NCBI GenBank assembly: GCA_005239895.1
Contig: SBBB01000025.1
Coordinates: 8,980 to 72,979, forward strand
Origin: a bacterium
GTDB taxonomy: Bacteria > Patescibacteriota > Patescibacteriia > SBBB01
Direction: 5' to 3'
DNA: 64,000 nucleotides
Part shown: positions 1 to 64,000 of the stretch, one piece after another
Numbering within the stretch: the stretch's first letter is position 1
How the letters are laid out: each line of letters starts with the position of its first letter
The notes under the pieces: generated by a model
Databases searched by the model: none
Told to the model about the DNA's origin: nothing
What the model saw: the letters and a program-made list of their open reading frames with translations, nothing else
Program-made: the position numbers and the translations under genes

Positions 1-1644
1 GGTGGAGTTATTTATAACGGGAAGTATGTTGGCGCTAATTATAATTTTTATAAAATTTGGGACAGAAACTTTCGTTCAGTTTATCCCGACCAATCTTTAT
101 TGCATGAACGCGACACTAACAAATATTGGTTAATTGAAAATAAGTTGCGTAGAGGATTTGTGGGTACGGAAGTGTTAATGGCTTTATACGATCAAAATTT
201 AATTCAACAAAGCCGAATTGTGCCTGAACGCAAATTAAGTGTTTATCCTATAGGAGCACCCATAACATTTAATTATATTTATTCGGGAGTATATGTTGAA
301 CAGTTTATTCCCGACAAACCCTGGGCTTTAGATAAATCCGAAGCGGTTTTTAAATTTAAAAATTTGGGTAAAAAAACCTGGACTAATGATGATGTAACTT
401 TGCATTTAAGCACGGTCGCAGGAGCAAAAAGTATTTTTTATGATGAATCTTGGCCCGACTTAAGTGGAGGTATTTCTAGTGAAGAAAAGTCTATCGCCCC
501 AGGCGATGTTGCGACCTTTAGGGTAGCCTTAAATTTAAACACTCAACCCGGAACTTATGAAGAGCTGGTAAAATTAAAACATATTTTGCAATCTACAACC
601 ACCATGACAAATTTAGCTGTTAATAGCGACCCTAGCGCCAAACCTCAGATAAAGGTTAAAACATCTTACTTTGTTGAATCGATAGAAGATTTTATGCCGG
701 AGGGTATATTAGAGCCTGGTAAGAATTATAAAGTTACGTTTGTTTTTAAAAACGCTAGTAAGATAAATTTTCAGAAAAATAATTTAAGACTAAGCGCTTA
801 CGGAGAAGATAAAAAAGATAATCCGTTTTATACTTCCGAATGGAGAGACAAAATTAAAGTTGCTTGGTTAGATCAAGACGTAGTTAAACCTGGAGAAACA
901 GGCTCTTACACTTTTAGTATTAAAGCTCCAACCAAGAGAAAACTTTATAAACATAGTTTTGAACTTAGTTTGCACCAAAATAACAAACAATATGTTGTCG
1001 CTATTAATAATAAGGACAAAATCAATTTTATAACTCAGGTTGGCAAACAGGATAACACGGGCAGGGTTTTTAAAGATGTGGAAAATACTGATCGAACATT
1101 TTTTATGAGCTTAATGTCTCCGTTTATTGCTAAAGTTGTAGAATCTAGTATTCCTGTTGAAATGAAGCCTGGAAGTATTCGTAAGGTTAAGTTAGTTTTA
1201 AAGAACACTGGAAATGTTATATGGAATAAAGGGTCATTGCGTCTTAGTTCTTATGATGAGGCGCTAGGTGATAAACACCCCAAGAAAACATCTGGTGTTG
1301 GTATAAGTAAATTTAAATCCCCTTCTTGGAGAGATAAATTTAGAGTTACGTGGTTAGATCAAGAATCAGTTAAACCTGGCGAGCAAGGGTCATTTACTTT
1401 TACTCTCCAAGCGCCTAAAAAAATTGGAGAGTATAAACATAGCTTTGTTTTAAGTTTACATGATGAAAAATATAATAACCGAGCTATTACTATTAATGAT
1501 AATCCTAAATTAATTTTTGAAACCAAGGTAGCATCTAAGGTTACACCCAAAGTTGAGTCCAAGACTAAATCTAAAACTACAACCAAGACAGTAAATAAAA
1601 CTACACCAAAAACTAAAGCCACAACTGGAGTTAAGAAAAAATAA
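1..1644 (+). CDS. Repeat-domain surface/secreted-type protein, 5' partial. It has two ~110-aa internal repeats and a Lys/Thr-rich tail.
   Basis: The reading frame is open from base 1, so the listed TTG at 100 is not the true start. Internal repeats: LRLSAYGEDKK..WRDKIKVAWLDQDVVKPGETGSYTF and LRLSSYDEALGDK..WRDKFRVTWLDQESVKPGEQGSFTF. The tail is a KT-rich low-complexity stretch. Confidence 0.5.
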   Translation, partial: GGVIYNGKYVGANYNFYKIWDRNFRSVYPDQSLLHERDTNKYWLIENKLRRGFVGTEVLMALYDQNLIQQSRIVPERKLSVYPIGAPITFNYIYSGVYVEQFIPDKPWALDKSEAVFKFKNLGKKTWTNDDVTLHLSTVAGAKSIFYDESWPDLSGGISSEEKSIAPGDVATFRVALNLNTQPGTYEELVKLKHILQSTTTMTNLAVNSDPSAKPQIKVKTSYFVESIEDFMPEGILEPGKNYKVTFVFKNASKINFQKNNLRLSAYGEDKKDNPFYTSEWRDKIKVAWLDQDVVKPGETGSYTFSIKAPTKRKLYKHSFELSLHQNNKQYVVAINNKDKINFITQVGKQDNTGRVFKDVENTDRTFFMSLMSPFIAKVVESSIPVEMKPGSIRKVKLVLKNTGNVIWNKGSLRLSSYDEALGDKHPKKTSGVGISKFKSPSWRDKFRVTWLDQESVKPGEQGSFTFTLQAPKKIGEYKHSFVLSLHDEKYNNRAITINDNPKLIFETKVASKVTPKVESKTKSKTTTKTVNKTTPKTKATTGVKKK

Positions 1645-1707
1645 GATAAAAGATAGCTTATTAGTTTCTTGGCTGGTAGCTTATTAGATATTCCCAAAAA
1701 ACTAAAA

Positions 1708-1770
1708 AGCTAAAAAGCTACATTGTCCTTCCGAAGCTTTACGCGAAGGAGGACAAGCTAAAAAGCTACA
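1708..1770. repeat. 33-bp imperfect palindrome flanked by a 15-bp perfect direct repeat (AGCTAAAAAGCTACA).
   Basis: AGCTAAAAAGCTACA occurs at 1708-1722 and 1756-1770. Between the copies lies TTGTCCTTCCGAAGCTTTACGCGAAGGAGGACA. Confidence 0.6.
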
Positions 1771-2669
1771 AGCTGATCTATAGTGCTTTGGAGATTTTTA
1801 TTCCACAAATCGTAATAATATTTTCGGCGATCATTATCGTGAAATTTTAAAACATTATCTGATAAGACTACATCACTATTTTGATTAGCCAGACTTTTTA
1901 GTCTAGATGGTAAAATAAACATTTGAAATTCCTTAGCAAGTTTTTCAATCCAGTTTAATTTAAGTTGCGTTTGAGACGGAATTGAATCCGAAACATTATT
2001 TAAAGCGCGTTGTTTAATCCAGGCATTAGCCTTAATAAATTTATTATAAGTGTCATTTCGGTTTAAGAGTGGGTATAAATTTTGAATCCAATAAATTAAA
2101 TAAATATCATTATTAGAGATTGTTAAATGTTTAATATTCAAGTTTTGATCGTTGATAAAAAAACATAGACAAATTTTATTAGTACGGTTGTGTTGTTTAG
2201 GGCGGAGATTAAAAAGGCTTAAAAAGCTTAAGGTTATTAACCTGGTTAACCATATGTAATTAGGTTTGGTTATAATAAAGAGATCTATGTCGCTTTTCTC
2301 GCTGGCGTTTTTGTATCCCAAAGAATTACAAATACCAATAAATTGAATAAATGGTAGAGCGCTAAATATATTTTTTATAAAATTAGCCAGTTTTATTTTT
2401 AAAAACGATAAAGTATAGCGATGCAATCTAGTGGCAACATTTATTTCATTGTTTTTTAAGTAATACAAGCCGTGACTATAAGAAATGATGGATTGTAATG
2501 GTTTTTTCTGTAAAGTGTTTAATATTTGAGTTAAGTTAAGGCTAGATTCATCCCCTGTTCTATTAGAGATATATTTTTGAATTTCGGTGATGGTTAAAGG
2601 GAATTTGAAAATATTAAAATATACAATTACTTCTAGAATTGATTTTTCAAGAAGCGACAACTGGGGCAT
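1758..2669 (-). CDS. Nucleotidyltransferase-domain protein (Pol-beta superfamily-like).
   Basis: The motif GYKNASEKSDIDLFIIT fits the G-S/x..D-x-D nucleotidyltransferase signature. Nothing else in the protein is recognisable. Confidence 0.35.
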   Translation of the reverse strand: MPQLSLLEKSILEVIVYFNIFKFPLTITEIQKYISNRTGDESSLNLTQILNTLQKKPLQSIISYSHGLYYLKNNEINVATRLHRYTLSFLKIKLANFIKNIFSALPFIQFIGICNSLGYKNASEKSDIDLFIITKPNYIWLTRLITLSFLSLFNLRPKQHNRTNKICLCFFINDQNLNIKHLTISNNDIYLIYWIQNLYPLLNRNDTYNKFIKANAWIKQRALNNVSDSIPSQTQLKLNWIEKLAKEFQMFILPSRLKSLANQNSDVVLSDNVLKFHDNDRRKYYYDLWNKNLQSTIDQLVAF

Positions 2670-2679
2670 ATTTTTTTAA

Positions 2680-4185
2680 TTATTTAACATCCAAAGTGAT
2701 TTTAATGATTTTGGTGCCATCTACGATAGTAAATATTTCATTCTTATTTAAATACAGTGGTATAATTGCGGTGTTATTCATATCAAAATTATATTGACCT
2801 AAGTTGTGAAATTGTGTGCTTGACACGAAAAACAGATTTTGAGTTGCGCTTTTTTTATCCGTAGACATAGCAACCGCAATATCACCATTATTATTAATAT
2901 TTGAATAACCATTTATAGAACCGTATTGATTTTTAGTAACTTTTTTGGTTTTATTATTTATCAGTATGTTTAGCTCTAAGTCTTTGTTTTTGGTTAAACA
3001 GTTATAGAATAAATTATTATTTAAAAAATAAAATTCACTTGAAGATTCGCACTTTTCATCTAATAAAACATTACCATCATCATATAAAAATAATCCACTT
3101 CCTAGTTGAGTTATTAATTTATTTGCATCTTCAGAGATTTCAATTGGTGTCTCAGGTAAATAGTCACTAAAATTTACAGTATACGTTTGGGTTAGCTCTC
3201 TTTTATCTCGGCTAAATAAATTTAGTTCCATATGATCAGATTCAGACATAGATTTTGTAGCCACCAAATTTCCGTCTTTTGATAATGTTAAGGTTGGTAA
3301 TTGATTGCTATCTACTCCAAAGTCTAGAATTTTATTATCAAAGCTGTGCATTTTTTTAAAAGCATTATTTCTAAATATAACTATATCTGTATTATTAGCT
3401 ATAAATGCCAGAGTATTATTGTGTATTTGCATGTTTGTTGGTTGGGATTTTAAGGCGTAGGTATAATTGTTACGTAATTTCAAGTCAATTACCAGCATTT
3501 CTTTATGACCATGGGCAATAGCTAACATTTTACCGTTTGGAAAGATTGAAAAAGAGTGTTCATCAATATTTTTATATGTTCCGATTTTAAATTTTTTATC
3601 CAGCATGGGATTATGAACAAATATATCAAAATTTTCATCATTTTTATGTTCCGCAGCAAAAATAATAGCTGAGGCATTATCAGACATAGAGCGGAGTACA
3701 TTTTTTTCCCATTTTTTAGGAAATATAATAGATTTATATTTTCTTCTATCAATTATAAAAGATGTGGTGGTTTCATTATCATAAAGCAAATAACCATTTC
3801 TACCCTTCACTAAAATTGCTTGATAATCTTCAGAAAATTCCATACCTTTAAAATCCCTAAATGTTGGACGATCTTCGATATTTAATAAATCCTGTTTTTT
3901 GATATTACTTTTTGGTTGTTGAATGGATTGATTTTGAGCCTGTTGTTTAGCTTTCTCCAGTAAGGAAATTTGTTGTTGTTTAACCTTACCGGTTAATTTA
4001 TCTTTTATAAACTGTTTCACGCTAGATTCATATATATATCCGATTAACATTACTCCAGCCACAACTAATACAACTAATACAACATATAACAGAACAATCC
4101 CCGATTGAGAATTTATTTTATTTTGAAATATTTTGATATTTTTAGATTTCATACTAATTTTGACGCTCTGTTTTGTCATTTTCAT
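2680..4185 (-). CDS. Membrane-anchored hypothetical protein with an N-terminal TM helix and a large extracytoplasmic domain.
   Basis: Hydrophobic segment GIVLLYVVLVVLVVAGVMLIGYIY lies near the N-terminus. The remainder of the 501 aa has no recognisable motif. Confidence 0.3.
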   Translation of the reverse strand: MKMTKQSVKISMKSKNIKIFQNKINSQSGIVLLYVVLVVLVVAGVMLIGYIYESSVKQFIKDKLTGKVKQQQISLLEKAKQQAQNQSIQQPKSNIKKQDLLNIEDRPTFRDFKGMEFSEDYQAILVKGRNGYLLYDNETTTSFIIDRRKYKSIIFPKKWEKNVLRSMSDNASAIIFAAEHKNDENFDIFVHNPMLDKKFKIGTYKNIDEHSFSIFPNGKMLAIAHGHKEMLVIDLKLRNNYTYALKSQPTNMQIHNNTLAFIANNTDIVIFRNNAFKKMHSFDNKILDFGVDSNQLPTLTLSKDGNLVATKSMSESDHMELNLFSRDKRELTQTYTVNFSDYLPETPIEISEDANKLITQLGSGLFLYDDGNVLLDEKCESSSEFYFLNNNLFYNCLTKNKDLELNILINNKTKKVTKNQYGSINGYSNINNNGDIAVAMSTDKKSATQNLFFVSSTQFHNLGQYNFDMNNTAIIPLYLNKNEIFTIVDGTKIIKITLDVK

Positions 4186-4274
4186 TTATATTTCAAAATT
4201 ATATCATATTGTAAATTAGAGCACAATGTTTGGTTCTAGACATATAGGGATACATTTGTTAAACTAATAACTGT

Positions 4275-5459
4275 ATGATTATTAAGAAAAATTTGGGGAA
4301 AATTAAAGAATTATTAACACGCGGCGTTAGTGAAGTTGTAATTTTAAAGGATTTAAAAGAAAAATTATTATCCGGCAAGTCCTTGCGTGTTAAGATTGGT
4401 ATTGATCCCACTAGTACTAATGTGCATATTGGGCGCGGGGCAACTTTATTAAAATTGCGAGATTTTCAAGAGCTAGGCCATAAAATAGTTTTGATTATCG
4501 GAGATTTTACGGGTGTTATTGGAGATAGTTCGGATAAAGAACAGGAGCGCCCGGCCTTATCCGCAGAAACTGTAAAAAATAACATGCGAACTTACATTGA
4601 TCAAATTAGCAGAATTTTAGACGTAAGTAAAATTGAGATACATTATAATTCCGAGTGGCTATCTAAATTAAACTATCATGAGATTAGTAAGCAAGCCAAT
4701 CAATTTTCATTGTCTGAATTTATGGCGCGTGAAAATATTAAGAAAAGATTTGAAGCTGGTAAGCGCGTATCTTTGTGTGAAGTTTTGTATCCTTTAATGC
4801 AGGGTTATGATAGCGTGGCGATTAAGGCTGATATTGAAATTGGTGGAACTGATCAAAGGTTTAATATGCTAGCCGGCAGGGTTTTGCAAAAATATTATAA
4901 TCAAGATTTGCAAAATATTATAATGTTGAATTTAATGCTGGGCACGGATGGACGAAAAATGAGTTCTAGTTGGGGCAATACTATAAATATTATGGACGAC
5001 CCTAAGGATATGTTTGGAAAAGTAATGAGTATGCCTGATCATATAATGTTAGATTATTTTATTTCTTGCACGCGTGTAAGTTTAGACAAAATTAAAAAAT
5101 ATAAAACAGCATTACAAGATACAAAAGTAAATCCTAAAGATATTAAAATGGATTTAGCGTACGAGATTACTAAATTATTTTCCGGAGAATTAAATGCCAA
5201 ACAGAGTCAAGAATATTTTATTTCAACTTTTCAGAACAAAGATTTGCCAGCAGATATTAAAGAGTGTAAATTAAATAATAAAAGTATTGTGGATGCGCTG
5301 ATAATTAGTGGTTTGGTTGATAGTAAATCTAAAGCTAAAACCTTGATTGGCCAGGGCGGTATAAAGATTGATAAACAGGTTGTAAAATCCATTGATGCAT
5401 TAGTAAAGTCTGGAAATGTAATTCAAAAGGGAAAAAGATTTTTTGTTAAAGTGATATAA
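4275..5459 (+). CDS. tyrS: Tyrosyl-tRNA synthetase.
   Basis: Class I aaRS N-terminus GIDPTSTNVHIGRGATLLKLRDFQELGHKIVLIIGDFTGVIGD, a KMSSS variant of KMSKS, and a C-terminal S4-like domain (GQGGIKIDKQVV). Confidence 0.85.
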   Translation: MIIKKNLGKIKELLTRGVSEVVILKDLKEKLLSGKSLRVKIGIDPTSTNVHIGRGATLLKLRDFQELGHKIVLIIGDFTGVIGDSSDKEQERPALSAETVKNNMRTYIDQISRILDVSKIEIHYNSEWLSKLNYHEISKQANQFSLSEFMARENIKKRFEAGKRVSLCEVLYPLMQGYDSVAIKADIEIGGTDQRFNMLAGRVLQKYYNQDLQNIIMLNLMLGTDGRKMSSSWGNTINIMDDPKDMFGKVMSMPDHIMLDYFISCTRVSLDKIKKYKTALQDTKVNPKDIKMDLAYEITKLFSGELNAKQSQEYFISTFQNKDLPADIKECKLNNKSIVDALIISGLVDSKSKAKTLIGQGGIKIDKQVVKSIDALVKSGNVIQKGKRFFVKVI

Positions 5460-5481
5460 AAGTTACTTGTATCTCTTATCA

Positions 5482-5553
5482 GGATGGGTGGCTGAGTGGT
5501 CGAAAGCGGCACACTGCTAACGTGTTAGGGTCTAAAAAGCCCTCGCGGGTTCG
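5482..5553 (+). pseudogene. Truncated duplicate of tRNA-Ser(GCU). The 5' ~72 nt are present, through the anticodon and variable arm to the 5' side of the T-arm; the 3' part is missing.
   Basis: Bases 5482-5553 are near-identical to 5920-5991 of the intact tRNA (GGATGGGTGGCTGAGTGGTCGAAAGCGGCACACTGCTAACGTG...GCGGGTTCG). The downstream sequence diverges into unrelated hairpins. No 3' T-stem or acceptor strand is present. Confidence 0.7.
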
Positions 5554-5653
5554 CCCTATCATCCGATAGGGCTTGCCCTATCGTATGATGGGGCGTCCTG
5601 TCGAATGACAGGACGAATCTATTTTATACGAAGAATTGGTGTAAATAAAAAGT

Positions 5654-5911
5654 ATGTATTTCGTTTATGTTCTTGCTTTAAATAATGGTGATTGTTATAT
5701 TGGATCTACTGAAAATTTGAAGCGTAGAATTGTTGAGCATAAATCGAACAAGGTTAATTCAACAATAAATAAAAGTTCAAAACTTATACATTATGAAGTG
5801 TATAAGCTTAAAAGCGATGCTTTAAGAAGAGAGAAATTTCTTAAAACAACTGAAGGCAAAAGATTGTTGAGGCAACAAATACGTGATATATTAAAACAAA
5901 ATAAGACGTAA
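5654..5911 (+). CDS. Small GIY-YIG nuclease-domain protein.
   Basis: MYFVYVLALNNGDCYIGSTENLKRRIVEHKS contains the GIY-YIG and conserved R/E/H core. The protein is 85 aa. Confidence 0.7.
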   Translation: MYFVYVLALNNGDCYIGSTENLKRRIVEHKSNKVNSTINKSSKLIHYEVYKLKSDALRREKFLKTTEGKRLLRQQIRDILKQNKT

Positions 5912-5919
5912 AAGTGAAA

Positions 5920-6007
5920 GGAAGGGTGGCTGAGTGGTCGAAAGCGGCACACTGCTAACGTGTTAGGGTCTAAAAAGCCCTCGCGGGTTCGAATCCCGCC
6001 CCTTCCG
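5920..6007 (+). tRNA. tRNA-Ser (anticodon GCU), type II with a long variable arm.
   Basis: Acceptor stem GGAAGGG/CCCTTCC with G73. D-arm GCT-GAGTGGTCGAA-AGC. Anticodon loop CTGCTAA. Variable arm AGGG..CCCT. T-arm GCGGG-TTCGAAT-CCCGC. Confidence 0.85.
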
Positions 6008-6012
6008 CCTTC

Positions 6013-6063
6013 GTCACGACGTAGCTTTAGCGAAGTCGGACTTCGCCAAATCTACGTCGTGAC
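6013..6063. repeat. Strong nested stem-loop immediately 3' of tRNA-Ser.
   Basis: A 12-bp perfect inverted repeat (GTCACGACGTAG...CTACGTCGTGAC) encloses an inner hairpin GCGAAGTCGGACTTCGC. The GAAGTCGGAC(T/C)TC core recurs at 10781 and 34538. Confidence 0.7.
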
Positions 6064-6132
6064 TACGGCGTGACGCAGTCCGCCTGGTCGAGCGAAAGCG
6101 GGCTATATTCAGAGTTAAAGCAATGAATAATT

Positions 6133-6366
6133 ATGTATTATGTTTACTCTCTAGAATGTAAAGATGGTTATTATATCGGATGTACAGATAACTTGAAAAA
6201 CAGGCTTTTAAGACATAAAAAAGGATACATACCTGCAACAAAAGATAGATTGCCAATAAAACTTGATTTTTATATAGCCTTGCAAAATAAATATAAGGCT
6301 TTTGAATTTGAAAAATACCTTAAGTCTGGTTCAGGAAGAGCTTTTTTAAATAAACATTTTATATAA
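6133..6366 (+). CDS. Small GIY-YIG nuclease-domain protein (second copy).
   Basis: MYYVYSLECKDGYYIGCTDNLKNRLLRHKKG. Confidence 0.7.
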   Translation: MYYVYSLECKDGYYIGCTDNLKNRLLRHKKGYIPATKDRLPIKLDFYIALQNKYKAFEFEKYLKSGSGRAFLNKHFI

Positions 6367-6386
6367 TTTAAAACATAGTAAATAAT

Positions 6387-6578
6387 ATGGAAAATGAAAT
6401 AATTTATATGTGCGATGGAACTTGCAAGGGTGTATCTAAAGAGCCTGTAAATTGCGGTGATCCAAACTGTAATTTGTATCAAAAACCACTTAAGAAACAT
6501 GCGCAATGCGAATCTTGTGCTACAGCTTCATTAAAAGACAACCAAACCCATGCTTGTCCAAATTGCCAAGCGCTTTGA
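6387..6578 (+). CDS. Cysteine-rich small protein with 10 Cys in 63 aa, probably metal-binding.
   Basis: Cysteine pairs in MCDGTCKG...CGDPNC...CESC...CPNC. A good coding stretch lies between the GIY-YIG gene and tag. Confidence 0.4.
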   Translation: MENEIIYMCDGTCKGVSKEPVNCGDPNCNLYQKPLKKHAQCESCATASLKDNQTHACPNCQAL

Positions 6579-6584
6579 GAATCT

Positions 6585-6611
6585 ATGTTTAGTACTCGGA
6601 GTACTAAACAT
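6585..6611. repeat. 27-bp perfect palindrome ATGTTTAGTACTCGGAGTACTAAACAT, a member of the ATGTTTRG...CYAAACAT family.
   Basis: Seen directly. The arms match those at 16083, 26100, 34525, 36231 and 61890. Confidence 0.8.
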
Positions 6612-6641
6612 TAATTAATCATTTCTTTTAATAAAAGAATT

Positions 6642-7247
6642 ATGGTAAGTTCAAAAATAAAGGTTGTAAACCGTTGTTCTTGGTCAGGTGAAAATAGTCT
6701 GATGATTAAATATCATGATGAAGAGTGGGGTGTGCCAGTGTACGATGATCGTAAACTTTTTGAATTTTTGGTTTTGGAAAGTGCGCAAGCTGGTCTTAGT
6801 TGGCAAACAATTCTTAATAAACGAGAAAATTATCGCAAAGCATTTAGTGGTTTTGATGTTAAGAAAATTGCTCGTTACGGATCACAAGACATAAAGAGAT
6901 TGATTTTAGATTCTGGCATTGTTCGCAATCGTTTAAAAATTGCTTCCGTAATTCAAAACACAAAAATGTTTTTAAATATTCAAAAAGAATTTGGTTCTTT
7001 TAATAAATATATTTGGAAGTTTATTGATGGTAAAATTATTAATAATAAGATCAAGTCTCAAAAAGATATTCCCGTGGCTAGCAATGAGTCGCGTAATATG
7101 AGTAAAGATTTATTAAAACGCGGTTTTAAATTTATTGGCCCTACGATTTGTTATGCTTTTATGCAAGCCGTCGGCATGGTAAATGATCATGAAATTAAAT
7201 GTTTTAGATATAATGTAGTGATAGGCATACCAAAAATTAAATCTTAG
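6642..7247 (+). CDS. tag: DNA-3-methyladenine glycosylase I.
   Basis: YHDEEWGVPVYDDRKLFEFLVLESAQAGLSWQTILNKRENYRKAF is the classic Tag signature. Confidence 0.8.
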   Translation: MVSSKIKVVNRCSWSGENSLMIKYHDEEWGVPVYDDRKLFEFLVLESAQAGLSWQTILNKRENYRKAFSGFDVKKIARYGSQDIKRLILDSGIVRNRLKIASVIQNTKMFLNIQKEFGSFNKYIWKFIDGKIINNKIKSQKDIPVASNESRNMSKDLLKRGFKFIGPTICYAFMQAVGMVNDHEIKCFRYNVVIGIPKIKS

Positions 7248-7413
7248 TATAATTTGCGTGTTTTAAATACTGTCTTTAGTAGTGGATTATGCGTGGCACT
7301 GTATTTGGTATTAGTGTTTGACATGTATAAAAGCGTTGTGTTATATTTAAATCATGGTAGTTTGTTGTTCCGACTTGACAATTCGACTGTGAACATTTTA
7401 ACAAGGAGGTACT

Positions 7414-8004
7414 ATGTCAGTAGAAAATGGATTGCAAGAGTATAACGGTAGGTGTGTTTTCTTAAATGGCATGTGGTATTTACAAGTAAAGAAGGACCTG
7501 TGGATTGATATAATACACTTGGCATCAATTGTTTTTAAATCTTTGAACAGTAAAAAGATTAAGACAAGTTTTAACTGTGAGCAGGCTTTAATTGAAGCAG
7601 ATAGTACGGGCAATCAAATCTTGACATATCAAGAAACTAGTTTTGGTTGGCAGGTTGATCATGGAATGCTTCTAACACATATCAATACAGTAGCGAGAGT
7701 ACTGTATAATATATTTGTACGCATTAAAGTTAAGCCAGGATTGCATTTTAGTATTACGGCCAATCCCCTGCCGAATGAACCAATTCATTATATAGCGATG
7801 CTGGATTCGTCAGATAGTGTAAATGGTATATTCATACCAAAACCTGATCGTGACAATAATCGTATATGTAAAGCTCGAAATATTTTTGAAGCATGTGTAT
7901 ACTTAAAAGGTGACAAATGTTTTAAATTTACTCCAATTGGTTTAGAGTGCTTTGAGACTCGAAGTGGCATTGCTGGTACCTGTCTACTCAAAGCGTTAGT
8001 ATGA
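7414..8004 (+). CDS. Hypothetical protein, paralog A of a tandem pair.
   Basis: Strong RBS AAGGAGGT. Begins MSV...GR..LW and ends C.YLKGDKCFKFT...SGIAGTCLLK, which are the parts shared with 8044-8610. Confidence 0.5.
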   Translation: MSVENGLQEYNGRCVFLNGMWYLQVKKDLWIDIIHLASIVFKSLNSKKIKTSFNCEQALIEADSTGNQILTYQETSFGWQVDHGMLLTHINTVARVLYNIFVRIKVKPGLHFSITANPLPNEPIHYIAMLDSSDSVNGIFIPKPDRDNNRICKARNIFEACVYLKGDKCFKFTPIGLECFETRSGIAGTCLLKALV

Positions 8005-8043
8005 GTAGTTAATAATCCGACTTTTTTAAAAAAGGAGGTAGGT

Positions 8044-8610
8044 ATGTCAGTAAAAGAACAGGATCAAATCTATTGTGGTAGGTATTATATTTCTGCAGAC
8101 AAGGGTCTGTGGTCCTTGCACACTGGTGTAGAAATGATAAATGTAGCAGAATTGATAAAAAAGTCTTTATATTTATTTCATGAGAAGCATATTGCGTATG
8201 GTTGCAATCGGTATGATGGGTTTTGGATCAAGGTAGATCCTAAATATCGCGACATATTAAGATACAAAGAAACCGCTAAAGATGGTTTTCAGGTTGTTCC
8301 TAGCGACTTGTTTGATCACATTCAGCTGACTATGTATTGGCTTCATAACAGATTAATATATATTATGTTTGGTGAGGGATATTTCAGTATCATTGCCAAT
8401 CAGAATGAGGAGGTTCATTCTGTGTCTATGAGCGAGGATGGGTTCGTGCCTGTGTCTCTAGAAGATCAGGCTGGTATATGTTTTAGTAAGGGTTTTACCT
8501 GTGTATATTTAGAAAATGGTAATTGCCGTAAATATACAAGTACAAAAAAAGAGCTTCTGTCTATGTTTGAAAAAAGTGGAATTATTGGTACTTGTGTGTT
8601 AAAAAAATAG
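8044..8610 (+). CDS. Hypothetical protein, paralog B of a tandem pair.
   Basis: RBS AAGGAGGT. Begins MSV, has SIIAN, CVYLENGNCRKYT and SGIIGTCVLKK matching 7414-8004. Confidence 0.5.
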   Translation: MSVKEQDQIYCGRYYISADKGLWSLHTGVEMINVAELIKKSLYLFHEKHIAYGCNRYDGFWIKVDPKYRDILRYKETAKDGFQVVPSDLFDHIQLTMYWLHNRLIYIMFGEGYFSIIANQNEEVHSVSMSEDGFVPVSLEDQAGICFSKGFTCVYLENGNCRKYTSTKKELLSMFEKSGIIGTCVLKK

Positions 8611-8643
8611 GATAATATTTATTATTTAATAAAAATATTGCGT

Positions 8644-8684
8644 ATGGGTGCTTTTTTGTTTCCAAGAGCACCCATTAATGTTTT
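8644..8684 (+). terminator. Intrinsic terminator after paralog B.
   Basis: 9-bp stem ATGGGTGCT...AGCACCCAT followed by TAATGTTTT. Confidence 0.5.
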
Positions 8685-8775
8685 AAAAACAAATAATTTT
8701 GTCACTATTTTGATTTTCATAATTTTGTAGAGTATAATTATAATGTAGATATTTTTAAATTATTTAAATTTTAGT

Positions 8776-9108
8776 ATGGCTACGATTGAAGATTTTCAAA
8801 AATTAGATATTAGGGTTGGTAAAATTATGGATGTTGAAGAATTACCAAATGCTAAATACACTACACATAAGCTTACGATTGATTTTGGTGAAGAGATTGG
8901 TAAAAAAGTTTCTGGCGCTCGCGTTATTAGGTACACTAAAGATCAATTAATTGGTAAGCTTATTTTAGGTGTAGTTAATTTCCCCAATAGACAAATTGGC
9001 AAATTAAATTCTGAAGTATTGACCCTAGGTGTGCCAGACGCGAACAAAGAGTGTATTTTAATTTCACCAGATAGTAATGATGTTGTTATTGGTAGCAAAC
9101 TTTATTAA
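8776..9108 (+). CDS. tRNA-binding protein (CsaA/Trbp111/EMAP-like domain).
   Basis: FQKLDIRVGKI is the hallmark of the tRNA-binding OB domain also found at the MetRS C-terminus. Confidence 0.75.
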   Translation: MATIEDFQKLDIRVGKIMDVEELPNAKYTTHKLTIDFGEEIGKKVSGARVIRYTKDQLIGKLILGVVNFPNRQIGKLNSEVLTLGVPDANKECILISPDSNDVVIGSKLY

Positions 9109-9135
9109 ATAACAAAAATAGACTAAAAGTTTTTC

Positions 9136-9163
9136 TTGACTTACATATTGATTTGGTTATAAT
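9136..9163 (+). promoter_or_regulatory. Sigma-70-like promoter for a leaderless antitoxin-toxin transcript.
   Basis: TTGACT, a 16-nt spacer, then TATAAT. The ATG at 9173 lies ~10 nt after the -10 box, leaving no room for a Shine-Dalgarno. Confidence 0.45.
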
Positions 9164-9172
9164 ATATATTAT

Positions 9173-9427
9173 ATGGTTAGTTATATAACAAAATCAAAGA
9201 GTGTTATTACTCTTTCTAAAGAGAAATATTTACGTTTAAAACAAGAGGCTGAAGCCTATCGAATTATGGTTGCTAAAGTATTTGAGTTACCACTTAGGGA
9301 CCAGGTTGATGCAGTTATAGCAGATTTTAAAGCTACAGATCTTTATACCAAAGAATTTTTAATGGATTTAAAAGATGGTTTAAACAAATCTTCATACTCT
9401 AAGAAGTATGCAAATAAAACCCATTAG
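9173..9427 (+). CDS. Putative antitoxin, small and helical. It overlaps the downstream toxin gene by 20 nt.
   Basis: Position and size only; no recognisable antitoxin motif. Confidence 0.3.
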   Translation: MVSYITKSKSVITLSKEKYLRLKQEAEAYRIMVAKVFELPLRDQVDAVIADFKATDLYTKEFLMDLKDGLNKSSYSKKYANKTH

Positions 9428-9662
9428 AAAAGATATTGAAATGATGCTTGATAAACATGAGCTGAGGCGTAAGTGGCATAAGGCTAAATTACTATTTAGC
9501 ATTAATATTCGTCACCCCTCTTTGCATACCGAATTGCTTGAGCCTCATTGGCGTGGTATATATTCTTTTAGACTTGATAATAAATATAGAGCTTTATTTT
9601 TTATTACCGAAGGTCAGGCTGAAATTTTTAAAATTACTAAACATTATAAGAAATTAGATTAG
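9408..9662 (+). CDS. RelE/ParE-superfamily toxin-like protein.
   Basis: The C-terminal pattern P..G..S.R+...YR++F........I..I..HY (HWRGIYSFRLDNKYRALFFITEGQAEIFKITKHY) matches RelE/ParE/YoeB-type toxins. Confidence 0.5.
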   Translation: MQIKPIRKDIEMMLDKHELRRKWHKAKLLFSINIRHPSLHTELLEPHWRGIYSFRLDNKYRALFFITEGQAEIFKITKHYKKLD

Positions 9663-9697
9663 GTTTGTGATTTATATTTTTTTTTGAATATTTTTTT

Positions 9698-10221
9698 ATG
9701 AAAATATTTGTAATACGACACGGTCAAACTGAATTAAACGCAAAAAATCTCATTACTGGGCATATTGATGATGTTTTAACACCAAAAGGCATTAATCAGG
9801 CTAAAAATGCTGTACAATTTTTACCAAAAACGATTAAACGAATTTATTCGTCTTCTCTTAAGAGAGCCAAACAAATTGCTGAAATTATAAATCAAGAATT
9901 AAAAGCTCCGCTCACCTTTCATGATGAACTAAAAGAAGTTAATTTTGGAGTTTTGGGTGGAACGCCCTATTTAGATGAATATAAAAAACGACATAGAATG
10001 CTTGATTACGACTGGAGGCCATCTGGGGAAAGTTTTGAGGACGTAAAAACCAGGGTTGCAGCTTTTCTAAAAAAATTAAGAATGAGCATAAGAGCGAAGA
10101 AATATTAATAGTAGCTCATGGGGTAATTATTCGCCTTCTACATTTTCTAGAATTTAATAAACCCTTTGGAGACATTGAAAATACTGCTCTCCATAGTTTT
10201 GATTTAGATAAGATATTTAAA
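9698..10221 (+). pseudogene. Histidine phosphatase family protein (PGAM-like) with a frameshift at an A7 run.
   Basis: N-terminal RHGQTELN motif. Frame 2 ends at 10108. The conserved C-terminal EEILIVAHGVIIRLL continues in frame 1 from ~10081 to a stop at 10219-10221. An A7 homopolymer at 10068-10074 is the likely shift point. Confidence 0.55.
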
Positions 10222-10229
10222 TAAAATAT

Positions 10230-10682
10230 ATGAATGTAGAAAAGATAATTAGGGAGTATTTATCACAAGTAATTCATTTATCGCTTGGAACTTGTAAAGA
10301 TAATCAGCCGTGGGTTTCAGAAGTTCATTTTGCTTATGATAATGATCTCAACCTTTATTTTCGTTCCACAATAAATCGTAGGCATAGTATAGAAATTGCA
10401 TCCAATCCAAATGTTGCAGGAAATATTATTACTCAACACCAAATCAACGAAAAACCTCGTGGTGTTTATTTTGAAGGTATAGCTGAGCGTTTAGTTAATA
10501 TTGATGAAAATCACCCTGCATATGTTCTATACTGCGAGCGTTTTGACACTGGGCTTGAAATATTAAGAGAGAGTAAAATAGATACTGGTCATCATTTTTA
10601 TAAAATTACAGTGAAAACTTTTTATTTATTTGATAGTCGTGAATCTCGTCCAAGTAAAAAATATGAACTTAAGTGGAATTAA
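10230..10682 (+). CDS. Pyridoxamine 5'-phosphate oxidase-like (FMN-binding split-barrel) family protein.
   Basis: Size and the pattern LGTCKDNQPWVSEVHFAYDNDLNLYFRSTINRRHSIEIASNPNVAG are typical of PNPOx-like/general stress protein 26 folds. Confidence 0.45.
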   Translation: MNVEKIIREYLSQVIHLSLGTCKDNQPWVSEVHFAYDNDLNLYFRSTINRRHSIEIASNPNVAGNIITQHQINEKPRGVYFEGIAERLVNIDENHPAYVLYCERFDTGLEILRESKIDTGHHFYKITVKTFYLFDSRESRPSKKYELKWN

Positions 10683-10822
10683 AATAAAGATTATTTTTTA
10701 ATTTGTTTCTTTTAGTCATTCCATCTCAGATCAGGTAGATGGTAAACTCCTACTGGAACCTAGTTTTATTATACATTACTTGGAAGTCGGACCTCCCAGT
10801 TGACAATCCCCGCCCCATTCCT

Positions 10823-10847
10823 GTCATTCCCGCGAAGGCGGGAATCC
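10823..10847. repeat. GC-rich inverted-repeat module GTCATTCCCGCGAAGGCGGGAATCC; left flank of the third GIY-YIG gene.
   Basis: Palindrome seen directly. The inverse copies GGGAATGACAGG sit at 11220-11228 and 11238-11249. Confidence 0.7.
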
Positions 10848-10859
10848 AGGTTATCAAAT

Positions 10860-11129
10860 ATGAACACCTATTATGTATATATTTTAACCAATAAAAGAAA
10901 TGGAACATTGTATATTGGTATAACTAATAATTTGGAACGACATGTGTCTGAACATCAGCTAGGATTAGTAAGTGGATTTACCAAACAATATGATATTTAT
11001 CATATTGTTTGGTACGAAACAACAAATAGTATAGAAGCAGCTCTACAAAGAGAAAAACAATTAAAAAATGGAACAGAAAATGGAAGCTTAACCTTATTGA
11101 AAAAGAGAATCCTCTTTGGAAAGATTTAA
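10860..11129 (+). CDS. Small GIY-YIG nuclease-domain protein (third copy).
   Basis: MNTYYVYILTNKRNGTLYIGITNNLERHVSEHQ. The listed ORF start at 10800 lies inside the repeat module, so the internal ATG at 10860 is preferred. Confidence 0.7.
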   Translation: MNTYYVYILTNKRNGTLYIGITNNLERHVSEHQLGLVSGFTKQYDIYHIVWYETTNSIEAALQREKQLKNGTENGSLTLLKKRILFGKI

Positions 11130-11199
11130 CTACAGGATTACAGTTGTAAGCTGTATATTAATATTCGTTGAAACAGTAGTTATCGGTGTACACGCTCTT

Positions 11200-11249
11200 G
11201 GATTCCCGACCAAGTCGGGAATGACAGGGGTAAACGCGGGAATGACAGG
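11200..11249. repeat. Right-flank inverted-repeat modules: GGATTCCCGACCAAGTCGGGAATGACAGG and CGCGGGAATGACAGG.
   Basis: These are reverse complements of the CCTGTCATTCCCG motif at 10821-10833. Confidence 0.7.
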
Positions 11250-11315
11250 AGAAGCAACGATATTTTATCATTCAGTGATGCATTATGACTTGAATTCAGC
11301 GAGTATAAGGATATA

Positions 11316-11382
11316 TTGTAACTAGAAGTTTTGTTATGGTATAATATTGGGTATTCCCAAATTGTGAGGGAAAAATCACAAT
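11316..11382 (+). promoter_or_regulatory. Promoter (-35 TTGTAA, -10 TATAAT) with a downstream operator-like palindrome ATTGTGA-N8-TCACAAT.
   Basis: TTGTAA at 11316-11321, an 18-nt spacer, TATAAT at 11340-11345. The palindrome at 11362-11382 lies between the -10 box and the RBS AGGAGA. Confidence 0.4.
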
Positions 11383-11404
11383 AAAAATGTTTTTAGGAGA
11401 AGCA

Positions 11405-11644
11405 ATGAAAAAAGATAAACAAGGATGTAAAAAGTGCCAAGTAGTCGTTATCATTAATGACGACGTGGTTGATTTTAAGGTGTACGGTGATCAACCTGAC
11501 GAGCTGCAAAAAACTTTCAAGAGGATATGTCAAAGAAAAATCATAGAGTTTACAGTGGCTTCTAATGCTACTAACAAAGATGTTGTAAAAGCTGCACGGA
11601 GTTCTCTAGAAGAGCATCTTACTGAAGATGAAATTGGATTCTAA
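11405..11644 (+). CDS. Small hypothetical protein (80 aa).
   Basis: RBS AGGAGA 5 nt upstream of the ATG at 11405; MKKDKQGCKKCQVVVIINDDV. Confidence 0.4.
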   Translation: MKKDKQGCKKCQVVVIINDDVVDFKVYGDQPDELQKTFKRICQRKIIEFTVASNATNKDVVKAARSSLEEHLTEDEIGF

Positions 11645-11762
11645 AAAAGAATAACAGTAATTTTTTAAAAGTTTTTGAAAATTTAGAGCCAGTCCTTAAG
11701 AGCCGTAGTCTTTATCAAATAGGATGTTCTCTGTTTTATCTTAATTATAGTAATTTATACGT

Positions 11763-11805
11763 GCCTGCCCTAACAATCAATATATAGGGCAGGCTTTGAT
11801 TTGTG
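11763..11805. terminator. Bidirectional terminator hairpin between convergent genes.
   Basis: 10-bp perfect stem GCCTGCCCTA...TAGGGCAGGC followed by TTTGATTTGTG. Confidence 0.55.
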
Positions 11806-11819
11806 CAATTGGGTTACAT

Positions 11820-12581
11820 TTAGATAGCGGGTTGCGGGTAAAACCTTTTGATTAATTGTGCTAATTTATTACAGTGGATTTGCCCCGGAGCAGTTGGCTT
11901 ATTACCTACGTAGGCGTAAGTCATGGGTGAACCTCCCAATACTGGAAAAAATACCCTAGACAAACTGCCAATCGGTCCCATGGCAATGGGTAGTAGTCTG
12001 TGTTTTTTATTAGTCAGGGTGAATTTGATTAACCTTTGAATATCGCTGTGGTTTTTTACTAATGTTGCTATCTTAACCATGTGAGCACTAGCAGTGCGCG
12101 CTTCCTTAAAGATGCGATTTAATTCCGCGATAGATGGCGTTCCATCAAAATTGTGGTAAGAAATGATTACTTTTTTCATGCTACAGTCGCACGAAGCGAT
12201 CAAAGTTCTTGACCTCTTTTTTGTTGATTCGTTTTGTATAGTTGATAGCTCGATGTCAATTATATTGACTTCAGAAGCTATCTCTTGAAAAAGTTCAAGT
12301 CGTTGTGTTTCTGATAGACCCCAACTACCGCCTTCTGTTTTAGATCTGATAGTAGCAATACTTGGATAACCTTTAAACTGATTCAAGACCCTTAAGACAT
12401 GTTCAGTCTTAAAGGATGTAAAATGATCGATTCGCCACTCTATGATATCAAATTTAGCAGATTCAATTAGAGCTTGATCAGTTGAGTCGTCTATTGAAAT
12501 AACAATTTTTGGTATTTCATCTCGTCCAATTCTTCCAGATCCAAACAGGCTTTCTAGGGTTTCACGTTTCTCTGTATTCAT
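11820..12581 (-). CDS. aroD: 3-dehydroquinate dehydratase, type I.
   Basis: IVISIDDS..DIIEWRIDHF, ATIRSKTEGG and VIISYHNFDGTP match the type I DHQase pattern. Confidence 0.7.
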   Translation of the reverse strand: MNTEKRETLESLFGSGRIGRDEIPKIVISIDDSTDQALIESAKFDIIEWRIDHFTSFKTEHVLRVLNQFKGYPSIATIRSKTEGGSWGLSETQRLELFQEIASEVNIIDIELSTIQNESTKKRSRTLIASCDCSMKKVIISYHNFDGTPSIAELNRIFKEARTASAHMVKIATLVKNHSDIQRLIKFTLTNKKHRLLPIAMGPIGSLSRVFFPVLGGSPMTYAYVGNKPTAPGQIHCNKLAQLIKRFYPQPAI

Positions 12582-12711
12582 CTCACACCTCCTAAAAGTT
12601 AATTTTTTTTACTTACTATTATAAGTAATATATATATTTATATTGATTTTGTCAAAGAGAGTATTTTCTGATAGTATAATTTAAGTATTTATTAAAAGTA
12701 TTTATTAAATT

Positions 12712-13674
12712 ATGACCAACCCGAAAACAGTTTTAGTTACAGGATGCGCTGGTTTTATTGGGAGCAATTTCGTACAGCAGTTTAAAAATCAATATCCTAA
12801 AACAAAAATTATTGGTATAGATAATTTTTCAACTGGTAGAAAAGATGCGCTGGATTCTTCGGTTATTTTTTATAGAGGATCAATTTTAGACGCCAAACTT
12901 TTAGACAAGATTTTTTTTACTCATAAACCCGAATATGTTTTTCATTTTGCAGCTTTGCCAAGGGTTTCTTATTCAGTTGAGCATCCTCGTCAAACGAGTG
13001 AAGTTAATATATTAGGAACAGTGGCTTTATTAGAAATGTCTAAAAAATATAAGGTCAAAAGGTTTATTTATTCTTCTACATCTGCTGTTTATGGTAATGC
13101 TAAGCAATTGCCAACCAAAGAATCAGAGAATCATCCTGATCCGAAATCTCCTTACGCAATTCAAAAATGTGCTGGCGAATATTTTTGTAAATTATTTAGT
13201 GAATTATTAGGGTTAGATACGGTTTGTTTGCGTTATTTCAATATTTTTGGACCCGGTCAGTATGGTGATTCACCCTATTCTACAGTTGTATCAGCTTGGT
13301 TAGAAGCTATCTATTTTCCAAAAAACAAAAAAGCTTTTATTGAAGGCGATGGTAATCAGTCCAGAGATTTCTCTTATGTAGATAATATAGTTTTAGCAAA
13401 TATTTTAGCCATGGAATCAAAAAAGGATTTAGGTGGTGAGATATTGAATATTTCTGATGGATGCAAAATAACGATTAATAAAATTAAAAAATTAATAGAA
13501 AAATATACACACCAAGAATTGATATTAGAAAAACGTCCGTCAAGATTGGGAGACGTGAGGCGTACTCAGGCTGATATTGTTAAAGCTAAAAAACTTTTAG
13601 GCTATAATCCGCAAGTAAATTTTGAGGAAGGGATTAAAAAAACCATTCAATGGTTTGAATTACGCAAGATATAA
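12712..13674 (+). CDS. NAD-dependent epimerase/dehydratase (UDP-sugar 4-epimerase/dehydratase family).
   Basis: GCAGFIGSN Rossmann motif; YxxxK catalytic pair in YAIQKCAGEY. Confidence 0.8.
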   Translation: MTNPKTVLVTGCAGFIGSNFVQQFKNQYPKTKIIGIDNFSTGRKDALDSSVIFYRGSILDAKLLDKIFFTHKPEYVFHFAALPRVSYSVEHPRQTSEVNILGTVALLEMSKKYKVKRFIYSSTSAVYGNAKQLPTKESENHPDPKSPYAIQKCAGEYFCKLFSELLGLDTVCLRYFNIFGPGQYGDSPYSTVVSAWLEAIYFPKNKKAFIEGDGNQSRDFSYVDNIVLANILAMESKKDLGGEILNISDGCKITINKIKKLIEKYTHQELILEKRPSRLGDVRRTQADIVKAKKLLGYNPQVNFEEGIKKTIQWFELRKI

Positions 13675-13693
13675 ATGATTTATTAGAGCTGTT

Positions 13694-14458
13694 TTACTCC
13701 AGAAAAAGTAACATATACATAGCGAGTAGTCCAGTTCCAATGCCAGCAATTTCAGGTATTAAATTTTTATTTTTTCCGTGTTTATGAAGTTCGGGTACGA
13801 GATCCGAGCTGGCAATATAAATAAATACTCCGGCTGCGAAGGGAATAATTTTAGGAATTAGTTGTTCGGAGAAAGATCCAAAAATAAGAACTAGTCCCGC
13901 GCCAGCGATAGCTGTAAGGGCCGACAATAAATTATATAAAAGAGCTGTACTTCTTTTAAATCCAGCGTAAATAAGTATTCCAAAGTCTCCAATTTCTTGA
14001 GGAATTTCATGAGCGATAATAGCAAGAGTGGTCGCTATTCCAACCTCAATACTTACAAGATAACTTACTCCTATAATAATTCCATCTAAAAAATTATGTA
14101 ATCCGTCGGAGATAAGGATCAAACTGGCAAGATGTTTTTGGGGTTGAACCTGTTCAGTTTGAATACATTGAATATCCACTGAATGATGATGCCATCTTAG
14201 AAATTTTTCAAGAAAAAAGAATAAAATTATACCTAAGATAATCAGGGCCGAGGTACTTGTGGTTTCATTTGAACTTTCGAACGACTTTGGAATGAGATGA
14301 AAAAACACATCACCGAGAAGAGCCCCAACTGCAAGTGGAACAAGAAATACTAAGGTTTTCATTAGTTGTTTTTGTTGAATAGATATAATAAATGTGCCTA
14401 GTAGCGAAATAAAACTTACAAGTAAAACGCTTCCCAAAATATAAGACGTAGTATCCAT
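13694..14458 (-). CDS. zupT: ZIP-family zinc transporter.
   Basis: HNFLDGIIIG and AHEIPQEIGDFGIL are ZupT hallmarks. Confidence 0.8.
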   Translation of the reverse strand: MDTTSYILGSVLLVSFISLLGTFIISIQQKQLMKTLVFLVPLAVGALLGDVFFHLIPKSFESSNETTSTSALIILGIILFFFLEKFLRWHHHSVDIQCIQTEQVQPQKHLASLILISDGLHNFLDGIIIGVSYLVSIEVGIATTLAIIAHEIPQEIGDFGILIYAGFKRSTALLYNLLSALTAIAGAGLVLIFGSFSEQLIPKIIPFAAGVFIYIASSDLVPELHKHGKNKNLIPEIAGIGTGLLAMYMLLFLE

Positions 14459-14464
14459 AATATA

Positions 14465-14481
14465 TTTAAAGATTCTTTAAA
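14465..14481. promoter_or_regulatory. 17-bp perfect palindrome TTTAAAGATTCTTTAAA, 7 nt upstream of the zupT start.
   Basis: Seen directly. Sitting in front of a metal transporter, it is a candidate metalloregulator operator. Confidence 0.3.
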
Positions 14482-14688
14482 TTTTTGATTTCATTATGAT
14501 TTTATAGTATTAAACTGTATAAGTCAATTTAAAATGTAAATTCAAGGTATATTTAGAGCGTATAATTAGGTATTGATATTTAAGGTGGTTTGTATTATGC
14601 TTTTTATAGGGTCTAGTTTGGGTAGTTGGGTTTTTGGATCACACTAAAATAGTAACATTCTAGAAGAAACTAGAAGAAAGGAGGTTTT

Positions 14689-15219
14689 GTGTTTTGGAAT
14701 CCAAAGGGTATTTTAGTAAGCGGAATATATATTCCCAATATATCAGATGCTGATTTGAGCATTAAGATATTAGGGAATCCGCCTGATCAATTCGGCAGTT
14801 TATCGCGTATGGTTTTTGAAATGGTTAGCCGCGGTGTTGCTGGTTCACTTCAAGATACAACTATTTATGGCAATTTTGGAAGTAAAACTTCCGATGAAAT
14901 GAAAGAATATATTTTAAAGAATATTGGGCTGGTGGTGCAGTTTCCACGCATACTTGATTGTATGTATGAAGATCAAAGAGAGCGTACACTGTGTCTGTTA
15001 GAAAGGATATTTTCTAGACACGTTGTCTATGATACGAAATATACAAATGTGACCGAAGAAATACACTCAGCAGTTGATAGGTTTAAGGATCATGGATGTA
15101 TGTTAATTTGTTATATTGCCGACAGGTCAAGCGTTAAATTATGTTTAGAAGCTTTAGAAAAGGCTAAATTAGACGGCATTGTTCCTTCGCAGCAAATGTG
15201 GTACCTTACCACACCTTAA
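14689..15219 (+). CDS. Hypothetical protein (GTG start).
   Basis: RBS AAGGAGG 4 nt upstream of the GTG; no recognisable domain. Confidence 0.35.
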   Translation: MFWNPKGILVSGIYIPNISDADLSIKILGNPPDQFGSLSRMVFEMVSRGVAGSLQDTTIYGNFGSKTSDEMKEYILKNIGLVVQFPRILDCMYEDQRERTLCLLERIFSRHVVYDTKYTNVTEEIHSAVDRFKDHGCMLICYIADRSSVKLCLEALEKAKLDGIVPSQQMWYLTTP

Positions 15220-15224
15220 TCCCC

Positions 15225-15252
15225 GGCTCGTTGTTAAACAAAAAAACGAGCC
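15225..15252. terminator. Bidirectional terminator hairpin between convergent genes.
   Basis: GGCTCGTT-gttaaacaaaaa-AACGAGCC. Confidence 0.5.
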
Positions 15253-15261
15253 AGGGAGGAT

Positions 15262-15825
15262 TTATATTTTAAAAAGTTGGTTTTCAAAATCTTTTTTAAA
15301 TTGGGGGTCAAAACGAGCTCGTAATAATGTATTTGTAAATTTTGTTCTAGACAGCAAAGGATTATCAGCGAGATTAAGAAACTCTTCAAAATCAATAAGG
15401 CGAGTTGAGATTTTTTCACCTGCGTCTAATTTTTGTTCTTGAGTTTTAATGCAATTTTTAGCTATATAGGTATAAATTGTCCATTCAATTTTACCAACCG
15501 GAGATTCTTCTTGAAATAGTGTCCAGTCATTAGACGTGTATCCAGTTTCTTCCAATAATTCTCGCTTAGCGGTTGCGAGAGAATCCTCCCCTTGTTCTGA
15601 TCGTCCACAGGGAAATGTGTTTAATCTTTTAAGGTGTCCAGGTTGTTCTTCGGTTTGTATTAAAATTTTATTTCCAACAATTGGAACGATCATGGACGTA
15701 TTGGGTCTTTTGAGTCGTTCAAAAATTTCAACACCTCCATCGTACATTTTTTGTTCCCACTGCCAAACTTCAAAGATTACTCCTTTAAAAACACATTTGG
15801 CATTGTCTGGTATTTTATTAGTCAT
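15262..15825 (-). CDS. NUDIX hydrolase.
   Basis: Nudix box GRSEQGEDSLATAKRELLEETGY. Confidence 0.75.
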   Translation of the reverse strand: MTNKIPDNAKCVFKGVIFEVWQWEQKMYDGGVEIFERLKRPNTSMIVPIVGNKILIQTEEQPGHLKRLNTFPCGRSEQGEDSLATAKRELLEETGYTSNDWTLFQEESPVGKIEWTIYTYIAKNCIKTQEQKLDAGEKISTRLIDFEEFLNLADNPLLSRTKFTNTLLRARFDPQFKKDFENQLFKI

Positions 15826-16082
15826 ATTTTATTTAATAATATAGCATAAAATAATTTGGTGCAATATTTAGTATCTGTATTTAGTATGTTTAGTATGTAT
15901 TGTGGCTAACTATTCGCTATAGCGTAAACTTAGCCACACATTGCTTATCGTTTTTATTTAATATACTTACGCTTATTTTTTTGTTATTTCTAGCCCCTCT
16001 GGGCGAATGCCTGATCGTGGGTGGGAACGACAGAAAGAGAAACAGGAATGACAAAAACAGTATTTTATCCAAATGTGTAACT

Positions 16083-16143
16083 CCCTCAATGTTTAGGAGT
16101 TGAACTCCTAAACATTGAGTTGAACTCCTAAACATTGAGGGGC
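16083..16143. repeat. Palindromic element CCTCAATGTTTAGGAGTTGAACTCCTAAACATTGAGG with a 20-bp internal tandem duplication.
   Basis: TTGAACTCCTAAACATTGAG occurs twice in tandem. The core is identical to the palindrome at 61890-61918. Confidence 0.8.
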
Positions 16144-16245
16144 ATTATACAGGCTATGGACATTAAGTGTTAAAATATATATAATATGTATTTAGTGTTA
16201 TTATAAATTTTCAACTTTCAATTTTTTACTTTCTAATTTTATTTT

Positions 16246-17397
16246 ATGAATATTAAAAAACAGTATATTGAAATTAAATCTCAAGAAGAAGCAGAAATAA
16301 TTGCGTCTTTAAAAACTCAAAATGATTCAGAATCTAAGCGTTTGGTTCGTTTTTTAAGTTTGCCAGATTTGTCTCGTGATCCTGCTAATCCCGTGTGCGA
16401 AATTGTTAAGCGCATAATAAATATAGAAACTTTTCTTAATTTTGATGAAATTAAAGTTCCCGAAATTGTAAGAGCTGATTTAAGCTTTGATTTATTTAAT
16501 TTTCCGCTCGATCATCCTACGCGTAGTCGCTCAGACACTTATTATATTGGAGATACTCATATTCTTCGAACTCATACCACTATAATGTGGTATTACTATT
16601 TGCATAATGAAATAATTAAAGAAAGAATTAAGAACGGGTTATCTTTTGGTTCAGTTTGTTATGGAAAGACTTATCGTAAGGATGAGATCGATAGAAATCA
16701 TATGAATGTTTTTCATCAGATTGATGGATGGTATCTTACTCCCAAGTCAACCAAGATTATCACCATTGAAGATTTAAAACAGGTTTTACTTGAAATAGTT
16801 TATGCCATTTACGGTAAAGATGTTAAATATAGATTTTTGGAAGATACTTTTCCATTTACGGATCCAAGTATTCAGATCGAAATAGAGCAAGGTGGTAATT
16901 GGATGGAGGTTGTGGGATCTGGCATAGTGCGACCAGTGGTTCTAAAAAATTTAGGAGTTAATCCTGACGAATATAATGGTTGGGCATTTGGTTTTGGATT
17001 GGAAAGACTAGTTATGTCAAATTTAAAACTTCCCGATATTAGATTGTTATGGTCTGAGGACGAGCGTGTTAAGAAACAGCTGGTTTTAGGTCATGAATAT
17101 ACTTCGGTAAGTAAATATCCACCTATCACTAGAGATATTTCTTTTGTAGTTGAGAATAGTTTTATTCCTAATAATTATTTTGATTTAATTCGTGACCTGG
17201 GCGGTAGTTTAATTGAAGAAGTAAAATTAATTGACAAATATGAGAATGCTGAAAAATTTGGAGATAAAAAAATAAGTTATACTTATAGGATTATTTATCG
17301 CAGTCCCGAAAGGACCTTGCTGTCTAGTGAGATTGATATTATTCAAAATGCAATTTATAGCGCGACTGCTAAAGATTTTAAAGCCGAGCTTAGATAA
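16246..17397 (+). CDS. pheS: Phenylalanyl-tRNA synthetase alpha-type catalytic subunit with a C-terminal FDX-ACB-like extension.
   Basis: HPTRSRSDTYYIGDTHILRTHTT, FRKDEID..HMNVFHQIDGW and GWAFGFGLERLVM are class II motifs 1-3. The last ~100 aa (YPPITRDISFVVENS...SEIDIIQNAIYS) resemble the ferredoxin-fold anticodon-binding domain. Confidence 0.8.
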   Translation: MNIKKQYIEIKSQEEAEIIASLKTQNDSESKRLVRFLSLPDLSRDPANPVCEIVKRIINIETFLNFDEIKVPEIVRADLSFDLFNFPLDHPTRSRSDTYYIGDTHILRTHTTIMWYYYLHNEIIKERIKNGLSFGSVCYGKTYRKDEIDRNHMNVFHQIDGWYLTPKSTKIITIEDLKQVLLEIVYAIYGKDVKYRFLEDTFPFTDPSIQIEIEQGGNWMEVVGSGIVRPVVLKNLGVNPDEYNGWAFGFGLERLVMSNLKLPDIRLLWSEDERVKKQLVLGHEYTSVSKYPPITRDISFVVENSFIPNNYFDLIRDLGGSLIEEVKLIDKYENAEKFGDKKISYTYRIIYRSPERTLLSSEIDIIQNAIYSATAKDFKAELR

Positions 17398-17407
17398 TTT
17401 TAATTTT

Positions 17408-17613
17408 CTAGGGTACAAGACTGCACCCTATTGTATTTTTATATTTTATTCTGCACTTCTTGTTTGATACGATCCATAAATTCCACAAGTGACATTGCTC
17501 CTATTTTGCCATAGGGTACAAGACTGCACCCTATTGTGTCTTATTTTGAACCTCTTTTTTAATACGATTTATAAAATCTACAAGCGACATTACTCCTATT
17601 TTTCCATGTTTAT
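17408..17613. repeat. Tandem ~103-bp duplication; the second copy forms the 3' end of thrS.
   Basis: Copy 1 (17408-17510) and copy 2 (17511-17613) are ~75% identical. Both begin AGGGTACAAGACTGCACCCTATTGT. Copy 1 read on the minus strand encodes a diverged ...GKIGAMSLVEFMDRIKQEVQNKI*. Confidence 0.7.
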
Positions 17614-19279
17614 GGCTTTCTACAGTTACAGTTTGAGATGTCATTTCTTTTTCACCTATAATTAAAAAGTAAGGAACTCTTGCTTCTTTGGCACATTTAA
17701 CTTTTTTACCCAACATTTCATCAGAAACATTTGTTTCCACTCTAACACCATCTTTAATTAAACTGTCAGCAATATTTTTGACGTATTCTTTTTGCTTTTC
17801 AGTTACAGATAGGATTTGCACCTGAACTCGTGATAACCACACTGGAAATGCCCCAGCGCAATGTTCGGTTAATAATGCAAAAAATCTTTCAAAAGAACCT
17901 AGTATAGCTCTATGAATAATTACAGGTTCTTCTTTTTCTCCTTTAGAATTTGTGAATTCTAAGTTGGAACGTTTGGAGGAGTAAAAATCTATCTGAATTG
18001 TGGCGATAGTATCTTCTTTGCCAGCTACATTTTTCATTTGTATATCTATTTTTGGTCCATAAAAAGATGCTTCTCCTTCTACTTCAACAAATGGCGCTGC
18101 GAATGCAATCAGGCTGTTTCTAGTAACTGTTGCGGCTTCGTCCCACATTTTTTTATTTTTGATATCTCCAAATTTTTCCGTATTTGAAAAATCAGGCAAA
18201 GATAATCTAAACCAGTATTCTTTAATTTGAAAAACATCGTCAAAAACTTCTTTAAAAAGTTTTAGCACATTAATGATTTCATTTTGTAAATCTTTTTTAT
18301 CGCAATAAATATGACTGTCGTTTTGAGTAAATCCCCTGCTACGAATTAAACCTGTTAATACTCCCGATCGCTCAAAACGATGCACCAGGCCAAATTCAGC
18401 TAATCTTATGGGTAGATCCCTGTAACTTAAGGGGCGATGTTTAAATATTTGATGGTGGTGTGGGCAATTCATAGGTCTCAAATAATATTCTTCACCCTCA
18501 ATTTCAATGGGATTATACATATCATCTTTGTAGTGTGCTAAATGACCAGATTTTTCGTACAATCTTTTATGGGTAAGAATCGGTGTGTTAACGTATTGAT
18601 ATCCATTAGCTAATTCTTTATCAAAAATAAAATCTTCAAGTTTTTTTCTTATAAATGCTCCATTTGGTAGCCAAAGCGGCAGTCCTTTACCAACCTCATC
18701 TGAAATCATAAAAAGTTGCAGTTTTTCACCCAAGAGTCTGTGGTCGCGTAGTTTAGCTTCAGCTTGTTGTTTTTTATATTCTTCAAGCATTTCCTTAGTT
18801 TCAAAAGCTAGACCATAAACGCGCGTTAACATAATATTTTTTTCATCACCTCTCCAGTATGCTCCAGCTATATGCGTTAATTCAAAAGCATCTATTGGTA
18901 TTTCTTTAGTATTTTCAATATGACCACCCTTACAAAGATCAATAAAATCACCGGTTTTGTATAAAGTTATAGTTGCTCCAGCATTTTCTAATTCATTAAT
19001 GAGTTCAATTTTAAACGGTTGATCTTTAAATTGTTTTTTAGCTTCATTGGCAGTAGTTTCAATTCTTTCAAAAGAAAGATTTTGTTTAATAAGACTAATC
19101 ATATTTTGTTGCAGGGTGGGAAGCATTTCATTGGAAAAGGGTTTAGAAAATTGAATATCATAATAAAACCCATTGTCTATAATTGGACCTATGGCTAATT
19201 TTAGATTGGGGTCGTATTGTAGAGACGCGGTTGCCAATAAATGAGCTAAAGAGTGTCTTAAATTATCTAGGTTGGACAT
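17531..19279 (-). CDS. thrS: Threonyl-tRNA synthetase (starts at the editing domain; no N-terminal TGS domain).
   Basis: HSLAHLL editing motif, IGPIIDNGFYYD, and class II catalytic plus anticodon-binding domains. At 582 aa it is shorter than canonical ThrRS. Confidence 0.9.
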   Translation of the reverse strand: MSNLDNLRHSLAHLLATASLQYDPNLKLAIGPIIDNGFYYDIQFSKPFSNEMLPTLQQNMISLIKQNLSFERIETTANEAKKQFKDQPFKIELINELENAGATITLYKTGDFIDLCKGGHIENTKEIPIDAFELTHIAGAYWRGDEKNIMLTRVYGLAFETKEMLEEYKKQQAEAKLRDHRLLGEKLQLFMISDEVGKGLPLWLPNGAFIRKKLEDFIFDKELANGYQYVNTPILTHKRLYEKSGHLAHYKDDMYNPIEIEGEEYYLRPMNCPHHHQIFKHRPLSYRDLPIRLAEFGLVHRFERSGVLTGLIRSRGFTQNDSHIYCDKKDLQNEIINVLKLFKEVFDDVFQIKEYWFRLSLPDFSNTEKFGDIKNKKMWDEAATVTRNSLIAFAAPFVEVEGEASFYGPKIDIQMKNVAGKEDTIATIQIDFYSSKRSNLEFTNSKGEKEEPVIIHRAILGSFERFFALLTEHCAGAFPVWLSRVQVQILSVTEKQKEYVKNIADSLIKDGVRVETNVSDEMLGKKVKCAKEARVPYFLIIGEKEMTSQTVTVESHKHGKIGVMSLVDFINRIKKEVQNKTQ

Positions 19280-19395
19280 AAAATTGAAATTTGTATGGTT
19301 TTATAAATCAGTAATTAGTAATCGGTAATCAGTTTATTATTGACTTTAAGTATACTATTGAATTGTGGAAATGACAAAAATTATTATTTTGTTAA

Positions 19396-19605
19396 TCTTC
19401 TTTCCTGTCATTCTCGCGTTCAGTCTTCGTCCAGCCTTTGTAGCCATAGGCTACTATGGCGGAGTAGGCTAGCCGTAGCTACTACGGTCGCTTACGCTTC
19501 ATAGTTTCAGCGACGGAGCGCGAACTAGGCAAGGCGGGAATCCAGGAGCGAATTCAATTAAATACAACCTGGATCCCCGGGTCAAGCCCGAGGATGACAG
19601 AAAGG
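19396..19605. repeat. MITE-like GC-rich element bounded by imperfect inverted termini (CCTGTCATTCTCGCG ... CGAGGATGACAGAAAGG).
   Basis: GC-rich internal palindromes (GTAGCCATAGGCTAC, GCTAGCCGTAGCTACTACGG) sit in an AT-rich background. The termini belong to the TGTCATTC/GAATGACA family. Confidence 0.45.
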
Positions 19606-19667
19606 ATGAGGAAAAATTTTGCTATGCAAAATTTTAGTGCCTGCACTACGGAGCCTTGGCGTAGTAG

Positions 19668-19741
19668 TGCGCCCGAGAGGACTCGAACCCCTAACCTCTT
19701 GGTTCGAAGCCAAGCACTCTATCCAATTGAGCTACGGGCGC
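19668..19741 (-). tRNA. tRNA-Arg (anticodon TCG).
   Basis: Minus-strand read GCGCCCGTAGCTCAATTGGATAGAGTGCTTGGCTTCGAACCAAGAGGTTAGGGGTTCGAGTCCTCTCGGGCGCA. Anticodon loop CTTCGAA; acceptor stem 7 bp; A73. Confidence 0.8.
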
Positions 19742-19826
19742 TAAAATAAACAACAACTAATTATACCACAAAAAACTGCATTTTATCAATATGCTAAGTA
19801 TTATGCGATATTAAGTCGGTTTATAA

Positions 19827-20498
19827 TTAAAAAGATGTATTCAGGCTTGGTCCTGGTAATTGTAAGCCCGAAGGAGGAGGCTGGAGAGAGTCTTGAAGGT
19901 TAACACTTGGTATTTGTGGACCTGGTACTGTGGTTTGAAGTCCTCCAGCGCCAGGTAGAGTGTTTAGGGTTGGATTAGAATTTAATTGTACAGCTGGCGG
20001 TGAACTAAAAAAGTTTCGTACAGAATCAACGCCTCTATTAAAAGCACCAGAAGCAGTATCACCAATACTACCAACCCTACCAGTACCCCCTGCTGATCCA
20101 TATATTCCCGTGCCCTGAACACTTCTTAGTATAAATGTACTAATTGAATAAGCTGAAAGTATAATAGCAGCTCCAATAGCGCTATTAATCATTAAGTTTT
20201 TAGCTTTTTTGATTTGTTCGTCATTGCCGCCCGCTGTCATCCAAAGATAACCAGCAAATACAATTAATACTAAACATATAATACCCAATAAACTTAAAGC
20301 AACTCTAATAAGTAGGGCTATTGTAGATGGTAATGATGGTGTAGCTGTTCCTGTTGTATATCCAGCATGACTACCCCCACCTTCAAGATAGCCCCTTATC
20401 TCATCTCGCGTTGATCCCAATACATTAAAAACAGGAATTATTAATAGTAGTATTATTATAAATGTATAACTAAATTTAATAAACAGGTTTTTATACAT
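19827..20498 (-). CDS. VirB2/TrbC-like (T4SS-type) pilin family paralog 1, with a long Gly/Pro/Ser-rich C-terminal tail.
   Basis: Signal peptide, then two hydrophobic helices around FAGYLWMTAGGNDEQIKKAKNLMINSAIGAAIIL. The C-terminal ~100 aa are low-complexity G/S/P/Q. Confidence 0.55.
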   Translation of the reverse strand: MYKNLFIKFSYTFIIILLLIIPVFNVLGSTRDEIRGYLEGGGSHAGYTTGTATPSLPSTIALLIRVALSLLGIICLVLIVFAGYLWMTAGGNDEQIKKAKNLMINSAIGAAIILSAYSISTFILRSVQGTGIYGSAGGTGRVGSIGDTASGAFNRGVDSVRNFFSSPPAVQLNSNPTLNTLPGAGGLQTTVPGPQIPSVNLQDSLQPPPSGLQLPGPSLNTSF

Positions 20499-20500
20499 AT

Positions 20501-20872
20501 TTATAATAATTTATCTATTAATTTACCTATCACAAAACTACTTATAACATACGCGCCTAAAACAATAATAACACCAATTATGCCATTAACCAATAAACCC
20601 TGGGCTTTTTTCACTTGTTCGTCATTGCCGCCCGCTGTCATCCAAAGATAACCAGCAAATACAACCAAGACTAAGAACACAATACCCAATAAACTTAGAA
20701 CTATCTGAATTACGTTCCCTATTATAACAACTGGATGTTTGGGTTCTTGAGGGCTAACGTCGCTACCAATTAAACGATCCAAGGGGTGTAATGGGAGTGC
20801 GTATGTTAAGGTACTAAATAACATAGAACAAAGCATTATTAATAAAAATAAGTATAAAAGACGGTTTTTCAT
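20501..20872 (-). CDS. VirB2/TrbC-like pilin family paralog 2.
   Basis: VFAGYLWMTAGGNDEQVKKAQGLLVNGIIGVIIVLGAY. Confidence 0.55.
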   Translation of the reverse strand: MKNRLLYLFLLIMLCSMLFSTLTYALPLHPLDRLIGSDVSPQEPKHPVVIIGNVIQIVLSLLGIVFLVLVVFAGYLWMTAGGNDEQVKKAQGLLVNGIIGVIIVLGAYVISSFVIGKLIDKLL

Positions 20873-20887
20873 ATAACAATAATATAG

Positions 20888-21295
20888 CTAATTAATTGTG
20901 AATTGACTCAACCGGCCTATTATGTAATAACTTATAATATACGCTGCTAAAACAATAATAACACCAATTATACCATTAACCAACAATTCTTGCGCTTTGG
21001 TGACTTGCTCTTTGTTTCCGCCTGCTGTCATCCATAAATAGCCAGCGTATACAGTTAATACTAAAAATATAATACCTACAAAACTAATTATCATTACGAT
21101 AATTTTACCAATAAATTTTTCAGGTTGATCGATTATGCTGTCATTTCGATTATATCTTGCGTCTTCAGCAACCTGGTCTAGAATCCCAACACTAGTGTTA
21201 GGATCTGGGGTTTCTGCTGTATGTATAAGAGCAGGAGTAAAAATATTTAGAGCCAGAAACAATAATATTAGCCCAAAATATATTTTTTTATTCAT
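20888..21295 (-). CDS. VirB2/TrbC-like pilin family paralog 3.
   Basis: VYAGYLWMTAGGNKEQVTKAQELLVNGIIGVIIVLAAY. Confidence 0.55.
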   Translation of the reverse strand: MNKKIYFGLILLFLALNIFTPALIHTAETPDPNTSVGILDQVAEDARYNRNDSIIDQPEKFIGKIIVMIISFVGIIFLVLTVYAGYLWMTAGGNKEQVTKAQELLVNGIIGVIIVLAAYIISYYIIGRLSQFTIN

Positions 21296-21311
21296 ATTAA
21301 ATAATATTTTA

Positions 21312-21731
21312 TTAGGACGGGTTTGTAAAACTTATTAAATTTGTTAAAATAAATTTACTTATAATATACGCGGCTACAATTATAATTATACCTATAATAT
21401 TATGTATTATTTTAGTTTGGGCGGTTTTTATTTTTTCTTTTTCTCCGCCGGAATGCATCCATTGTAATCCCGCTATAATTAGATTGGTTAAAAAAATAAT
21501 ACCTATAAAACTTGTTACCACTGCAATAATATTGCCGTACGAGCTAAGAGCGGCATTTCCACTCGGGTCTTTTGTAGGATCACCAAAAAATTTTTTTGCA
21601 GATGTGGCAAAATTATTTTTTACATCATCAAAAGTGCCAGCCTTTATGTACGATTCAGGATAAAATAAATAAATTATACTTCCCAGTAAGCTAAAAAAAA
21701 TATTTTTAATATTTGTTTTTATTTTAAACAT
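21312..21731 (-). CDS. VirB2/TrbC-like pilin family paralog 4 (the most divergent core).
   Basis: IIAGLQWMHSGGEKEKIKTAQTKIIHNIIGIIIIVAAY. Confidence 0.5.
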   Translation of the reverse strand: MFKIKTNIKNIFFSLLGSIIYLFYPESYIKAGTFDDVKNNFATSAKKFFGDPTKDPSGNAALSSYGNIIAVVTSFIGIIFLTNLIIAGLQWMHSGGEKEKIKTAQTKIIHNIIGIIIIVAAYIISKFILTNLISFTNPS

Positions 21732-21737
21732 AAATTT

Positions 21738-22190
21738 TTAAACCTTGCTAGACATGTTATATATATTAAATCCAGGTGGAGTAGTGGGCTGACCGGTTTT
21801 AACACTGGTAATAACTTTTTGTAAAATAAACCAAGTAATAAGTCCAGCGCCCATAACAACAATTAATCCTAAAATAGCCTGGCTTAGCATACCTTGAGCT
21901 TTTTTAACAGCTTCATCATTACCTTTAGCTGTCATCCACTGAATTCCAGCTATAATAATTAAAGTTAAAAATATTACACCCACTAAACCTAAACTATAAA
22001 AAATAATATTACCTATAATTTTTGAAATATCACTTTCGGGTAGCGTGCCAAATGCTTCTCTAGCAGTTGTTGTTAAACCATAATTAGATGCTAGTTTGAT
22101 ATTTCCCAGAGCGTAGGTATTTTGGGCAATCAATAAAACGATTGCGCTAAAAATAAAAAAAGTAATTAATAATGATTTATTGCGAACCAT
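21738..22190 (-). CDS. VirB2/TrbC-like pilin family paralog 5.
   Basis: IIAGIQWMTAKGNDEAVKKAQGMLSQAILGLIVVMGAG. Confidence 0.55.
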   Translation of the reverse strand: MVRNKSLLITFFIFSAIVLLIAQNTYALGNIKLASNYGLTTTAREAFGTLPESDISKIIGNIIFYSLGLVGVIFLTLIIIAGIQWMTAKGNDEAVKKAQGMLSQAILGLIVVMGAGLITWFILQKVITSVKTGQPTTPPGFNIYNMSSKV

Positions 22191-22262
22191 AAGTGTATTA
22201 TACCAAAGACAATCGGATAAAATTTTTTTTAAAATTTATTTTAAATAATCACCTAAAATATT

Positions 22263-22292
22263 AGGTGCGCTTATCTTAAATAAGCAGCACCT
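22263..22292 (-). terminator. Nested hairpin terminator inside the pilin-like array, just downstream of paralog 6.
   Basis: Minus-strand read AGGTGC-TGCTTATTTAAGATAAGC-GCACCT, followed by an A/T-rich run containing short T stretches. Confidence 0.45.
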
Positions 22293-22309
22293 AATATTTT
22301 TAGTTTAAT

Positions 22310-22723
22310 TTACGGAGTAGTAGGAGTAGCATCACTGGTTACGCTTAGTAAGGAGGATAATACGAAGGTTACTAAAGAGTATGCAGTTAAGATAATTACT
22401 AATCCAATACCAGCTGCCATTAATAAAGCTTTAGCTTTAGTAATTTGTTCATCGTTACCAGCGGCTGTCATCCACATAAATCCACCAACGATGACCAAGA
22501 CTACCGCAATAATACCTAGAAACCCTAAGGCGATTCTAATAATTTTTGCGATTGTAACTCTTATATCTGTACTAGCTAATCCAGTTTCATCACCTGCACT
22601 ACCAGTACCAATACCAATTCCGCCTTGATCAAGGGGAGTGGCACCCAATGCCAAACGAGGCATTACAAACAAGGTCAATAAAGTTAAAAATATCATTGCA
22701 GAGTATAATATGTTTTTATTCAT
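22310..22723 (-). CDS. VirB2/TrbC-like pilin family paralog 6.
   Basis: VGGFMWMTAAGNDEQITKAKALLMAAGIGLVIILTAY. Confidence 0.55.
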   Translation of the reverse strand: MNKNILYSAMIFLTLLTLFVMPRLALGATPLDQGGIGIGTGSAGDETGLASTDIRVTIAKIIRIALGFLGIIAVVLVIVGGFMWMTAAGNDEQITKAKALLMAAGIGLVIILTAYSLVTFVLSSLLSVTSDATPTTP

Positions 22724-22797
22724 ACGTCACCCCCTCTCAAATAAAAATTTATTATTAATTTATATAATTATATATTGGTTTATCTGTTTTGTGAATA

Positions 22798-23262
22798 TTA
22801 AGGATTAGTGGATGTAGAAACTGGATGTTCGCGTGTAACTGGCGCAGCTGTGGATGGGTTTGGATCTATTTCTAGGAGGTTTTGATTTGTAATCCTACCA
22901 CCCCATTGATAAATCCAGCCTTGTACCAATAAATAACTACCTAATACAATTATAATACCGATTATAGCATTAGTCAATATAACCTTACCAGTGTTAATAT
23001 CTTTTTTGTCACCACCCCTAGATCCAATCATTATTAACAAGCCTCCGTACATAAACATAAGTAAGGCTAAACTACCCACAATACCCATTATAAGATTAGC
23101 AATATTAACTATTAATTTTTTAAAACTAGATAGTTTGCAATCTGTTCCCGCATTGATTCCCCTGCATTCATGGGGAACTATCACTATAGCCGCATCAAGC
23201 ACTATGGGCAACACCATAGTAAATATAATTAATAAAATAAATAAAGATGTTTTAGAGTTCAT
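22798..23262 (-). CDS. VirB2/TrbC-like pilin family paralog 7 (divergent, with a Cys pair in the ectodomain).
   Basis: MYGGLLIMIGSRGGDKKDINTGKVILTNAIIGIIIVLGSY; ECRGINAGTDC near the N-terminus. Confidence 0.45.
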   Translation of the reverse strand: MNSKTSLFILLIIFTMVLPIVLDAAIVIVPHECRGINAGTDCKLSSFKKLIVNIANLIMGIVGSLALLMFMYGGLLIMIGSRGGDKKDINTGKVILTNAIIGIIIVLGSYLLVQGWIYQWGGRITNQNLLEIDPNPSTAAPVTREHPVSTSTNP

Positions 23263-23268
23263 ATTTAT

Positions 23269-24663
23269 TTAATAGCTATTATTTATTTTAGTAGCGCCCA
23301 AACCCAGAGCTTCATTTAGGGTTTTGGTATTATTTTTTAAGGCTATTTCAATTATTTCACGAAAAATTAGGTCCATTTTCTGAGGATTCTTGCCTCTATA
23401 CCAATTCTTACTAGTTAATAATTGTTGACTAAATACTCCGATATCCAAACTTTCACGCTGAGAATCAATAAGTTGACGCAGAGCAGTTGGTCTTTGCGTA
23501 AGTTCTAAATATTTAACTACTTCTTTTTCCGAAGTTATAAACTGAATTAAATCCCAAGCCTGATCTTTATGTTTAGATTTTTTGAGAACACTTTCGACAT
23601 AATAACTTGCGAAGTTTATTTCAGGATTGCCTGTGATTTGAGGTATTTTAGCAACATCAAACTTTAGAGTTGGGGCTGTTTTTTTAAGAACCTTATAATC
23701 GTCAAAATAACCAAACATAAAAGCTAGCTTTCCTTGTCTAAAAATATTTAAATCATAATTAATCTCCGAATTCCAAGTATAAACATCTTTGCTAGGCGTG
23801 GCAAAACTGGCATAAAACTCTAAAGACTCTAGTCCGGGAGACCTTTCTCTTCCTCCTCTGGACAATGTAACAGATTCATTGAAAGTTACGGAGTTACCCC
23901 TTGTCATATTTGCTCCATTTTGCATCATTAATAATGCTACCAAATCAACTGGATGACTTACGTTGTTATTTGTTCCTAGGGCTGTTCCATAAAGAATTAG
24001 TTTATCGGTGTTATCTTTTTTAGTAATTTTTTGAACTGCATCTACAAAGTTGCCCCAATCATTGGGTGGCAAAGATATATTACTTTTATTCAAAATATCT
24101 TTATTATAAAACATAGCCAAAGTATCAATTCCCAGGGGTAGTCCGTAGACCTTGGGCTGAGTTTCTGGTTTTTTAGTTATAGGATTTATAATCTCGGTTG
24201 GTAGAACAACATCTTCATAAACCGTATCTATAAACGAGTCTTTTAGTTTTCGCATAGACATAGTTGGGTTGGTTGCATATTCTGTCACTATTTCTTTTTT
24301 TATACTTCCTTCTAGGTGTTGATAAGCAATAGTGGTTGTAGGGGGCATATAGACTAGTTTAGATTGGTATTTTTTTAACCAAGTTATAGGTAAAGATACA
24401 ATGTCCGGTCCCCGATCTTCAGCTAAAGCGTTTAGTAACTCATTTTCCAATTCATCTAAGGGGATTTGTTTGTAATTGATAGTAACATAAGGATGCCCTG
24501 TTTTATACGCATCTAAAACCGGTTTTAACGATGATTCTTCGTCATTAACTCTCCAGTAGTTTAAAGTTACGGGATCTAATTTAACATTTTGTTTGCACTT
24601 AAATCCAGTTGTGGTTAAAATTATTAAAAGTAGTATTAAAATTTTTGCTTTAGATGAAATCAT
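23269..24663 (-). CDS. Extracellular solute-binding protein (ABC-type, family 1-like), secreted.
   Basis: Signal peptide; the overall pattern resembles MalE-like sugar-binding proteins. No adjacent permease or ATPase genes. Confidence 0.55.
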   Translation of the reverse strand: MISSKAKILILLLIILTTTGFKCKQNVKLDPVTLNYWRVNDEESSLKPVLDAYKTGHPYVTINYKQIPLDELENELLNALAEDRGPDIVSLPITWLKKYQSKLVYMPPTTTIAYQHLEGSIKKEIVTEYATNPTMSMRKLKDSFIDTVYEDVVLPTEIINPITKKPETQPKVYGLPLGIDTLAMFYNKDILNKSNISLPPNDWGNFVDAVQKITKKDNTDKLILYGTALGTNNNVSHPVDLVALLMMQNGANMTRGNSVTFNESVTLSRGGRERSPGLESLEFYASFATPSKDVYTWNSEINYDLNIFRQGKLAFMFGYFDDYKVLKKTAPTLKFDVAKIPQITGNPEINFASYYVESVLKKSKHKDQAWDLIQFITSEKEVVKYLELTQRPTALRQLIDSQRESLDIGVFSQQLLTSKNWYRGKNPQKMDLIFREIIEIALKNNTKTLNEALGLGATKINNSY

Positions 24664-24730
24664 ATATTTATGAATTTTGTAGTTAATTCATAGTATAGCA
24701 TAAAGTTTTGAGTCACGCTATAATTAGGTT

Positions 24731-25993
24731 ATGCAATTTATAACTGACCTTCATATTCATTCTAAATATTCAAGGGCTTGTTCAAAATCTTTAAATATAG
24801 AAAACATTGATAAATGGTGCAAAATTAAAGGTATTCAATTAATAGGCACTGGAGATTTTACGCATCCGGCCTGGATGCAAGAACTGAAGACCAAGCTTAA
24901 AATACAATCCAATGGTTTATATGTTTCAAATAATACAAGTCAAAATGATCCGATTTATTTTGTTCCCACAGTTGAAATTAGTTGTATTTACAGGAGATAT
25001 AATCAAACTCGTCGCGTGCATTTAATTATAGTGGTAAAAAATTTAGAAATTGCGGAAGAAATAAATACTAGATTAAGTAAGCTCGGTAAATTAGCCAGTG
25101 ATGGACGACCAATTTTAGGGCTAGATTCCGAAGAACTAGCTAAAATTGTTATAGATGCGTCACTGGAGTCAATTATTATACCGGCGCATATTTGGACACC
25201 CTGGTTTAGTCTCTATGGATCTAATTCAGGCTTTAATTCTATAGAGGAGTGTTTTGGAGAAATGAGTAAATATATTTATGCCGTAGAAACAGGCTTGTCT
25301 TCTAACCCCCCTATGAATTGGATGGTCAGTGATTTGGACAATGTTTTAATAATATCTAATTCCGATGCCCACTCTTTGGAAAAGCTGGGGCGCGAAGCTA
25401 GTATTTTTGAAGGTTTAGAACTTTCTTATAGTGCGTTATTTGAAGCTTTTAGTAAAAGAAACTTAAGTCGTGATTCTAAATTAAAATTAGTTTCTACAAT
25501 TGAATTTTTTCCCGAAGAAGGAAAATATTATCATGATGGACATTTAAACTGCAAGGTATCTTTAGCTCCAACTCAAGAGAATGCGCATAAAATTTGTCCG
25601 GTATGCCATAAAAAGTTAACCGTTGGAGTGTTAAGTCGAGCCAATGACTTGGCTAATAGAACTTGGGGCGAAAAATCTCCCTTAGCCTTGCCGTATAAAA
25701 ATATTATTCCTTTAATTGAAATTATTTCGGAAGCCTTGGGAGTGGGAGTACAGTCTAAATCTTGTCGTTCATTATATTTTGATTTAGTTTCACGATTTGG
25801 TTCGGAGTTTAATATTCTTTTAAATCTTTCTTTGGATTTGCTTAGTGATTCGTCTTTGGTAAATATTAAAGAGGGTGTTCGCAAAGTACGATCTGGTGAG
25901 GTAAGTATTGAGCCAGGACATGATGGTGTTTTTGGTAAAATAAACTTAAATATTAATCCTAAAAATTACAAACAAGCAAGTTTAATGGTTTGA
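24731..25993 (+). CDS. Endonuclease Q-like PHP-domain protein (TIGR00375-type) with a C-terminal zinc finger.
   Basis: N-terminus DLHIHSKYSRACSK...GTGDFTHP is PHP-like. Later motifs are SNSDAHS and CPVCHKK. The size (420 aa) matches archaeal EndoQ. Confidence 0.5.
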   Translation: MQFITDLHIHSKYSRACSKSLNIENIDKWCKIKGIQLIGTGDFTHPAWMQELKTKLKIQSNGLYVSNNTSQNDPIYFVPTVEISCIYRRYNQTRRVHLIIVVKNLEIAEEINTRLSKLGKLASDGRPILGLDSEELAKIVIDASLESIIIPAHIWTPWFSLYGSNSGFNSIEECFGEMSKYIYAVETGLSSNPPMNWMVSDLDNVLIISNSDAHSLEKLGREASIFEGLELSYSALFEAFSKRNLSRDSKLKLVSTIEFFPEEGKYYHDGHLNCKVSLAPTQENAHKICPVCHKKLTVGVLSRANDLANRTWGEKSPLALPYKNIIPLIEIISEALGVGVQSKSCRSLYFDLVSRFGSEFNILLNLSLDLLSDSSLVNIKEGVRKVRSGEVSIEPGHDGVFGKINLNINPKNYKQASLMV

Positions 25994-26008
25994 CAATCTA
26001 CTGAGTCT

Positions 26009-26031
26009 ACTTAGTGGCAAGGCGACTAAGT
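26009..26031. repeat. 23-bp imperfect palindrome ACTTAGTGGCAAGGCGACTAAGT (one of four copies), followed by two partial reiterations.
   Basis: Identical or inverse copies lie at 34497-34519, 34566-34588 and 59172-59194. Confidence 0.8.
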
Positions 26032-26099
26032 GCTGTTAAAAGCGGCTAAGTGCTGTTACTAAGTGTTGTTAAATTATGTGTTTGATGTTTTTTTAAATC

Positions 26100-26126
26100 A
26101 TGTTTGGCGATCCGATCGCTAAACAT
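26100..26126. repeat. Palindrome ATGTTTGGCGATCCGATCGCTAAACAT between convergent genes.
   Basis: Member of the ATGTTTRG...CYAAACAT family. Confidence 0.75.
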
Positions 26127-26128
26127 TA

Positions 26129-27133
26129 CTATATTGAGAAATGTATTAAGTTGCGTACTTCGGCTAAGGTTTTTTGTGCTACTTTGCGCGCGTTCGCAGA
26201 ACCATCTTTAAGCATGTTTAAAATTTTAGTTTTGTCTTTGCTTAAGGCTTCGCGTCGTTGACGAACGGGTTTTATTAAATCTATTAAAACTTGAATTAAT
26301 CTCTTTTTTAAAACAACATCTCCCAGTCCCCCAGCCTGATATTGTTTTTTTAATTTGCTAATTTCGTTTTTATTAGGATCAAAAATATCTAGATAAGTAA
26401 AAACTGTATTTCCCTTTATATGTCCGGGGTCTGTAATTTTAAGATGTTTAGAATCTGTATACATTGACATTACACTTTTTTCTATTTCTTCATCAGTGGA
26501 CGAAAGATAAATAGCATTATTAAGACTTTTACTCATTTTTGTTTTTCCATCTATACCGGGCAATAAACTTGTACTTTCAGATAATAAAGGTTTAACCGTA
26601 TTAAAAAATACAGCGCGAGGAGAATAAAGTTTATTAAACCTTAAGGCTATTTCATTGGTTTGCTCTAACATTGGTAGTTGATCTTTACCAACCGGTACTA
26701 AATGAGCTTTAAATGCTAAAATATCAGCGGCCTGAGAAATTGGGTATACTAAAAAGCCGACGGGTATATTGTTCGTCATTTGTTTTTGTTTCATTTCAGT
26801 TTTAACAGTTGGATTTCTTTGGAGACGAGCCAAGGTTACTAAGTTTAAAAAATACACAGTTAATTCCGCAAGTTCGGGAATTAAAGATTGTACAAAAATT
26901 GTAGTTTTTTGAGGATCAATACCCACGGCCAAATAATCCAAAGCAACCTCGGTAATATTTTCTTGAATTTTAGATGGGTTGTCAGTATTATCAGTTAAAC
27001 CTTGAATATCAGCAATCATTACGAATTGATTATAGTCGTTTTGTAATTTAACGCGATTTTGTAGAGACCCAACATAATGTCCAAGGTGTAGTTTGCCAGT
27101 TGGTCTATCCCCGGTTAAAATTATAGGTTTCAT
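26129..27133 (-). CDS. trpS: Tryptophanyl-tRNA synthetase.
   Basis: TGDRPTGKLHLGHYVGSL (HIGH region) and KMSKS. Confidence 0.9.
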   Translation of the reverse strand: MKPIILTGDRPTGKLHLGHYVGSLQNRVKLQNDYNQFVMIADIQGLTDNTDNPSKIQENITEVALDYLAVGIDPQKTTIFVQSLIPELAELTVYFLNLVTLARLQRNPTVKTEMKQKQMTNNIPVGFLVYPISQAADILAFKAHLVPVGKDQLPMLEQTNEIALRFNKLYSPRAVFFNTVKPLLSESTSLLPGIDGKTKMSKSLNNAIYLSSTDEEIEKSVMSMYTDSKHLKITDPGHIKGNTVFTYLDIFDPNKNEISKLKKQYQAGGLGDVVLKKRLIQVLIDLIKPVRQRREALSKDKTKILNMLKDGSANARKVAQKTLAEVRNLIHFSI

Positions 27134-27239
27134 ATTAATTAATGTTTCTATATTAATACAGTATATTAAAATTTTATTGAGTTTGCAATATCGTCTTTAG
27201 GTATTAGTTTTTTTAGGTTTTTGGTTAATAAGCGTGTTT

Positions 27240-28250
27240 TTAATTATTTAATAACCATTTGTGTTTATTAATTACGTGCTCAGCGTGAGTTTTACTAAAC
27301 ACACTTTCACCGTTTGGTTTAGATAAAAAATATAAATAAGGTGAATCTTGAGGGTTTAAAGCGGCGTTTAAAGATTCATAGCCAGGGTTGGAAATAGGCG
27401 TCGGAGGCAAACCCTTGTATTTATAAGTATTATAGGGGTTATCAATTTTCAGTTCTTGTTCATTAAGCCTGAAGCTTTGATTATGAGTGATATAATTTAA
27501 AGTAGAATCAACTTGTAGGGGCATATTTATTTTTAAGCGTTTCCATAATATATCGCTTACAATTGATTTTTCAGTATTAAATTTAACTTCACGTTCAATG
27601 ATACTAGCGATAGTTACAATATCATAAAGAGTGGGCTCACTAGATGAGGTAATTTTTGTAGTCTGTTTTTGCATGCGATTTTGAAAATTAGTTAACATTT
27701 TATTGATAATATTATTGGCCGTAGCATTGTTGTGAATTTGGTAAGTGTCTGGAAATAAAAAACCTTCCAGAGTATTTGAAGATATGTTTTCTAAAAATGT
27801 GTATTTAGATTTATATTTTTGAACTTGATGAGCTTCTTTTATAAACTCCCCCTTGGGTAAAATACTTTTATTAAATAAATAATTATCCATTTGCTCGATT
27901 GTCCAGCCATCCACTAGGGTTATTTTTATGTCTGTGGGATATATTTGTCCGTACTGCAACATAGATATTACTTGTTTTAAGGTTAAACCATCTTTAAAAT
28001 AATATTCACCGGCTTGTAGTTGAGTATTATTTTTTAATCTAATAATAATTTTAAAAAGAGTGGAGCTAGATATAATATTTTTTTCATATAATAAATTTGC
28101 AATGGTAGCAACCCTAGCCCCAGATTGGATAATTATTCGCGCCGAATCAGGGTTAGTCCATTTCATTAAATAATACACCCATAGCGTTGAGCTAATTAAT
28201 ATAATCAATATGCAAAAGATTAAATATTTTTGTATGGTTTTAGGTTGCAT
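27240..28250 (-). CDS. mltG: Endolytic murein transglycosylase MltG/YceG family.
   Basis: N-terminal TM helix; C-terminal NPYNTYKYKGLPPTPISNPG...AALNP signature. Confidence 0.8.
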   Translation of the reverse strand: MQPKTIQKYLIFCILIILISSTLWVYYLMKWTNPDSARIIIQSGARVATIANLLYEKNIISSSTLFKIIIRLKNNTQLQAGEYYFKDGLTLKQVISMLQYGQIYPTDIKITLVDGWTIEQMDNYLFNKSILPKGEFIKEAHQVQKYKSKYTFLENISSNTLEGFLFPDTYQIHNNATANNIINKMLTNFQNRMQKQTTKITSSSEPTLYDIVTIASIIEREVKFNTEKSIVSDILWKRLKINMPLQVDSTLNYITHNQSFRLNEQELKIDNPYNTYKYKGLPPTPISNPGYESLNAALNPQDSPYLYFLSKPNGESVFSKTHAEHVINKHKWLLNN

Positions 28251-28268
28251 ACGATAAAACTATGTTTT

Positions 28269-29789
28269 TTATATAATTGAAACCCCGGGAATTTCGTTAC
28301 TGGAAATGTCTAATAGTTTTAAAATTGTGGGCGCAATGTCTGTTAAGTTTCTTTTAGGTTGCACCAAACTTAAATCATGGCCACTATATTCACATTCTTC
28401 AAGGTTTTTACCTTCTAAATTTTTGTTTACTAAAATAAATGGTACGGGATTAGTAGTATGTTTAGGATCGGAGATATCTGTTGAAATATTCATTATATTT
28501 TCACTATTTCCATGGTCAGATGTAATTATTAAACTAGCTCCATTTATTAGCGCGCACTCAGCGATGTAGTCAATATATTTATCTATAATTTCAATGGTTT
28601 GGATAGTATTTTTTAAAACCCCACTGTGAGCGGCCCTATCAACGCAACTTAGATTTGCGACTATAAAATGATATTCTTGTTTTTCAATAGCTTTAATAAT
28701 ATGTTTTGATATTTCTTTGGTTTCATGGATTGCAGATTGCATATTTATTAGTAATCGATGTTCATTTGGATAGGCTTCTTTTACGCCACCATTAAAAAAA
28801 TAAGTTAGGTAGGGATAAGCATCGGTTGTAGTGATCCGTAGTTGAGATAAATTATTATAACTAATAATTTTACCCAAAGATTGATTTAAGGATTTAGCTG
28901 TAAATTCTGTGTTATTTGTTAAATTATGATTAATTAAAGTCGCGATGGATACATTTTTAAAAGTATAAGTTAAAAATTTAGCTTCAGATTGATTTACAAA
29001 TGCGGTTATTAAATTACGTAAACTTCCGGGTTTAGAATTAAAAAATATTATACTATCATTATCGTGAATAGCATGAGTTTTAGGGTGGCTTGTGGAGTGA
29101 GAATTTATAATTACCGACGGATGGATTTGGTGGGCGGCAATATTTTGAGATTGAAAATTATTTAAAATTTCTAGCGGATTAGAAAAAACATATTTTGAAT
29201 TTTCGCTTACGATAATGTTATATTCTTTTTCAGTTCTTTGCCAATATCCTTGGGTGTCATCAGCGTACCACGAACCAGATAAACTAGCTATTTTTGTATT
29301 TCCAGTTTTTGCGATTTCGCTTGATAAGTTATTTATAGATTGAATTATTTTAGAGTAAGCATTGTAATCACCTTCCAGCACTCCATGTATTAATATTTTG
29401 TTTAAATTATATTTCTGGGTTATTCTTAAAACGGTATATAAATACTCTAGATCATTGTATTCATCTTCTTGGTGCAAGTATCCAATTAAATGCAGAGTTG
29501 AGTTGTGTTTTTTGGCGTGTTTTAGAGTGTTTAAAAATTCGTCTTTGATAAATAGATTAGCATCCGTATTAGCGCTGTTAATCTGAGTTTTACTAGCCCC
29601 GATGGCCATATGACCAGATGCGCAACCCAATGAAAATGACTCATTATTAACATTAACCTTTAATGGTAAACTGGGGTATCTATTCAATAGTTTGTGTAAA
29701 TAAGGCGTTTTAGCTAAAGCGACAGCATTAACACTGGAAGCCGGTGCTACACCATAACCATCTATTATTAATAAAACAACACAAGGCAT
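28269..29789 (-). CDS. gpmI: 2,3-bisphosphoglycerate-independent phosphoglycerate mutase.
   Basis: Alkaline-phosphatase-type metal sites: IDGYG N-terminus and ITSDHGN near the C-terminus. Confidence 0.85.
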   Translation of the reverse strand: MPCVVLLIIDGYGVAPASSVNAVALAKTPYLHKLLNRYPSLPLKVNVNNESFSLGCASGHMAIGASKTQINSANTDANLFIKDEFLNTLKHAKKHNSTLHLIGYLHQEDEYNDLEYLYTVLRITQKYNLNKILIHGVLEGDYNAYSKIIQSINNLSSEIAKTGNTKIASLSGSWYADDTQGYWQRTEKEYNIIVSENSKYVFSNPLEILNNFQSQNIAAHQIHPSVIINSHSTSHPKTHAIHDNDSIIFFNSKPGSLRNLITAFVNQSEAKFLTYTFKNVSIATLINHNLTNNTEFTAKSLNQSLGKIISYNNLSQLRITTTDAYPYLTYFFNGGVKEAYPNEHRLLINMQSAIHETKEISKHIIKAIEKQEYHFIVANLSCVDRAAHSGVLKNTIQTIEIIDKYIDYIAECALINGASLIITSDHGNSENIMNISTDISDPKHTTNPVPFILVNKNLEGKNLEECEYSGHDLSLVQPKRNLTDIAPTILKLLDISSNEIPGVSII

Positions 29790-29819
29790 ATCAATATAAT
29801 TTAAATATTAATTTTGACT

Positions 29820-31076
29820 TTAGTTCTGTTGAGTAGTATTTTGTAAAGCTTGTATGCCAGGTAATTTTTTGCCAGCTAAAAAATTTAACATTGCTCCCCC
29901 ACCCGTAGAAATATAGTCTATTTGAGATTTTTTGATGTTTCTAATAGCTTCAATGGTTTCTCCTCCCCCTAAGGCTACAAATATTTTGGGTGACATTGAT
30001 AACTTCGCTAATAGCTTGGTTAAATTTATAGTTCCAATTTTAGTAAATTTATTTTCTAAAATACCCAAAGGACCGTTCCATACAATAGTTTTAGATTGTT
30101 TTAAAATTGTGGCGTAGGATTGAAAGGTATCTTTCCCGACATCAGAGATGATCCACTTGGGTGGAATGCTATCACCAACTTTAATGGTCCTATTTTCTTG
30201 TCTATTAGAAATTAAAACATCGTTTGGAAAAATAATTTTAGAAGAATGTTTTTTTAAGATATCTTTAGCTGGTTTTAAATTTTGAGCATCTATTTTAGAT
30301 TCCCCGATATCTATACCACGAGCGGCCATAAAAGTATTTGCCATTATTCCTCCCAATAAAACATGGTTAACCTTATTAATTAGATGTTTGATAATTAGTA
30401 TTTTATCCGTGATTTTTGCTCCACCTAAAATTAATGTAAATGGTTTGCCTGTTTTAGGTTGAGTTAGGCGATTTAAAATTCGTATTTCATTAAATAAATT
30501 TAATCCAGCATAGCTTGGTAAATATTTGGGAACGCCCACAACTGAAGCGTGCTTGCGATGACTAACTGAAAAAGCCTCATTAACGTAAATATCAGCGTGT
30601 TTAGATAATTGTTTCGCGAATTTTAAATCGCATTTTTCTTCTTCGGGGTAAAAACGCAAATTTTCTAATAACACAATATCTCCTGGTAATAAACTTTCTA
30701 AATTATGATTGTTAAGATTGGAGGGTTTTGAGTTTTTTGACAATAACCAGTATTTTATATTTTTATTTCCTATTTTGGTTTCAAAAGGCAAGACCTTGCG
30801 TTTTAATAAAATACCCAATCTCAGAGCCTGAGGTTGTAAAGATAAGTGGGGGTCAATTTGTCCACCCGGTTCTCCACAATGACTAATTAAAATTATTTTA
30901 GCTTGTTGTTTGAGTAAATAATAAATTGTTGGTAAAGAGTTTTGAATGCGACTATCATCTCCAAGTTTAACAATATTAGGTTCAGTAATTATTAATGGTT
31001 CATTAAAATCTACTCGAACCAAGATTGATTTTTTATGGCAGTTTCGTAATTTAGTAAGCGTTTTTAAATTTAACAT
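29820..31076 (-). CDS. pgk: Phosphoglycerate kinase.
   Basis: ILVRVDFNEP, GGGA and hinge motifs. The start is set at the internal Met (MLNLKTL), which ends just before the gap stop codon; the listed start at 31106 would overlap gap. Confidence 0.85.
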   Translation of the reverse strand: MLNLKTLTKLRNCHKKSILVRVDFNEPLIITEPNIVKLGDDSRIQNSLPTIYYLLKQQAKIILISHCGEPGGQIDPHLSLQPQALRLGILLKRKVLPFETKIGNKNIKYWLLSKNSKPSNLNNHNLESLLPGDIVLLENLRFYPEEEKCDLKFAKQLSKHADIYVNEAFSVSHRKHASVVGVPKYLPSYAGLNLFNEIRILNRLTQPKTGKPFTLILGGAKITDKILIIKHLINKVNHVLLGGIMANTFMAARGIDIGESKIDAQNLKPAKDILKKHSSKIIFPNDVLISNRQENRTIKVGDSIPPKWIISDVGKDTFQSYATILKQSKTIVWNGPLGILENKFTKIGTINLTKLLAKLSMSPKIFVALGGGETIEAIRNIKKSQIDYISTGGGAMLNFLAGKKLPGIQALQNTTQQN

Positions 31077-31077
31077 G

Positions 31078-32097
31078 TTAGAGATAATTTCCAGCCTGAA
31101 TGACATGTTTTAGTAAAGTATAAGTGTAGCCCATCTCATTATCGTACCAAGCCAGGATTTTAATTAAATCTCCATCTACAACTTTAATTAAATTACAATC
31201 TAGTATAGACGCGTAGGGCTCTGAAAGAATATCTCCCGAAATGAGCTCTTCGTCGGTAGTTTTAAAAATTCCATTCCAGCGCTTATCTTTTTCAGCGGTT
31301 TTAAAAATACGAATCAAATCTTCTTTGGTGGTTTTATTTTTAGTTAATAAGGTGATATCTGATATTGATCCGGCAATACTAGGAACTCTGATTGCTAAAC
31401 CATCAAATAATCCTTTTAAATTTTGTATAACTCGCGTAACCGAGATGGCCGCGCCAGTTGTAGACGGAACTATATTAACCGCGGCTGCTCTACCTCGGCG
31501 CCAATCACCATGATCAGGTCCGTCTATTAATTTTTGGGTAGCTGTATAAGAATGTATGGTGGTAAGCATGGCTTTTTGAATACCAACGGTTGAATTTAAA
31601 ATTTCAATTACAGGATGAGATGAGTTCGTAGTACAAGATCCGTTAGAACTTATTTTACATTTACTTAACGCGTTTTCATTTATTCCCATTAAGACTGTCT
31701 GGCCAACGCCTTCTTGATCGTCATCTTTGGCTGGAGCAGAAATAACAACTCGTTTTGCCCCTGCAGTTAAGTGTTGTTTGGATTTTTCAAAAGTTTCGTA
31801 AAAACCACTTGATTCCACTACTATATCAATATCTAGATTTTTCCAGGGTAGTTTAGTAGGATCTTTTTCTTGAATAAATTTAACACTTTGGTCACAAACC
31901 CTAAAACCACCAGGTTCGACGGTAATATCTTTATTCCATTTTTTGTAAACCGAGTCGTATTTTAATAAATAGGCCAAGTTGGCAGCTTCTCCGAGATCAT
32001 TTATAGCTACAATCTTAATCTCGGGATGTTCGCAAGCTATTTTAAAAAATGCTCGCCCTATTCTACCAAAACCATTAATAGCAATTTTTAGAGGCAT
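31078..32097 (-). CDS. gap: Glyceraldehyde-3-phosphate dehydrogenase.
   Basis: INGFGRIGR NAD-binding motif; active-site SCTTN. Confidence 0.9.
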   Translation of the reverse strand: MPLKIAINGFGRIGRAFFKIACEHPEIKIVAINDLGEAANLAYLLKYDSVYKKWNKDITVEPGGFRVCDQSVKFIQEKDPTKLPWKNLDIDIVVESSGFYETFEKSKQHLTAGAKRVVISAPAKDDDQEGVGQTVLMGINENALSKCKISSNGSCTTNSSHPVIEILNSTVGIQKAMLTTIHSYTATQKLIDGPDHGDWRRGRAAAVNIVPSTTGAAISVTRVIQNLKGLFDGLAIRVPSIAGSISDITLLTKNKTTKEDLIRIFKTAEKDKRWNGIFKTTDEELISGDILSEPYASILDCNLIKVVDGDLIKILAWYDNEMGYTYTLLKHVIQAGNYL

Positions 32098-32155
32098 ATT
32101 TTTGATTTAGGAGTTAGCTTTTTAGCTTGTAGCCAACTTCTGTTTTTTATTTAAA

Positions 32156-32740
32156 TTAAATACTAAGCCTAACAAATTTTCCAACCTGTATATTCTCGCC
32201 AAATTTTACCGAAGCTTCATTAATTAATTCCGAAATTTTTGTAACTTCATCCTTAATATATAATTGATCTAACAAGCAGTTTTCCGTATAATATTTGTCT
32301 AATTTTCCGCTTATAATTTTATCAATAATATTAGCTGGTTTATTGGCCAGAGCTGGATCTTGAGCACAAGACTGGGTTTCGGTTTCTACAACATTAGCAG
32401 GAATATCTTGACGACTTAAATAAGATGGATTAGTAGCTGCTATATGCAAGGCTAAATTATGCGCTAATTCTCTAAACTGTTCATTATTAGCTACAAAATC
32501 AGTTTCACACATAAGTTCAATCATTACACCAACCTTGTTATTACTATGAATGTAAGAAACTATTACACCCTGAGAGGTTGGCTTAGCTGTGTTAACTTTT
32601 AACTTAGATTTACGTTTTAAATTTTCTAAAGTTTTAAAATAATCTCCATTATTTTCTTCCAAGGTTGATTTACATTCTAAAATACTCAACCCAGTTTCAT
32701 CTCTAAGTTTTTTAATATAATCAAAATTTATATTGCTCAT
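32156..32740 (-). CDS. tsf: Elongation factor Ts (short form).
   Basis: N-terminal UBA-like KKLRDETGLSILECKSTLEENNGDYFKTLENLKRK. Confidence 0.8.
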   Translation of the reverse strand: MSNINFDYIKKLRDETGLSILECKSTLEENNGDYFKTLENLKRKSKLKVNTAKPTSQGVIVSYIHSNNKVGVMIELMCETDFVANNEQFRELAHNLALHIAATNPSYLSRQDIPANVVETETQSCAQDPALANKPANIIDKIISGKLDKYYTENCLLDQLYIKDEVTKISELINEASVKFGENIQVGKFVRLSI

Positions 32741-32919
32741 AAAGCGTTGTTTATTAATAGATAAAGCTTATTAGATCATCTTAGTTTATATTATAAGTTA
32801 TTTTTTATAAAATGTCTATAATTAAATGTGGATAATGTTTTGATTTAAGATTTAAGATTTAGAAGCTAGGATTTATCCGCCTAAATTTACCTTGTAAATT
32901 TTGACGGATTAACAGTATA

Positions 32920-33891
32920 ATGAATAATATGCCATCTAATTTATTAAAAATTCATACTTTGGTTTATAGGTTTTTAGAATATCTGGAGATTGAAAAAAAT
33001 GTTAGCAAATTAACACTTAGAAATTATACTTTTTATTTAGATCGTTTTATTAAATGGTTGGACGAACGCAATGTGGATACGATTGATAAAATGAATCAAT
33101 CTGTCATGCGTGAGTATAGAATATGGTTAAATAGATACAAAACCAAACATGATCAAGTTTTAAGAAAAAATACGCAAAATTATCATTTAATAGCTATTAG
33201 AAATTTTTTAAAATATTTAGCTAAGGTGGATGTTTCGTGTTTGGATCATTCCAAAATTGAATTAGCTCGCGTTGCGGAAAGGCAAGTTCAATTTTTAGAT
33301 CACGATGATCTAAATAGACTTTTAGAAGCTCCCCTTATGGTAAATAAATCTAAAGTAGTAGATTCAAATATTATCATGGCTCGCGATAAAGCTATTTTGG
33401 AACTATTGTTTTCAACGGGGTTGCGAGTATCAGAATTAACGGGTTTATATATTGATAATATTAATTTAAAAAAAGATAGCTTTACGATTCGAGGAAAAGG
33501 TGATAAGTTAAGGTTAGTATTTTTGTCTAAAATAGCCAGATTGTGGATTGCAAAATATTTAGACCTGCGTAAGGACTTAAATCCTTATTTGTTTATCAGT
33601 CATAATATTAATAATCAAACCATAATTACACAGCGCGAAGGCTTGACCAATCGCTCGATTCAACGTTTAATTATAAAGTACGCTAAAGTAGCTGGGATAA
33701 CTAAAAAAGTTACGCCCCATACTTTGCGTCATTCTTTTGCGACCGATCTTTTAATGAACGGAGCTAATTTGCGTTCTGTGCAGGAATTGTTAGGACACAC
33801 TTCTATTAGCACTACTCAGATTTATACGCACTTAACTGACCAGCACCTGAATCAGGTTTATCAAACATTTCACGACACTAAGAGAAAGTAA
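32920..33891 (+). CDS. Tyrosine recombinase, XerC/XerD family.
   Basis: C-terminal HTLRHSFATDLLMNGANLRSVQELLGHTSISTTQIYTHL, including the catalytic RHxxR and Y. The N-terminal SAM-like core-binding domain is present. Confidence 0.8.
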   Translation: MNNMPSNLLKIHTLVYRFLEYLEIEKNVSKLTLRNYTFYLDRFIKWLDERNVDTIDKMNQSVMREYRIWLNRYKTKHDQVLRKNTQNYHLIAIRNFLKYLAKVDVSCLDHSKIELARVAERQVQFLDHDDLNRLLEAPLMVNKSKVVDSNIIMARDKAILELLFSTGLRVSELTGLYIDNINLKKDSFTIRGKGDKLRLVFLSKIARLWIAKYLDLRKDLNPYLFISHNINNQTIITQREGLTNRSIQRLIIKYAKVAGITKKVTPHTLRHSFATDLLMNGANLRSVQELLGHTSISTTQIYTHLTDQHLNQVYQTFHDTKRK

Positions 33892-33986
33892 AAAACCAAG
33901 AGTTAGAAAGTTGAAAGTAATAAAATTTATTAAAAAATAATTACTTTAAAACTTTCAATTTTTAACTTTCCAGCTTACTGTATTTT

Positions 33987-34061
33987 GCCCTTGTAGTTCA
34001 ATGGATAGAATAGGGGACTTCTAATCCCTAGATCGAGGTTCGATTCCTCGCGAGGGCACCA
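33987..34061 (+). tRNA. tRNA-Arg (anticodon TCT) with encoded CCA.
   Basis: GCCCTTGTAGTTCAATGGATAGAATAGGGGACTTCTAATCCCTAGATCGAGGTTCGATTCCTCGCGAGGGCACCA. Anticodon loop CTTCTAA; 7-bp acceptor stem. Confidence 0.85.
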
Positions 34062-34496
34062 AAATTTTGTTTCGTTATAACTTCACAAAATTAAGATTAA
34101 GATGAAGATGAATAATACATATATTGTACAATATATTTTAGAGCAAAATTTTTCCTCATACACATCCTAACACTTAATACATTTTAGGTTTGTTTTTGAA
34201 CAGCCCTCAAAATCCTGAGTAACTAGTAATCAGTAACTAGTAATTTGGGTAGTTATACTTTTATCATTCTGTTTTTCTTTGTTATTTCCGCGTCTTTTTT
34301 GTCATTCCTGTGTTTTTCTGTCATTCCCTTCCCCGATCAGGTCGAGAGTAAACTCCGGTGGCCAGAAGTGTGTTCGTTCATAACAAATGTAATCCTGTAA
34401 TTAAATCTTTTTAAAACAATAATACTCTTTCTACATAAAATTAAGTTGCCATTTCTTTTGTTGATTAAAATATATATTTGAATACACACCTTTTCT

Positions 34497-34588
34497 ACTT
34501 AGTCGCCTTGCCACTAAGTAGACTGGAAGTGTTTGGAGGTCGGACTTCCAAACATTAATAATATTACTTAGTGGCAAGGCGACTAAGT
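34497..34588. repeat. Composite nested repeat: an inverted pair of the 23-bp ACTTAGTGGCAAGGCGACTAAGT element flanking a GGAAGTGTTTGGAGGTCGGACTTCCAAACATT palindrome.
   Basis: CTTAGTCGCCTTGCCACTAAGT at 34497-34519; palindrome at 34525-34556; ACTTAGTGGCAAGGCGACTAAGT at 34566-34588. Confidence 0.8.
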
Positions 34589-34597
34589 GCTGTTACA

Positions 34598-34648
34598 GTC
34601 ATTCCCGCCTGCGCAGGAATGACAAATAAGACGCGGGAATGACAGTGG
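34598..34648. repeat. Juxtaposed inverted-repeat termini GTCATTCCCGCCTGCGCAGGAATGAC plus GCGGGAATGACAGTGG (solo-type, no cargo).
   Basis: Same motif family as the flanks of the GIY-YIG gene at 10860. Confidence 0.7.
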
Positions 34649-34779
34649 TGGAAACAGTGCATTCATTTTAACTTTTGCGATAATCATTAACCATTGACAG
34701 CGCTTCTATTTATACTATAGTATGATTTATAAACAACTCACGAGCTGTACGCTAACTAAAACCATAAAAGGAGGTTGCC

Positions 34780-35265
34780 TTGATTACATTAGATACTAGT
34801 GTTCAAATGGTAATATTGAAATTCAATCTACTTAGCATTGATCAAATACCATTTATTGCAACTTATTTAGATTTAAAACTAGAGAAAACTAAAAGTGAGC
34901 ACAGGGGTTCAAATAATTCACAAAGTGAGCACAGGGGTTCAAATAATTCGGACAGGATTGCTTCAGCTGAAGTAATTAATAACTGTTCGTTTGCGAGCTT
35001 TATTGAACAACTTGAAGCTGCTAGCTATACAATGACCCAGTCGTTTTATCATAAACGTCCGCATGCTAAACATTTGAATCGTAGCGGGTTTTACTATGCA
35101 GTAAGTTTTTTGTTTTATCGCAAAGACTTCGCGTACTTATCCTGTAAGTTTAATGAAAAATATTCTATTATCCGTGCAGGACTCCAAGACATGTGCACTA
35201 CAAGATTATGGAATGCCAAGATATTTCCAACTCTGTTTCGTAAAAACGGTCAGTTGTTTTTTTAA
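34780..35265 (+). CDS. Hypothetical protein (TTG start) containing an in-frame 30-bp tandem duplication.
   Basis: Promoter-like TTGACA..TATAGT and RBS AAGGAGGT upstream. The repeat AAAGTGAGCACAGGGGTTCAAATAATTC occurs twice at 34892-34951 and encodes SEHRGSNNS twice. The GC content is higher than the surrounding sequence. Confidence 0.3.
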   Translation: MITLDTSVQMVILKFNLLSIDQIPFIATYLDLKLEKTKSEHRGSNNSQSEHRGSNNSDRIASAEVINNCSFASFIEQLEAASYTMTQSFYHKRPHAKHLNRSGFYYAVSFLFYRKDFAYLSCKFNEKYSIIRAGLQDMCTTRLWNAKIFPTLFRKNGQLFF

Positions 35266-35633
35266 TCAGCGGGTTATAAATATACATAGTGGTTTATCTG
35301 TTGTGCTTGAGCCGAAGACTCAATCAATTATATCATCGCCAGGAGGCACAGATCATAATATGGTAGATAGCAACCAGACTCCGCTTCAAAAAATAAATTA
35401 CCTATCTATTATAAACGACAATGTTCAGTGCGTAGAAGTTTAATATTATAAAAATCATAAATCATATAAGGCCGATACGCGTGTTGCGTGTCGGCTTGTC
35501 TTGTTTATTTTTAAAATGAACATTACCGTGACAGTTCATCACGATCGAGATGAAGTGTCACACTATTTTGTTTTTAAATTGTTCGGTGGGGATAGTCTTT
35601 TATGTTACTGACTATCCCCTAGCTCGGTATTTT

Positions 35634-36095
35634 TTATATCGTATCTTCGCGTGGTGTTGACACGGCTCCAAATGCCAACATTAAGATCCTAATATTATTG
35701 CTCGAGTCAGTAAATTGCATATAGCTGTTTTGTGCTTTAAGCGCGGTTAAAACCTGCTCAATTTCATTTTCATTTTTACTGGTGAATAAAACATGATTGT
35801 TAGGGCACTCCACAACGCTTTCAGTGATAGTTTCTTCCCCTTTTTTGGTTACAAACTGTAAACTGGTCATGGTTGTGCCGTAGACCACATTCATTGTTTT
35901 TTCTAGTATCACGCTATTGGACATTTTGATGTAATCAAACGTGATCATATGATTAGGTAATTTATTGGTATATATTACCATAATCATTTGTTCAAAATTG
36001 AATGGTGACTCTATCCTTGTTCCATCTTGCAAATCAATAGCGAGCCTATGTCTTCGGTCATCTTCTCCTAATCTTTTTTCTGTCTTGTCAGTCAT
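35634..36095 (-). CDS. Hypothetical protein in the GC-richer segment.
   Basis: Clean 153-aa ORF with no recognisable motif. Confidence 0.3.
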   Translation of the reverse strand: MTDKTEKRLGEDDRRHRLAIDLQDGTRIESPFNFEQMIMVIYTNKLPNHMITFDYIKMSNSVILEKTMNVVYGTTMTSLQFVTKKGEETITESVVECPNNHVLFTSKNENEIEQVLTALKAQNSYMQFTDSSNNIRILMLAFGAVSTPREDTI

Positions 36096-36230
36096 TGTTT
36101 CCCCTCCTTATAAATGAATGATTAGACAATAATAGCTCGGTTGCCTACTGTCCTGCACAGCATGGCATAAAATATAGTGTTTGTCAACCCCGTTAGCAAC
36201 GGGGCTGAACTCAAATCAAAACACGCCCAT

Positions 36231-36261
36231 CAATGTTTGGCGGTCGAACCACCAAACATTG
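36231..36261. repeat. Palindrome CAATGTTTGGCGGTCGAACCACCAAACATTG, preceded by hairpin CCCCGTTAGCAACGGGG at 36187-36203.
   Basis: Member of the ATGTTTRG...CYAAACAT family. Confidence 0.7.
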
Positions 36262-36349
36262 GTTTTTCAAAAACAAGCTAGAGGCACTTAATTAAAACCA
36301 GAATCCCCTAACCAATTGTGTTGTTTTGGTTGGGGGGGTATAATATAAG

Positions 36350-37660
36350 TTATTTTTTGATGGTTACACGCAAAAGAAGAAAAGCTAAAATTACAATAAC
36401 GAGGGTTAATATCATTGGTAAAATATAAGGCGAGCGTTCAAGCAGTGGGACTTGTTTTTGTACGGGAGCAGTATAATTAGCATTATTTTCTAAAGGATAA
36501 ATAGCTGAGACATGGCTAAGACTTGCTATATTGGTGTATTGTAAAACCTTTTCAATATCTTTATATTCTGCTCTTCGGGCTGTAGGATTTCCAAGATAAG
36601 CATAATAGGTTTTATTAGGGCTAACATTAAATAATATTTTTCGTATTGTTCCTGAAAGCGTTGCTGTTTTAATATTTAAGGGTTTGTCATCTTTATTGAT
36701 AATTGTAGCTCGCAGGTAGCGACGATTTGATTCTGGATATTGAAAATTTAAATTATCTCCAGTAAATTGGGGCGTATTTATAGAAAAAATATAACCATTA
36801 CCAAGAAATTGCCAGTTAGTTTTATCTTCACTAGCGGACAAAACTACAAGTCTACTAAAATTTTTATCCTCAGTAGTAAAGCTTCCTTTTTTGTGCGGAA
36901 TACCATTTGCGCCCAAGTCTATAATTATTTCACTAACACGTTCTTTTGATTTTTGGACAGTTTCTATTTGAGGTTCATAAATTAATTCTTTAGCTACTTC
37001 AGTTGTTTGTTTAATTATGTATACACCATCAATTCTTAAAGGTTGCAATGGCCTAAGGCTACTAGTATATTCTTCTTTGCCTTGATCTGAAATTTTTATA
37101 GATAAATATCTGAGATTAGTTGCCGGATAAGTAATTGTAGTATCTTGCACTGATATGGGATTAATGTCCTCTACAGTATAATCAAATATTTGTCCGCGGG
37201 GATTTAAACTTTTCCAATAAGTTTTATCACTACTCCCCTGCACTTCTACTATGCGACGGAAATTTTTAGACAAGGTTTCAAGGGTTAAGGAATTATGCGT
37301 TAAATTTTCTTGACCTATGTCAACAATAACAGTTGTTGATTCTCCGGGTAGAGATTTTTGATCAATTATATTGGTTGGCGTTTTTGAAATTGTATGGCTA
37401 GACTGATCTATTAATAATGCGTAGGGTACTTCACCATCTTGATCTACAATCCGCAAATCATTCATATCAGTTCTAAGATTACCAAAAAATTCTGGCAATA
37501 TATCTAAAATAACTATACTGTCTGAAGTTATGGATTCAGTGTTGATTTTAGCTTTAAATTTCCACGCAGTTGGTACAAAATCAGCTTGCGCTAAATTTAT
37601 AGACGCAATAAACAAACTAATAAAAATAAAAAAAACAATTAATATTTTTTGATGTTTCAT
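36350..37660 (-). CDS. Secreted protein with a C-terminal hydrophobic anchor.
   Basis: N-terminal signal peptide; C-terminal LPMILTLVIVILAFLLLRVTIKK. Confidence 0.4.
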   Translation of the reverse strand: MKHQKILIVFFIFISLFIASINLAQADFVPTAWKFKAKINTESITSDSIVILDILPEFFGNLRTDMNDLRIVDQDGEVPYALLIDQSSHTISKTPTNIIDQKSLPGESTTVIVDIGQENLTHNSLTLETLSKNFRRIVEVQGSSDKTYWKSLNPRGQIFDYTVEDINPISVQDTTITYPATNLRYLSIKISDQGKEEYTSSLRPLQPLRIDGVYIIKQTTEVAKELIYEPQIETVQKSKERVSEIIIDLGANGIPHKKGSFTTEDKNFSRLVVLSASEDKTNWQFLGNGYIFSINTPQFTGDNLNFQYPESNRRYLRATIINKDDKPLNIKTATLSGTIRKILFNVSPNKTYYAYLGNPTARRAEYKDIEKVLQYTNIASLSHVSAIYPLENNANYTAPVQKQVPLLERSPYILPMILTLVIVILAFLLLRVTIKK

Positions 37661-37683
37661 ATTAAGCCTAAAAATTATGGATG

Positions 37684-39615
37684 TTACTTAGGATTGGATT
37701 GATTTAGTTTTTCTGGTTGTTCTGGATTTGATTTATCTTGACGGAAATAAAGGTATGAAATAATCATTAAAATGATACCCAGCACAATAGATGGAATTAT
37801 TCTGTATAGTACGGGTAATTCTGCTAAATCTACAAAGAACACTTTTAGTATCGCGATAACTAAAAGTCCTATCGCAAACCAGCGCAAAGGTTTGTTTGAA
37901 TATATAATCCCTATAATTATTAAAATAATCGCATAAAGTATCCAAAAAACAGAATAAGTTACTTGTTGTTTGTATCTAATATTTTCAATGGCAGTATTTG
38001 GTTGTAATTCTTTAATAATATCCCCTGGTAGTTCTTTGCCCATCTCTATATTTTTTATCATAGTGTCTATATCTTCTTTGTTTGTGTGGGTTGCTTGTTC
38101 AGCAACGTAAATTTTATATCTAAAGTATTGATGAAGATCAAACTGAATATTAAAGAATACTAATAAAATTATAATTGCTCCAAACACCCCTTGTAATTGT
38201 TTATTGTTCTTTGTTTCTAGCTCGTCTTTGTCGTCGGCTGGGTTTATTTTTACACTACTAAATAATATAAACGCGGCTGATATAGTTGCCATAAGATACG
38301 TAAAGAAGCGTTTGTTAAATACAGGTGTAAAATCAGTCAAGGCTTGAGGTGTTAAATTATAATCGTCAATTGCAAACATTCTGATCATGGCAATAGCATA
38401 AACTCCTATGGCAAAAGCTTTAATATTACTATTTTTGAGTGTTGATCCTAAAACAAATAGAACTGCAGCTTCAACAATCCAAGCTATAGTAATGGCGTTT
38501 TGATCTAATTGTAAAGGTATGGCTAAAGTTAAAAACACCAAAGCAATGGTTCCTAAAAATAAGACCATTTGTTTATCTTCGGAATGCAGGGTTTTAACTA
38601 AGTAGGCTGCAAAAATATATATAGCGCCAAGTCCAGCAGCTATAAAACCTAAAGTATGTTCATATCCCGGTTTTAAAAGATCGTAGATCCAGAGAGCAAA
38701 CCAAGCTGAATTAACAGTGAGTATGGCCAAATCTGTATTTGTGCTTAATTTTTGGGTCATGATATTTCCAGTCACAGTGATCCAAACATAAAGAATAAAA
38801 AATATAGATAAAATAAATATGGTAAAGAATAATTTACTGGGATCATAAAAATCTTCATGCCAGTCTAGAAAATTTACTATAGTAGCTATAAAACCAATCA
38901 CTGTGAGGTGGTTCCATTTTTTAAAAAACGCAACACCTAAAATACCTACATTTAAAATAATTAAATATGTAAATCGTCCAATATCATTAGCGACTGTGGT
39001 AGATAATATCAGGGGTGTCATAAAACCACCCAAGGTTGAAAAGATGGCAAGCGATAAAGCATCCACCCGTATGGCTAGAGCTACCCCAAATACAGTTATA
39101 AGTGACATAAAACTAAAAGCTGTTACTTGATCAATTTTTTTATACCAATCAAATGCTGAAAATGTAGCCAAATAAAGTAAAGCTATACCTACTCCAGTTA
39201 GAATATGTGAATATTTAGTTAAACGTGAACGTAAAAATTCTCCCAATACAATAAATATCATGCCAGCTATTATAGTAAGTATTATGCGACCATTTTCACT
39301 AATCCATTTTTCATCAAATGCATATTTTAAGAAAAATCCAACTCCAAGCAGAACAGCGATACCACCAATCGCAGCAAACCACCATTTACCAATTTTTGAT
39401 TCTAGGTCTTGAATCTTTTTTCTATCTTCGGGTGGTTTTGTGTCTTGAATTACTATAGGCGTTGATGTTTGTCTTAAGGGTGGAGGTGGTGGTGCTGTGA
39501 CAGTCACGGGTTTAATATAACTAAAACTATTGGAAAAACTAGGGCGATTTAGAGATTTTTCAATTGATGTTAAGCGGCTATTAATTTCATCTAATTTTTT
39601 TAAAATTTCATCCAT
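37684..39615 (-). CDS. Large polytopic membrane protein with an N-terminal coiled-coil and Pro-rich segment (DUF2339-like architecture).
   Basis: More than 12 predicted TM helices. The DUF2339 assignment rests on architecture only. Confidence 0.35.
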   Translation of the reverse strand: MDEILKKLDEINSRLTSIEKSLNRPSFSNSFSYIKPVTVTAPPPPPLRQTSTPIVIQDTKPPEDRKKIQDLESKIGKWWFAAIGGIAVLLGVGFFLKYAFDEKWISENGRIILTIIAGMIFIVLGEFLRSRLTKYSHILTGVGIALLYLATFSAFDWYKKIDQVTAFSFMSLITVFGVALAIRVDALSLAIFSTLGGFMTPLILSTTVANDIGRFTYLIILNVGILGVAFFKKWNHLTVIGFIATIVNFLDWHEDFYDPSKLFFTIFILSIFFILYVWITVTGNIMTQKLSTNTDLAILTVNSAWFALWIYDLLKPGYEHTLGFIAAGLGAIYIFAAYLVKTLHSEDKQMVLFLGTIALVFLTLAIPLQLDQNAITIAWIVEAAVLFVLGSTLKNSNIKAFAIGVYAIAMIRMFAIDDYNLTPQALTDFTPVFNKRFFTYLMATISAAFILFSSVKINPADDKDELETKNNKQLQGVFGAIIILLVFFNIQFDLHQYFRYKIYVAEQATHTNKEDIDTMIKNIEMGKELPGDIIKELQPNTAIENIRYKQQVTYSVFWILYAIILIIIGIIYSNKPLRWFAIGLLVIAILKVFFVDLAELPVLYRIIPSIVLGIILMIISYLYFRQDKSNPEQPEKLNQSNPK

Positions 39616-39633
39616 ATTTTTAAAGTTACGGGT

Positions 39634-40524
39634 TTAATTTTTTATTGCCTTAATGTTGTTATATATACAGAATAAATAAATTGTTATTAATGGAATAAAA
39701 AATAAATCAAGCATGAAATTAGTAATTACTTCAGCAGCTGGTATGTTTTCAAATAAAATAGGTGTAATCATTACGGGAATGAAAAATAAGAAGAATATAA
39801 AAAATAAACGCCCAAAAACTGCCCACCATTTACCTTTTATATATTCTTTGCTTTTTTGTAAAGCATTCATACCCTTTAAATCCTCTATTATAAAAACAAA
39901 TATTGTCAAGCTATACCAAACAGAAAAAATTATACCTGGAATAATAAACAGCAAAAATCCCAGCACCGTAATCAATCCTTGTAAAAAAATAACCCACGAA
40001 TAAGGCAGTATTTTAGCCCAACTTCTACGGTATGCCTCTACGACACCAATTCCCTCTTGGTTGTCTTTTATAGCGTAAAGTAGTGCTATTTGACTCCATA
40101 CGGAAATTATAGCAATGATTATAACCATTAAAATGATTAACGGAAGAGCAATTCCCGTCGCAAACATTGCGACTACGGACGAAGAACCGCTTTTTGCTAA
40201 TAAAGCTAAACTACCACCAGCTAATAGCAATAATAAACCAATAGAAACAACTAATGGAGCTGCGGCAATTCCCAAAAAGGTTTGCATCCTTTGTTTATAT
40301 AACAACCAAGATTGTTGTAAAATATCCATTGCTCCTGGCAAGACAGTTATATTTGTTTGAGCTGTTTGACTTTGCGAAACGACTGGATTAGAAAGCTCAG
40401 CAAAAGCCTCGTTAATATCACCTTCTTTCCATCCACTAGAAACAAGCGCACTTTTTATTTGCTCAGGACTAACACCGCTCTGTAATTGTTGGTTTATATA
40501 ATTTAATAACTCCTGATTAGGCAT
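39634..40524 (-). CDS. Polytopic membrane protein of unknown function.
   Basis: Soluble N-terminal ~50 aa followed by 6 or more TM helices. Confidence 0.35.
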   Translation of the reverse strand: MPNQELLNYINQQLQSGVSPEQIKSALVSSGWKEGDINEAFAELSNPVVSQSQTAQTNITVLPGAMDILQQSWLLYKQRMQTFLGIAAAPLVVSIGLLLLLAGGSLALLAKSGSSSVVAMFATGIALPLIILMVIIIAIISVWSQIALLYAIKDNQEGIGVVEAYRRSWAKILPYSWVIFLQGLITVLGFLLFIIPGIIFSVWYSLTIFVFIIEDLKGMNALQKSKEYIKGKWWAVFGRLFFIFFLFFIPVMITPILFENIPAAEVITNFMLDLFFIPLITIYLFCIYNNIKAIKN

Positions 40525-40532
40525 ATGTAAAT

Positions 40533-40940
40533 TTAAAAATTAACCGCTTTTTTAATATTATTATTGTCTTGAGCTTCGGTATAAAGATTATCTTTAATAT
40601 CCAGTTTTTGAAAAAAAATTTCAAAAATTTCAGTGCTGGTTTGAGTATTAAGATCTATCATATTCGGAGCGGCAAAAATAAAAGATTTACAAATTGTATC
40701 TCTAAGGCTTTCTGGTGTTTTATATTCTTGTAATTTATTAAATAACAATTCCAGGGCCTGGTTTAGTTTTTGAGAGTGTTTCGATTTGGAGAAGTTATTG
40801 CCGTTTAAATAGTCAGGCCTGTTTATAGTTTGTTTTTCTTCGGTCAATGGTTTCGGTTCTATTTTAGGGTTTAATCCGTCTTTAGGTTTTATTATTGCTT
40901 CGCGGGTAAACAAACCATCGCCTTCCCTACCTTTAAACAT
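40533..40940 (-). CDS. Hypothetical protein.
   Basis: ORF only. Confidence 0.25.
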   Translation of the reverse strand: MFKGREGDGLFTREAIIKPKDGLNPKIEPKPLTEEKQTINRPDYLNGNNFSKSKHSQKLNQALELLFNKLQEYKTPESLRDTICKSFIFAAPNMIDLNTQTSTEIFEIFFQKLDIKDNLYTEAQDNNNIKKAVNF

Positions 40941-41045
40941 ATAATTAATACTTGAAAGTTTAAATTATACTATTTTAAGTATAGCACATTACACATAAAG
41001 ATACAAGAAAGTTCACTTAGTAGCGAAACCACCAAGTGATAATGG

Positions 41046-42485
41046 TTATTCATTCAGTCCGTACCAATCAATTTTTCGTGATAAATACATAATGATGCTT
41101 AGGGTTAAAAACAGCAATAAACTTCCAGCCAATAATGCGTAGTCTTCTAACTGTAGTGTTATGTAAGTAAAAATATAAAGAAACATGAGTATCAAAAATT
41201 GAATCCAGAGCATTCTAGAATTTGCTAAAATATATTTGGAGTATAGCGTGATTAAGCTTACGGTTGACACACTGGCTATTAAATACGCCCAAGCAAAACC
41301 TAGTAATTCAGAAATTGAAATAAGTAACACGTAAAATAACACCAATACTAATCCAATTAAAATATATTGAATGGGGTGTATTTTTTTTCGATTAAACACT
41401 TCAACGAAAAACAATATTAAGAAAGTTAGAGAAATTATCAGTAAAGCATACTTAGCGCTTCTTTCAGTTTTAGCATAGCTATCAATTCCTGGTAAAAGTT
41501 TTACACCTAAAGCTGACGAATATACATTATAGGAATTGTCGGTCCAGAACTGCGGGTATCCCCTATTAAAATCAAAAATTTTCCAAGAAGCTTCAAAACC
41601 CTTATCAGTTATAGTGCGTGTATCAGGTAAAAAAGCTCCATCAAAACTGGGATTGTTCCAACTTGATTTCATATTTATTTTAGTAGTTTTTCCAATGGGG
41701 ATGAATTTTATATCTTGGCTTCCATTTAAGTTTATGGTAAATGAGAATTCATTATTTTTTATATTTTTTAAATTATCTGGTAGTTGAACGCTAATACCAT
41801 TCCCCTGTCCATCTCTTTTTGCTGGCACTGGACTTATATCTACAATATCAGCCGGTAATGTGTATCTTTCGTATTTGCTGTGCTCAAAAGAAGGGATATC
41901 ATAACCATAATTTGTATTATAATCATGCACCACATCGTTGGTTGGAATTCCAGGTTTAAATTCTAGATTTGAGTCATTCCAATTTAAACTTATTTTATCT
42001 TTAATACCCCTCGTATCAGAAATACCAACTGATACAAAAGCCTTATTCCAATCTAGGTCAGATTCTTGCAAGTTTACAACACTTGCATTTATTTCTGTAA
42101 ATTTTCCAGAAAAATTAATTTTAGAAGAATAAACCACAGCATCAAAAATTCCACGTGATCGTATTTGTGGTTCTAGAGTGACATTAATTAAAAGTTCTTC
42201 GGGTAAAAAATGGGCATATTTAGTTGCAGAAAAAACAGGTTTTGCATCTACAATATTTATAACCTGTTTATAAGGAATTGATAAAATTGGACCAACCACG
42301 GTTTGTCTTTGTCCCCATTGTTGGCTTATTTTAGATAGTGCTATTTCTTTTCTTGATTGCCTTTCATAAACTAGGTCTTTTACAAAATCAAGAGGAATTA
42401 ATAGTAAAAGTATCAATACCCCGACTACAATGATTCTAAAAGTAATAGAATATCTTAACCAATTTGTAAAATTTGTTTTATCCAT
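41046..42485 (-). CDS. CreD-like inner membrane protein.
   Basis: N-terminal TM helix; LLLLIPLDFV..VYERQSRKEIALSKISQQWGQRQTVVGPILSIPY matches the CreD N-terminus. Large periplasmic domain and a C-terminal TM bundle. Confidence 0.55.
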   Translation of the reverse strand: MDKTNFTNWLRYSITFRIIVVGVLILLLLIPLDFVKDLVYERQSRKEIALSKISQQWGQRQTVVGPILSIPYKQVINIVDAKPVFSATKYAHFLPEELLINVTLEPQIRSRGIFDAVVYSSKINFSGKFTEINASVVNLQESDLDWNKAFVSVGISDTRGIKDKISLNWNDSNLEFKPGIPTNDVVHDYNTNYGYDIPSFEHSKYERYTLPADIVDISPVPAKRDGQGNGISVQLPDNLKNIKNNEFSFTINLNGSQDIKFIPIGKTTKINMKSSWNNPSFDGAFLPDTRTITDKGFEASWKIFDFNRGYPQFWTDNSYNVYSSALGVKLLPGIDSYAKTERSAKYALLIISLTFLILFFVEVFNRKKIHPIQYILIGLVLVLFYVLLISISELLGFAWAYLIASVSTVSLITLYSKYILANSRMLWIQFLILMFLYIFTYITLQLEDYALLAGSLLLFLTLSIIMYLSRKIDWYGLNE

Positions 42486-42665
42486 AAAATATTAGTTTGA
42501 AAAGTTATTAAGTTTGTAAAGTAATAAAGTGATTATTTTTGTAAAAACAGTATTTCCTCCTAAAGAAGATATCATAAAATAGCAGAATTAGTCAATATCA
42601 AAGCAGGGGTAGAAAGTTATAATTTTCTACTTTTAAACTTTAAAACCTTGTAAACTATTTCTCAG

Positions 42666-42737
42666 TCGGGCTAGTGGGAGTCGAACCCACTGTCACACCC
42701 ACCCCAAGGGCGTATGTTGCCGATACACTATAGCCCG
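42666..42737 (-). tRNA. tRNA-Pro (anticodon GGG).
   Basis: Minus-strand read CGGGCTATAGTGTATCGGCAACATACGCCCTTGGGGTGGGTGTGACAGTGGGTTCGACTCCCACTAGCCCGA. Anticodon loop TTGGGGT with G37. An extra 5' G precedes it. Confidence 0.7.
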
Positions 42738-42743
42738 CTATTG

Positions 42744-42815
42744 AGGCCTGGATGGGAATTGCACCCATGTATAAGAGTTTTGCAGACTCCTGCCTTACTA
42801 CTTGGCTACCAGGCC
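42744..42815 (-). tRNA. tRNA-Cys (anticodon GCA).
   Basis: Minus-strand read GGCCTGGTAGCCAAGTAGTAAGGCAGGAGTCTGCAAAACTCTTATACATGGGTGCAATTCCCATCCAGGCCT. Anticodon loop CTGCAAA; U73 discriminator as expected for Cys. Confidence 0.7.
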
Positions 42816-42825
42816 GTAATTAAAA

Positions 42826-42862
42826 CAATGTAGCTGGACGCGCGATAAATCTTAACGTCCAG
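42826..42862 (-). terminator. Hairpin GCTGGACG...CGTCCAGC downstream of the 42885 gene and upstream of tRNA-Cys.
   Basis: 8-bp stem seen directly. Confidence 0.4.
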
Positions 42863-42884
42863 CCTGGATAATTTTATTTTAAAT

Positions 42885-43655
42885 TCACTTATTAAACAAC
42901 AGGGGCGAAAATAATACTAAAGCACACATAACAATACCAAAAATTAAAGCCACAAAAGCCAAAGAAAACGGATATTTTAAGTTCCACCATCTTTGGTTTC
43001 GGCGTTCTTCTTTTTTTAGAATAGCTTGAACTCTGAACTTTTTGTGCATTAAACTATGTTTGATACGTTGTTGTACATTCCATAGTACCAGATCTTGTTG
43101 GATATCATTCAAGGATGTGATTGTTACATCTAGTGGATTCATACGCCACTTTTTTACAGTTGAAAACATGGCTTTTATGATTTCTGTGAGTTTGAATTGT
43201 TCAGTTTTTCCAATTAAACACAATCTTTGATTTATATCTCTAATATTTTGTCCCCTTTTTAGAGAGCTAGAAACATAACGCAAATAGGTTTGAAATAACT
43301 GAGATTTTTGCTCCTCACTACTGCCGGACAATTCTAGCACAGATGTTAAAATGTGCATGAGTTGCTTTTTCTCATCCGGTGTTAAGGAATTGTTTTGTTC
43401 TAAAACCCTATCAATATCATTCCCATTTAATTTTTCTGCTTTAGAGGTCTGCTTAGATATAGACAACAGCACTTCCAGTGCATAGATTGTTTGATTGTCT
43501 TCTTGGTTAAGCGTGTTTTTTAATTTTGTAACTAATGCGTCGTATAAACCAGCGCGTTGTTTACTCCCTGATGCTTCCCGGGGTCTATACTCTCGCAATA
43601 CCAAATCTGGTACAAAAGCCGTTACCAGATGAATTATCCATTCTCCAAATGTCAT
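42885..43655 (-). CDS. Hypothetical protein with a C-terminal TM anchor.
   Basis: ORF; C-terminal FSLAFVALIFGIVMCALVLFSPLLF. Confidence 0.3.
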   Translation of the reverse strand: MTFGEWIIHLVTAFVPDLVLREYRPREASGSKQRAGLYDALVTKLKNTLNQEDNQTIYALEVLLSISKQTSKAEKLNGNDIDRVLEQNNSLTPDEKKQLMHILTSVLELSGSSEEQKSQLFQTYLRYVSSSLKRGQNIRDINQRLCLIGKTEQFKLTEIIKAMFSTVKKWRMNPLDVTITSLNDIQQDLVLWNVQQRIKHSLMHKKFRVQAILKKEERRNQRWWNLKYPFSLAFVALIFGIVMCALVLFSPLLFNK

Positions 43656-43730
43656 GACATCCTCCCTGTTTTAGTTGTGAAACGATTACTATATCCTAGC
43701 ATTAATATTTACAATAGAAAAGAGGTATAT

Positions 43731-45899
43731 TTAAAGCGTTTTATTTTTTAATTGAGCTTGATTATAATGCCAACGAATTACATTCAGGGTTTGACTATCT
43801 ATGGCGGTAATATCTATTGATTTACCAATTTCGTTTTTTACTTCTTGAATTGATTTTTGATCATTCATTCTAAGACTAGTTGTCCAAACATCTATAGCTG
43901 CTGGTAAATATTTTTTATTAAGATACCAAGTATGTTTAGCCATATCAGCCGCGGCTTGATTGTGTCCAAAAGCTGAATATAATTTAATTAATTCTAAATA
44001 AATTAATTGTTTTTTAGGACTTAATAAATTAGCTTCTAATAATATTTTTTCAGATTTTTTTATATTATTTATATTAGGATTTATTTGAGCTAACATGTTT
44101 AAAGTTGAACCCTGCAAAAGCATATAAGCGGCGTTTGGATTTGCTATTTTATTTTCTTGCTCTAGTTCATTGTTTGTAAATATTAATAATTGTTCAATTT
44201 CGTTTTTAGAATATGGACTAGATGTTGGATTTAATTTATATTCAAACCATGCGTCTTGAGTAGTTGACCACAAGTGTTTGCGGGTTTCTGTATTTCCGAA
44301 GCTATTATATTTTAAGGCCGATTGAAATTTAGCAATAATATTTTCCATAGGTTGTTTTTTTCGATAGGATTGTAAAGCTAAAATAAGTGACTTGGATTGT
44401 AAAATTGGCTTGAAATGTAAACCAATGCCAGCATATATAATTGTTAAGAAAAATATAATAGTTAATAAGGTGTAATGATATACAGGGCGTTGAGAGGTTG
44501 TGGCAGTTTGTATAGACAGTGTTTCCTCACCATCACTGGTTCTGTATTGCGTATAAGCTAAAAATGCAAAAAATAAAATATAAATATTAAAATTATCAAA
44601 TACAAATAAATTTTGAATCAAGTAGGAAGAAAACAAACCAATTAAAATCATAGTTTCTATAATATGGATTTTAGATTTATGACAATTGTATAGCAATAAC
44701 AAAATAGCGACTATAAATATGCTTAAATAACTTAGTAAGCCTAGAATTCCAGCGTTTATTAACCAGTCAAAAACAATACTATGAGCGCGATCAAACCACG
44801 CTTCGTGTCCTTCTAAATTAGGGTCAAAATGTTTTTGAAAAACTAAATAGTAATTTTCTTGTCCATATCCCAGAAATGGCTGTTCAAGAAATCCTTTCCA
44901 TGCCATTTTCCAAACCATAATTCGCGGCGTAATCGTGGAATCAGCAAGAGAATAATTAGTCAATCTGTATAAAGTTGAGTTAGATTTTATAAATTCCGTG
45001 TTTCTAAAATATATAAGTCCAGTAATTAATAAAACAATTGAAATTAAGAAGATAACCAAGCCTAGCCGCGGCAATGGCCAAGCTTGATTTTGATTGTTAG
45101 TAGACAATATTTTGTTTTGTAAATGTGGCAAATTATGGTTCTCAGTAGAAGTTTGAAATTTTTTCCAGAATACAATAGAACTTAATAAACAAAATATAGA
45201 TACTACAACTAAACTTAATACAACTCCACGCGTGAGACTTAAAACAATAATCGAAATTTGTAATAATAAAATTAAATAATATATGGGCAACACTATTTTT
45301 TTATTTGGATTTTTTTGAGATTGATAAATTAACATTAACAACAATCCTACATGAAACAATGCGTAAGCAGCTAAATAAATTGGATTTCCCAAAGTTGAAT
45401 CTACGCGTTCTATATTTAGAGCCAACCTTTGATACACAGCCTGGATAGCAATTACTACACTAACTGCTAGGGTTGAATGAAAAAATAATAACCAATCTTT
45501 ATTTTGTTTTAAAATACCAACCAAAACCATCCAATACAAATATAAATGGAAGATAGTCATAAAGCCTTCCATTCTTTCGTAATTTGAAAAAAACGCAGCC
45601 TGGGGATTAAAACTTAGCAAATCAGCTATAAATACTATAGCTATAAAAATAGTAATAGTCGTAAATAAAATCGTCATCTTCGGTCTAAATTTAGGATTAC
45701 AAATTGCTAGTACTAACCATAAACTAAAAATTATTTCAACCATGATTCTAAAGAGAAAGGTGCGTCCGGTAATATACGGAAATAGCATACTGCTTGAAAT
45801 ATAGAGTGGCAAAAACGTAATAAGGCAGAGCCCGATTTTGATAATCCATGTGTAAAGTTTTTCTAAATTTTGAATAGTTGAATTTGGTTTGATGTGCAT
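43731..45899 (-). CDS. O-antigen ligase (Wzy_C) family membrane protein with a C-terminal soluble repeat domain.
   Basis: About 12 TM helices. The periplasmic-loop motif RAHSIVFDWLINAGILG matches the H-x-x-x-(F/L)-(D/E)...G..G Wzy_C signature. The C-terminal ~250 aa are helical-repeat-like. Confidence 0.55.
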   Translation of the reverse strand: MHIKPNSTIQNLEKLYTWIIKIGLCLITFLPLYISSSMLFPYITGRTFLFRIMVEIIFSLWLVLAICNPKFRPKMTILFTTITIFIAIVFIADLLSFNPQAAFFSNYERMEGFMTIFHLYLYWMVLVGILKQNKDWLLFFHSTLAVSVVIAIQAVYQRLALNIERVDSTLGNPIYLAAYALFHVGLLLMLIYQSQKNPNKKIVLPIYYLILLLQISIIVLSLTRGVVLSLVVVSIFCLLSSIVFWKKFQTSTENHNLPHLQNKILSTNNQNQAWPLPRLGLVIFLISIVLLITGLIYFRNTEFIKSNSTLYRLTNYSLADSTITPRIMVWKMAWKGFLEQPFLGYGQENYYLVFQKHFDPNLEGHEAWFDRAHSIVFDWLINAGILGLLSYLSIFIVAILLLLYNCHKSKIHIIETMILIGLFSSYLIQNLFVFDNFNIYILFFAFLAYTQYRTSDGEETLSIQTATTSQRPVYHYTLLTIIFFLTIIYAGIGLHFKPILQSKSLILALQSYRKKQPMENIIAKFQSALKYNSFGNTETRKHLWSTTQDAWFEYKLNPTSSPYSKNEIEQLLIFTNNELEQENKIANPNAAYMLLQGSTLNMLAQINPNINNIKKSEKILLEANLLSPKKQLIYLELIKLYSAFGHNQAAADMAKHTWYLNKKYLPAAIDVWTTSLRMNDQKSIQEVKNEIGKSIDITAIDSQTLNVIRWHYNQAQLKNKTL

Positions 45900-45903
45900 A
45901 TTG

Positions 45904-47055
45904 TTATACTGTTTGTTTAGATATATTTAATAAAATACCAATACCAGCCATAGCTGAAATTAAAGCTGTTCCACCATAACTAATAAATGGGAGTGGAATA
46001 CCTGTTAAGGGCATTAAATTAGATATACCCATAATATTTAAAAAAGCTTGACATAAAATCCACGCTACAATGCCCGTAGCTATTAATCTACCAAATAAAT
46101 CTGGGGCTTTTTTGGCAATTAGTAATCCTCGATACATGAAAATTAAAAATATAACAATAATTCCAGCGCTAATCAAAAAACCTAATTCTTCCGCTACAAT
46201 CGCGAAAGTTGAATCAGCGAGTACTTCGGGAAGATATTGAAACTTTTGTCGCGACTCGCCAAACCCTCTACCCAATAAACCACCGGAACCAATAGCTAGC
46301 AAAGCCTGATTAATTTGATAGCCACTACCCTGAGGATCTAGTTCGGGGTGCAAAAAAACATTTAAACGTTGCATGCGATAAGGCGCCATATTCATTGCAA
46401 TTCCTATAAGTATTATAGCAATCAGGCCAGTTAATATAAAATATCTTATTTTTACTTCAGCTATAAAACACATTGCGGCTACTATAAAAAATAAAATTAA
46501 CAGAGTTCCGACATCGGGTTGAGCTAAAATTAAACCAAAAATTGTACTGACTATAGTTATAACGGATATATAACGCCAAATATTTATTTTAAATTTAGTT
46601 TTAGAATAACGATAATTAGTGCGAGAACTGTCGTCCTCTTTAGGTCTGTCTTTATATTTATCAAACCAAGCGGCTAAATAAATAATTAATAATAATTTTA
46701 TTATTTCTGCTGGTTGTATAGTTATAAACCCTAAATTAATCCAGCTTTTAGATGAGGCATGCGTTAAACTTAGGGGTGGAATAAGTGCCATGGTTAATAA
46801 AGCTACACCAAAAACGATTAAATATAATGAAATTTTTTTTAAAAATTTATAATTTATGTAATAAAGAGCGGTTAAAACCAAAACACCGGGTAGTAAACCT
46901 AACAATAATTGATGTTTTAAATAATAGTAAACATCATCCGATCTTTTATAAGCTTTAACCACACTTACCGAAGAGAACATAACTATTCCAAAAATAATCA
47001 GAATAGCTAAACTGATAATAATAATATAATCTGGTTTATGGTGAGCCAAATGCAT
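45904..47055 (-). CDS. SEDS-family peptidoglycan polymerase (FtsW/RodA/SpoVE).
   Basis: NQALLAIGSGGLLGRGFGESRQKFQYLPEVLADSTFAIVAEELGF. Confidence 0.8.
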   Translation of the reverse strand: MHLAHHKPDYIIIISLAILIIFGIVMFSSVSVVKAYKRSDDVYYYLKHQLLLGLLPGVLVLTALYYINYKFLKKISLYLIVFGVALLTMALIPPLSLTHASSKSWINLGFITIQPAEIIKLLLIIYLAAWFDKYKDRPKEDDSSRTNYRYSKTKFKINIWRYISVITIVSTIFGLILAQPDVGTLLILFFIVAAMCFIAEVKIRYFILTGLIAIILIGIAMNMAPYRMQRLNVFLHPELDPQGSGYQINQALLAIGSGGLLGRGFGESRQKFQYLPEVLADSTFAIVAEELGFLISAGIIVIFLIFMYRGLLIAKKAPDLFGRLIATGIVAWILCQAFLNIMGISNLMPLTGIPLPFISYGGTALISAMAGIGILLNISKQTV

Positions 47056-47070
47056 ATTTTTAATATTATC

Positions 47071-48114
47071 TTAAGACATTCTATCCACTAAAAATATAAT
47101 TAAACCCGCCATACTACTAATAGCAGATATAATCCATAAACGCATAACAATTCTTGGCTCTCCCCAACCCTTAAATTCTAGGGTGTGATGAATCGGTGTA
47201 GATGGAAAAATTTTAGTATTAAATAATTTTTTGGAAGCGGTTTGCATTATAACTGATACGGATTCAGCCACTAAAACCAAACCAATAATAGGCAATAATA
47301 AAACCGCATTAGTTAAAATAGAAATAATTCCTAGAGTTACGCCCAAAGACATTGATCCTGTGTCTCCCATAAAAAAACGAGCTGGATGAATATTAAACCA
47401 TAGAAAAGCTAACAAAGCCCCTACCAATACTCCGCATAAAGTGGCTAGATTATATTTGTGTTGTATAAAAGCAATAGAACCATAAGAAGTTAAAGCAAAC
47501 AATAAAACTCCACCCGCCAAACCATCTAATCCATCAGTTAAATTAACTGAGAAAGATGTAGCAACTATAATAAAAATAAAAACCAAAATATATAGAATTC
47601 CAATATCATAATTTCCCATAAAAGGTATATAAATACTTGTCCACTGTAATTTAAAATAAAACCACCAGGCCCCAAAAGCCGCAATTAACGTATATAAAAT
47701 AACCCGGTCTTTAACCCTTAATCCTTTATTGTCTTGACCCAAGCCATAAATTTCCCACAAATCATCCACTAATCCAACTAGAGCGGAAGCAAATAAAGCA
47801 CCTAGGGGTAAATAAGTTTCTTCGCGATTTATAAAATTTAAATATGCAAGAAACGATTCGGGGAAAAGCTTGGATGCTAAAAGAAATACCCCTGAAACAA
47901 TTAACACGGTTACCCATATTAATATTCCACCCATGGTGGGAGTATTTTTTTTAGAAGAATGAAGTTTAGAAAAAATAGGAGTGTCTTTAGATGTGCGTAT
48001 TTTTTTATAAAATTGATTTTTATATAAAAAATTACTAAAACAGGGCGTTAAAGCTAAACTAATCAAAAAAGCAATGGTAGTTAAAAATAAAATTTTAATA
48101 ATTTCAATTTGCAT
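47071..48114 (-). CDS. mraY: Phospho-N-acetylmuramoyl-pentapeptide transferase.
   Basis: KKNTPTMGG, NLTDGLDGLAGG and FMGDTGS. Confidence 0.8.
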   Translation of the reverse strand: MQIEIIKILFLTTIAFLISLALTPCFSNFLYKNQFYKKIRTSKDTPIFSKLHSSKKNTPTMGGILIWVTVLIVSGVFLLASKLFPESFLAYLNFINREETYLPLGALFASALVGLVDDLWEIYGLGQDNKGLRVKDRVILYTLIAAFGAWWFYFKLQWTSIYIPFMGNYDIGILYILVFIFIIVATSFSVNLTDGLDGLAGGVLLFALTSYGSIAFIQHKYNLATLCGVLVGALLAFLWFNIHPARFFMGDTGSMSLGVTLGIISILTNAVLLLPIIGLVLVAESVSVIMQTASKKLFNTKIFPSTPIHHTLEFKGWGEPRIVMRLWIISAISSMAGLIIFLVDRMS

Positions 48115-48117
48115 AAT

Positions 48118-48486
48118 TTAACTATTTACATAAACAACTAAAATACTAAACATAAAGAGTAATATAGATACTAGCATAGTTATAATCATTAAGAAATGAC
48201 TTAATAGTTTAGTTCGAATATATAATATATACGCCAATATTATGTTAGTTAGGGTAATAAAGAAAGACAGAAAAAAAATTATTAATATTCTATACGGAGA
48301 ACCTATAAAATCTACACCCAAGGTAACACTATAGCGCAATACAGCCAAATCTATATGATAAGGCATTTTGAAAAACACATACCCTAAATGCGTTAAATTG
48401 AGAATTATAATTAAAGAAACCGTTGTGGCTATAATTTTATCTCTTAAAAAGAATCTGCAGGATGGCGTTTCAATAAAAAATAGCAT
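48118..48486 (-). CDS. Small polytopic membrane protein.
   Basis: Hydrophobic ORF between the two GT4 genes. Confidence 0.3.
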   Translation of the reverse strand: MLFFIETPSCRFFLRDKIIATTVSLIIILNLTHLGYVFFKMPYHIDLAVLRYSVTLGVDFIGSPYRILIIFFLSFFITLTNIILAYILYIRTKLLSHFLMIITMLVSILLFMFSILVVYVNS

Positions 48487-48492
48487 AGAAAA

Positions 48493-49596
48493 TTATTTAT
48501 AAAAACTTGTTTTTTTATGTATAATATAAACCGTTAAAAACATAATAATTAATAATATAATAAAAGCTATTAGTTTGCCATAGGTTTTTAAAAATAACGC
48601 GCTAATTCCAAAAACAAAAGAACAAAACAAAAAAAACATTACAACCTGACGAGGCGTTAGTCCCCTATCTAATAATTTAAAATGCAAATGTTTGCGATCG
48701 GGTTTAGTAAGACTAGAACGATCAATAATTTTGCGTTTAATTATAATCCAGACAACATCCATTATGGGTAGACCCAGAATTAGCACAGTGGTTGCTATTT
48801 TTCCTCCGGCAATAATAGATAATACACCCAATATAAAACCAAGAAATAAACTACCACCTTCACCCAAAAATATTTTAGCTGGAGGAAAATTAAAAATAAA
48901 AAATCCCAAACAAACTCCGCTAAAAATAATAGCTAGCATAGCTGTTCCGACTTGATTTACAGGTGGAAAAATGCTCAGCAGAAAAATAATAAAGCCACCC
49001 ACAAAACCAAGTCCCGACACCAATCCATCTACGCCATCTAATAATTTAGTAGTGTACATTATTCCTAATAACCAACAAAATATTAATATATCCGCTAAGG
49101 GTACAATATAGAAGGGTATTTCATTCCATCTAAAAATTTCAAACTTATAATTGTCTAAACGGTAAACTCCACCCAAAGGATTAGTAATAAAATTAATATC
49201 AATACCACTCATAAGAATAATTAAGGCCGCTAAGCATGGAAATATAAGTTGTTGCCAATATTTTAATTTATATTTATCGTCTAAAAAACCACCGATAATT
49301 AATATTAGTCCTCCTAAAAATATACCTATTATATATTTCGGTAGAATATAATTATGAGTCCAAACGACGCTGGAATTATATATTAAAATTCCTAATATTA
49401 TAAAAAAAGAGCTAAAAATAGCTGTACCACCTAAAAGGGGTGTAGGTTTAGTATGAAATTTTCGAATTTTATCGGGTATATCTATAATTTGTAATTTTAA
49501 GGCTATATTTTTTACAACTGGTGTAATCAAACCCGACACTAGCACAGAGCTTAAAAAAAATATCACAAAATAATAAATATGTGCTGCAAGTATCAT
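48493..49596 (-). CDS. Glycosyltransferase family 4 polyprenyl-phosphate sugar-1-phosphate transferase (WecA/TagO-like).
   Basis: KPTPLLGG, LLDGVDGL and FLGEGGS; a paralog of mraY. Confidence 0.7.
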   Translation of the reverse strand: MILAAHIYYFVIFFLSSVLVSGLITPVVKNIALKLQIIDIPDKIRKFHTKPTPLLGGTAIFSSFFIILGILIYNSSVVWTHNYILPKYIIGIFLGGLILIIGGFLDDKYKLKYWQQLIFPCLAALIILMSGIDINFITNPLGGVYRLDNYKFEIFRWNEIPFYIVPLADILIFCWLLGIMYTTKLLDGVDGLVSGLGFVGGFIIFLLSIFPPVNQVGTAMLAIIFSGVCLGFFIFNFPPAKIFLGEGGSLFLGFILGVLSIIAGGKIATTVLILGLPIMDVVWIIIKRKIIDRSSLTKPDRKHLHFKLLDRGLTPRQVVMFFLFCSFVFGISALFLKTYGKLIAFIILLIIMFLTVYIIHKKTSFYK

Positions 49597-49608
49597 AATT
49601 AAAAATTG

Positions 49609-50526
49609 TTAGACCAAGCTAGATAAATATTTTTCTACATCCATAGCAGCTTTACATCCCATGCCAGCAGCTGTGATGGCTTGGCGATAAGTATGATCAG
49701 CCACATCTCCAGCCACAAAAACGCCGGGAATGTTTGTTCGGGTTTGGTTGCTCACAATAATATAACCCTTAGGGTCTAAATCTATTTGATCCTTAAAAAT
49801 TTCCGTATGAGGTTTATGTCCTATGGTTATAAAAACGCCGTTTACGGGTATTTCCTGAATTTCTAGGGTTTTAATATTTTTAATTTTAAGGCCCGTGACG
49901 CAATCGGACCCTAATATTTCTTCCACGCAAGAATCTAATTTAAAAACAATTTTAGGATTATTAAACGCCCGATTTTGCATAATTTTAGATGCTCGCAGTT
50001 GGTCGCGTCTGTGAATTACAGTTACTTTGTTCGCAAATTTAGTCAGGAATAAGGCTTCTTCCATGGCGCTATCTCCTCCTCCAATTATAGCCACTTCTTT
50101 ATTGGTAAAAAAATAACCATCACAAGTGGCACAATTACTAACCCCTCTACCAATCAGTCTTTGTTCCGATTCTAACCCCAGCCAAATTGAACCTGATCCT
50201 GTCGCGATAATAATAGACTGAGATTCAAACGTTTCTTGGCGAGTAGTAACCCTAAAATTTTTTTGTGTAAAATCAACACTTTCCACGTCTTCGTTTAAAA
50301 TTGTTCCTCCAAAACGTTCGCATTGTTTTTGCATTGCCAAAATTAGATCCGGACCCATAATACCATCTACAAAACCCGGAAAATTTTCTACGAGGGTTGT
50401 TAAGGTTAATTGTCCACCGGGTTTATTGCCAGCTAGAATTAAAGGTGCTAAATTTGCTCTAGCTGTATAAATACCAGCTGTTAAACCCGCGCAACCTGCT
50501 CCTAAAATAATAACTTTTTTTAACAT
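49609..50526 (-). CDS. trxB: Thioredoxin reductase.
   Basis: GAGCAG FAD motif; redox-active CATCDG. Confidence 0.85.
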   Translation of the reverse strand: MLKKVIILGAGCAGLTAGIYTARANLAPLILAGNKPGGQLTLTTLVENFPGFVDGIMGPDLILAMQKQCERFGGTILNEDVESVDFTQKNFRVTTRQETFESQSIIIATGSGSIWLGLESEQRLIGRGVSNCATCDGYFFTNKEVAIIGGGDSAMEEALFLTKFANKVTVIHRRDQLRASKIMQNRAFNNPKIVFKLDSCVEEILGSDCVTGLKIKNIKTLEIQEIPVNGVFITIGHKPHTEIFKDQIDLDPKGYIIVSNQTRTNIPGVFVAGDVADHTYRQAITAAGMGCKAAMDVEKYLSSLV

Positions 50527-50533
50527 AGTTAAG

Positions 50534-50725
50534 TTATTTTTTTAATAATTGAAGCCCTGTATAAGCTAAAAAACCAGCAAATATAACCGCAATGACACTA
50601 AACCACATGGGTATAGCACGGTCACCAAAGTTTACCTGAACATCAAACACAATTCTCAGCGAGTGTAAAATAGTCACAATTGTAAAAAATATACTCGCAA
50701 CTAAAATAAATATTTTTTGAGACAT
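50534..50725 (-). CDS. Small two-TM membrane protein.
   Basis: Hydrophobic 63-aa ORF. Confidence 0.3.
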   Translation of the reverse strand: MSQKIFILVASIFFTIVTILHSLRIVFDVQVNFGDRAIPMWFSVIAVIFAGFLAYTGLQLLKK

Positions 50726-50757
50726 ATAATTGTATAAATAAAATTTAAAGTTTAAAA

Positions 50758-51228
50758 CTATCTAGCGCTATAAATTATTATTCCGCGTTCACTATAAATT
50801 GAACAAACTGATATTTTTTCATTTATATTTTTAATTATTTTATATCCCGTGCCATTAGGATTAGTGTTATTAGGATCCATAGGTAGGGTTGTTAAATATT
50901 GATCATTTATAGTTAAAGACGACAAATTGGTTAAATCTTTACAATTGCCTCCGGTTTTACATATTTCAGTTTTAGGACTAGATTCCCAACAGGATTCACT
51001 AGATATCATAATATTTGGTTCAATATATCCATTATTATTTACACCTTGTTGATATACAGCATTTAAAATATTGTTTACATCTATTTTTCGCTGCGCATTA
51101 CGTATGTCCGCTTTTTGTCTATTGGGATTAATCGCTAAAATAATCACAGTAATCAAAATGGTAATACCGGCCATAATAAGAAAAAATTGAAAACAATTAA
51201 ATTTTAGATTATTTTTTAAAATATTCAT
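50758..51228 (-). CDS. Type IV pilin-like membrane-anchored protein with a non-canonical leader.
   Basis: N-terminal TM helix followed by LAINPNRQKADIRNAQRKI, resembling the pilin alpha-1 region. Cys pairs in the C-terminal region. The canonical G-F-T-L-I-E prepilin motif is absent. Confidence 0.3.
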   Translation of the reverse strand: MNILKNNLKFNCFQFFLIMAGITILITVIILAINPNRQKADIRNAQRKIDVNNILNAVYQQGVNNNGYIEPNIMISSESCWESSPKTEICKTGGNCKDLTNLSSLTINDQYLTTLPMDPNNTNPNGTGYKIIKNINEKISVCSIYSERGIIIYSAR

Positions 51229-51329
51229 ATTAGAAAGTTTATAAAGTTGAAGGTTAGAAAGTTTATAAAGTTATAACTTTATACTTTTTACTTTATAACT
51301 TTTAACTAGTAAGACAATTATATCACACT

Positions 51330-53282
51330 TTAATCTTTTGTTAGAGCGTGTACTATAGATTTGCGTTTATACCATTCTAAAAGCACTTCTTTGGCAATGG
51401 GTACTGCCACAGCTGAACCCTCTCCAGCTTCTTCAGCTAAAACCGTAATAATTACTTCTGGTTTTTCATAAGGAGCAAACCCCGTAAACCAGGAATGAGG
51501 TGGTTTATTGATACTAGTTTGGGCTGTTCCGGTTTTACCAGCCACACTAAATGGCAAATCTTTTAATTTAATAGCCGTGCCCGAAAGTACAGCATTGCGC
51601 ATTCCAAGTTTTACAATATCTAAATTTTTTTGAGATATTGAAATTATGGTGTCACCATAAGTTGTATTGTTAATATTAGCTGTTTCTCCATATTTAACTA
51701 GTAAATGAGGTTGATGTAAAATACCATTATTAGCTATTATTCCTGTAAATATATTGACCTGCAAAGGCGTAACTAACATATATCCATGACCAATTGATAA
51801 ATTATAAGTATCGCCTATGTACCATTTGTTATTTGGTTTACTTTTTGAAGGGCCTGAAGGCAAAAAGCCTATTTTTTCATTAGGTAAATCAATATAACTT
51901 TTATTCCCTATTCCAAATAATTTATAATACTGGAGTAAGGCTTCAACTCCCAAGGGTTTAATTTTGGTATAATTTGCGTGTCCACCACTTATAACATAAT
52001 AAAAAGAATTTACAGATTCAGCTAAGGCTCGATCTACAGTTACAAAACCATGTCCTCCCTTTTTCCAATCTGGGAAAAAGAAACCTCCAGACATTATACC
52101 TCCTGTGCTGTTAATGGTGGTGTCTTGGTTTATAACATTTTTTTCTAAAGCCGCTAAAGATATAATGGGTTTAACCACTGAGCCAGGCTGATATTCACCA
52201 CTAATAGCCCTATTAAATAAAGGCTGATATTTGTTGGTAATTAGGGCCTGATAATCATTTTTACTAAAACCAGTAATAAAGTCATTATTATTAAATCCCG
52301 GTAAACTAACTAGGCTTAAAATTTCTCCGTTTTGAGCGCTTTGAAGCACAATAATTCCCCGACCGCTATATTTTGTGTGATTAGCTAAAATACTTTCAGC
52401 CTTGTTTTGTAACTCACTATCAATAGACAACCAAATATTTTTACCCGGTGTAGGCGGTTTTTCTTGATAAATTCTTTCAACAATCCCCGTAGCGTTTACT
52501 TCCATTTTTTGAACACCATTAGTGCCACGCAAATAATTATTGTATTGAGATTCTATCCCCACTACTCCAGCTATATCCAACCACCATTTGTTAGGATATT
52601 GTTTGGTTTTAAAATCCGCGTTAGAAATTTTATTTGTGTATCCCAGAATATGCGACAAGCTTAAGTTATTTTGTTTGGAAACAGTTAAATAATTTCGCTG
52701 AAGAATGGTTTCCATGGCCACACCCGGCAAATCAGCTATTTTAATATACAAATTTAGGGCAGCTTCATGCCCCAAGCTATTAGCTAGCACAATGGGTTCG
52801 TTTACGATTTTATGGTTTAATAATTTATCAATAGCTGTTTCAGTTGTTTTATCTATTTCAACCAGTTTTTTAGCAGCTAATAAAACTTTAGTTTTGTGAA
52901 TTTTATCTTTAGGTAATGCGACGGGATCTATATACAAAGTCATACGAGGTGTATTTTCAGCTAAAATGATATTATTTTTATCATAAATAATGCCTCTGGG
53001 CGCTGAAATAATTTTAACCTTAGTGCGGTTTTCTTCGGCCAAAGCAATATAGCGGTCTTTATAAATTGTGTTTAAAAACACCACTCTTATTAGTAAAATG
53101 GAAATTATAGTATATAGCACAATTTGTAATATTATAATTTTGGTTGTATTTTTAGCTGCGCGTACATTGGTGGCTAAAAATTTTTTAGGGACAAATAAAT
53201 CATCAGCTTCTAAATACGAAGCTGATACTATATTGCGTTTCGAGAAAATAAATTTTTGTATTTTTTTAAGAATATTGGACAT
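51330..53282 (-). CDS. mrdA: Penicillin-binding protein 2 (elongasome transpeptidase).
   Basis: SVVKP (SxxK) and KTGTA; sits downstream of mreBCD. Confidence 0.85.
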   Translation of the reverse strand: MSNILKKIQKFIFSKRNIVSASYLEADDLFVPKKFLATNVRAAKNTTKIIILQIVLYTIISILLIRVVFLNTIYKDRYIALAEENRTKVKIISAPRGIIYDKNNIILAENTPRMTLYIDPVALPKDKIHKTKVLLAAKKLVEIDKTTETAIDKLLNHKIVNEPIVLANSLGHEAALNLYIKIADLPGVAMETILQRNYLTVSKQNNLSLSHILGYTNKISNADFKTKQYPNKWWLDIAGVVGIESQYNNYLRGTNGVQKMEVNATGIVERIYQEKPPTPGKNIWLSIDSELQNKAESILANHTKYSGRGIIVLQSAQNGEILSLVSLPGFNNNDFITGFSKNDYQALITNKYQPLFNRAISGEYQPGSVVKPIISLAALEKNVINQDTTINSTGGIMSGGFFFPDWKKGGHGFVTVDRALAESVNSFYYVISGGHANYTKIKPLGVEALLQYYKLFGIGNKSYIDLPNEKIGFLPSGPSKSKPNNKWYIGDTYNLSIGHGYMLVTPLQVNIFTGIIANNGILHQPHLLVKYGETANINNTTYGDTIISISQKNLDIVKLGMRNAVLSGTAIKLKDLPFSVAGKTGTAQTSINKPPHSWFTGFAPYEKPEVIITVLAEEAGEGSAVAVPIAKEVLLEWYKRKSIVHALTKD

Positions 53283-53763
53283 ATCTTGGCGTTCGCAAGG
53301 GTTTAAAGTATTTAAACATTTTATAAATCAAGGTAGTCAAAATGGTGTTTATTAAAATACCATGATGAGCATATATAAAAATTTTATAATCCACATAAGA
53401 TAATATTATAGCTTTAAATAAAAATAATAAAGCTAAAAACACGATATATCCTAAAAGAAAGAATATTATAAATCCATATATGGTTTCATAAACTGAAAAA
53501 TATTGTAATATATAAGATAAGATACTTAAAGTAATTAGTAAACTACCACCTAAAACCAGCATTTCATAAGGAGCGTCTAGGCTTAATAAAACTGTGGTTA
53601 AAAGACCCCATATTAAACCCAGCTTGCGATTATTAATAATTAAAAATATAGACACTAATAATAGGACGTTAATGTGATTTAGAGGATAAGGAAGTAAATA
53701 TATAAAACTTGAATAACTGAACGCCACCAAGGGTATAGATAAAATATAAAAAGTAAAGTACAT
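53266..53763 (-). CDS. mreD: Rod shape-determining protein MreD-like.
   Basis: Polytopic, small, and positioned between mreC and mrdA. Confidence 0.5.
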   Translation of the reverse strand: MYFTFYILSIPLVAFSYSSFIYLLPYPLNHINVLLLVSIFLIINNRKLGLIWGLLTTVLLSLDAPYEMLVLGGSLLITLSILSYILQYFSVYETIYGFIIFFLLGYIVFLALLFLFKAIILSYVDYKIFIYAHHGILINTILTTLIYKMFKYFKPLRTPRYVQYS

Positions 53764-53768
53764 AATAA

Positions 53769-54641
53769 TTATAAATTAGGGCGAGGCGCTACAACTGCTA
53801 AAAAACGAATAAATTCAGGTTGATAAAATAATTCTAAAACCGCGCTTTGCCAGGCATCGGTGGTAATATCTGGCAGGCTTTTAACCGTACCTAAGATTAA
53901 ATTTTTAGGAACATTTTCTTCTAATCCCGATGTTATAACCAAATCATTGATATCAATATTGTTTTTTTTAGATATTAGTTCCGCTTTGGCGCTTAAACCA
54001 TATGATCCACTTATGACACCTAGAGCGGCTTCACCGCCTTGGTTTAATATAAGCGCGCTGATTCGGGATAATTCGTGGGTTAATAATCTTACTTCCGAAG
54101 TATTTTTATTCACCCTAATTAGTTTTCCAATTACTATTCCGCCCTGATAAGTAGTAATATTAAAATTAGTATTTGTAGGTGGAATTACAACTGCCAATCC
54201 ATTAATCAACCCGTCTGTACTTCCCTTGTTAATAATTAGGGTTGCTAAATTGTCTACTCCCGATACCCCCACAACTTCCGTAAAAATATAATTATAATTT
54301 TTAGGCTTAGAAAGTTTCGTTAATTCGGACAAAGCCTTATAATCATTTTCTAAACTTTTTAATTTTTCATAATCAATGAAAACCGTATTTAATTGGGCGC
54401 GTAATTGGTGATTATCATTATATAATTTTTTATATTGTAAAAAACTTAATTCTTCGCTCACGCTTTGCCCAAATTCACGGGTTTGTTGTTTAAGTGGTAA
54501 GATAAAATTATTTACAACCTTATAATAAAAGGTTGTAAGGTTTATTAGATTTAGTAAAGCTATTATAATGATAATACCTAAGATTAATAATAAAATTTGT
54601 AAATTTTTCTTTTTAAATTTAGGATTAATATTAAATATCAT
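53769..54641 (-). CDS. mreC: Rod shape-determining protein MreC.
   Basis: N-terminal TM helix, a coiled-coil, then a beta-rich domain; lies in the mreBCD context. Confidence 0.7.
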   Translation of the reverse strand: MIFNINPKFKKKNLQILLLILGIIIIIALLNLINLTTFYYKVVNNFILPLKQQTREFGQSVSEELSFLQYKKLYNDNHQLRAQLNTVFIDYEKLKSLENDYKALSELTKLSKPKNYNYIFTEVVGVSGVDNLATLIINKGSTDGLINGLAVVIPPTNTNFNITTYQGGIVIGKLIRVNKNTSEVRLLTHELSRISALILNQGGEAALGVISGSYGLSAKAELISKKNNIDINDLVITSGLEENVPKNLILGTVKSLPDITTDAWQSAVLELFYQPEFIRFLAVVAPRPNL

Positions 54642-54679
54642 ATTTAATGCAATTTAATTGCCGTTTTAATTGATAGATA

Positions 54680-55717
54680 TTATTGAGCGGATGGTAAGCG
54701 AATTTGTTTTAACAAGTCGGGATTATCTAATAACATTCCAGTTCCGCGTGCCACAGTTGTTAAGGGATCTTCGGCAATACGCACGGGTATTTTTAAAGAA
54801 TCGCTAATAATTTTATCTATACCATTCAACAAAGACGATCCCCCGGTTAAAATAATGCCACTGTCATAAACATCCGCTATTAACTCCGGTGGAGTATTTT
54901 CTAGGGTCAAACGAATATTATCAATAATTAAACGTATAGAACCGTTAAGAACCGAACGCACCTCCGTATCAGTTATAATCATTTCTCTGGGGAGTCCGCT
55001 AACCAAGTCTCGTCCTCGCATAAGAATATTAGATGGTTTGGGTAAAGCAATGGCTGATCCAATATTTATTTTAATATCTTCGGCTATTTTTTCACCAATA
55101 AACAAATTAAAATGATGTTTAGCGTAATCTATAATATAATGATTAAAATCGTTTCCTCCAATTTTTAAAGATTTTGAATTAACAATACCACCCATAGATA
55201 TAACCCCTATATCTGTCGTTCCTCCTCCAATATTAACAATCATAATTGCGCTGGGTTCCAAAATTGGTAAGCGCATTCCAATAGCCGCGGCAATTAATCC
55301 CTCCACAATATAAACATCTCTAGCCCCTATGGTAAAAGCAATATCTTCAACGGCTTTACGTTCCACCTCGGTTAAATCTAAAGCGATACACATAACAACT
55401 TTAGATCGGCTAATTAAACTAAACGAATCAGCGTAGATTTTATCTATAAAACATTTCAACATTTTTTCAGCTACAGGAAAGTCCGAAATAATACCATTTG
55501 TTAAGGGTTTACTTACGGTAATGCGCTGAGGTGTTTTACCAAACATTTTTTTAGCTTCATTACCAGTCGCTATAACCTCTTGGGTGACATTATTAATCGC
55601 CACAATAGACGGTTCATTAATAACAATACCCCGATCTTTGGCGTATATTAAAGTATTGACAGTGCCCAAATCAATACCTATATCTTTAGCAAATAAACTA
55701 AAAAAATTATTTATCAT
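54680..55717 (-). CDS. mreB: Actin-like protein MreB.
   Basis: IGIDLGTVNTLIY..NEPSIVAI and the phosphate/adenosine motifs. Confidence 0.9.
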   Translation of the reverse strand: MINNFFSLFAKDIGIDLGTVNTLIYAKDRGIVINEPSIVAINNVTQEVIATGNEAKKMFGKTPQRITVSKPLTNGIISDFPVAEKMLKCFIDKIYADSFSLISRSKVVMCIALDLTEVERKAVEDIAFTIGARDVYIVEGLIAAAIGMRLPILEPSAIMIVNIGGGTTDIGVISMGGIVNSKSLKIGGNDFNHYIIDYAKHHFNLFIGEKIAEDIKINIGSAIALPKPSNILMRGRDLVSGLPREMIITDTEVRSVLNGSIRLIIDNIRLTLENTPPELIADVYDSGIILTGGSSLLNGIDKIISDSLKIPVRIAEDPLTTVARGTGMLLDNPDLLKQIRLPSAQ

Positions 55718-55720
55718 ATT

Positions 55721-57241
55721 TTAAAAATTTTTAATATTAAGTTTATCAACTATCATACCCTCTCGGTCGGTTAAAATTAAGGTTTCAGATAAATTATCCC
55801 AAATATCGCGTTTCAAATTCAAATACATAAACCATGTATTCTTATAAAAATCTTTAGCTGATTGATAATCTTTAACACAACCATCATAATTAAAATGTTT
55901 ACTTAAATAGTCTGTACACTGAGCGTCTCTTTGAATAGCGCGTATAGTATTGCTATCTTTTTCTTTTTGTAGGTTTGGAACTTCACAGCGCGATACTTGT
56001 TGAATAATATATTTTTGACATATAGGTTCTAAAAAATTTAATTCATTCGCGTTTGGCAAATAGCACTCTTCGTTGAATTTAGACTTTAATTTTAGTGCGT
56101 TGAAATAACCCATGCAGCGGTTTACACGAAATCCACCACTGGAATTGGTTAGTATATTTGCTCCGGTTATAATATTTAATTGATCTTTAGAGTTTAAATT
56201 TAAATCTACATTATTGTCATTGGTTACAAAAGGAATTAAGGTAACTTTAGACATAGTAACCTTATAATTGTGTCTACCAACTAGATTCCAGCCATTAATA
56301 TTTACGGACGAGTTGGATTCATTTCTTAAAATTACGATTTCTTTTTGAGGATTGGATTCATTCAGGGTTACGCTTAAAATTTTAATTGTTTTGTACCAAG
56401 GAGAAATGTTAATTTTAAAATTATAAGATGCTGGAGTTGGGTCAATAATTTCTTTTTTATTTTTGGCTTTTACAAAAAAAGTCAAAGTTTCTCCGCTATG
56501 TCTCGCAAGATTGTACTGACTAAAACTAATTGTTCTTTGAGTGGAGGTTGTAAAATTGCTCCACTGCTTATCTACCGACGGTATAAAGGTTGAATAAGTT
56601 AAGGCGTCTTTAGGGCTAGAAGGATTATTGCCAGTATAATGAATTACTAAGGTATCAATATTAGTATCGTCAGCGCTTAAAATAGTTGTATCTGGAAACT
56701 GAACCGGCTCGTTTATGGTTGTAAAGGTTGATATGGGTGGGGCAGATGTTACTACTGAACGAAGAGCTCTCCCAATGGGAATATTTTGGAGTTGGTTATT
56801 GCTAATCGGAATTACTGAATTATGATTAAATTTTAAATCTTTAAAAACTGAATCATTGGCAATCCATCGGCGCAACCCGTTTTCAATTAAATAAATGCGA
56901 TTCTTTTCATCTTTTAAAAGCGAACCATCAGGATAAAATTTAGCATCATCAACCAATTCTCCTTCGGCAAAAGAATCTACAATATCATCTGGCATGGTTT
57001 GAACGTTTTCAAAACTATATCCCAATTCTTTAAATATTTTTTCATTTTGTATCCAGCGCCTGACATTATTAAAAACCATGTACACTCGAGGCCCACTACC
57101 TTTTACTAAAACGCCATTAACAGCATCTGTTTTTACGGCTAAGGCTAAATTTGGAGAAAACATCAAAACAGCTAACATTAAAGTTAAAATAGCCCTAAAA
57201 ACAGTATAAAATTGTAAAAATTTAAAAAATTTCATAAACAA
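55721..57241 (-). CDS. Secreted hypothetical protein (506 aa).
   Basis: Signal peptide MFMKFFKFLQFYTVFRAILTLMLAVLMFSPNLALA. Confidence 0.4.
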   Translation of the reverse strand: MFMKFFKFLQFYTVFRAILTLMLAVLMFSPNLALAVKTDAVNGVLVKGSGPRVYMVFNNVRRWIQNEKIFKELGYSFENVQTMPDDIVDSFAEGELVDDAKFYPDGSLLKDEKNRIYLIENGLRRWIANDSVFKDLKFNHNSVIPISNNQLQNIPIGRALRSVVTSAPPISTFTTINEPVQFPDTTILSADDTNIDTLVIHYTGNNPSSPKDALTYSTFIPSVDKQWSNFTTSTQRTISFSQYNLARHSGETLTFFVKAKNKKEIIDPTPASYNFKINISPWYKTIKILSVTLNESNPQKEIVILRNESNSSVNINGWNLVGRHNYKVTMSKVTLIPFVTNDNNVDLNLNSKDQLNIITGANILTNSSGGFRVNRCMGYFNALKLKSKFNEECYLPNANELNFLEPICQKYIIQQVSRCEVPNLQKEKDSNTIRAIQRDAQCTDYLSKHFNYDGCVKDYQSAKDFYKNTWFMYLNLKRDIWDNLSETLILTDREGMIVDKLNIKNF

Positions 57242-57421
57242 ACCATATCAAATTTTCTGTATAAAGTCAAGGTTTATAAAGTAAAACATTCATCTTTGTC
57301 ACTCCCATACATGAATGACAGTGGGTGCATAAGTTTTATCTAAATTTAATTAGTGTATTGCCCAAAATAGGTTATAAATGTTAGCATTATTAAGCAGCTA
57401 AATTAATTATTTTTTAAACAA

Positions 57422-59164
57422 ATGAAATCGGAAATACAAAAATTTTTCAAAGGAGAAGTAGAAGACGGAGAGGAAGTGTTAAAACAGTACTCTCGTGATG
57501 CTAGTATTTTTGAAATAAAACCCAAGTTGGTTCTTTTTCCACTAGATTCGGAGGATGTTAAGAATTTGGTTAAGTGGGTGTCTCAAAACAAGGAAAAATA
57601 TAAAGATATAGCTATTACTGCTCGTTGTGCTGGGACCTGTATGTCTGGAGGCTCTATTGGGGAATCTATAATCCTGGATTTTACCAGGCATATGAATAAA
57701 TTGATTAATTTTTGTCCAGAATCAAAATCTATTACTGTTCAGCCTGGAATGTTTTATCGAGATTTTGAAAAAATTACCTTAGCTGAAGGGTTAGTGTTGC
57801 CCTGTTATACTGCAGCCAAAAATATCAATGCCATGGGTGGAATGTTTGGCAATAATTCAGCCGGAGAAAAAAGCTTGAAATATGGACAAACCAATGACTA
57901 TATTTTAGAAACCAAGGTTGTTTTTGCTGATGGCAACGAATATTTTGTCGGAATGTTATCAATGTGCGAATTAAGAGAAAAAATTAACACAGAGAATTTT
58001 GAGTCCAGAATTTATAAAAATATTTCCGAGTTGATTAATAATCACAAACAAGAAATTGAAAATGCTAAACCAAAAGTGTCCAAAAATTCTGCAGGATATT
58101 ATATTTGGAACGTACTGCGATTTAGTAGAAGCGCGTGCGGAATATTAAACCACACAGCGATTCCAACCAAGGAAACAAACCATGATTACTCTTTTGATTT
58201 AAATCAGTTACTGGTTGGCTCTCAGGGAACTTTGGGCATAATTACGGAAATTACTTTCAAACTGGTTCCTAGGGCTAAATATGCCAGATTGGTTGTTGTC
58301 TCTTTAAATAGTTTGGACCGTTTAGGTGAATTAGTGGATAAAATTTTAGAATTAAAACCTGACACTCTAGAAACGTACGATGACCAAACCGTAAAATTAG
58401 CAGGTAAATTTTTTGGAGATTTCTTAAAAAACAAAAACATTATTGGAAAAATTAAATTTTTATGGCATTTTTTGCCAGAATTTAAAATGATGCTAAAAAA
58501 CGATTTTCCCAAACTAACCCTTTTGGTTAAATTCGACGGGACCGATAAATCAGAGCTTGAACAGTCCTGTTTAGAATTAAAAGGAAAAATTCAGGATTTT
58601 AAAGTTAAAGTTCATTTTAGTAAATCAGAAAGCGAGTCAAATAAATATTGGGATATTAGAAGAGAAAGCTTTAACCTTTTGCGCAAACATACCCAAGGAA
58701 GGCACACAGCTCCTTTTATTGAAGATATTATTGTTCGGCCTGAGTTTTTACCTGAGTTTTTACCTGAATTGAATAAAATTTTAAACAAATATAATTTACT
58801 TTATACTATTGCTGGTCACGCTGGAAATGGTAATTTTCATATCATCCCTTTAATGGATTTTTCACGCCCTGATATTAATAAAATTATTATGGAGTTATCT
58901 GAGGAAGTATTTAGTTTAGTAGTTAAATATCAAGGATCTTTAGCAGCAGAACATAATGATGGTATTATTCGTACACCTTTTTTAAATAAAATGTATAATC
59001 AAAAAATGCTCGATATTTTTTTAAATATTAAAAATATTTTTGATTCTAGTAATATTTTTAACCCAGGGAAAAAAGTTATTTCATCTGATGTTACAATCTA
59101 TAATTGCAAGGAATACATTACATCACGTATTGCCACAGATCATAAAGCTAGTCACAGTTGTTAG
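57422..59164 (+). CDS. FAD-binding oxidase (FAD-linked oxidase / GlcD / D-lactate dehydrogenase-like).
   Basis: PCMH-type FAD-binding domain in the N-terminal half; FAD-oxidase C-terminal domain (AGHAGNGNFH). Confidence 0.6.
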   Translation: MKSEIQKFFKGEVEDGEEVLKQYSRDASIFEIKPKLVLFPLDSEDVKNLVKWVSQNKEKYKDIAITARCAGTCMSGGSIGESIILDFTRHMNKLINFCPESKSITVQPGMFYRDFEKITLAEGLVLPCYTAAKNINAMGGMFGNNSAGEKSLKYGQTNDYILETKVVFADGNEYFVGMLSMCELREKINTENFESRIYKNISELINNHKQEIENAKPKVSKNSAGYYIWNVLRFSRSACGILNHTAIPTKETNHDYSFDLNQLLVGSQGTLGIITEITFKLVPRAKYARLVVVSLNSLDRLGELVDKILELKPDTLETYDDQTVKLAGKFFGDFLKNKNIIGKIKFLWHFLPEFKMMLKNDFPKLTLLVKFDGTDKSELEQSCLELKGKIQDFKVKVHFSKSESESNKYWDIRRESFNLLRKHTQGRHTAPFIEDIIVRPEFLPEFLPELNKILNKYNLLYTIAGHAGNGNFHIIPLMDFSRPDINKIIMELSEEVFSLVVKYQGSLAAEHNDGIIRTPFLNKMYNQKMLDIFLNIKNIFDSSNIFNPGKKVISSDVTIYNCKEYITSRIATDHKASHSC

Positions 59165-59171
59165 TAATACT

Positions 59172-59194
59172 ACTTAGTCGCCTTGCCACTAAGT
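59172..59194. repeat. 23-bp palindromic repeat ACTTAGTCGCCTTGCCACTAAGT (fourth copy).
   Basis: Identical to 34497-34519. Confidence 0.8.
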
Positions 59195-59201
59195 GCAAAA
59201 C

Positions 59202-59236
59202 AAGCCGTTAGTCGTAATAATGACTGCGGCTTTATT
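59202..59236 (+). terminator. Nested hairpin terminator after the FAD oxidase gene.
   Basis: AAGCCG-(AGTC..GACT)-CGGCTT followed by TATTAT. Confidence 0.45.
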
Positions 59237-59273
59237 ATAAAGAAATGATTTGCTGTTTTAGGCAAGGATATAT

Positions 59274-59579
59274 TTACCCTCGCACGATCAGCACAGCGAT
59301 AACGGCAATACTGAGAGAAACAGTAACCAGCATAGCCCAGAATAGTGACGAACTTCGCGTTCGAACCCCTTCCAGAATTAATGCTGTTTGTATACCAGCA
59401 AAAATGCACCAGGTAATAGTAGAATTACCTTCGACACTAGGAGCAGTGACAACCCTCCACAACTGCACCATATTTGCTATAGGGTTGAGAAAAAGAGTAA
59501 AAGTAATCGCTAACTTAAAAAACCTGTGTTCCAAGAACTTGCTCCATTTTAGATGTAAGATGTCAACTGTACTCACCAT
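59274..59579 (-). CDS. Small 3-TM membrane protein in a GC-rich islet (possibly PQ-loop/LAB_N-like).
   Basis: Hydrophobic 101-aa ORF. Local GC is clearly above background. Preferred over the overlapping plus-strand ORF. Confidence 0.3.
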   Translation of the reverse strand: MVSTVDILHLKWSKFLEHRFFKLAITFTLFLNPIANMVQLWRVVTAPSVEGNSTITWCIFAGIQTALILEGVRTRSSSLFWAMLVTVSLSIAVIAVLIVRG

Positions 59580-59661
59580 GGCCTCCTTTTTTGTTTTTGT
59601 TTGCGACAGTTCAACAACCTGTGAACATTAAAGTAACATAATTAGCATTAATTGTCAAGAT

Positions 59662-60774
59662 TTAACTTATTAACGCGGCGTAAGTTTCTTGAGCGCATTT
59701 TTCCCAGCTAAAGTTTTGAGCTATTTGTAATCCTTCCTGCGTAATTTTATTGCGTAAAATATCATCCGATGTTATTTGAACCATGGCATTAGCTATTTCT
59801 TCCGGATTATAAGGGTCTATTAAAATTGCGGCGTTTTTTACTAATTCTTTACAAGGTTGAATATTAGATGTAATTATAGGTACCCCGCAGCGCATGGCTT
59901 GTAATAATGGGAATCCAAAACCTTCGTAAAAACTTGGAAATAATAGAGCACTGGCTTGATTTAATAAATAAGGCATATCATCTTCAGGCATAAAACCTAA
60001 ATTAATAATATATTTTTGTAATTTATATTTAGAAATCATAACTTCAATCTCTGAATATCCAAAACCAGGATTGCCAATAAATACAATTGAAAAGCCTAGA
60101 TCAGATTTCTGTTTTAAAGTTAAAATATTTAACGCTTTTAAAATTCCTAAAATATTTTTCTTTTTTTCTAACCTGCCAATGCTTACAATATATTTTGTTT
60201 TTAAATTATATTTAGATTGAATATTTTGTAATGCAGTTTTGTTAGTAATAATTTTATAATCAGGATTAACACCGTGTGGGGCAACAGTGATTTTTCGGGG
60301 ATCACAATTATAATAACGAATTAATTCTTGTTTGGTGAAATTAGATGGTGCAATAATTTTAGTGGCATATTTGACAGCTCTACTTGTGGACCAGTTTTGA
60401 GATTTAACTTCAAGTTTTGTATAAAACTTCGGACAAGCTTTAAATCCTATATCATGAATAGTTATTACTCTATGTTTACTTTTGGTTAAAGGCAAAATAT
60501 GAGAAGGAGTAAAAAATATATCAGGAGGTCGGGTTGCTGTTTCATAAGACAAACGACCCAGGGTCCATAAGTGTTTAAATTTCCAGGACAAAATACGATT
60601 TTCAAAATTTAAAGGCAATGAAAAGTCTGTTTTCAAGGGTATGGTAGTGTACAAAAATACTTTATGTTTAGTAATGATTTTGGTAAAGGCCTTAATTAAA
60701 TAATAAGCATACCACTCAACTCCAGTCTTAAAGTATTTATTAAGAGCCGAAGCATCTATGCCTATAGATTGCAT
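59662..60774 (-). CDS. Glycosyltransferase family 1 (GT-B).
   Basis: FPSFYEGFGFPLLQAMRCGVPIITSN. Confidence 0.8.
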   Translation of the reverse strand: MQSIGIDASALNKYFKTGVEWYAYYLIKAFTKIITKHKVFLYTTIPLKTDFSLPLNFENRILSWKFKHLWTLGRLSYETATRPPDIFFTPSHILPLTKSKHRVITIHDIGFKACPKFYTKLEVKSQNWSTSRAVKYATKIIAPSNFTKQELIRYYNCDPRKITVAPHGVNPDYKIITNKTALQNIQSKYNLKTKYIVSIGRLEKKKNILGILKALNILTLKQKSDLGFSIVFIGNPGFGYSEIEVMISKYKLQKYIINLGFMPEDDMPYLLNQASALLFPSFYEGFGFPLLQAMRCGVPIITSNIQPCKELVKNAAILIDPYNPEEIANAMVQITSDDILRNKITQEGLQIAQNFSWEKCAQETYAALIS

Positions 60775-60782
60775 ATGTTTTT

Positions 60783-61790
60783 TTAACGTCCGCTTACTAA
60801 GCTTTTTTTGTAAATATGAAGATTTTCTAACGCAATTCCTGTGCCCTTAGCAACACATAAAATTGATTCATCGGCAATATAACTGAATACACCTGTGGCG
60901 CGGGCAATTAACTTGTCCATATTTCTAAGCAAAGAACTACCACCTGATAAAGCTATACCTTTTTCAATAATGTCTGCGGCTAATTCCGGGGGTGTGTTGG
61001 AAAATACTGATTTTACAGCGGCTATAATAGCATTAAGTTCATTTTGAATAGCATCGGTAATATCATCCGAAGTTATTTTAACAACCTTAGGTAAGCCCGT
61101 TACCATATCTCTGCCCCGCACTACCATTTCTAATTTTTGTTCTAAATACATGGCGGAACCAATTTTAATTTTAATATCTTCGGCTGTTCTTTCTCCAATC
61201 GCTAAATTATATTTCTTTTTTATAGCATCGGAAATTGCCGCGTCAAATTTAGTGCCTCCGACTCTAATTGAAGTTGAAGATACTATTCCACCTAAAGATA
61301 TCACGGCTATCTCAGATGTACCTCCCCCAATATCAATAATCATATAACCAGAGGGATTACCAATAGGTATGCCTGCTCCAATAGCAGCAGCAATAGGTTC
61401 TTTAATAATGTATGCGCAACGAGCGCCAGACATCATGGCCGCGTCAATTACCGCGCGTTTTTCAGTGGAAGTGATTCCAGCTGGTACAGCAATCATAACA
61501 TCGGGTTTAATAAATCTTATGCTACCCAAGGCTTTATTAATAAAATAGCGAAGCATGGCTTCGGTAACTTTATAATCAGCAATAACACCATCTTTCAATG
61601 GTCTCATAGCAATTATAGTGTCAGGGGTTCGTCCAATCATTTCTTTGGCTTCTATGCCCACGGCTAATACCCTGCGATCTAAGGTAGATATAGCCACTAC
61701 AGATGGTTCATTAATAATAATCCCCTTTCCGGGTACATGAATTAAGGTGTAAGTTGTGCCCAAATCAATTCCTATGGCTTTTATAAACAT
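60783..61790 (-). CDS. Second actin-like MreB paralog.
   Basis: IGIDLGTTYTLIHV..NEPSVVAI; full actin-fold motifs. Confidence 0.85.
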   Translation of the reverse strand: MFIKAIGIDLGTTYTLIHVPGKGIIINEPSVVAISTLDRRVLAVGIEAKEMIGRTPDTIIAMRPLKDGVIADYKVTEAMLRYFINKALGSIRFIKPDVMIAVPAGITSTEKRAVIDAAMMSGARCAYIIKEPIAAAIGAGIPIGNPSGYMIIDIGGGTSEIAVISLGGIVSSTSIRVGGTKFDAAISDAIKKKYNLAIGERTAEDIKIKIGSAMYLEQKLEMVVRGRDMVTGLPKVVKITSDDITDAIQNELNAIIAAVKSVFSNTPPELAADIIEKGIALSGGSSLLRNMDKLIARATGVFSYIADESILCVAKGTGIALENLHIYKKSLVSGR

Positions 61791-61889
61791 ATCAATTATA
61801 CTAGCACATATTTAAGATCGTGTCTATATTAGTGTTTTTAAAATTATATTCAAGCCATAATTCAATGTTTTCATATTTTTAAAAAAACC

Positions 61890-61918
61890 AATGTTTAGGA
61901 GTTGAACTCCTAAACATT
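61890..61918. repeat. Palindrome AATGTTTAGGAGTTGAACTCCTAAACATT.
   Basis: Core identical to the palindrome at 16083-16143. Confidence 0.8.
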
Positions 61919-62052
61919 TATTTTTATCACCTGCTGATTTTAGATTTGTTAAATATTTAAAGCTATATTATAATATAATGATATATGGTATAATATAATT
62001 ATATATGGAAGTGGTCGAGCCATGTTTATTTTTTTAATTTTTAAATATAAAT

Positions 62053-62625
62053 ATGATTAAATACAGGTCGTTCCTAAGTATAATCTTAATGGCGGTGTTT
62101 GTTTTGGGTTCAATTAATATTGTATCTGCGGCTGATGAATCAGTAACACCAAGTAGTCCTGCGGTTACAGACACTACAACACAATCCGCGCCTATAATGA
62201 AGGATGATAAAAGTTTACTACCAACAACCAAGACTAATAAAAAACAAAAAAACAGAAGAAAAAAGATGAGTGCTGAAGCCGAAGCTGACAAAAAAACAGA
62301 AATTAATATTACCTGTATACAAAACGCAATTGATAAACGTGATACAGCGATTATTGTATCTGTAGATACGTATTTGTCTAAAATAAAGACTGCTTTTGAA
62401 ACCCGTCGTTCAGAATTAAAAGCAGCCTGGGCTTTAGCAGAAAAGAAAGAAAGAGGTATGGCGATTAAAGATGCTTGGACTAATTTTAAAGAAAAGAAAC
62501 TAACAGCTAGAAAAGATGTGGATGATGGTCGTAAACAAGCCTGGAATGATTTTAACGCTGAGCGTAAGAATTGCGGTTTAAGTGATGGTGAAGGTAATAA
62601 AAGCAGCGGATTAGATAAATTATAG
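62053..62625 (+). CDS. Secreted Lys-rich protein.
   Basis: Signal peptide MIKYRSFLSIILMAVFVLGSINIVSA; charged helical remainder. Confidence 0.4.
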   Translation: MIKYRSFLSIILMAVFVLGSINIVSAADESVTPSSPAVTDTTTQSAPIMKDDKSLLPTTKTNKKQKNRRKKMSAEAEADKKTEINITCIQNAIDKRDTAIIVSVDTYLSKIKTAFETRRSELKAAWALAEKKERGMAIKDAWTNFKEKKLTARKDVDDGRKQAWNDFNAERKNCGLSDGEGNKSSGLDKL

Positions 62626-62701
62626 ATTTTAATTCCGACTTAGATTGTTTGATTAAAAAGGTTAGATGTTTTAAAACATCTAACTTTTTTAGTATCAGCA
62701 T

Positions 62702-64000
62702 TTATTCTGCCACTCCAAAAACTTCTTCCACCGAAGTAATCGCGTCTAAAGCTTTTAATAAACCATCTTGAGCCATGGATATCATGCCAAACTTTACAGC
62801 TATATCTTTTAAGACGTATTCGGAAATATTGCCCGAAAGAATTATTTTTTCTATTTCTTGGTTCATAGAAAAAATTTCATAAATACCTAATCTACCCTTG
62901 TAACCCAATCCTTGACAAGTATCACACTTGCCAGGTCCATAAAATTTCCAGGAATTTTTATCGGGCACAGTTTCTCCTGAATTACTTGGTATGGTTGTTA
63001 ATAAGGTTTCAATTTTTTTTAGGGTATCCGCGTCCTCTATTTTAATTTCTTGTTTACAATTTTTACATAATTTTCTAATTAATCTCTGACCGATAATAGT
63101 TCGTAAAGATGGAGCTAGTAAAAACGGTTTACAACCCATGGCTAAAAATCTAGGAATAGCAGCGGGGGCGCTATTAGTGTGAATTGTAGATAAAACCAAA
63201 TGACCGGTAAGCGCCGCGTTCACGGCTGTCTCCGCTGTTTCTAAATCACGAATCTCACCAACCATAACCACATCGGGATCTTGTCTTAAAATAGAGCGTA
63301 AACCACTAGCAAAAGTGTAATCTTTGCTAGCATCAACTTGACTTTGGATAATGCCATCAAGTTTATATTCAATAGGATCTTCGAGAGTGATAATTTTAAT
63401 ATCCGGATTATTTAATTTGTTTAATATGGCGTATAAAGTTGTGGTTTTTCCAGAACCAGTTGGTCCGGTGGTGATAATCATACCATTGGTGGAATTAACA
63501 ATTGCGTTACGTAAATCGTGTTCAGCCTTGCCACGCACACCCAAAGCCTCAAACTGAATATTTACAGACCCAGACATTAAAAATCTCATTACCACGCTTT
63601 CTCCGTAACTAGTTGGCAGGGTTGAGACCCTAACACCAACTTTTTCTGTGCTTAAATGAATTGTAAAACGTCCATCTTGAGGACGACTCGTAACATTTAG
63701 TTTTAAACTAGATAATAATTTTAAGCGGGAAATAATTTTAGGCCATAATTTTTTTTCAATTCTAGCTACAATATATAAGATACCATCTATTCTAAAACGT
63801 ATAACTATATCTTGATCTTCAGCTTCAATATGAATATCTGAAATGTGTAGTTTAATAGCCGCCGCAACTATTATGGTTATAAGCGTGGTTGCGGATGTAG
63901 ATTTTTGCATCAAAGCTTCCAACTCTTTTAGGTTGGAAAAACTATTTTGGTATTTGATTAATTCGTCTTCTTTGATTTGTATGCCCTCTACCCTATCCTT
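62702..64000 (-). CDS. Type IV pilus / type II secretion assembly ATPase (PilB/GspE family), 5' partial at the window edge.
   Basis: Walker A GPTGSGKTT. Asp/His boxes VMVGEIRD...LVLSTIHTNSA. Tetracysteine CKNC...CDTC. The frame stays open to base 64000. Confidence 0.8.
   Translation of the reverse strand, partial: KDRVEGIQIKEDELIKYQNSFSNLKELEALMQKSTSATTLITIIVAAAIKLHISDIHIEAEDQDIVIRFRIDGILYIVARIEKKLWPKIISRLKLLSSLKLNVTSRPQDGRFTIHLSTEKVGVRVSTLPTSYGESVVMRFLMSGSVNIQFEALGVRGKAEHDLRNAIVNSTNGMIITTGPTGSGKTTTLYAILNKLNNPDIKIITLEDPIEYKLDGIIQSQVDASKDYTFASGLRSILRQDPDVVMVGEIRDLETAETAVNAALTGHLVLSTIHTNSAPAAIPRFLAMGCKPFLLAPSLRTIIGQRLIRKLCKNCKQEIKIEDADTLKKIETLLTTIPSNSGETVPDKNSWKFYGPGKCDTCQGLGYKGRLGIYEIFSMNQEIEKIILSGNISEYVLKDIAVKFGMISMAQDGLLKALDAITSVEEVFGVAE

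Follow-up and report, generated by a model that had tools for sequence, protein, structure and literature searches.

A hairpin-split tRNA fragment, a small GIY-YIG nuclease gene and an intact tRNA gene form a recurrent, probably selfish cassette in Patescibacteria

Nucleases and Mobile DNA at tRNA Genes

Patescibacteria have tiny, streamlined genomes, and selfish DNA is thought to be scarce in them. A literature search yielded no account of GIY-YIG genes in Patescibacteria that adjoin tRNA genes and are accompanied by hairpin-split tRNA fragments; the closest papers concern SegB. SegB proteins carry DNA-binding modules. The SegB of phage T4 is a GIY-YIG homing endonuclease with a 27-bp site that includes the T-arm motif GGTTCRANTCC, and it cleaves tRNA genes to leave 2-nt 3' overhangs, spreading together with neighbouring tRNA genes (PMC2330249). 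SegB homologues co-localise statistically with tRNA genes of many isotypes and cause tRNA+segB units to be amplified in tandem (PMC13096335). The family described here shares with SegB of T4 and T6 a GIY-YIG gene lying among or against tRNA genes and the occurrence of tandem tRNA+nuclease units. It differs in being chromosomal rather than phage-borne, in encoding a protein of 85 aa with a catalytic domain only, assigned to the Slx1/UPF0213 and not the I-TevI branch, in the placement of the gene within a few bases of the tRNA, and in the loop-splitting hairpin module and partial tRNA copy that accompany it.

Slx1 is a eukaryotic repair nuclease partnered with Slx4. To our knowledge, no function has been assigned to the bacterial UPF0213 proteins, and neither they nor Slx1 have been reported to be mobile; no published link of UPF0213 to tRNA genes was found. 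Slx1 and UPF0213 proteins (BH0048, EF2693) provide the best sequence and fold matches to the 85-aa protein. Slx1 cuts branched DNA (PDB 6seh and 7cq4) and not specific sequences, an activity that would fit targets set by the hairpins of tRNA genes.

Several other systems invite comparison. Integrative elements that target tRNA genes also keep the landing site functional, with part of the tRNA then present twice as a direct repeat. These elements are kilobases long, carry the gene for a tyrosine or serine recombinase and leave the tRNA 3' end duplicated, whereas the GIY unit has no recombinase, measures 0.3-0.45 kb, duplicates either a 5' or a 3' part and has a leftover copy split by hairpins. 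REP/RAYT systems and IS200/IS605 elements likewise pair a small nuclease gene with short GC-rich palindromes whose loops are conserved and whose stems covary. In those systems the nuclease is a HUH transposase of the Y1 type and the palindromes are found genome-wide, in contrast to the GIY cassette, in which Pfam finds a GIY-YIG domain only and the hairpins sit in tRNA loops no more than 450 nt away. Interrupted tRNA genes, comprising those with bacterial group I introns in the anticodon loop and the archaeal split or intron-containing tRNAs, resemble the present locus in having foreign sequence, sometimes a homing endonuclease, in a tRNA loop, but here there is neither a ribozyme core nor a 3' half, and an uninterrupted tRNA gene stands alongside. 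Insertions in the T-loop and D-loop are untypical of bacterial introns.

The tRNA-Ser(GCU) Locus

The locus lies in a 64-kb stretch of DNA, the whole of which is referred to as the window. Its features are as follows.

4275-5459, forward strand: tyrS, tyrosyl-tRNA synthetase (ORF; Pfam tRNA-synt_1b on an identical protein)
5481-5553, forward strand: leftover 5' part of tRNA-Ser(GCU), repeat copy 1 (tRNA positions 0-72, through T-loop TTCG)
5554-5615, no strand assigned: GC-rich hairpin module splitting the T-loop between TTCG and AATC (three hairpins; member of the GIY-linked hairpin family)
5554-5571: hairpin 1, CCCTATCatccGATAGGG, loop ATCC
5576-5593: hairpin 2, CCCTATCgtatGATGGGG, loop GTAT
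5594-5615: hairpin 3 including flanking CGs, CGTCCTGTCgaatGACAGGACG, loop GAAT
5616-5619, forward strand: AATC, T-loop sequence taken up again for 4 nt after the hairpins
5620-5653, forward strand: AT-rich spacer of 34 nt, from the hairpin module to the GIY start codon
5654-5911, forward strand: GIY-YIG nuclease gene, 85 aa, predicted Slx1/UPF0213 type, catalytic domain only (PF01541)
5920-6009, forward strand: intact tRNA-Ser(GCU) gene, containing repeat copy 2 (ARAGORN; Rfam tRNA 56.1 bits)

The first-pass annotation, made from the letters alone, had described a GIY-YIG gene lodged between a truncated 5' duplicate and the intact copy of tRNA-Ser, and this description is borne out. A direct repeat of 73 nt links 5481-5553 with 5919-5991 at a spacing of 438 bp, close to the ~440 bp originally proposed for the unit. 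The two copies agree at 72/73 positions, the single mismatch being T5485 against A5923 at tRNA position 4, and a repeat of this length in a window of 32.5% GC excludes a chance origin. Copy 1 ends with the T-loop bases TTCG (5550-5553), immediately before the hairpins. The neighbouring tyrS gene, whose stop codon is 21 nt 5' of the repeat, lies outside the element, while on the other side the intact tRNA-Ser(GCU) gene begins 8 nt 3' of the GIY stop codon. As single-stranded DNA the hairpin stretch folds at -25.2 kcal/mol (z = -6.2 relative to shuffles).

Reading copy 1 as a functional split or intron-containing tRNA was rejected. It scores 21.6 bits against a tRNA threshold of 29 bits and has no 3' half in the window to pair with GGATGGG. 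As the annotation had also stated, the window offers no such half: the sole match to AATCCCGCCCCWTCCGCC in it is the intact gene. Rfam scans of the region returned the tRNA alone, with no intron or ribozyme family.

A Catalytic Domain of the Slx1/UPF0213 Branch

The ORF between the repeats encodes a GIY-YIG protein (PF01541, 51.7 bits against a curated cut-off of 22.6, E = 1.1e-13) whose domain takes up residues 1-69 of 85 and is followed by two short helices only. Among 27 homologues, with a mean column identity of 65%, residues Y5, Y15, R25, H29 and E60 show no variation and G17 almost none, completing the GIY/YIG/R/H/E set. The protein has 249 homologues, and those with a named source come from Patescibacteria/CPR. 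The ORF is intact over its first 80 codons in 84/84 family loci. A PHROG search gave no match, and a search of 2.9 million viral contigs gave one weak partial match to the family.

Sequence matches in the PDB were with 1zg2 (E = 6.5e-10) and 1ywl (E = 1.4e-8), and that search with the 85-aa protein returned neither I-TevI nor UvrC. The AlphaFold model (pLDDT 91.8) has a three-stranded sheet and helices. When it was used in a Foldseek search, GIY-YIG structures came out on top, with probabilities of 0.99 for Slx1, 0.38 for I-TevI and 0.16 for UvrC; the best fold matches are Slx1 and UPF0213 proteins, with a TM of 0.6 and an rmsd of 2.3-3.1 A for Slx1. The TIGR01453 score is 29.4 bits against a cut-off of 56; by this score, the PHROG search and the viral contigs, the protein does not belong to the SegB or phage homing-endonuclease families. 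Sequence and predicted fold thus assign the protein to the Slx1/UPF0213 branch of the GIY-YIG superfamily as a bare catalytic domain. A sequence-reading DNA-binding domain is absent, unlike in SegB or I-TevI, which counts against a homing reading.

Recurrence at tRNA Genes

The arrangement was compared across 84 loci encoding relatives of the 85-aa protein. A same-strand tRNA gene touches the GIY gene in 76 of the 84, and an opposite-strand tRNA within 100 nt in none (0/84). The tRNA starts at most 70 nt after the GIY stop codon at 53 loci and ends at most 30 nt, often 0-2 nt, before the GIY ATG at 25; two loci have a tRNA on both sides. Of the 8 exceptions, most are close to the end of a contig or show a hairpin-split fragment adjoining the GIY gene. 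The tRNAs involved represent 23 anticodons and 13 amino acids. Two mirror forms occur. In class A, to which the window belongs, the order is tRNA 5' piece, hairpins, GIY, tRNA; in class B it is tRNA, GIY, hairpins, tRNA 3' piece. The break in the leftover piece always falls within a tRNA loop, and the repeat spans the distance from this loop to the tRNA terminus, starting at tRNA position -6 to +2 in class A and stopping at tRNA end +0 to +7 in class B. The hairpins lie on the side of the GIY gene opposite the intact tRNA in 44/53 class A and 21/23 class B loci, with a median of 20 nt between the last hairpin and the GIY ATG. The cassette consists of a leftover tRNA piece whose loop is interrupted at a CG by the hairpin module, a GIY gene of ~85 aa and a complete tRNA gene on the same strand. 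The earlier suggestion of a mini-unit bearing a GIY gene holds beyond the window, as the same architecture is found at dozens of unrelated loci and many tRNAs. The loop-to-terminus repeats fit a small unit of this kind that preserves a whole tRNA through the part copy it carries.

These regularities bear on the least demanding account of the window, namely a chance tandem duplication that left a decaying pseudo-tRNA beside an unrelated GIY gene, or else a working interrupted tRNA. In its favour, the genomes of prokaryotes commonly contain partial tRNA genes (PMC9897764). Strict rules of strand and distance kept at 76/84 loci, hairpins exclusive to GIY neighbourhoods (148/150, see below), the subthreshold score of copy 1 with no 3' half in the window, and the lack of intron and ribozyme families all speak against this account, which is left with very little credibility.

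The Hairpin Module

The usual module is a GC-rich double hairpin of 42 nt with two-fold symmetry and CG at both ends and in the middle. Its hairpin loops read ATNC and then GNAT, so that the module is identical on both strands. A non-redundant set of 48 modules with the double hairpin includes 32 T-loop cases, located at GGTT[CG..CG]ANTCC, and five cases in tRNA-Arg anticodon loops. After the hairpins the tRNA sequence is taken up again for 4-10 nt at other loci, as in the window. Hairpins of the family are almost confined to the vicinity of the nuclease gene. Of 150 found, 148 are within 450 nt of a GIY gene and only two turned up in the other 174 kb of these loci, which rules out a dispersed, REP- or MITE-like origin. 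Control Patescibacteria DNA (627 kb) contained only four family-type hairpins, with unrelated loops; the 690-kb control DNA without a family member is a control for hairpin frequency only, being too small to give copies per genome. The window itself has no further member of the family, and one part of the first-pass annotation falls with this result: CCTGTCGAATGACAGG, taken there as a juxtaposed pair of element termini, is one hairpin of the GIY-tied module. In three loci (L145, L158, L156) hairpins are nested in hairpin loops. Mismatched positions in the stems are not markedly enriched in G.T pairs, a result compatible with a role of the module at the level of DNA.

The Second GIY-YIG Gene and Its Structured Spacer

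Two further features follow the intact tRNA.

6010-6132, forward strand: structured GC-rich spacer (nested palindrome 6013-6063 and conserved block 6063-6103)
6133-6366, forward strand: second GIY-YIG gene, 77 aa, different subfamily (PF01541, E = 1.9e-11)

Both had been noticed at first pass, the spacer as a very stable nested stem-loop, and both are present. A perfect 12-bp inverted repeat formed by GTCACGACGTAG (6013-6024) and CTACGTCGTGAC (6052-6063) encloses an inner hairpin, and the predicted RNA fold of 6005-6125 reaches -52.7 kcal/mol (z = -4.6). In other genomes the block at 6063-6103 is conserved in the interval that separates tRNA-Ser genes from relatives of the second GIY gene. This gene has more than 2500 homologues, and its relatives lie ~100-130 nt downstream of tRNA-Ser in L177-L186 and L187/L188; the second subfamily is likewise linked to tRNA-Ser genes. 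A third GIY-YIG subfamily occurs in L177/L184. Exact-sequence look-ups of the second GIY protein and of the downstream Tag glycosylase gave no record. The motif GAATGACAGG, which had been said to recur elsewhere, is indeed enriched in the window, with 9 matches at up to one mismatch against 2 expected, but the other copies belong to a different repeat, GGGAATGACAGG, found beside CCCGC hairpins.

Turnover, Duplication and the Question of Insertion

An empty site was sought as evidence of movement. The best match to the TyrS of the window is 59% identical among 80 genome loci and 65% in a database of 5.8 billion proteins, and none of the 80 tyrS loci from genome contigs has a tRNA-Ser downstream of tyrS; at 59-65% identity and without synteny, no empty site is findable at this locus. 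The only other contig with an identical TyrS stops 56 nt past tyrS, inside the repeat. Every related locus open to comparison has the GIY gene. Across the loci studied, none yielded an empty site or a presence/absence polymorphism. Mobility is accordingly read from the distribution of the family only. The closest GIY pairs at different tRNAs are 76-81% identical, so that no recent jump has been caught. Two candidate differences proved to be of another kind: L177 against L184 reflects a 16-nt deletion within the gene, which makes the L177 copy a pseudogene and not an empty site, and L085 against L086 is no insertion of an element, a 1.4-kb deletion having occurred in L086.

Signs of turnover besides the L177 pseudogene are seen at several loci. 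L166 has a perfect tandem of a 405-nt unit, L085 an additional copy of the GIY 3' end and tRNA, and L086/L098 and L169 remnants of a GIY C-terminus upstream of the tRNA fragment. The leftover piece is unlike the adjacent tRNA in L102, L147 and L116, and in L102 this 3' piece comes from a different tRNA-Arg allele than the intact gene. In L173, L116 and L120 a hairpin-split piece and a tRNA duplication occur with no GIY gene between them. The sequences of L086/L098, L169 and L166 point to tandem duplication of a GIY+tRNA unit, putatively induced by the nuclease, rather than to insertion.

Tandems such as L166 could also come from circles, or yield them by recombination between repeats. The flanking direct repeat of tRNA sequence would suit a site-specific mini-circle of ~440 bp that uses a tRNA 5' segment as its attachment site and recombines with the chromosomal tRNA-Ser in the manner of integrase-driven islands, the account nearest to that of the first-pass annotation. 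The sole ORF between the repeats encodes a hydrolytic nuclease, and no integrase or recombinase is present. In classical elements that target tRNA genes it is the 3' end, not a 5' part, that is duplicated, and the position of the hairpins exactly in the loop of the leftover copy would be left unaccounted for. A mini-circle is therefore considered highly improbable.

True transposition has more in its favour. It would involve a unit of ~0.3 kb, comprising the GIY gene and hairpins, that enters through staggered nicks, one at the CG of the loop and the other in the complementary strand, where the acceptor stem has its base and the tRNA gene its boundary. Gap filling would double the segment between the nicks, a very long target-site duplication, and so regenerate the tRNA. 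An Slx1-like junction cutter acting on an extruded cloverleaf would explain cut positions set by structure. The repeat boundaries at tRNA termini and loops in both mirror forms, the constancy of the GIY gene and hairpins as a core, the Slx1-like fold, the nesting of hairpins in hairpin loops and the CG at every module junction, as expected of 2-nt cohesive ends, all agree with it. Against it stand the 4-10 nt of local tRNA after the hairpins, including bases specific to the Arg anticodon stem. These bases continue past the hairpins, which places the hairpins inside a longer duplicated segment and not at its edge. Leftover pieces that differ from the adjacent tRNA, duplications with no intervening GIY gene and the absence of a joining enzyme weigh on the same side, and transposition is judged unlikely. 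Were it correct, the GIY gene and double hairpin (~0.3 kb) would be an autonomous DNA element of a new class and might rank with the smallest known: an Slx1-like nuclease would read tRNA genes as folded DNA and cut at the loop CG and acceptor-stem base, the symmetric hairpin would be the element end, the tRNA would be rebuilt by a target duplication of 20-75 nt, and transposition would proceed without a transposase, with expression by way of the tRNA promoter and processing. This fuller proposal is put forward as a doubtful one.

The family may instead represent a domesticated host gene, inherited vertically and with a cellular role at tRNA loci or in tRNA metabolism, the tRNA copies and hairpins being regulatory, involved in processing, or by-products. 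The strong conservation of the protein with all ORFs intact, and the near absence of the family from viral contigs, would suit such a gene. The arrangement is kept between diverged relatives (flanks 77-82% identical), and GIY lineages stay with one tRNA amino-acid family: the tRNAs of nearest-neighbour GIY proteins agree in amino acid in 42/60 cases (11.6 expected) and in exact anticodon in only 23/60. A role in RNA metabolism is suggested by a published prokaryotic fusion of an Slx1-like domain with a tRNA methyltransferase of the TrmH type (PMC1564403). A host role does not predict 23 anticodons and two mirror layouts, nor leftover pieces of another allele, tandem units and a pseudogene, and a two-fold symmetric module with no marked G.U excess argues against a regulatory element at the RNA level. 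Domestication is thus thought improbable. The conserved arrangement in diverged relatives and the intact ORFs nevertheless fit a long-lived selected gene as well as a selfish one.

A Working Model for the Cassette

The reading preferred here, at a probability of roughly 0.55, is that 5481-6009 is a free-standing nuclease cassette that targets tRNA genes and keeps a working tRNA by part-duplication, with a lifestyle like that of SegB. The nuclease would cut the DNA of the tRNA gene in a loop, at the CG of TTCG/AA in the T-loop here and presumably in the Arg anticodon loop or the D-loop at other loci, with a likely 2-nt stagger as for other GIY-YIG enzymes; the loop-CG junctions suggest these positions. 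Repair would then copy the cassette from an occupied allele, with the tRNA parts and flanks serving as homology arms, or might proceed by local segmental duplication. Either way the outcome would be one intact tRNA gene and a leftover piece that extends from the cut loop as far as the end of the tRNA. In this piece the hairpin module occupies the presumed cut site, where it may destroy the target, and it may also be where the nuclease itself binds. Because the action of GIY-YIG enzymes on DNA is hydrolysis and not joining, any insertion would need host repair.

The GIY gene is probably a passenger of the tRNA transcription unit, freed by tRNA processing. A promoter scan for the gene found 6 promoter-like sites, none convincing, against 5 expected in shuffled sequence. 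In a Shine-Dalgarno analysis intended as a test for leaderless expression, control genes had no motif either and start calling was crude. The intact tRNA gene keeps TTCGAA, the presumed target, an observation that counts against the cassette reading, which does not account for self-immunity.

Implications

The cassette family, common in Patescibacteria, is probably a form of selfish DNA residing on tRNA genes. It leaves a diagnostic mark, a piece of tRNA interrupted by a symmetric double hairpin, that would account for tRNA fragments and assembly breaks beside tRNA genes in annotation. For the large group of UPF0213/Slx1-like bacterial proteins the present reading, if true, would supply a concrete, testable substrate, and the recently described association of SegB with tRNA genes would reach beyond phages into bacterial chromosomes. 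With its hairpin module and its precise loop-to-terminus duplications, the cassette provides a defined system in which to study the copying of a nuclease-only element, and perhaps a very small structure-guided nuclease as a tool. If the reading holds, the tRNA genes of Patescibacteria bear a widespread, previously unrecognised passenger, a minimal nuclease that seems to borrow both its target and its expression signals from the tRNA gene.

The tRNA-Ser locus

The window has a G+C content of 32.5%, and the region around its 85-aa GIY-YIG gene is arranged as follows:

4275-5459, tyrS, upstream of the repeat
5554-5615, three GC-rich hairpins directly after the first tRNA copy
5654-5911, intact GIY-YIG open reading frame of 85 aa (PF01541, E = 1.1e-13), occupying the gap between hairpins and tRNA
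5920-6009, intact tRNA-Ser(GCU) (ARAGORN; Rfam 56 bits), whose opening part is the second repeat copy
between tRNA-Ser and the next gene, structured GC-rich spacer of 123 nt holding a 12-bp perfect inverted repeat
6133-6366, second GIY-YIG gene (GIY#2), of another subfamily, after the spacer

The two copies of the direct repeat (5481-5553 and 5919-5991) match at 72 of 73 positions, the sole mismatch being tRNA position 4. The first copy ends after the TTCG of the T-loop, and beyond the hairpins the bases AATC supply four more T-loop positions, at which point similarity to tRNA stops. Folded as single-stranded DNA the hairpin stretch reaches -25.2 kcal/mol (z = -6.2 relative to shuffled sequence). 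Only 8 nt separate the GIY stop codon from the start of the intact tRNA-Ser. The first-pass annotation had described a truncated and an intact tRNA-Ser copy with a GIY-YIG gene between them, hairpins after the truncated copy, and a second GIY-YIG gene with a 12-bp inverted repeat past the intact tRNA, and the analysis bears out each of these elements. It had also raised the possibility that the first copy is part of a functional intron-containing tRNA. This copy scores 21.6 bits as a tRNA (threshold 29 bits), no 3′ half able to complete it lies within the 64-kb window, and no intron or ribozyme family in Rfam matches the region, which together rule out a working tRNA.

Recurrence across loci

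A comparison through tyrS orthologues turned up no empty site, for want of close relatives. Among 185,000 species genomes the closest TyrS relatives are 59% identical, and a tRNA-Ser follows tyrS in none of their loci; the next TyrS, from a 5.8-billion-protein collection, is 65% identical. An identical TyrS is found on one other contig only (L001, Logan SRR6943130_46843), which ends 56 nt past the gene, within the tRNA repeat, as expected of an assembly break at a duplication. tRNA genes with such elements are probable break points of short-read assemblies.

Relatives of the GIY protein (family 1) were collected by three protein look-ups and a metagenome-contig scan with a 27-sequence alignment (80 loci), giving 84 loci in total, about 60 of them non-redundant, with proteins 59-74% identical. 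Every relative with a named source is labelled as Patescibacteria or as a candidate (CPR) phylum within that group. A same-strand tRNA gene touches the GIY gene in 76 of the 84 loci, and an opposite-strand tRNA lies within 100 nt in none of the 84; of the eight exceptions, most lie close to the end of a contig or have a tRNA fragment, split by hairpins, adjoining the GIY gene. Class A (53 loci, including the window) has the order tRNA 5′ piece, hairpins, GIY, complete tRNA, the tRNA starting -49 to +64 nt relative to the GIY stop. Class B (25 loci) has the mirror order of complete tRNA, GIY, hairpins, and tRNA 3′ piece, often with only 0-2 nt from tRNA end to GIY start codon, and in two loci the GIY gene has a tRNA on either side. 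Altogether the adjoining tRNAs represent 23 anticodons and 13 amino acids. The window locus is one example of a GIY-YIG cassette that is widespread and associated with tRNA genes, more than a single odd locus.

Well-preserved leftover pieces span the distance from the interrupted loop to the tRNA terminus. The starting point of class A repeats lies between tRNA positions -6 and +2 (position 0 for the window), and class B repeats stop +0 to +7 nt from the tRNA end; beyond the hairpins, tRNA sequence resumes for 4-10 nt only. At L086, L098, and L169, all of class A, the repeat extends into a GIY gene and covers its final 45-50 nt, as expected if a GIY+tRNA unit had been duplicated in tandem. Locus L166 (2364-3264) contains a two-fold tandem of a 405-nt unit (tRNA-Ser(CGA) 5′ part, hairpins, AATCC, GIY) at 99.8% identity, followed by an intact tRNA; this could reflect real amplification via direct repeats or an assembly effect.

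The hairpin module

The usual module is 42 nt long, CG-[7-nt arm]-ATNC-[arm′]-CG-[7-nt arm]-GNAT-[arm′]-CG, with CG at both ends and at the center. The arms vary among loci yet remain complementary, and the loops and closing TC/GA are conserved; the two loops are reverse complements of each other, which makes the module identical when read on either strand. Stem mismatches comprise 22 G.T vs. 62 others, so that G.U pairs are not markedly in excess; a module acting at the level of DNA would fit both this and the symmetry. Among 48 non-redundant double-hairpin modules, 32 sit in the T-loop (GGTT[CG..CG]ANTCC) and five at the CG of the tRNA-Arg anticodon, the remainder occupying D-loops or decayed contexts. 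Old fragments gain extra hairpins in several loops, and hairpins are also nested within hairpin loops (L155, L158, L145, and L156).

GIY loci totalling 265 kb contain 150 family hairpins, of which 148 are no more than 450 nt away from a GIY gene; the remaining 174 kb of these loci has two. Control Patescibacteria DNA (627 kb) contains four, with unrelated loops, and the 64-kb window has none besides 5553-5615. The hairpins lie on the GIY side opposite the intact tRNA, in class A at 44 of 53 loci (median 20 nt upstream of the ATG) and in class B at 21 of 23 (median 13 nt past the conserved core). They belong with the GIY gene and are not a dispersed repeat. The earlier suggestion that CCTGTCGAATGACAGG consists of two termini from an element that also occurs elsewhere finds no support, since hairpins of this family keep to GIY neighborhoods and the window's other GAATGACAGG copies are a different repeat.

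Other GIY-YIG subfamilies and repeats

Other GIY-YIG subfamilies obey the same principle of tRNA linkage. GIY#2 encodes 77 aa and has > 2500 homologues; its relatives lie 100-130 nt downstream of tRNA-Ser genes, separated from them by a conserved GC-rich spacer. The spacer block CTAYGGCGTGAYGAAGTCCGCC...GAGCGAAAGCGGGC is common to the window (6010-6366) and two loci on other contigs (L177:1403-1734 and L187:1373-1734), in each case between tRNA-Ser and a GIY#2-type gene; possibly it derives from the 3′ part of a tRNA through decay. The window's copy of this framework seems to have taken in a nested palindrome (6013-6063). A third subfamily (83 aa; L177-L186) has the class A layout, with the D-loop of the tRNA-Ser 5′ piece split by two different hairpins.

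The window also holds a third GIY-YIG gene (ATG at 10860, within the stretch 10764-11260), whose reading frame seems to shift at an A-run close to the 3′ end; the other frame reads KKWNRKWKLNLIEKENPLWKDL. Inverted GC-rich repeats flank it (left CCTGTCATTCCCGCgaagGCGGGAATCCAGG; right GGATTCCCGaccaagtCGGGAATGACAGG and GCGGGAATGACAGG), in which most other GAATGACAGG copies of the window lie, and the whole may represent another kind of element, one that carries a GIY gene and ends in inverted repeats. GC-rich hairpins with GGGAATCCAGG / GTCATTCC motifs occur at 19380-19620, downstream of tRNA-Arg(TCG) (19667-19741, minus strand), and at 34260-34650, downstream of tRNA-Arg(TCT) (33987-34061). Both clusters hold the palindrome family CTACTTAGTCGCCTTGCCACTAAGT (recurring at 26007, 34495, 34564, and 59170), and neither has a family 1 GIY gene nearby. 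A 170-nt unit present in five copies at 20125-21989 (about 400-480 nt apart, 61-77% identical) looks like a tandem array of small paralogous genes. A palindrome with the pattern CAATGTTTAGGAGTTGAACTCCTAAACATTG, found at gene ends (6583-6617, 16087-16141, 36231-36265, and 61889-61923), probably represents a family of terminator-like hairpins.

The nuclease and its precedents

The GIY protein consists of the catalytic domain and two short helices. Mean column identity in the family is 65%, with Y5, Y15, R25, H29, and E60 invariant. Its AlphaFold model is confident (pLDDT 91.8). The nearest solved structures by sequence are the UPF0213 proteins BH0048 and EF2693, which are also nearest by fold, together with the Slx1 nuclease domain (probability 0.99, rmsd 2.3-3.1 Å), I-TevI and UvrC ranking behind. 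The protein matches no phage homing-endonuclease family, and 2.9 million viral contigs contain essentially no member of its own family.

By analogy, the closest precedent is SegB of phage T4, a GIY-YIG homing endonuclease encoded among tRNA genes, whose 27-bp site includes the T-arm motif GGTTCRANTCC; SegB cleavage of tRNA genes leaves 2-nt 3′ overhangs, and the gene spreads with neighboring tRNA genes (PMC2330249). A 2026 study (PMC13096335) links SegB homologues to tRNA genes across many isotypes and shows that they drive tRNA+segB units to amplify in tandem, with microhomologies at the joins. The lifestyle of a nuclease gene among tRNA genes is common to both. However, the cassette protein lacks a DNA-binding domain, falls in another GIY-YIG branch, and is not carried by phages, which places it outside the SegB type; the exact tRNA abutment, the loop-to-terminus partial duplication, and the symmetric hairpin module are likewise absent from SegB reports. 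No published description of the cassette was found in the full-text literature searched, which excludes subscription journals. The cassette is rated as a variant within a known kind, free-standing nucleases targeting tRNA genes, and is unlikely to be a distinct kind of minimal mobile element.

Proposed mechanism

The architecture, recurrence, and boundaries of the cassette, the exclusivity and symmetry of its hairpins, and the protein fold are established. In the proposed mechanism, the nuclease would cut tRNA-gene DNA at a loop CG, and the CG flanking every module unit fits self-complementary 2-nt overhangs. Repair would then copy the cassette from an occupied allele, or duplicate the segment locally, with the outcome of one intact tRNA plus a leftover piece, whose cut site the hairpin module would fill and may inactivate; the intact tRNA retains the presumed target TTCGAA. 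The GIY gene would be expressed as a passenger of the tRNA transcript. A protein of only 85 aa might find its target by recognizing structure, as Slx1 does, but this is a guess.

Turnover and stability

Several loci show signs of turnover. At L102 the 3′ piece past the hairpins is a tRNA-Arg allele other than that of the intact gene, and therefore the intact tRNA seems to have come with the cassette; several class B loci resemble it. L085 (4483-5889) has an extra GIY 3′ end (last 38 nt) and a second tRNA-Arg(GCG) copy, for a total of two full tRNA-Arg copies and one fragment. L086 (at 4481) lacks 1.4 kb of L085, comprising the second tRNA-Arg(GCG) with the GIY end, an HD-domain gene, and the start of an M50 peptidase gene. 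At L187 (1745-1970) an intact tRNA-Ser(TGA) lies between the 5′ and 3′ halves of another tRNA-Ser (acceptor strands GGAAGCG and CGCTTCC), with 13-nt linkers and neither hairpin module nor GIY gene inside, and is a tRNA gene lodged in its predecessor's anticodon loop. L177, compared with L184, contains a 16-nt deletion pseudogene.

Other features speak of persistence. The arrangement is common to relatives with flanks only 77-82% identical, and the closest proteins at different tRNAs are only 76-81% identical. Open reading frames are intact through the first 80 codons in 84 of 84 loci, in a sample that favors good matches. In 52 of 60 cases the nearest-neighbor protein is of the same class (33.7 expected) and in 42 of 60 it has the same tRNA amino acid (11.6 expected), with the same anticodon in only 23 of 60. 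Judged by these protein relationships, GIY lineages keep to one tRNA family and shift among its isoacceptors.

Follow-up and report, generated by a model that had tools for sequence, protein, structure and literature searches.

A frameshifted GIY-YIG gene between inverted hairpin repeats is very probably a further member of the Ssn/NTS modules, in a probable Patescibacteria genome

Judged by its sequence, the unit at 10820-11249 of the window (the whole 64-kb stretch of DNA analysed here) is very probably an Ssn/NTS module, in which an SsnA-type gene lies between two inverted copies of its cognate hairpin repeat. Ssn/NTS is a real and widespread module, published in 2025; the window copy is a further member that carries a frameshift, i.e., an ordinary, broken instance of that system. 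It places Ssn/NTS in an AT-rich genome, probably of the Patescibacteria (CPR) to judge by the nearest ssn homologs and by genome style, and its value is comparative: in related loci the module behaves like a self-contained cassette with sharp ends, and NTS half-sites accumulate with fixed polarity on the cutting side of the enzyme.

The system was described by Chenal et al. (Nat Commun 2025; PMC11893778). SsnA, which is NMV_0044/NMB0047 in N. meningitidis, is a GIY-YIG endonuclease of about 95 aa (94 aa in N. meningitidis) without a separate DNA-binding domain. Its hairpin repeat is named NTS, and the broader term SRM stands for Ssn-related motif (PMC11893778). The characterised enzymes come from N. 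meningitidis, N. elongata, N. wadsworthii, and Wolbachia. These enzymes bind the NTS hairpin in ssDNA only and in one orientation only, and they cleave a few nucleotides 5' of the hairpin in a reaction that needs Mg2+, the GIY-YIG tyrosines, and a conserved glutamate; mutation of Y6, Y17, or E64 in N. meningitidis SsnA abolishes cleavage (PMC11893778). Ssn is characterised as a site-specific ssDNA endonuclease, without demonstrated strand transfer, and in Neisseria its activity restricts the integration of transforming DNA that carries NTS (PMC11893778). In the main text of that paper we found no mention of candidate phyla.

Chenal et al. delimited the family by a length of ≤150 aa, homology to Neisseria SsnA at E < 1e-10 with ≥75% coverage, and CDD cd10448 (GIY-YIG_unchar_3) (PMC11893778). 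The window's gene encodes a small protein with a single GIY-YIG domain, homology to SsnA, and the Tyr/Tyr/Glu residues, and it has hairpins both 5' and 3' within 500 bp. The only Pfam domain detected was GIY-YIG (E 1e-15). BLASTP of the reconstructed protein against the N. gonorrhoeae SsnA ortholog gave 54% identity over 85 of 96 residues (E 1e-34), and the tblastn match in a 7.3-Gb database had an E value of 2e-13. The Neisseria SsnA query was rebuilt from a gonococcal chromosome that is mislabelled as a plasmid in PLSDB, and the residue numbering of this ortholog matches the Y6, Y17, and E64 of Chenal et al. In an ungapped alignment, these residues of N. meningitidis SsnA correspond to Y7, Y18, and E65 here. 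Homologs with an intact gene share 60-78% identity with it and have lengths of 94-100 aa. NCBIfam holds no model specific to this protein family, and a PDB sequence search returned only the distant 1ZG2 (UPF0213; E 7e-5). The window's two other GIY-YIG ORFs, which show 34% and 26% identity to SsnA and have no NTS, do not belong to the Ssn family.

Table 1. Positions of the ssnA-like gene, the NTS hairpins, and related sequence elements in the window
Feature	Position	Strand	Remark
Degenerate relic, GTCATTCC half-site then GATCAGG	10707..10760	+	Alignment
Left NTS/SRM hairpin CCTGTCATTCCCGCgaagGCGGGAATCCAGG	10820..10850	+	Top strand is the recognised strand
ssnA-like gene, single-domain GIY-YIG, 1-nt deletion	10860..11149	+	96 aa once reconstructed
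A6 run, one A missing	11063..11068	+	Several intact homologs: TTA AAA AAA TGG (A7)
Right NTS variant, inverted; minus strand reads CCTGTCATTCCCGACttgGTCGGGAATCCAAG	11197..11228	-	Sequence and folding
Extra NTS half-site CGCGGGAATGACAGG	11235..11249	-	21 nt outside the right NTS, same strand
NTS(+) with loop insert of ~115 nt, CCTGTCATTCTCGCG ... GGCGGGAATCCAGG	19404..19550	+	Outer NTS stem closes the fold
NTSvar-like hairpin, minus strand TGTCATCCTCGGGCTTGACCCGGGGATCCAG	19569..19599	-	SRM match; -9.0 kcal/mol, z -3.7
Palindromic NTS half-site pair and third half-site, ACAGTCATTCCCGC ctgc GCAGGAATGAC ... GCGGGAATGACAGT	34595..34646	.	Sequence and folding

The first-pass annotation had drawn a unit of about 430 bp around a single small nuclease gene, and this layout was confirmed: the unit measures 430 bp and consists of a hairpin, the small GIY-YIG gene, an inverted hairpin, and a half-site. 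All sequence elements quoted there were found where it had placed them. The left element, CCTGTCATTCCCGCGAAGGCGGGAATCCAGG, contains a 28-nt hairpin core (10822-10849) that lies 10 nt 5' of the ATG (10860) of the GIY-YIG ORF and is identical to the published consensus CGTCATTCCCGCGMAVGCGGGAATCYRG at 27 of 28 positions; the published SRM pattern also fits it. As ssDNA it folds with -12.1 kcal/mol (z -5.7 against shuffled sequence). Downstream, two inverse copies had been annotated and both are present, but the first of them, TCGGGAATGACAGG, which ends at 11228, is not a half-site: it belongs to a complete inverted hairpin, GGATTCCCGAC-caa-GTCGGGAATGAC, that keeps the GTCATTCCC...GGGAATCC arms of the left hairpin. 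The right hairpin folds as ssDNA with -8.5 kcal/mol (z -3.5); its stem shows compensatory changes from GCG/CGC to GAC/GTC, and its spacing is ATTCCC-N9-GGGAAT. Parsed by hand, it deviates from the strict SRM at one position, where an A occupies the fifth base of YYVSBRH, a B in the pattern. The distance of about 100 bp given for the downstream copies had to be corrected. Since the stop at 11129 is premature and the conserved family C-terminus extends to 11149, the right hairpin starts just 48 nt past the reconstructed stop.

Across the window, the SRM pattern matched twice, compared with 0.01 matches in shuffles, and GTCATTCCCGC occurred nine times with at most one mismatch, compared with 0.27 expected from shuffles. 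The GTCATTCCCGC matches at 20220 and 20621 lie inside paralogous coding sequences and were rejected as false positives. An Rfam scan of 5300-11500 found tRNA only, so the hairpins are not explained by a known RNA family.

To place the unit in context, we compared it with 80 homologous loci from Patescibacteria, Planctomycetota, Bacteroidota, Pseudomonadota, Cloacimonadota, Atribacterota, and other phyla. A (+) NTS was present within 300 bp upstream of the gene in 62 of the 80 loci and a (-) NTS within 300 bp downstream in 65, and 53 loci show the complete NTS(+)-gene-NTS(-) geometry. The inverted termini that had been annotated around the window's gene are therefore a general feature. The co-occurrence of gene and motif, proposed earlier as a check, held in these loci: NTS density was 3.97 per kb next to the gene but fell to 0.075 per kb at distances greater than 500 bp, which is an enrichment of about 50-fold. 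Half-sites lie outside the NTS, on the same strand, in 27 cases compared with 2 on the inner side, at a spacing of 17-25 nt. Gene-less head-to-head NTS doublets were found 27 times, mostly with inner gaps of 18-23 nt, and other hairpins are nested within NTS loops. Each replicon carries one or two ssn copies.

These data speak directly to the simplest alternative, in which the hairpins would be REP-like extragenic palindromes or terminators of a generic kind, placed next to a GIY-YIG gene by coincidence. The window does contain NTS-like hairpins that have no GIY-YIG gene beside them (19404-19599, 34595-34646, and relics at ~16.0 and 34.3 kb), and other palindrome families are found in this genome, both of which would fit that explanation. 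However, homologous genes from many phyla lie between copies of this motif, which are in fixed orientation and conserved in nucleotide sequence, and binding and cleavage of NTS by SsnA are published (PMC11893778). A scan of 10600-11450 detected neither a promoter nor a terminator above chance and no terminator-like site of a hairpin followed by a T-run. The bracketing geometry together with the local enrichment in the 80 loci refutes the generic-palindrome explanation, to which we assign only a very small residual probability. The scenario named in the first-pass annotation as its refutation, in which the motif has a similar density away from the gene, is ruled out by the same enrichment.

If the module works as its homology to the Neisseria system predicts, cleavage would fall on the top strand immediately left of 10822 and on the bottom strand immediately right of 11228, in both cases at an outer edge of the unit. 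Other genomic NTS, such as those at 19404-19599 and 34595-34646, would be cut whenever they become single-stranded, as in replication, transformation, or conjugation, and in this host, probably one of the Patescibacteria, the module may have a role in ssDNA handling and gene flow comparable to that in Neisseria. Several points count against the assignment to Ssn/NTS. The gene is disrupted, so that the module may have lost its function in this organism; the right hairpin, with its 9-nt spacer and GAC stem, does not follow the strict SRM; NCBIfam offers no specific model; the flanking NTS point the other way from those at the N. gonorrhoeae ssnA locus; and the 64-kb window holds a handful of NTS compared with the hundreds in pathogenic Neisseria. 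We nevertheless retain the assignment to Ssn/NTS as very probable.

The state of the gene itself is less certain. As encoded, the ORF spans 10860-11129 and yields 89 aa, and the conserved C-terminus KKWNRKWKLNLIEKENPLWKDL continues in the -1 frame, i.e., the frame of 11060-11149. With one A missing from the run at 11063-11068, the gene is probably a pseudogene. The identical frameshift is present in the independent Logan assembly of SRR6943130. Exact look-ups of the frameshifted ORF (89- and 109-aa forms) and of the downstream 85-aa ORF gave no match, and those of the neighbouring PNPOx and aroD proteins found only the SRR6943130 Logan contigs, which are identical to the window. An intact gene is found in 76 of 78 homologs, so the frameshift is no family feature. 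The zero-frame reading at the deletion site is A_AAA_AAT; programmed frameshifting at this heptamer was considered and judged unlikely, given the single intact ORF in these 76 homologs. We conclude that the window's ssn copy has probably become a pseudogene recently, unless some full-length protein is still made through -1 slippage on A_AAA_AAT.

Whether the module as a whole is a dead relic, with ssn inactivated by the frameshift and the NTS copies now neutral remnants, appears to us about evenly balanced. Owing to the 1-nt deletion, the protein ends early and lacks the conserved KKWNRKWK...NPxWxDL C-terminus, the lesion is shared by the second assembly and is not a family trait, and several of the window's NTS copies have become degenerate or are interrupted by inserts. 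On the other side, the frame has no defect other than the one indel and the catalytic residues are kept, which argues that the lesion is recent; the heptamer is slippery, and a -1 slip would give the full-length protein with LKNW instead of LKKW; a second, intact ssn copy may exist beyond the 64-kb window; and the flanking NTS is near consensus (27/28).

The evidence supports, but does not prove, mobility of the unit. We consider it possible, although on the whole unlikely, that NTS-ssn-NTS is a kind of mobile cassette not recognised before, with a GIY-YIG ssDNA nuclease as its driver. Such a cassette, IS-like or homing-like, would be autonomous and mobile now or until recently, and the gene-less doublets would be its non-autonomous derivatives, comparable to MITEs or REPINs; we hold this with similar reserve. 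In this mechanism, the two inverted hairpins, once single-stranded, would each be nicked by Ssn at the outer 5' edge, one on either strand; replication or repair by the host would then place copies of the unit, or of gene-less NTS doublets, at new sites. Similarity between copies spans from the T before GTCAT to the outer half-site and then stops. Paralogous copies within a genome share 77-81% identity over 284-363 bp only. Cross-species units share 83-92% DNA identity, as in L019/L043 from different species (92% over 416 bp), L043/L046 (88%), L030/L048 (87%), and L028/L040 (85%). The flanks of these high-identity pairs show no tblastx similarity in ~2.8 kb on each side, while L014/L022, the control pair, is syntenic throughout. 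In the same direction point the 27 doublets with their preferred gap, one further example of which lies in the window at 19404-19599, the nested hairpins, the half-sites stacked on the cleavage side, and the IS-like architecture noted by the Ssn authors (PMC11893778). Moreover, two independent Logan contigs overlap by exactly 10823-10849, inside the left NTS, and the Logan assembly breaks precisely at this element.

Other observations argue against mobility. Target-site duplications, which the first-pass annotation had proposed to look for, are not visible at the termini either here or at the 53 bracketed loci; the sole shared base outside GTCAT is the preceding T, which is part of the inverted repeat. 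GIY-YIG enzymes hydrolyse DNA, and strand transfer is not known for them; the predicted cuts fall on opposite strands, unlike those of IS200/IS605. Copy number is low, orthologous positions are kept between related species (L014/L022 and L050/L080), and paralogs of ~80% identity are old, which speaks against a recent burst. The promoter scan of 10600-11450 gave nothing above chance, and the mere 10 nt between NTS and ATG in the window leave no room for an internal promoter. A search of 50,697 phage records returned no ssn homolog. Variable presence, in contrast, is a point in favour of mobility: Rhizobium sp. CIAT894 carries an ssn gene and NTS cluster on pRheCIAT894e beside a carboxy-terminal processing peptidase gene, and the orthologous intergenic region of Rhizobium sp. 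BT04 is without this cluster, but the left flank is non-syntenic owing to an IS4 element, so that no clean insertion boundary can be defined. The PNPOx-like ORF (10230-10682), used to look for an empty site in metagenome contigs, led to 12 relatives of at most 61% aa identity, none with synteny, NTS, or ssn; a clean empty site was found neither in these contigs nor in the Rhizobium plasmids.

If the unit were a mobile cassette, this would explain the unit-confined homology, the REPIN-like doublets with their spacer of ~20 nt, and the nested hairpins. The polar half-site arrays with a period of ~21 nt on the cleavage side would be repair footprints, and the frameshifted copy in the window an element in decay. 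The comparison thus bears on the question of the original authors whether NTS-ssn-NTS is a domesticated or an active mobile element and how NTS multiply. Work on genome dynamics in symbionts and pathogens, and the choice of Ssn enzyme-site pairs as ssDNA tools, would both gain from an answer.

The earlier description of the unit as MITE-like captured its short, 430-bp extent and its terminal inverted repeats (10820-10850 and 11197-11228), but it does not hold for the other properties. MITEs are non-coding and present in many copies, whereas this unit carries an ORF, occurs once in the window and as one or two copies per replicon in related loci, and lacks a target-site duplication. It contains a gene and is therefore not a MITE; nor is it a classical IS, as no transposase of a known type (DDE, HUH, serine, or tyrosine) is encoded, even though in related loci, not in the window, the unit resembles an IS in occupying differing contexts with homology ending at the termini. 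The gene-less NTS doublets, both that at 19404-19599 and the 27 in related loci, fit the non-coding, multicopy definition of a MITE better than the 430-bp unit does.

Among known systems, the closest likeness is to Neisseria Ssn/NTS, which shares the ~95-aa single-domain GIY-YIG family with Tyr/Tyr/Glu, the hairpin motif (27/28) on both sides, and further copies dispersed in intergenic DNA. The two differ in that the window NTS point inward, as (+) gene (-), whereas the N. gonorrhoeae locus reads (-) gene (+); in the AT-rich host (32% GC); and in the frameshifted gene and the few visible NTS. Neisseria dRS3/NIMEs share the core ATTCCC-N8-GGGAAT, identical in the left hairpin, and cluster in intergenic mosaics, as at 34.06-34.78 kb of the window. 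In contrast to NTS, whose functional unit is longer and oriented, dRS3 is defined as a 20-bp palindrome without orientation, and the right hairpin here has N9 instead of N8. REP/RAYT systems (TnpA_REP, an IS200/IS605-like Y1 HUH enzyme) likewise have a low-copy gene between inverted hairpins recognised as ssDNA, and REP/REPIN hairpins are dispersed genome-wide, often as inverted doublets with a short fixed spacer. The enzyme here, however, is a hydrolytic GIY-YIG protein and not an HUH tyrosine transposase with a covalent intermediate; the domain found is GIY-YIG, not Y1_Tnp, strand transfer is not demonstrated, and the likeness is one of architecture only. UPF0213/YhbQ proteins (B. halodurans BH0048, PDB 1ZG2) and GIY-YIG homing endonucleases (I-TevI) share the catalytic fold and are distant relatives. 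The former lack the KKWNRxWKxxLIExxNPxWxDL C-terminus, and the latter have separate DNA-binding domains, cut dsDNA, and reside in introns or as free-standing phage genes.

Elsewhere in the window, the elements at 19404-19599 form a gene-less head-to-head doublet with an inner gap of ~19 nt, and the NTSvar-like hairpin lies 68 nt from tRNA-Arg(TCG). The half-sites at 34595-34646 are located in a 700-bp intergenic palindrome mosaic downstream of tRNA-Arg(TCT). The relic upstream of the unit belongs to a repeat of ~60 bp with three copies, the other two being at 34296-34365 (+) and 15985-16060 (-). The palindrome annotated on the left side of the unit does have a core, GAAGTCGGAC, that recurs near 6036 and 34538 (motif at 6032, 10783, and 34536; 5 matches compared with 0.81 expected). 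We rejected it as a component of the unit, since it was present in none of the 80 related loci and GGAAGTCGGACCTCC folds no better than shuffled sequence (z +0.7). Several other GC-rich palindrome families are also present in this genome.

The unit at 10820-11249, which spans 430 bp in total, belongs in frameshifted form to the known Ssn/NTS family, and its host genome is probably one of the Patescibacteria. A full-text motif search led us to Chenal et al. (Nat Commun 2025, PMC11893778), where the NTS is defined as CGTCATTCCCGCGMAVGCGGGAATCYRG, a definition that includes the Neisseria dRS3 palindrome ATTCCC-N8-GGGAAT, and where the SRM (Ssn-related motif) is a looser, degenerate pattern for NTS-type hairpins. 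SsnA is a single-domain GIY-YIG protein of 94 aa (cd10448); it binds the NTS exclusively as ssDNA and in a single orientation, makes its cut a few nt upstream, and loses cleavage in the Y6A, Y17A, and E64A variants (PMC11893778). SRMs occur on both flanks in 42% of homologs, the Ssn system reduces transformation of N. meningitidis by NTS-bearing DNA, and the authors liken NTS-ssnA-NTS to an IS, with domestication as their hypothesis (PMC11893778).

The left hairpin is identical to the NTS at 27 of 28 positions and also satisfies the SRM pattern, which matches twice in the window versus 0.01 times in shuffled sequences. For comparison of the proteins we used the gonococcal ortholog of ssnA, extracted from a chromosome that PLSDB files as a plasmid; its numbering agrees with the published Y6, Y17, and E64. 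The window protein aligns to it without gaps (54% identity, E 1e-34), and the catalytic counterparts are Y7, Y18, and E65. The GIY-YIG ORFs at 5654-5911 and 6133-6366 show 34 and 26% identity to SsnA, respectively, and both lack the C-terminal motif and an NTS. Only the third of the three GIY-YIG genes of the window is thus an Ssn gene. The gonococcal source, NZ_CP119142.1, is a 2.17-Mb PLSDB "plasmid" and evidently a mislabelled chromosome. In this N. gonorrhoeae locus (L082, 1195-1476) the ATG of the ortholog does not lie in the GIY-YIG reading frame, a sign that the N-terminus of the gene may be disrupted, and the flanks of the ortholog read NTS (-) gene (+), the reverse of most other homologs.

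Every sequence element named in the first-pass annotation was found in the window. The two inverse copies that it placed downstream of the gene are both present, but it overlooked that the first forms a full hairpin in inverted orientation, with compensatory changes in the stem. Folded as ssDNA, the left and right hairpins are both stable (-12.1 kcal/mol, z -5.7, and -8.5 kcal/mol, z -3.5, respectively). With at most one mismatch, the half-site GTCATTCCCGC has nine matches in the window versus 0.27 expected. Those at 20220 and 20621 were rejected as chance look-alikes because they lie inside paralogous coding sequences: the GTCATTGCCGC matches at 20220-20230 and 20621-20631 fall within two neighboring paralogous genes for small membrane proteins and encode, on the coding strand, the peptide GGNDE, part of a WMTAGGNDEQ motif common to both paralogs. 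Both are stretches of coding sequence that resemble the NTS half-site, not repeats.

Hairpins, half-sites, and inverted repeats in the window and in related loci (L numbers; positions are window positions unless a locus is named)
Feature	Position	Orientation	Details
Left hairpin	10820-10850	(+)	CCTGTCATTCCCGCGAAGGCGGGAATCCAGG; 10 nt 5' of the ATG (10860) of the GIY-YIG ORF
Right hairpin	11200-11228	(-)	GGATTCCCGACCAAGTCGGGAATGACAGG
Second downstream copy (half-site)	11235-11249	(-)	CGCGGGAATGACAGG
Gene-less head-to-head NTS doublet	19404-19599	(+)(-)	~19-nt gap; (-) hairpin NTSvar-like
Palindromic half-site pair and third half-site	34595-34646		in 700-bp palindrome mosaic after tRNA-Arg(TCT)
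~60-bp relic, three copies	10707-10760, 34296-34365, 15985-16060		GTCATTCC half-sites 21 nt apart
Half-site arrays	window 11217/11238; L019 3300-3460; L082 1060-1110; L040, L046, L034, L063, L069		examples
Inverted repeat after tRNA-Ser	6012-6068		GTCACGACGTAG...CTACGTCGTGAC
Inverted repeat, 24-nt arms	34497/34565		GAAGTC-G-GACTTC at centre

Scanning a single genome per species, we found at least 528 relatives and retained the best 80 (56-76% amino acid identity). These 80 come from Patescibacteria, Planctomycetota (Brocadia, Jettenia), Bacteroidota, Pseudomonadota, Cloacimonadota, Omnitrophota, Atribacterota, Thermodesulfobacteriota, Verrucomicrobiota, and others. Among them, a (+) hairpin (GTCATTCCC...GGGAATC) lies within 300 bp upstream of the gene in 62 loci and a (-) hairpin within 300 bp downstream in 65; both are present in 53 of the 80, which bears out the proposed anatomy of one small nuclease gene between inverted hairpin copies. 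Typically 8-16 nt separate the end of the upstream hairpin from the start codon; the stop codon and the downstream hairpin often overlap, and the conserved block runs from a sharp start at (T)GTCAT to CAG. Hairpin density in the 80 loci is 3.97 per kb beside the gene versus 0.075 per kb at distances above 500 bp. Together with the bracketing geometry, this excludes a generic REP-like palindrome, the scenario named at first pass as the refutation.

Ssn homologs recognize the hairpin in ssDNA and cut on its 5' side (PMC11893778). From the (+)...(-) geometry, Ssn would cut the top strand immediately left of 10822 and the bottom strand immediately right of 11228; both predicted cuts coincide with the outer edges of the unit. 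Dispersed NTS copies would be cut in the same way whenever single-stranded. Extra GTCATTCCCGC half-sites form polar tandem arrays on the outer, 5' cleavage side of a full NTS and on the same strand (27 cases versus 2 on the inner side in related loci), with a spacing of 17-25 nt, an array period of 19-22 nt, and up to eight copies. The right end of the window unit, at 21 nt, and the gonococcal locus fit this rule. We found no description of such arrays in the main text of Chenal et al. (PMC11893778); they may be repair footprints or functional sites.

The ORF at 10860-11129 matches Pfam GIY-YIG (E 1e-15) but ends prematurely. From 11060, the -1 frame encodes IKKWNRKWKLNLIEKENPLWKDLTTGLQL up to a stop at 11149, and this C-terminus is kept in every close homolog. 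The A-run at 11063-11068 is A6, one A short; eight homologs carry the A7 form TTA/CTA AAA AAA TGG at this site, and the gene is intact in 76 of the 78 homologs examined. Two contigs from Logan, an independent assembly of sequencing run SRR6943130, match the window with 100% identity over 6230-10849 and 10823-15081, A6 included, so the frameshift is not an artefact of a single assembler. An exact copy of the frameshifted product is also on record in an NCBI contig of 194,557 bp (P0031). Read in the zero frame, the site is A_AAA_AAT, where a -1 slip would give the full-length protein; we consider a simple mutation the likelier explanation.

Whether the NTS-ssn-NTS unit is a mobile cassette is unproven, and we regard this reading as rather doubtful. 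Homology between copies is confined to the unit: copies within a genome are 77-81% identical over just 284-363 bp and copies between species 83-92% identical over 300-440 bp, the latter from the outer margin of the left NTS to just past the first outer half-site. The flanks of the inter-species pairs, about 2.8 kb on each side, have no tblastx similarity, and the control pair L014/L022 is syntenic. Related loci also contain gene-less NTS doublets, 27 in (+)(-) orientation, with gaps mostly of 18-23 nt, and 11 in (-)(+), and some NTS loops hold nested hairpins. In Rhizobium sp. CIAT894 (pRheCIAT894e) an ssn and NTS cluster adjoins a gene for a carboxy-terminal processing peptidase, and the orthologous intergenic region of Rhizobium sp. 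BT04 lacks it. Finally, a Logan assembly break falls exactly on the left NTS. However, no target-site duplications are visible at bracketed related loci, which also speaks against the original label "MITE", judged wrong here, and no clean empty site was found. The units number 1-2 per replicon and hold stable positions between related species, the Ssn enzyme is not known to catalyze strand transfer, and a search of a phage collection gave no homologs. The window unit has no space for an internal promoter, and a promoter scan gave nothing above chance.

The two Logan contigs (at the ends of L081 and L095) share exactly the 27-nt NTS core 10823-10849. Since they end and start there, the assembly graph branches at this core, reflecting either repeated NTS k-mers in the sample or a junction that varies in the population. 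The Rhizobium plasmid locus (L096, 1270-2470) carries an ssn homolog with another SRM variant, GTCATCCCAGGGCTTGACCCTGGGATCC, still as (+) gene (-), followed by about 700 bp of repeated (+)/(-) doublets adjoining an IS4 transposase. With their preferred inner gap of 18-23 nt, the gene-less doublets (in the window and at 27 places in L005-L079) resemble REPINs.

The further NTS copies of the window, i.e., the doublet, the half-site group at 34595-34646, and the three relics, are all intergenic. The doublet and tRNA-Arg(TCG) are 68 nt apart, and the loop of the (+) NTS in the doublet holds a hairpin-rich insert of about 115 nt; L025, L030, and L071 likewise have nested inserts in the NTS loops at their left ends. 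Directly 3' of the degenerate half-sites at 16020-16052, a palindromic/direct-repeat structure (16079-16142) consists of GTTGAACTCCTAAACATTGAG as a direct tandem repeat, preceded by the partial inverse CTCAATGTTTAGGAGTT.

The GGAAGTCGGACCTCC palindrome assigned to the left side of the unit is present, with further copies of its core at 6032 and 34536. It does not belong to the unit, as it is absent from all 80 related ssn loci; it also folds no better than shuffled sequence. The core GAAGTC-G-GACTTC occurs three times in the window (6012-6068, 10782-10796, and 34497-34588), twice at the center of long perfect inverted repeats, and seems to be a separate repeat family, specific to this genome. 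Upstream of the first of these, 5482-5554 duplicates the first ~72 nt of tRNA-Ser(GCT) (5920-6009) with one substitution, stops within the T-loop (GGTTCG|), and reaches 21.6 bits as a tRNA in Rfam, below the threshold. The partial and the intact tRNA-Ser are separated by two GC-rich hairpins and the first, non-Ssn GIY-YIG ORF; the arrangement within 5482-6009 looks like a ~440-bp GIY-YIG cassette inserted in the tRNA gene and bringing a replacement 5' tRNA segment.

What the first reader, a model, noticed from the sequence alone, without database searches (positions are those of the whole stretch)
19827..23262. Seven-gene tandem array of paralogous VirB2/TrbC-like pilin proteins with hypervariable ectodomains
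Seven consecutive same-strand genes of 123-223 aa share one architecture. Each has a signal peptide, a variable 30-60 aa N-terminal segment, and a nearly invariant two-helix core, (I/V)(F/Y)AGYLWMTAGGNDEQ(V/I)KKAQ..L.N.IIGVIIVL.AY. Two hydrophobic helices separated by a short charged loop, with a conserved W-M, is the fold of T4SS pilins (VirB2/TrbC). The cores are conserved while the N-terminal segments and C-terminal tails differ completely; paralog 1 carries a ~100-aa G/S/P-rich tail and paralog 7 a Cys pair. That pattern suggests diversified surface-exposed subunits. No VirB4, VirD4 or VirB6 gene is within 40 kb. The only secretion ATPase present is a PilB/GspE-type gene at the window edge. 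A hairpin terminator sits inside the array at 22263-22292. Multiple small pilins in an array in a putative episymbiont may support host attachment or DNA uptake, and may switch or vary.
Basis: partly seen in the sequence, partly recalled or inferred. Interest (0 to 1): 0.8.

Follow-up and report, generated by a model that had tools for sequence, protein, structure and literature searches.

The report
VirB2-like pilin gene array, Patescibacteria
This is a real operon of seven divergent VirB2-like (Pfam T4SS_pilin) genes led by a sugar-binding lipoprotein gene in a Magasanikbacteria-type ultrasmall bacterium, and it is one more example of the pilin arrays already described across Patescibacteria.

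Summary
The seven minus-strand genes at 19827-23262 are real paralogs. All seven hit Pfam PF18895 (T4SS_pilin), five above the curated cut-off and two just below it. Each has a signal peptide, a variable segment and a confident two-helix hairpin.

The core is not "nearly invariant". Mean pairwise identity is 42% in the core, 14% in the N-terminal segment and 9% in the tails.

The window holds no VirB4, VirB6 or VirD4 gene. Relatives are ABY1-class Patescibacteria, mostly Magasanikbacteria. There, same-strand arrays of 2-16 pilin genes (median 9) are the norm. They lie away from virB4 and directly follow a sugar-type solute-binding lipoprotein gene, as the array does here (23269-24663).

Such arrays are already published: 441 arrays of 2-11 genes, and the array in Southlakia epibionticum is essential.

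The paralogs are old and differentiated, not a switching cassette. The first gene is a conserved Cys-pair subtype. The second has its own promoter-like site, a strong ribosome-binding site and a terminator hairpin, and is probably the major subunit.

Verdict: a new member of a known kind. The likely function is subunits of a T4SS-dependent surface filament. That function is inferred, not shown.

The parts
23269..24663 (-). Solute-binding-protein gene (464 aa, SBP_bac_1, sugar/CUT1 type), a predicted membrane-anchored lipoprotein. It is the first gene of the operon and ends 6 nt before the first pilin gene.
   Evidence: PF01547 at 2e-26 and PF13416 at 1.5e-24. The nearest solved relatives are maltose and oligosaccharide binding proteins. 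Homologs were found in 47-49 of 77 related loci depending on the filter, on the same strand and upstream of the bulk of the array, with an SBP-to-pilin gap of 13 nt or less in 36 of 47. A lipobox G-[FL]-G-C is conserved in relatives, while the window copy reads G-F-K-C.
22798..23262 (-). Pilin p7 (154 aa), first in transcription order. It is a divergent subtype with a Cys pair (C33, C42) just before helix 1, and it has YGGLLIMIGS in place of the W-M motif.
   Evidence: PF18895 at 3.6e-9 and 37.0 bits. Its best matches are the first-after-SBP pilins of other genomes at 58-64 bits, against 43 bits for any paralog in its own genome. The Cys pair and the loss of W-M are conserved in those orthologs.
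22767..22795 (-). Promoter-like site (TTCACA-17-TATAAT, 11 of 12 matches) upstream of p6. The only strong Shine-Dalgarno sequence in the array (GAGAGGGGGTGA) follows it.
   Evidence: This is a consensus match only. The region as a whole is not enriched in such matches (31 found against 26 expected).
22310..22723 (-). Pilin p6 (137 aa), the candidate major subunit. It is bracketed by its own promoter-like site, a strong ribosome-binding site and the downstream hairpin.
   Evidence: PF18895 at 6.4e-8 and 33.0 bits, and NF045849 at 36.9 bits, the best of the seven. It has the highest cross-genome scores of the seven, 106-115 bits over 85-133 aligned residues. Its orthologs are followed by gaps of 60 nt or more in 44% of cases against 19% for other junctions, and by structured spacers in 46% against 15%, Mann-Whitney p = 9e-5.
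22255..22300 (-). Stable hairpin of about 21 bp with a U-rich 3' side, between p6 and p5. It is a probable intrinsic terminator or attenuator that splits the array into two expression units.
   Evidence: Perfect 14-nt arms at 22255-22268 and 22287-22300 (I21). The fold of 22191-22309 gives -31.9 kcal/mol and z = -6.0, with none of 200 shuffles as stable. Termination itself is inferred.
21738..22190 (-). Pilin p5 (150 aa). A TGGTATAAT extended -10 box ends 7 nt before its ATG.
   Evidence: PF18895 at 8.8e-6 and 26.1 bits, just under the 26.6 cut-off. The sequence context is shown.
21312..21731 (-). Pilin p4 (139 aa). Its core reads AGLQWMHSGGEKE.
   Evidence: PF18895 at 2e-5 and 25.0 bits, just under the cut-off. 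It scores 165 bits against the local 7-pilin HMM, but it is itself part of that model.
20888..21295 (-). Pilin p3 (135 aa).
   Evidence: PF18895 at 1e-7 and 32.4 bits. It is the mutual best hit of p2, with 68% core identity, which points to a more recent duplication.
20501..20872 (-). Pilin p2 (123 aa), the shortest copy and the one used for the structure model.
   Evidence: PF18895 at 6.5e-8 and 33.0 bits. The AlphaFold2 model has mean pLDDT 83.5 with a helical hairpin at 47-79 and 84-122. A public gene call starts 16 codons later (P0001, 107 aa) and would remove the signal peptide.
19827..20498 (-). Pilin p1 (223 aa), last in transcription order. It carries a 99-aa G/S/P-rich C-terminal extension after helix 2.
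   Evidence: PF18895 at 1.1e-9 and 38.6 bits. Tail composition is given. In 10 related loci the same module carries C-terminal extensions of up to about 3,350 aa.

Best explanation
The locus is an operon from an ABY1-class (Magasanikbacteria-like) patescibacterium. A sugar-type solute-binding lipoprotein gene is followed by seven anciently diverged VirB2-like pilin genes of Pfam family T4SS_pilin.

Shown here: family membership, the signal peptide plus helical-hairpin architecture, the gene order, the punctuation of the operon, and its conservation across relatives.

Inferred: each precursor is exported by Sec and cleaved by signal peptidase I. The mature protein then sits in the cytoplasmic membrane as a helical hairpin, with the short conserved loop (GGNDEQ.KKA) facing the cytoplasm and the variable N-terminal segment and C-tail facing outside. 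A VirB4/VirB6/VirB3-type T4SS encoded elsewhere in the genome extracts these subunits and polymerises them into a surface filament. The conserved loop lines the lumen and the variable parts form the exposed surface.

The seven are probably not interchangeable. p6 has its own promoter-like site, a strong ribosome-binding site and a terminator hairpin, and it is the most conserved across genomes, so it is probably the major subunit. p7, the conserved Cys-pair subtype always next to the SBP gene, and the tailed p1 are probably specialised minor subunits.

By analogy with the essential pilin series in the T4SS gene cluster of Southlakia epibionticum, the filament probably serves contact with, or exchange with, a host cell.
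For: - PF18895 hits all seven genes.
- Close homologs also reach PF04956 TrbC/VirB2 at E 5e-7 to 1e-5, three of them above the cut-off.
- hhalign against Agrobacterium VirB2 aligns the two helices in register with the W-M motif, though weakly at E 0.005 and probability 7%.
- The AlphaFold2 hairpin is confident, and hydropathy shows a signal-like segment plus two helices.
- Intergenic distances of 6, 74, 119, 6, 16, 15 and 2 nt indicate one or two transcription units that start with the SBP gene.
- In related loci, arrays of 2-16 genes lie on one strand in 77 of 77 loci, and the SBP gene is upstream in 42 of 47 complete loci.
- Six of 7 named relatives have VirB4 elsewhere in the genome.
- p7 shows positional orthology with a conserved Cys pair.
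- p6 orthologs are preferentially followed by long structured spacers.
[quoted passage not shown] PMC12102498 reports 441 arrays of 2-11 genes. PMC12857230 reviews the idea of a pilus-bearing monoderm T4SS.
Against: - No filament of this family has been observed in any patescibacterium in the papers read here.
- No T4SS machinery lies in the 64-kb window or within 10 kb of any related array, and the rest of this genome could not be examined.
- The seven proteins themselves do not hit PF04956 at E of 1 or less or any solved VirB2/TraA sequence.
- Fold searches do not discriminate for a helical hairpin.
- Giant C-terminal fusions in relatives are hard to fit into a closely packed pilus if those proteins are major subunits.
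- The major-subunit assignment for p6 rests on sequence signals only.
Confidence: 0.6

Rival explanations
1. The proteins are membrane-resident components of a monoderm T4SS channel and do not form an extended pilus. They would work like the small two-helix 'pilin-like conjugal transfer proteins' of Mollicutes ICEs.
For: Six of the seven give sub-threshold hits to NCBIfam NF045849, the Mbov_0395 family of pilin-like conjugal transfer proteins from wall-less monoderms, with a best score of 36.9 against a cut-off of 40. The patescibacterial T4SS descends from monoderm MPF-FATA systems, which normally lack pili (PMC12102498).
Against: A channel component would not be expected in 7-16 divergent copies with hypervariable outward-facing segments and long tails. 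It would also be expected to sit with the machinery genes, and these arrays do not.
Confidence: 0.18
2. The two-helix module is mainly a membrane anchor or carrier that displays variable ectodomains as adhesins or glycan-binding surfaces. It would work together with the SBP lipoprotein and independently of a T4SS.
For: Ten related loci encode the same N-terminal module fused to proteins of 555-3,478 aa. p1 carries a 99-aa tail. The arrays are detached from virB4 and tightly coupled to a sugar-type SBP lipoprotein. In relatives a type IV prepilin gene and other surface-protein genes lie just upstream.
Against: Most copies, here five of seven, have only 30-60 aa of ectodomain, which is too little for a binding domain. 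The highly conserved cytoplasmic loop and W-M motif suggest interaction with a common machine rather than simple anchoring. In Saccharimonadia the homologous arrays lie inside the T4SS cluster (PMC10633639).
Confidence: 0.15
3. The array is an antigenic or phase-variation system in which one pilin is expressed at a time, or copies recombine.
For: Tandem paralogs with a shared core of 61-77% DNA identity over 170 nt in five copies could support recombination (D1). A tyrosine recombinase gene lies 10 kb away at 32920-33891 and recurs near 15 related arrays.
Against: Every copy has its own start codon and signal peptide. The longest exact shared DNA tract is 23 nt (D4). No inverted repeats flank a promoter. 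p7 is a positional ortholog across genomes, and most paralogs are as similar to pilins of other genomes as to each other, which indicates old and stable paralogy. The Logan contig of the same locus is 100% identical over 5.4 kb. The recombinase looks like housekeeping XerC/D.
Confidence: 0.05
4. The proteins are holin-like, bacteriocin-like or immunity peptides and are unrelated to secretion.
For: They are small proteins with two membrane helices. Fold searches return only generic helical hairpins.
Against: PF18895 is the only consistent family hit. No lysin, bacteriocin-processing or ABC-exporter gene lies nearby. Cleavable signal peptides followed by variable ectodomains are not a holin architecture. 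The family has 83,385 cluster representatives, and those seen here lie in conserved chromosomal arrays.
Confidence: 0.02

Closest known systems
VirB2-like pilin arrays of Patescibacteria (Quinonero-Coronel et al. [quoted passage not shown] Southlakia epibionticum ML1 T4SS cluster SEML1_0006-0019, Wang et al. 2023, PMC10633639; the 'Sec secreted array' of TM7x)
   Same: The Pfam family is the same (PF18895, with PF04956 in relatives). The genes form a tandem same-strand array. Full-length identity between copies is low, 15-41% here against a published mean of 25% and maximum of 54%. The host is a monoderm ultrasmall bacterium.
   Different: In ML1 the pilin genes lie inside the T4SS gene cluster. 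Here, and in 77 ABY1-class relatives, the array is detached from virB4, is headed by a sugar-type SBP lipoprotein gene, and reaches 16 copies. The paper reports arrays as most abundant in Microgenomatia and Saccharimonadia and does not mention the SBP linkage.
Classical VirB2/TrbC/TraA conjugative pilins of diderm T4SSs (Pfam PF04956; Agrobacterium T-pilin, F-pilin)
   Same: Both have a long signal peptide followed by two hydrophobic helices joined by a short loop. A W-M motif at the end of helix 1 aligns with the ISWM of VirB2. Close homologs reach PF04956.
   Different: The seven do not reach PF04956 themselves and do not match solved pilin sequences. They carry 30-60 aa variable N-terminal segments and sometimes long tails. 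They are chromosomal, multi-copy and not next to virB genes. The host has no outer membrane.
Tandem VirB2 paralogs in Bartonella and Anaplasma phagocytophilum virulence T4SSs (cited in PMC12102498)
   Same: Both are tandem amplifications of divergent VirB2-type genes, with variation concentrated in exposed parts.
   Different: Those are proposed to act in immune evasion in animal hosts. Here the paralogs are old, partly positionally conserved, and present in environmental epibiont-type bacteria.
Major and minor pilin sets of type IV pili
   Same: As an analogy only, both are operons that encode one abundant subunit plus several specialised low-abundance subunits, some with large appended modules.
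   Different: The families are unrelated. None of the seven has the class III prepilin motif G|F(T/S)L(I/L)E. The T2SSE ATPase at 62702-63922 belongs to that other system.

Membership tests
Pfam PF18895 T4SS_pilin | HMM score at or above the curated gathering score of 26.6 bits | tested here: met
   Five of seven are above it (38.6, 33.0, 32.4, 33.0 and 37.0 bits). Two are just below (25.0 and 26.1) but are clear paralogs of the others.
Pfam PF18895 T4SS_pilin | Architecture of a signal peptide followed by two membrane helices joined by a short loop | tested here: met
   The AlphaFold2 model has helices at 2-25, 47-79 and 84-122, with the hairpin at pLDDT 90-94.
Patescibacterial VirB2-like pilin array (as defined in PMC12102498) | Two or more PF18895/PF04956 genes in tandem, or separated by one non-pilin gene, in a Patescibacteria genome, with low identity between copies | tested here: met
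   Seven are in tandem. Full-length pairwise identity is 15-41%. The nearest relatives are Magasanikbacteria, Uhrbacteria and Buchananbacteria, which Table S1 places in class ABY1.
Classical TrbC/VirB2 pilin (Pfam PF04956) | A significant match to the PF04956 model | tested here: not met
   None of the seven hits it at E of 1 or less. Homologs at 37-61% identity do, at 25.9-30.4 bits against a cut-off of 27.9, so the link is only transitive.
Classical TrbC/VirB2 pilin (Pfam PF04956) | Sequence or fold similarity to solved conjugative pilins | tested here: inconclusive
T4SS pilus subunit (functional class) | Encoded with, or at least in the same genome as, VirB4, VirB6 and VirB3 assembly machinery | tested here: not met
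   None is present in the 64-kb window. The rest of the genome is not available. In relatives the arrays are also detached, although VirB4 is present in 6 of 7 genomes. The genome-level criterion is therefore not testable here.
T4SS pilus subunit (functional class) | Polymerises into an extracellular filament | not testable with these tools
   This needs microscopy or biochemistry. It was not reported for any patescibacterium in the papers read.
NCBIfam NF045849, Mbov_0395 family pilin-like conjugal transfer protein | Score at or above the curated cut-off of 40 bits | tested here: not met
   The best score is 36.9 bits (p6). The others score 19.9-28.2, and p7 has no hit.
Type IV pilin (T4P/T2SS pseudopilin) | Class III signal peptide with G|F(T/S)L(I/L)E and a single N-terminal hydrophobic helix | tested here: not met
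   The motif is absent from all seven, and each has two helices after the signal peptide.
ABC-transporter solute-binding protein, family 1 (the gene at 23269-24663) | SBP_bac_1 domain, and a cognate permease and ATPase nearby | tested here: inconclusive
   The domain is met, with PF01547 at 2e-26 and sugar-SBP structures as nearest relatives. No permease or ABC ATPase gene was found in the window or among the conserved neighbours in relatives.

The most novel reading that the evidence does not exclude
In ABY1-class Patescibacteria, the operon of a sugar-binding lipoprotein plus an ordered set of differentiated VirB2-like pilins may be a self-contained surface-recognition module. It includes a Cys-pair first subunit, a separately expressed major subunit, and modular members whose tails range from 100 to about 3,350 aa. 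Under this reading the pilin fold has been repurposed as a carrier for variable ectodomains, the orphan SBP supplies host-glycan recognition or nutrient capture at the filament or contact site, and assembly may not follow the classical virB-linked route.
Probability: 0.2. Interest if true: 0.6.

Novelty: new member of a known kind. Interest (0 to 1): 0.3.

Why it matters
Patescibacteria make up a large share of uncultured bacterial diversity, and most appear to live attached to other cells. The one genetic study available found the T4SS and its pilin series to be essential for epibiotic growth, but nobody knows what the structure does.

This locus adds no new category. It does show that in the ABY1 class (Magasanikbacteria and relatives) the pilin array is a stable chromosomal operon. 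The operon is detached from the T4SS genes, headed by a sugar-binding lipoprotein, and internally differentiated into a probable major subunit and conserved specialised subunits.

That gives concrete candidates for expression, proteomic, structural-modelling or ligand-binding work. It also argues against reading these arrays as antigenic-variation cassettes.

Tried and rejected
- Exact-sequence look-ups of the pilins failed for the 123-aa and 107-aa forms. The look-up for p3 returned only a 5.4-kb Logan contig, not the 194.5-kb NCBI contig. Cluster look-ups gave no organism names. The rest of the genome therefore could not be searched for VirB4.
It worked with the three closest.
- The source genome is not among the GTDB representatives; the best identity was 62%.
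- The profile search of PDB sequences returned only chance hits such as designed 'Pizza' proteins.
- The one-call Pfam scan of 42 large neighbour ORFs shows only 25 of 89 families. I backed it up with a Walker-A filter, which left only proteins I read as FtsH, PilB, ComM and MutS by matching lengths to the families. A VirB4 under 480 aa or split into pieces would be missed.
- Two alignment calls failed on out-of-range coordinates.
- Literature searches for an SBP-pilin link found nothing. That shows absence only within the searchable library.
- The holin/bacteriocin idea and the type IV pilin idea were considered and rejected.
- I did not pursue dN/dS because the paralogs are too diverged.

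Full report
**Naming.** p1 is 19827-20498 and p7 is 22798-23262. All lie on the minus strand, so transcription runs from p7 to p1.

Seven consecutive minus-strand ORFs sit exactly where stated: 223, 123, 135, 139, 150, 137 and 154 aa. All seven hit Pfam PF18895 (T4SS_pilin). Five are above the curated 26.6-bit cut-off. Two are just under it, at 25.0 bits for 21312-21731 and 26.1 bits for 21738-22190. An HMM built from the seven finds no other copy in the window.

Each protein has an N-terminal hydrophobic, signal-like segment and two further hydrophobic helices. An AlphaFold2 model of p2, built from a 48-sequence alignment, has mean pLDDT 83.5. Its helices lie at 2-25, 47-79 and 84-122, and the hairpin scores 90-94.

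- Only five alignment columns are invariant.
- Core pairwise identity is 23-68%, with a mean of 42%.
- The quoted motif is shared only by p1, p2 and p3, and p7 lacks the W-M.

The contrast with the flanks is real: 14% identity in the N-terminal segment and 9% in the tails. The 99-aa G/S/P-rich tail of p1 and the Cys pair of p7 (C33, C42) are present.

The hairpin exists and is bigger than stated. It spans 22255-22300 with about 21 bp. The spacer RNA folds at -31.9 kcal/mol with z = -6.0.

**2. Context in the window**

The array sits among housekeeping genes:
- Threonyl-tRNA synthetase (17531-19279, by reading) and tRNA-Arg (19667-19741) lie downstream.
- Upstream lie a solute-binding protein gene (23269-24663), a divergent 420-aa gene, a class I tRNA synthetase of the Trp/Tyr family (26129-27133), YceG, three glycolysis genes, EF-Ts and a XerC/D-like recombinase.

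I scanned 51 further ORFs of 120 aa or more with Pfam. None matched a VirB4, VirB6, VirD4 or other T4SS family. The only secretion ATPase is the T2SSE protein at 62702-63922 (E 3e-116). None of the seven has a type IV prepilin motif.

The SBP gene ends 6 nt before p7. The other spacers are 74, 119, 6, 16, 15 and 2 nt. The unit is therefore SBP-p7, then p6, then p5 to p1.

p6 is set apart from the rest.
- A TTCACA-17-TATAAT site (11 of 12 matches) lies upstream.
- It has the only strong Shine-Dalgarno sequence in the array.
- The hairpin follows it directly.

**3. Organism and relatives**

Homologs are all patescibacterial PF18895 proteins. A scan of GTDB species representatives returned 77 loci. 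They are mainly Candidatus Magasanikbacteria, plus Uhrbacteria and Buchananbacteria. The best identity was 62%, so the source species is not among the representatives. Table S1 of Quinonero-Coronel et al. 2025 places these groups in GTDB class ABY1.

I searched the six-frame ORFs of those loci with the 7-pilin HMM.
- Arrays are the rule. In 47 loci where the array lies fully inside the fetched DNA, the copy number is 2-16 with a median of 9.
- All pilin genes lie on one strand in 77 of 77 loci.
- Seven copies is therefore ordinary, even modest, for this lineage.

**4.

The SBP gene has a homolog in 47-49 of the 77 loci, depending on the filter. It is present in 42 of the 47 complete arrays. 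It lies on the same strand, upstream of the bulk of the array. The gap to the next pilin gene is 13 nt or less in 36 of 47 cases.

The protein is a family-1, sugar-type binding protein. Its nearest solved relatives are maltose and oligosaccharide binders. Relatives carry a canonical lipobox G-[FL]-G-C, while the window copy reads G-F-K-C.

No ABC permease accompanies it, either here or among the conserved neighbours. Those neighbours are an NTP-transferase, an MGDG-synthase-like glycosyltransferase, a Band 7 protein, PNPase and HisRS. I found no report of this linkage in the searchable literature.

**5. Where is the machinery?**

No VirB4-like ATPase lies within 10 kb of any of the 77 arrays.
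- The conserved neighbour clusters are housekeeping genes.
- Among 42 representatives of all large non-pilin ORFs, only four carry a Walker A motif. By length, and by the families found, I read these as FtsH, PilB, ComM and MutS.

Even so, six of the seven named relatives are listed as VirB4-positive in the published Table S1. These include GW2011_GWC2_37_14 (locus L070) and RIFOXYC2_FULL_42_28 (locus L017). The one negative is a smaller assembly.

Detachment of the array from virB4 is thus normal in this class and does not argue against a T4SS role. I could not examine the rest of this genome.

**6. Relation to classical VirB2**

The seven do not reach PF04956 or any solved pilin sequence. 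Homologs 37-61% identical to p2 do hit PF04956 at E 5e-7 to 1e-5, and three are above its cut-off.

I compared the family profile with Agrobacterium VirB2. I had first checked my recalled VirB2 sequence and found it 99.2% identical to annotated Ti-plasmid genes. The comparison aligns both helices in register with the W-M motif, but only at E 0.005 and probability 7%.

Fold searches are useless for a helical hairpin.

The proteins are therefore members of PF18895. Homology to VirB2 is plausible and accepted in the literature, but here it is only transitively supported.

**7. Are the copies interchangeable?**

- p7 matches the first-after-SBP pilins of other genomes at 58-64 bits, better than any paralog in its own genome at 43 bits. 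Those orthologs share its Cys pair and its replacement of the W-M motif.
- p6 has the highest cross-genome scores, 106-115 bits over 85-133 aligned residues.
- p6 orthologs are followed by long, strongly structured spacers far more often than other junctions. Gaps of 60 nt or more occur in 44% against 19%. MFE of -15 or lower occurs in 46% against 15%. Mann-Whitney p is 9e-5.
- Only p2 and p3 look like a more recent duplication.
- The longest exact DNA tract shared between copies is 23 nt, and nothing resembles an invertible switch.
- A short-read assembly of the same locus is 100% identical. It simply breaks in the repeated core.

This pattern fits an old, differentiated set: one major subunit plus specialised ones. 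It does not fit a variation cassette.

**8. What is known**

- Wang et al. 2023 (PMC10633639) found a series of essential predicted pilin subunits inside the T4SS cluster of Southlakia epibionticum. They noted that Gram-positive T4SSs normally lack pili.
- Quinonero-Coronel et al. 2025 (PMC12102498) found VirB2-like genes in 1,948 VirB4-positive assemblies, near virB4 in 1,135 of them. They report 441 arrays of 2-11 genes with mean identity 25%, and suggest adaptation to different hosts.
- A 2025 review (PMC12857230) speculates that the T4SS and a pilus could act as a conduit for signals or uptake from the host.
- The family is very large, with 83,385 cluster representatives at E of 0.001 or less.

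**9. Verdict**

The most likely mechanism is inferred by homology and topology, not shown. The proteins are Sec-exported hairpin subunits held in the membrane. A T4SS encoded elsewhere polymerises them into a surface filament that displays the variable parts.

The modestly new points are the conserved SBP-lipoprotein head gene, the positional subtypes, the probable major subunit, and the consistent detachment from virB4 in ABY1. The giant-tailed relatives keep open a more unusual reading in which the module serves as a display anchor.

Noticed in passing
L022 5805-16184; also L042, L057, L076, L052, L069, L033, L008, L056, L024: In 10 related loci, a complete pilin module (signal peptide, variable segment, two-helix core) forms the N-terminus of very large proteins of up to 3,478 aa. 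Each is preceded by a pilin-module protein of 555-744 aa. Modular VirB2-type pilins of this size are not something I know to be described.
   Followed up: partly
P0106 (1,775 aa, 17 matched stretches), P0096, P0140, P0174: Many cluster representatives of the family contain 2-17 pilin modules in one predicted protein. They could be real poly-pilin proteins. They could also be tandem genes fused by gene calling under a different genetic code.
   Followed up: no
window 26003-26036, 34497-34524 (inverted), 34565-34593: A palindromic repeat of about 29 nt (ACTTAGTGGCAAGGCGACTAAGTGCTGTTA) occurs three times in intergenic DNA. Two of the copies lie close to tRNA-Arg(tct) and the XerC/D-like recombinase gene. 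It looks like a REP-type element or a shared terminator.
   Followed up: partly
window 22191-22215: An extended -10 box (TGGTATAAT) ends only 7 nt before the ATG of p5, and no Shine-Dalgarno sequence is present. Transcripts that start there would be nearly leaderless.
   Followed up: no
L078, L007, L017, L011, L054, L035 (spacer after the p6 ortholog): The spacers that follow p6 orthologs are sometimes 190-315 nt long and fold at -80 to -114 kcal/mol. That is unusually stable for such AT-rich genomes. It suggests a structured RNA element or stacked terminators.
   Followed up: partly
L004 1072-1689 and 1691-3085 (clusters found in 17 and 22 loci): In relatives, a 205-aa protein with a type IV prepilin motif (QGFTILEALVA) and a 464-aa single-helix protein lie just upstream of the NTP-transferase, SBP and pilin cassette. 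Genes of two different pilus systems are therefore neighbours there. This is not the case in the window.
   Followed up: partly
window 23269-24663 (N-terminus): The SBP lipobox in the window reads G-F-K-C, where most relatives have G-F-G-C. A lysine at position -1 is atypical for lipoprotein signal peptidase, so the anchoring mode may differ in this organism.
   Followed up: no
L003, L009, L010 and about 30 other loci (record titles): Many contigs titled 'uncultured Gammaproteobacteria bacterium' carry typical Magasanikbacteria-type pilin cassettes. The titles look like placeholder mislabels.
   Followed up: no
window 20501-20872 and 22798-23262: Public gene calls start p2 at codon 17 (P0001, 107 aa) and p7 at codon 16 (139 aa in L001). 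Both choices cut off the positively charged start of the signal peptide, so the longer ORFs are more plausible.
   Followed up: partly
window 54680-55717 and 60783-61790: The window holds two MreB paralogs plus MreC, a PBP2-type transpeptidase, RodA/FtsW and two MraY-family genes (47071-48114, 48493-49596). That is a fairly complete rod-shape and wall-synthesis set for an ultrasmall bacterium.
   Followed up: no
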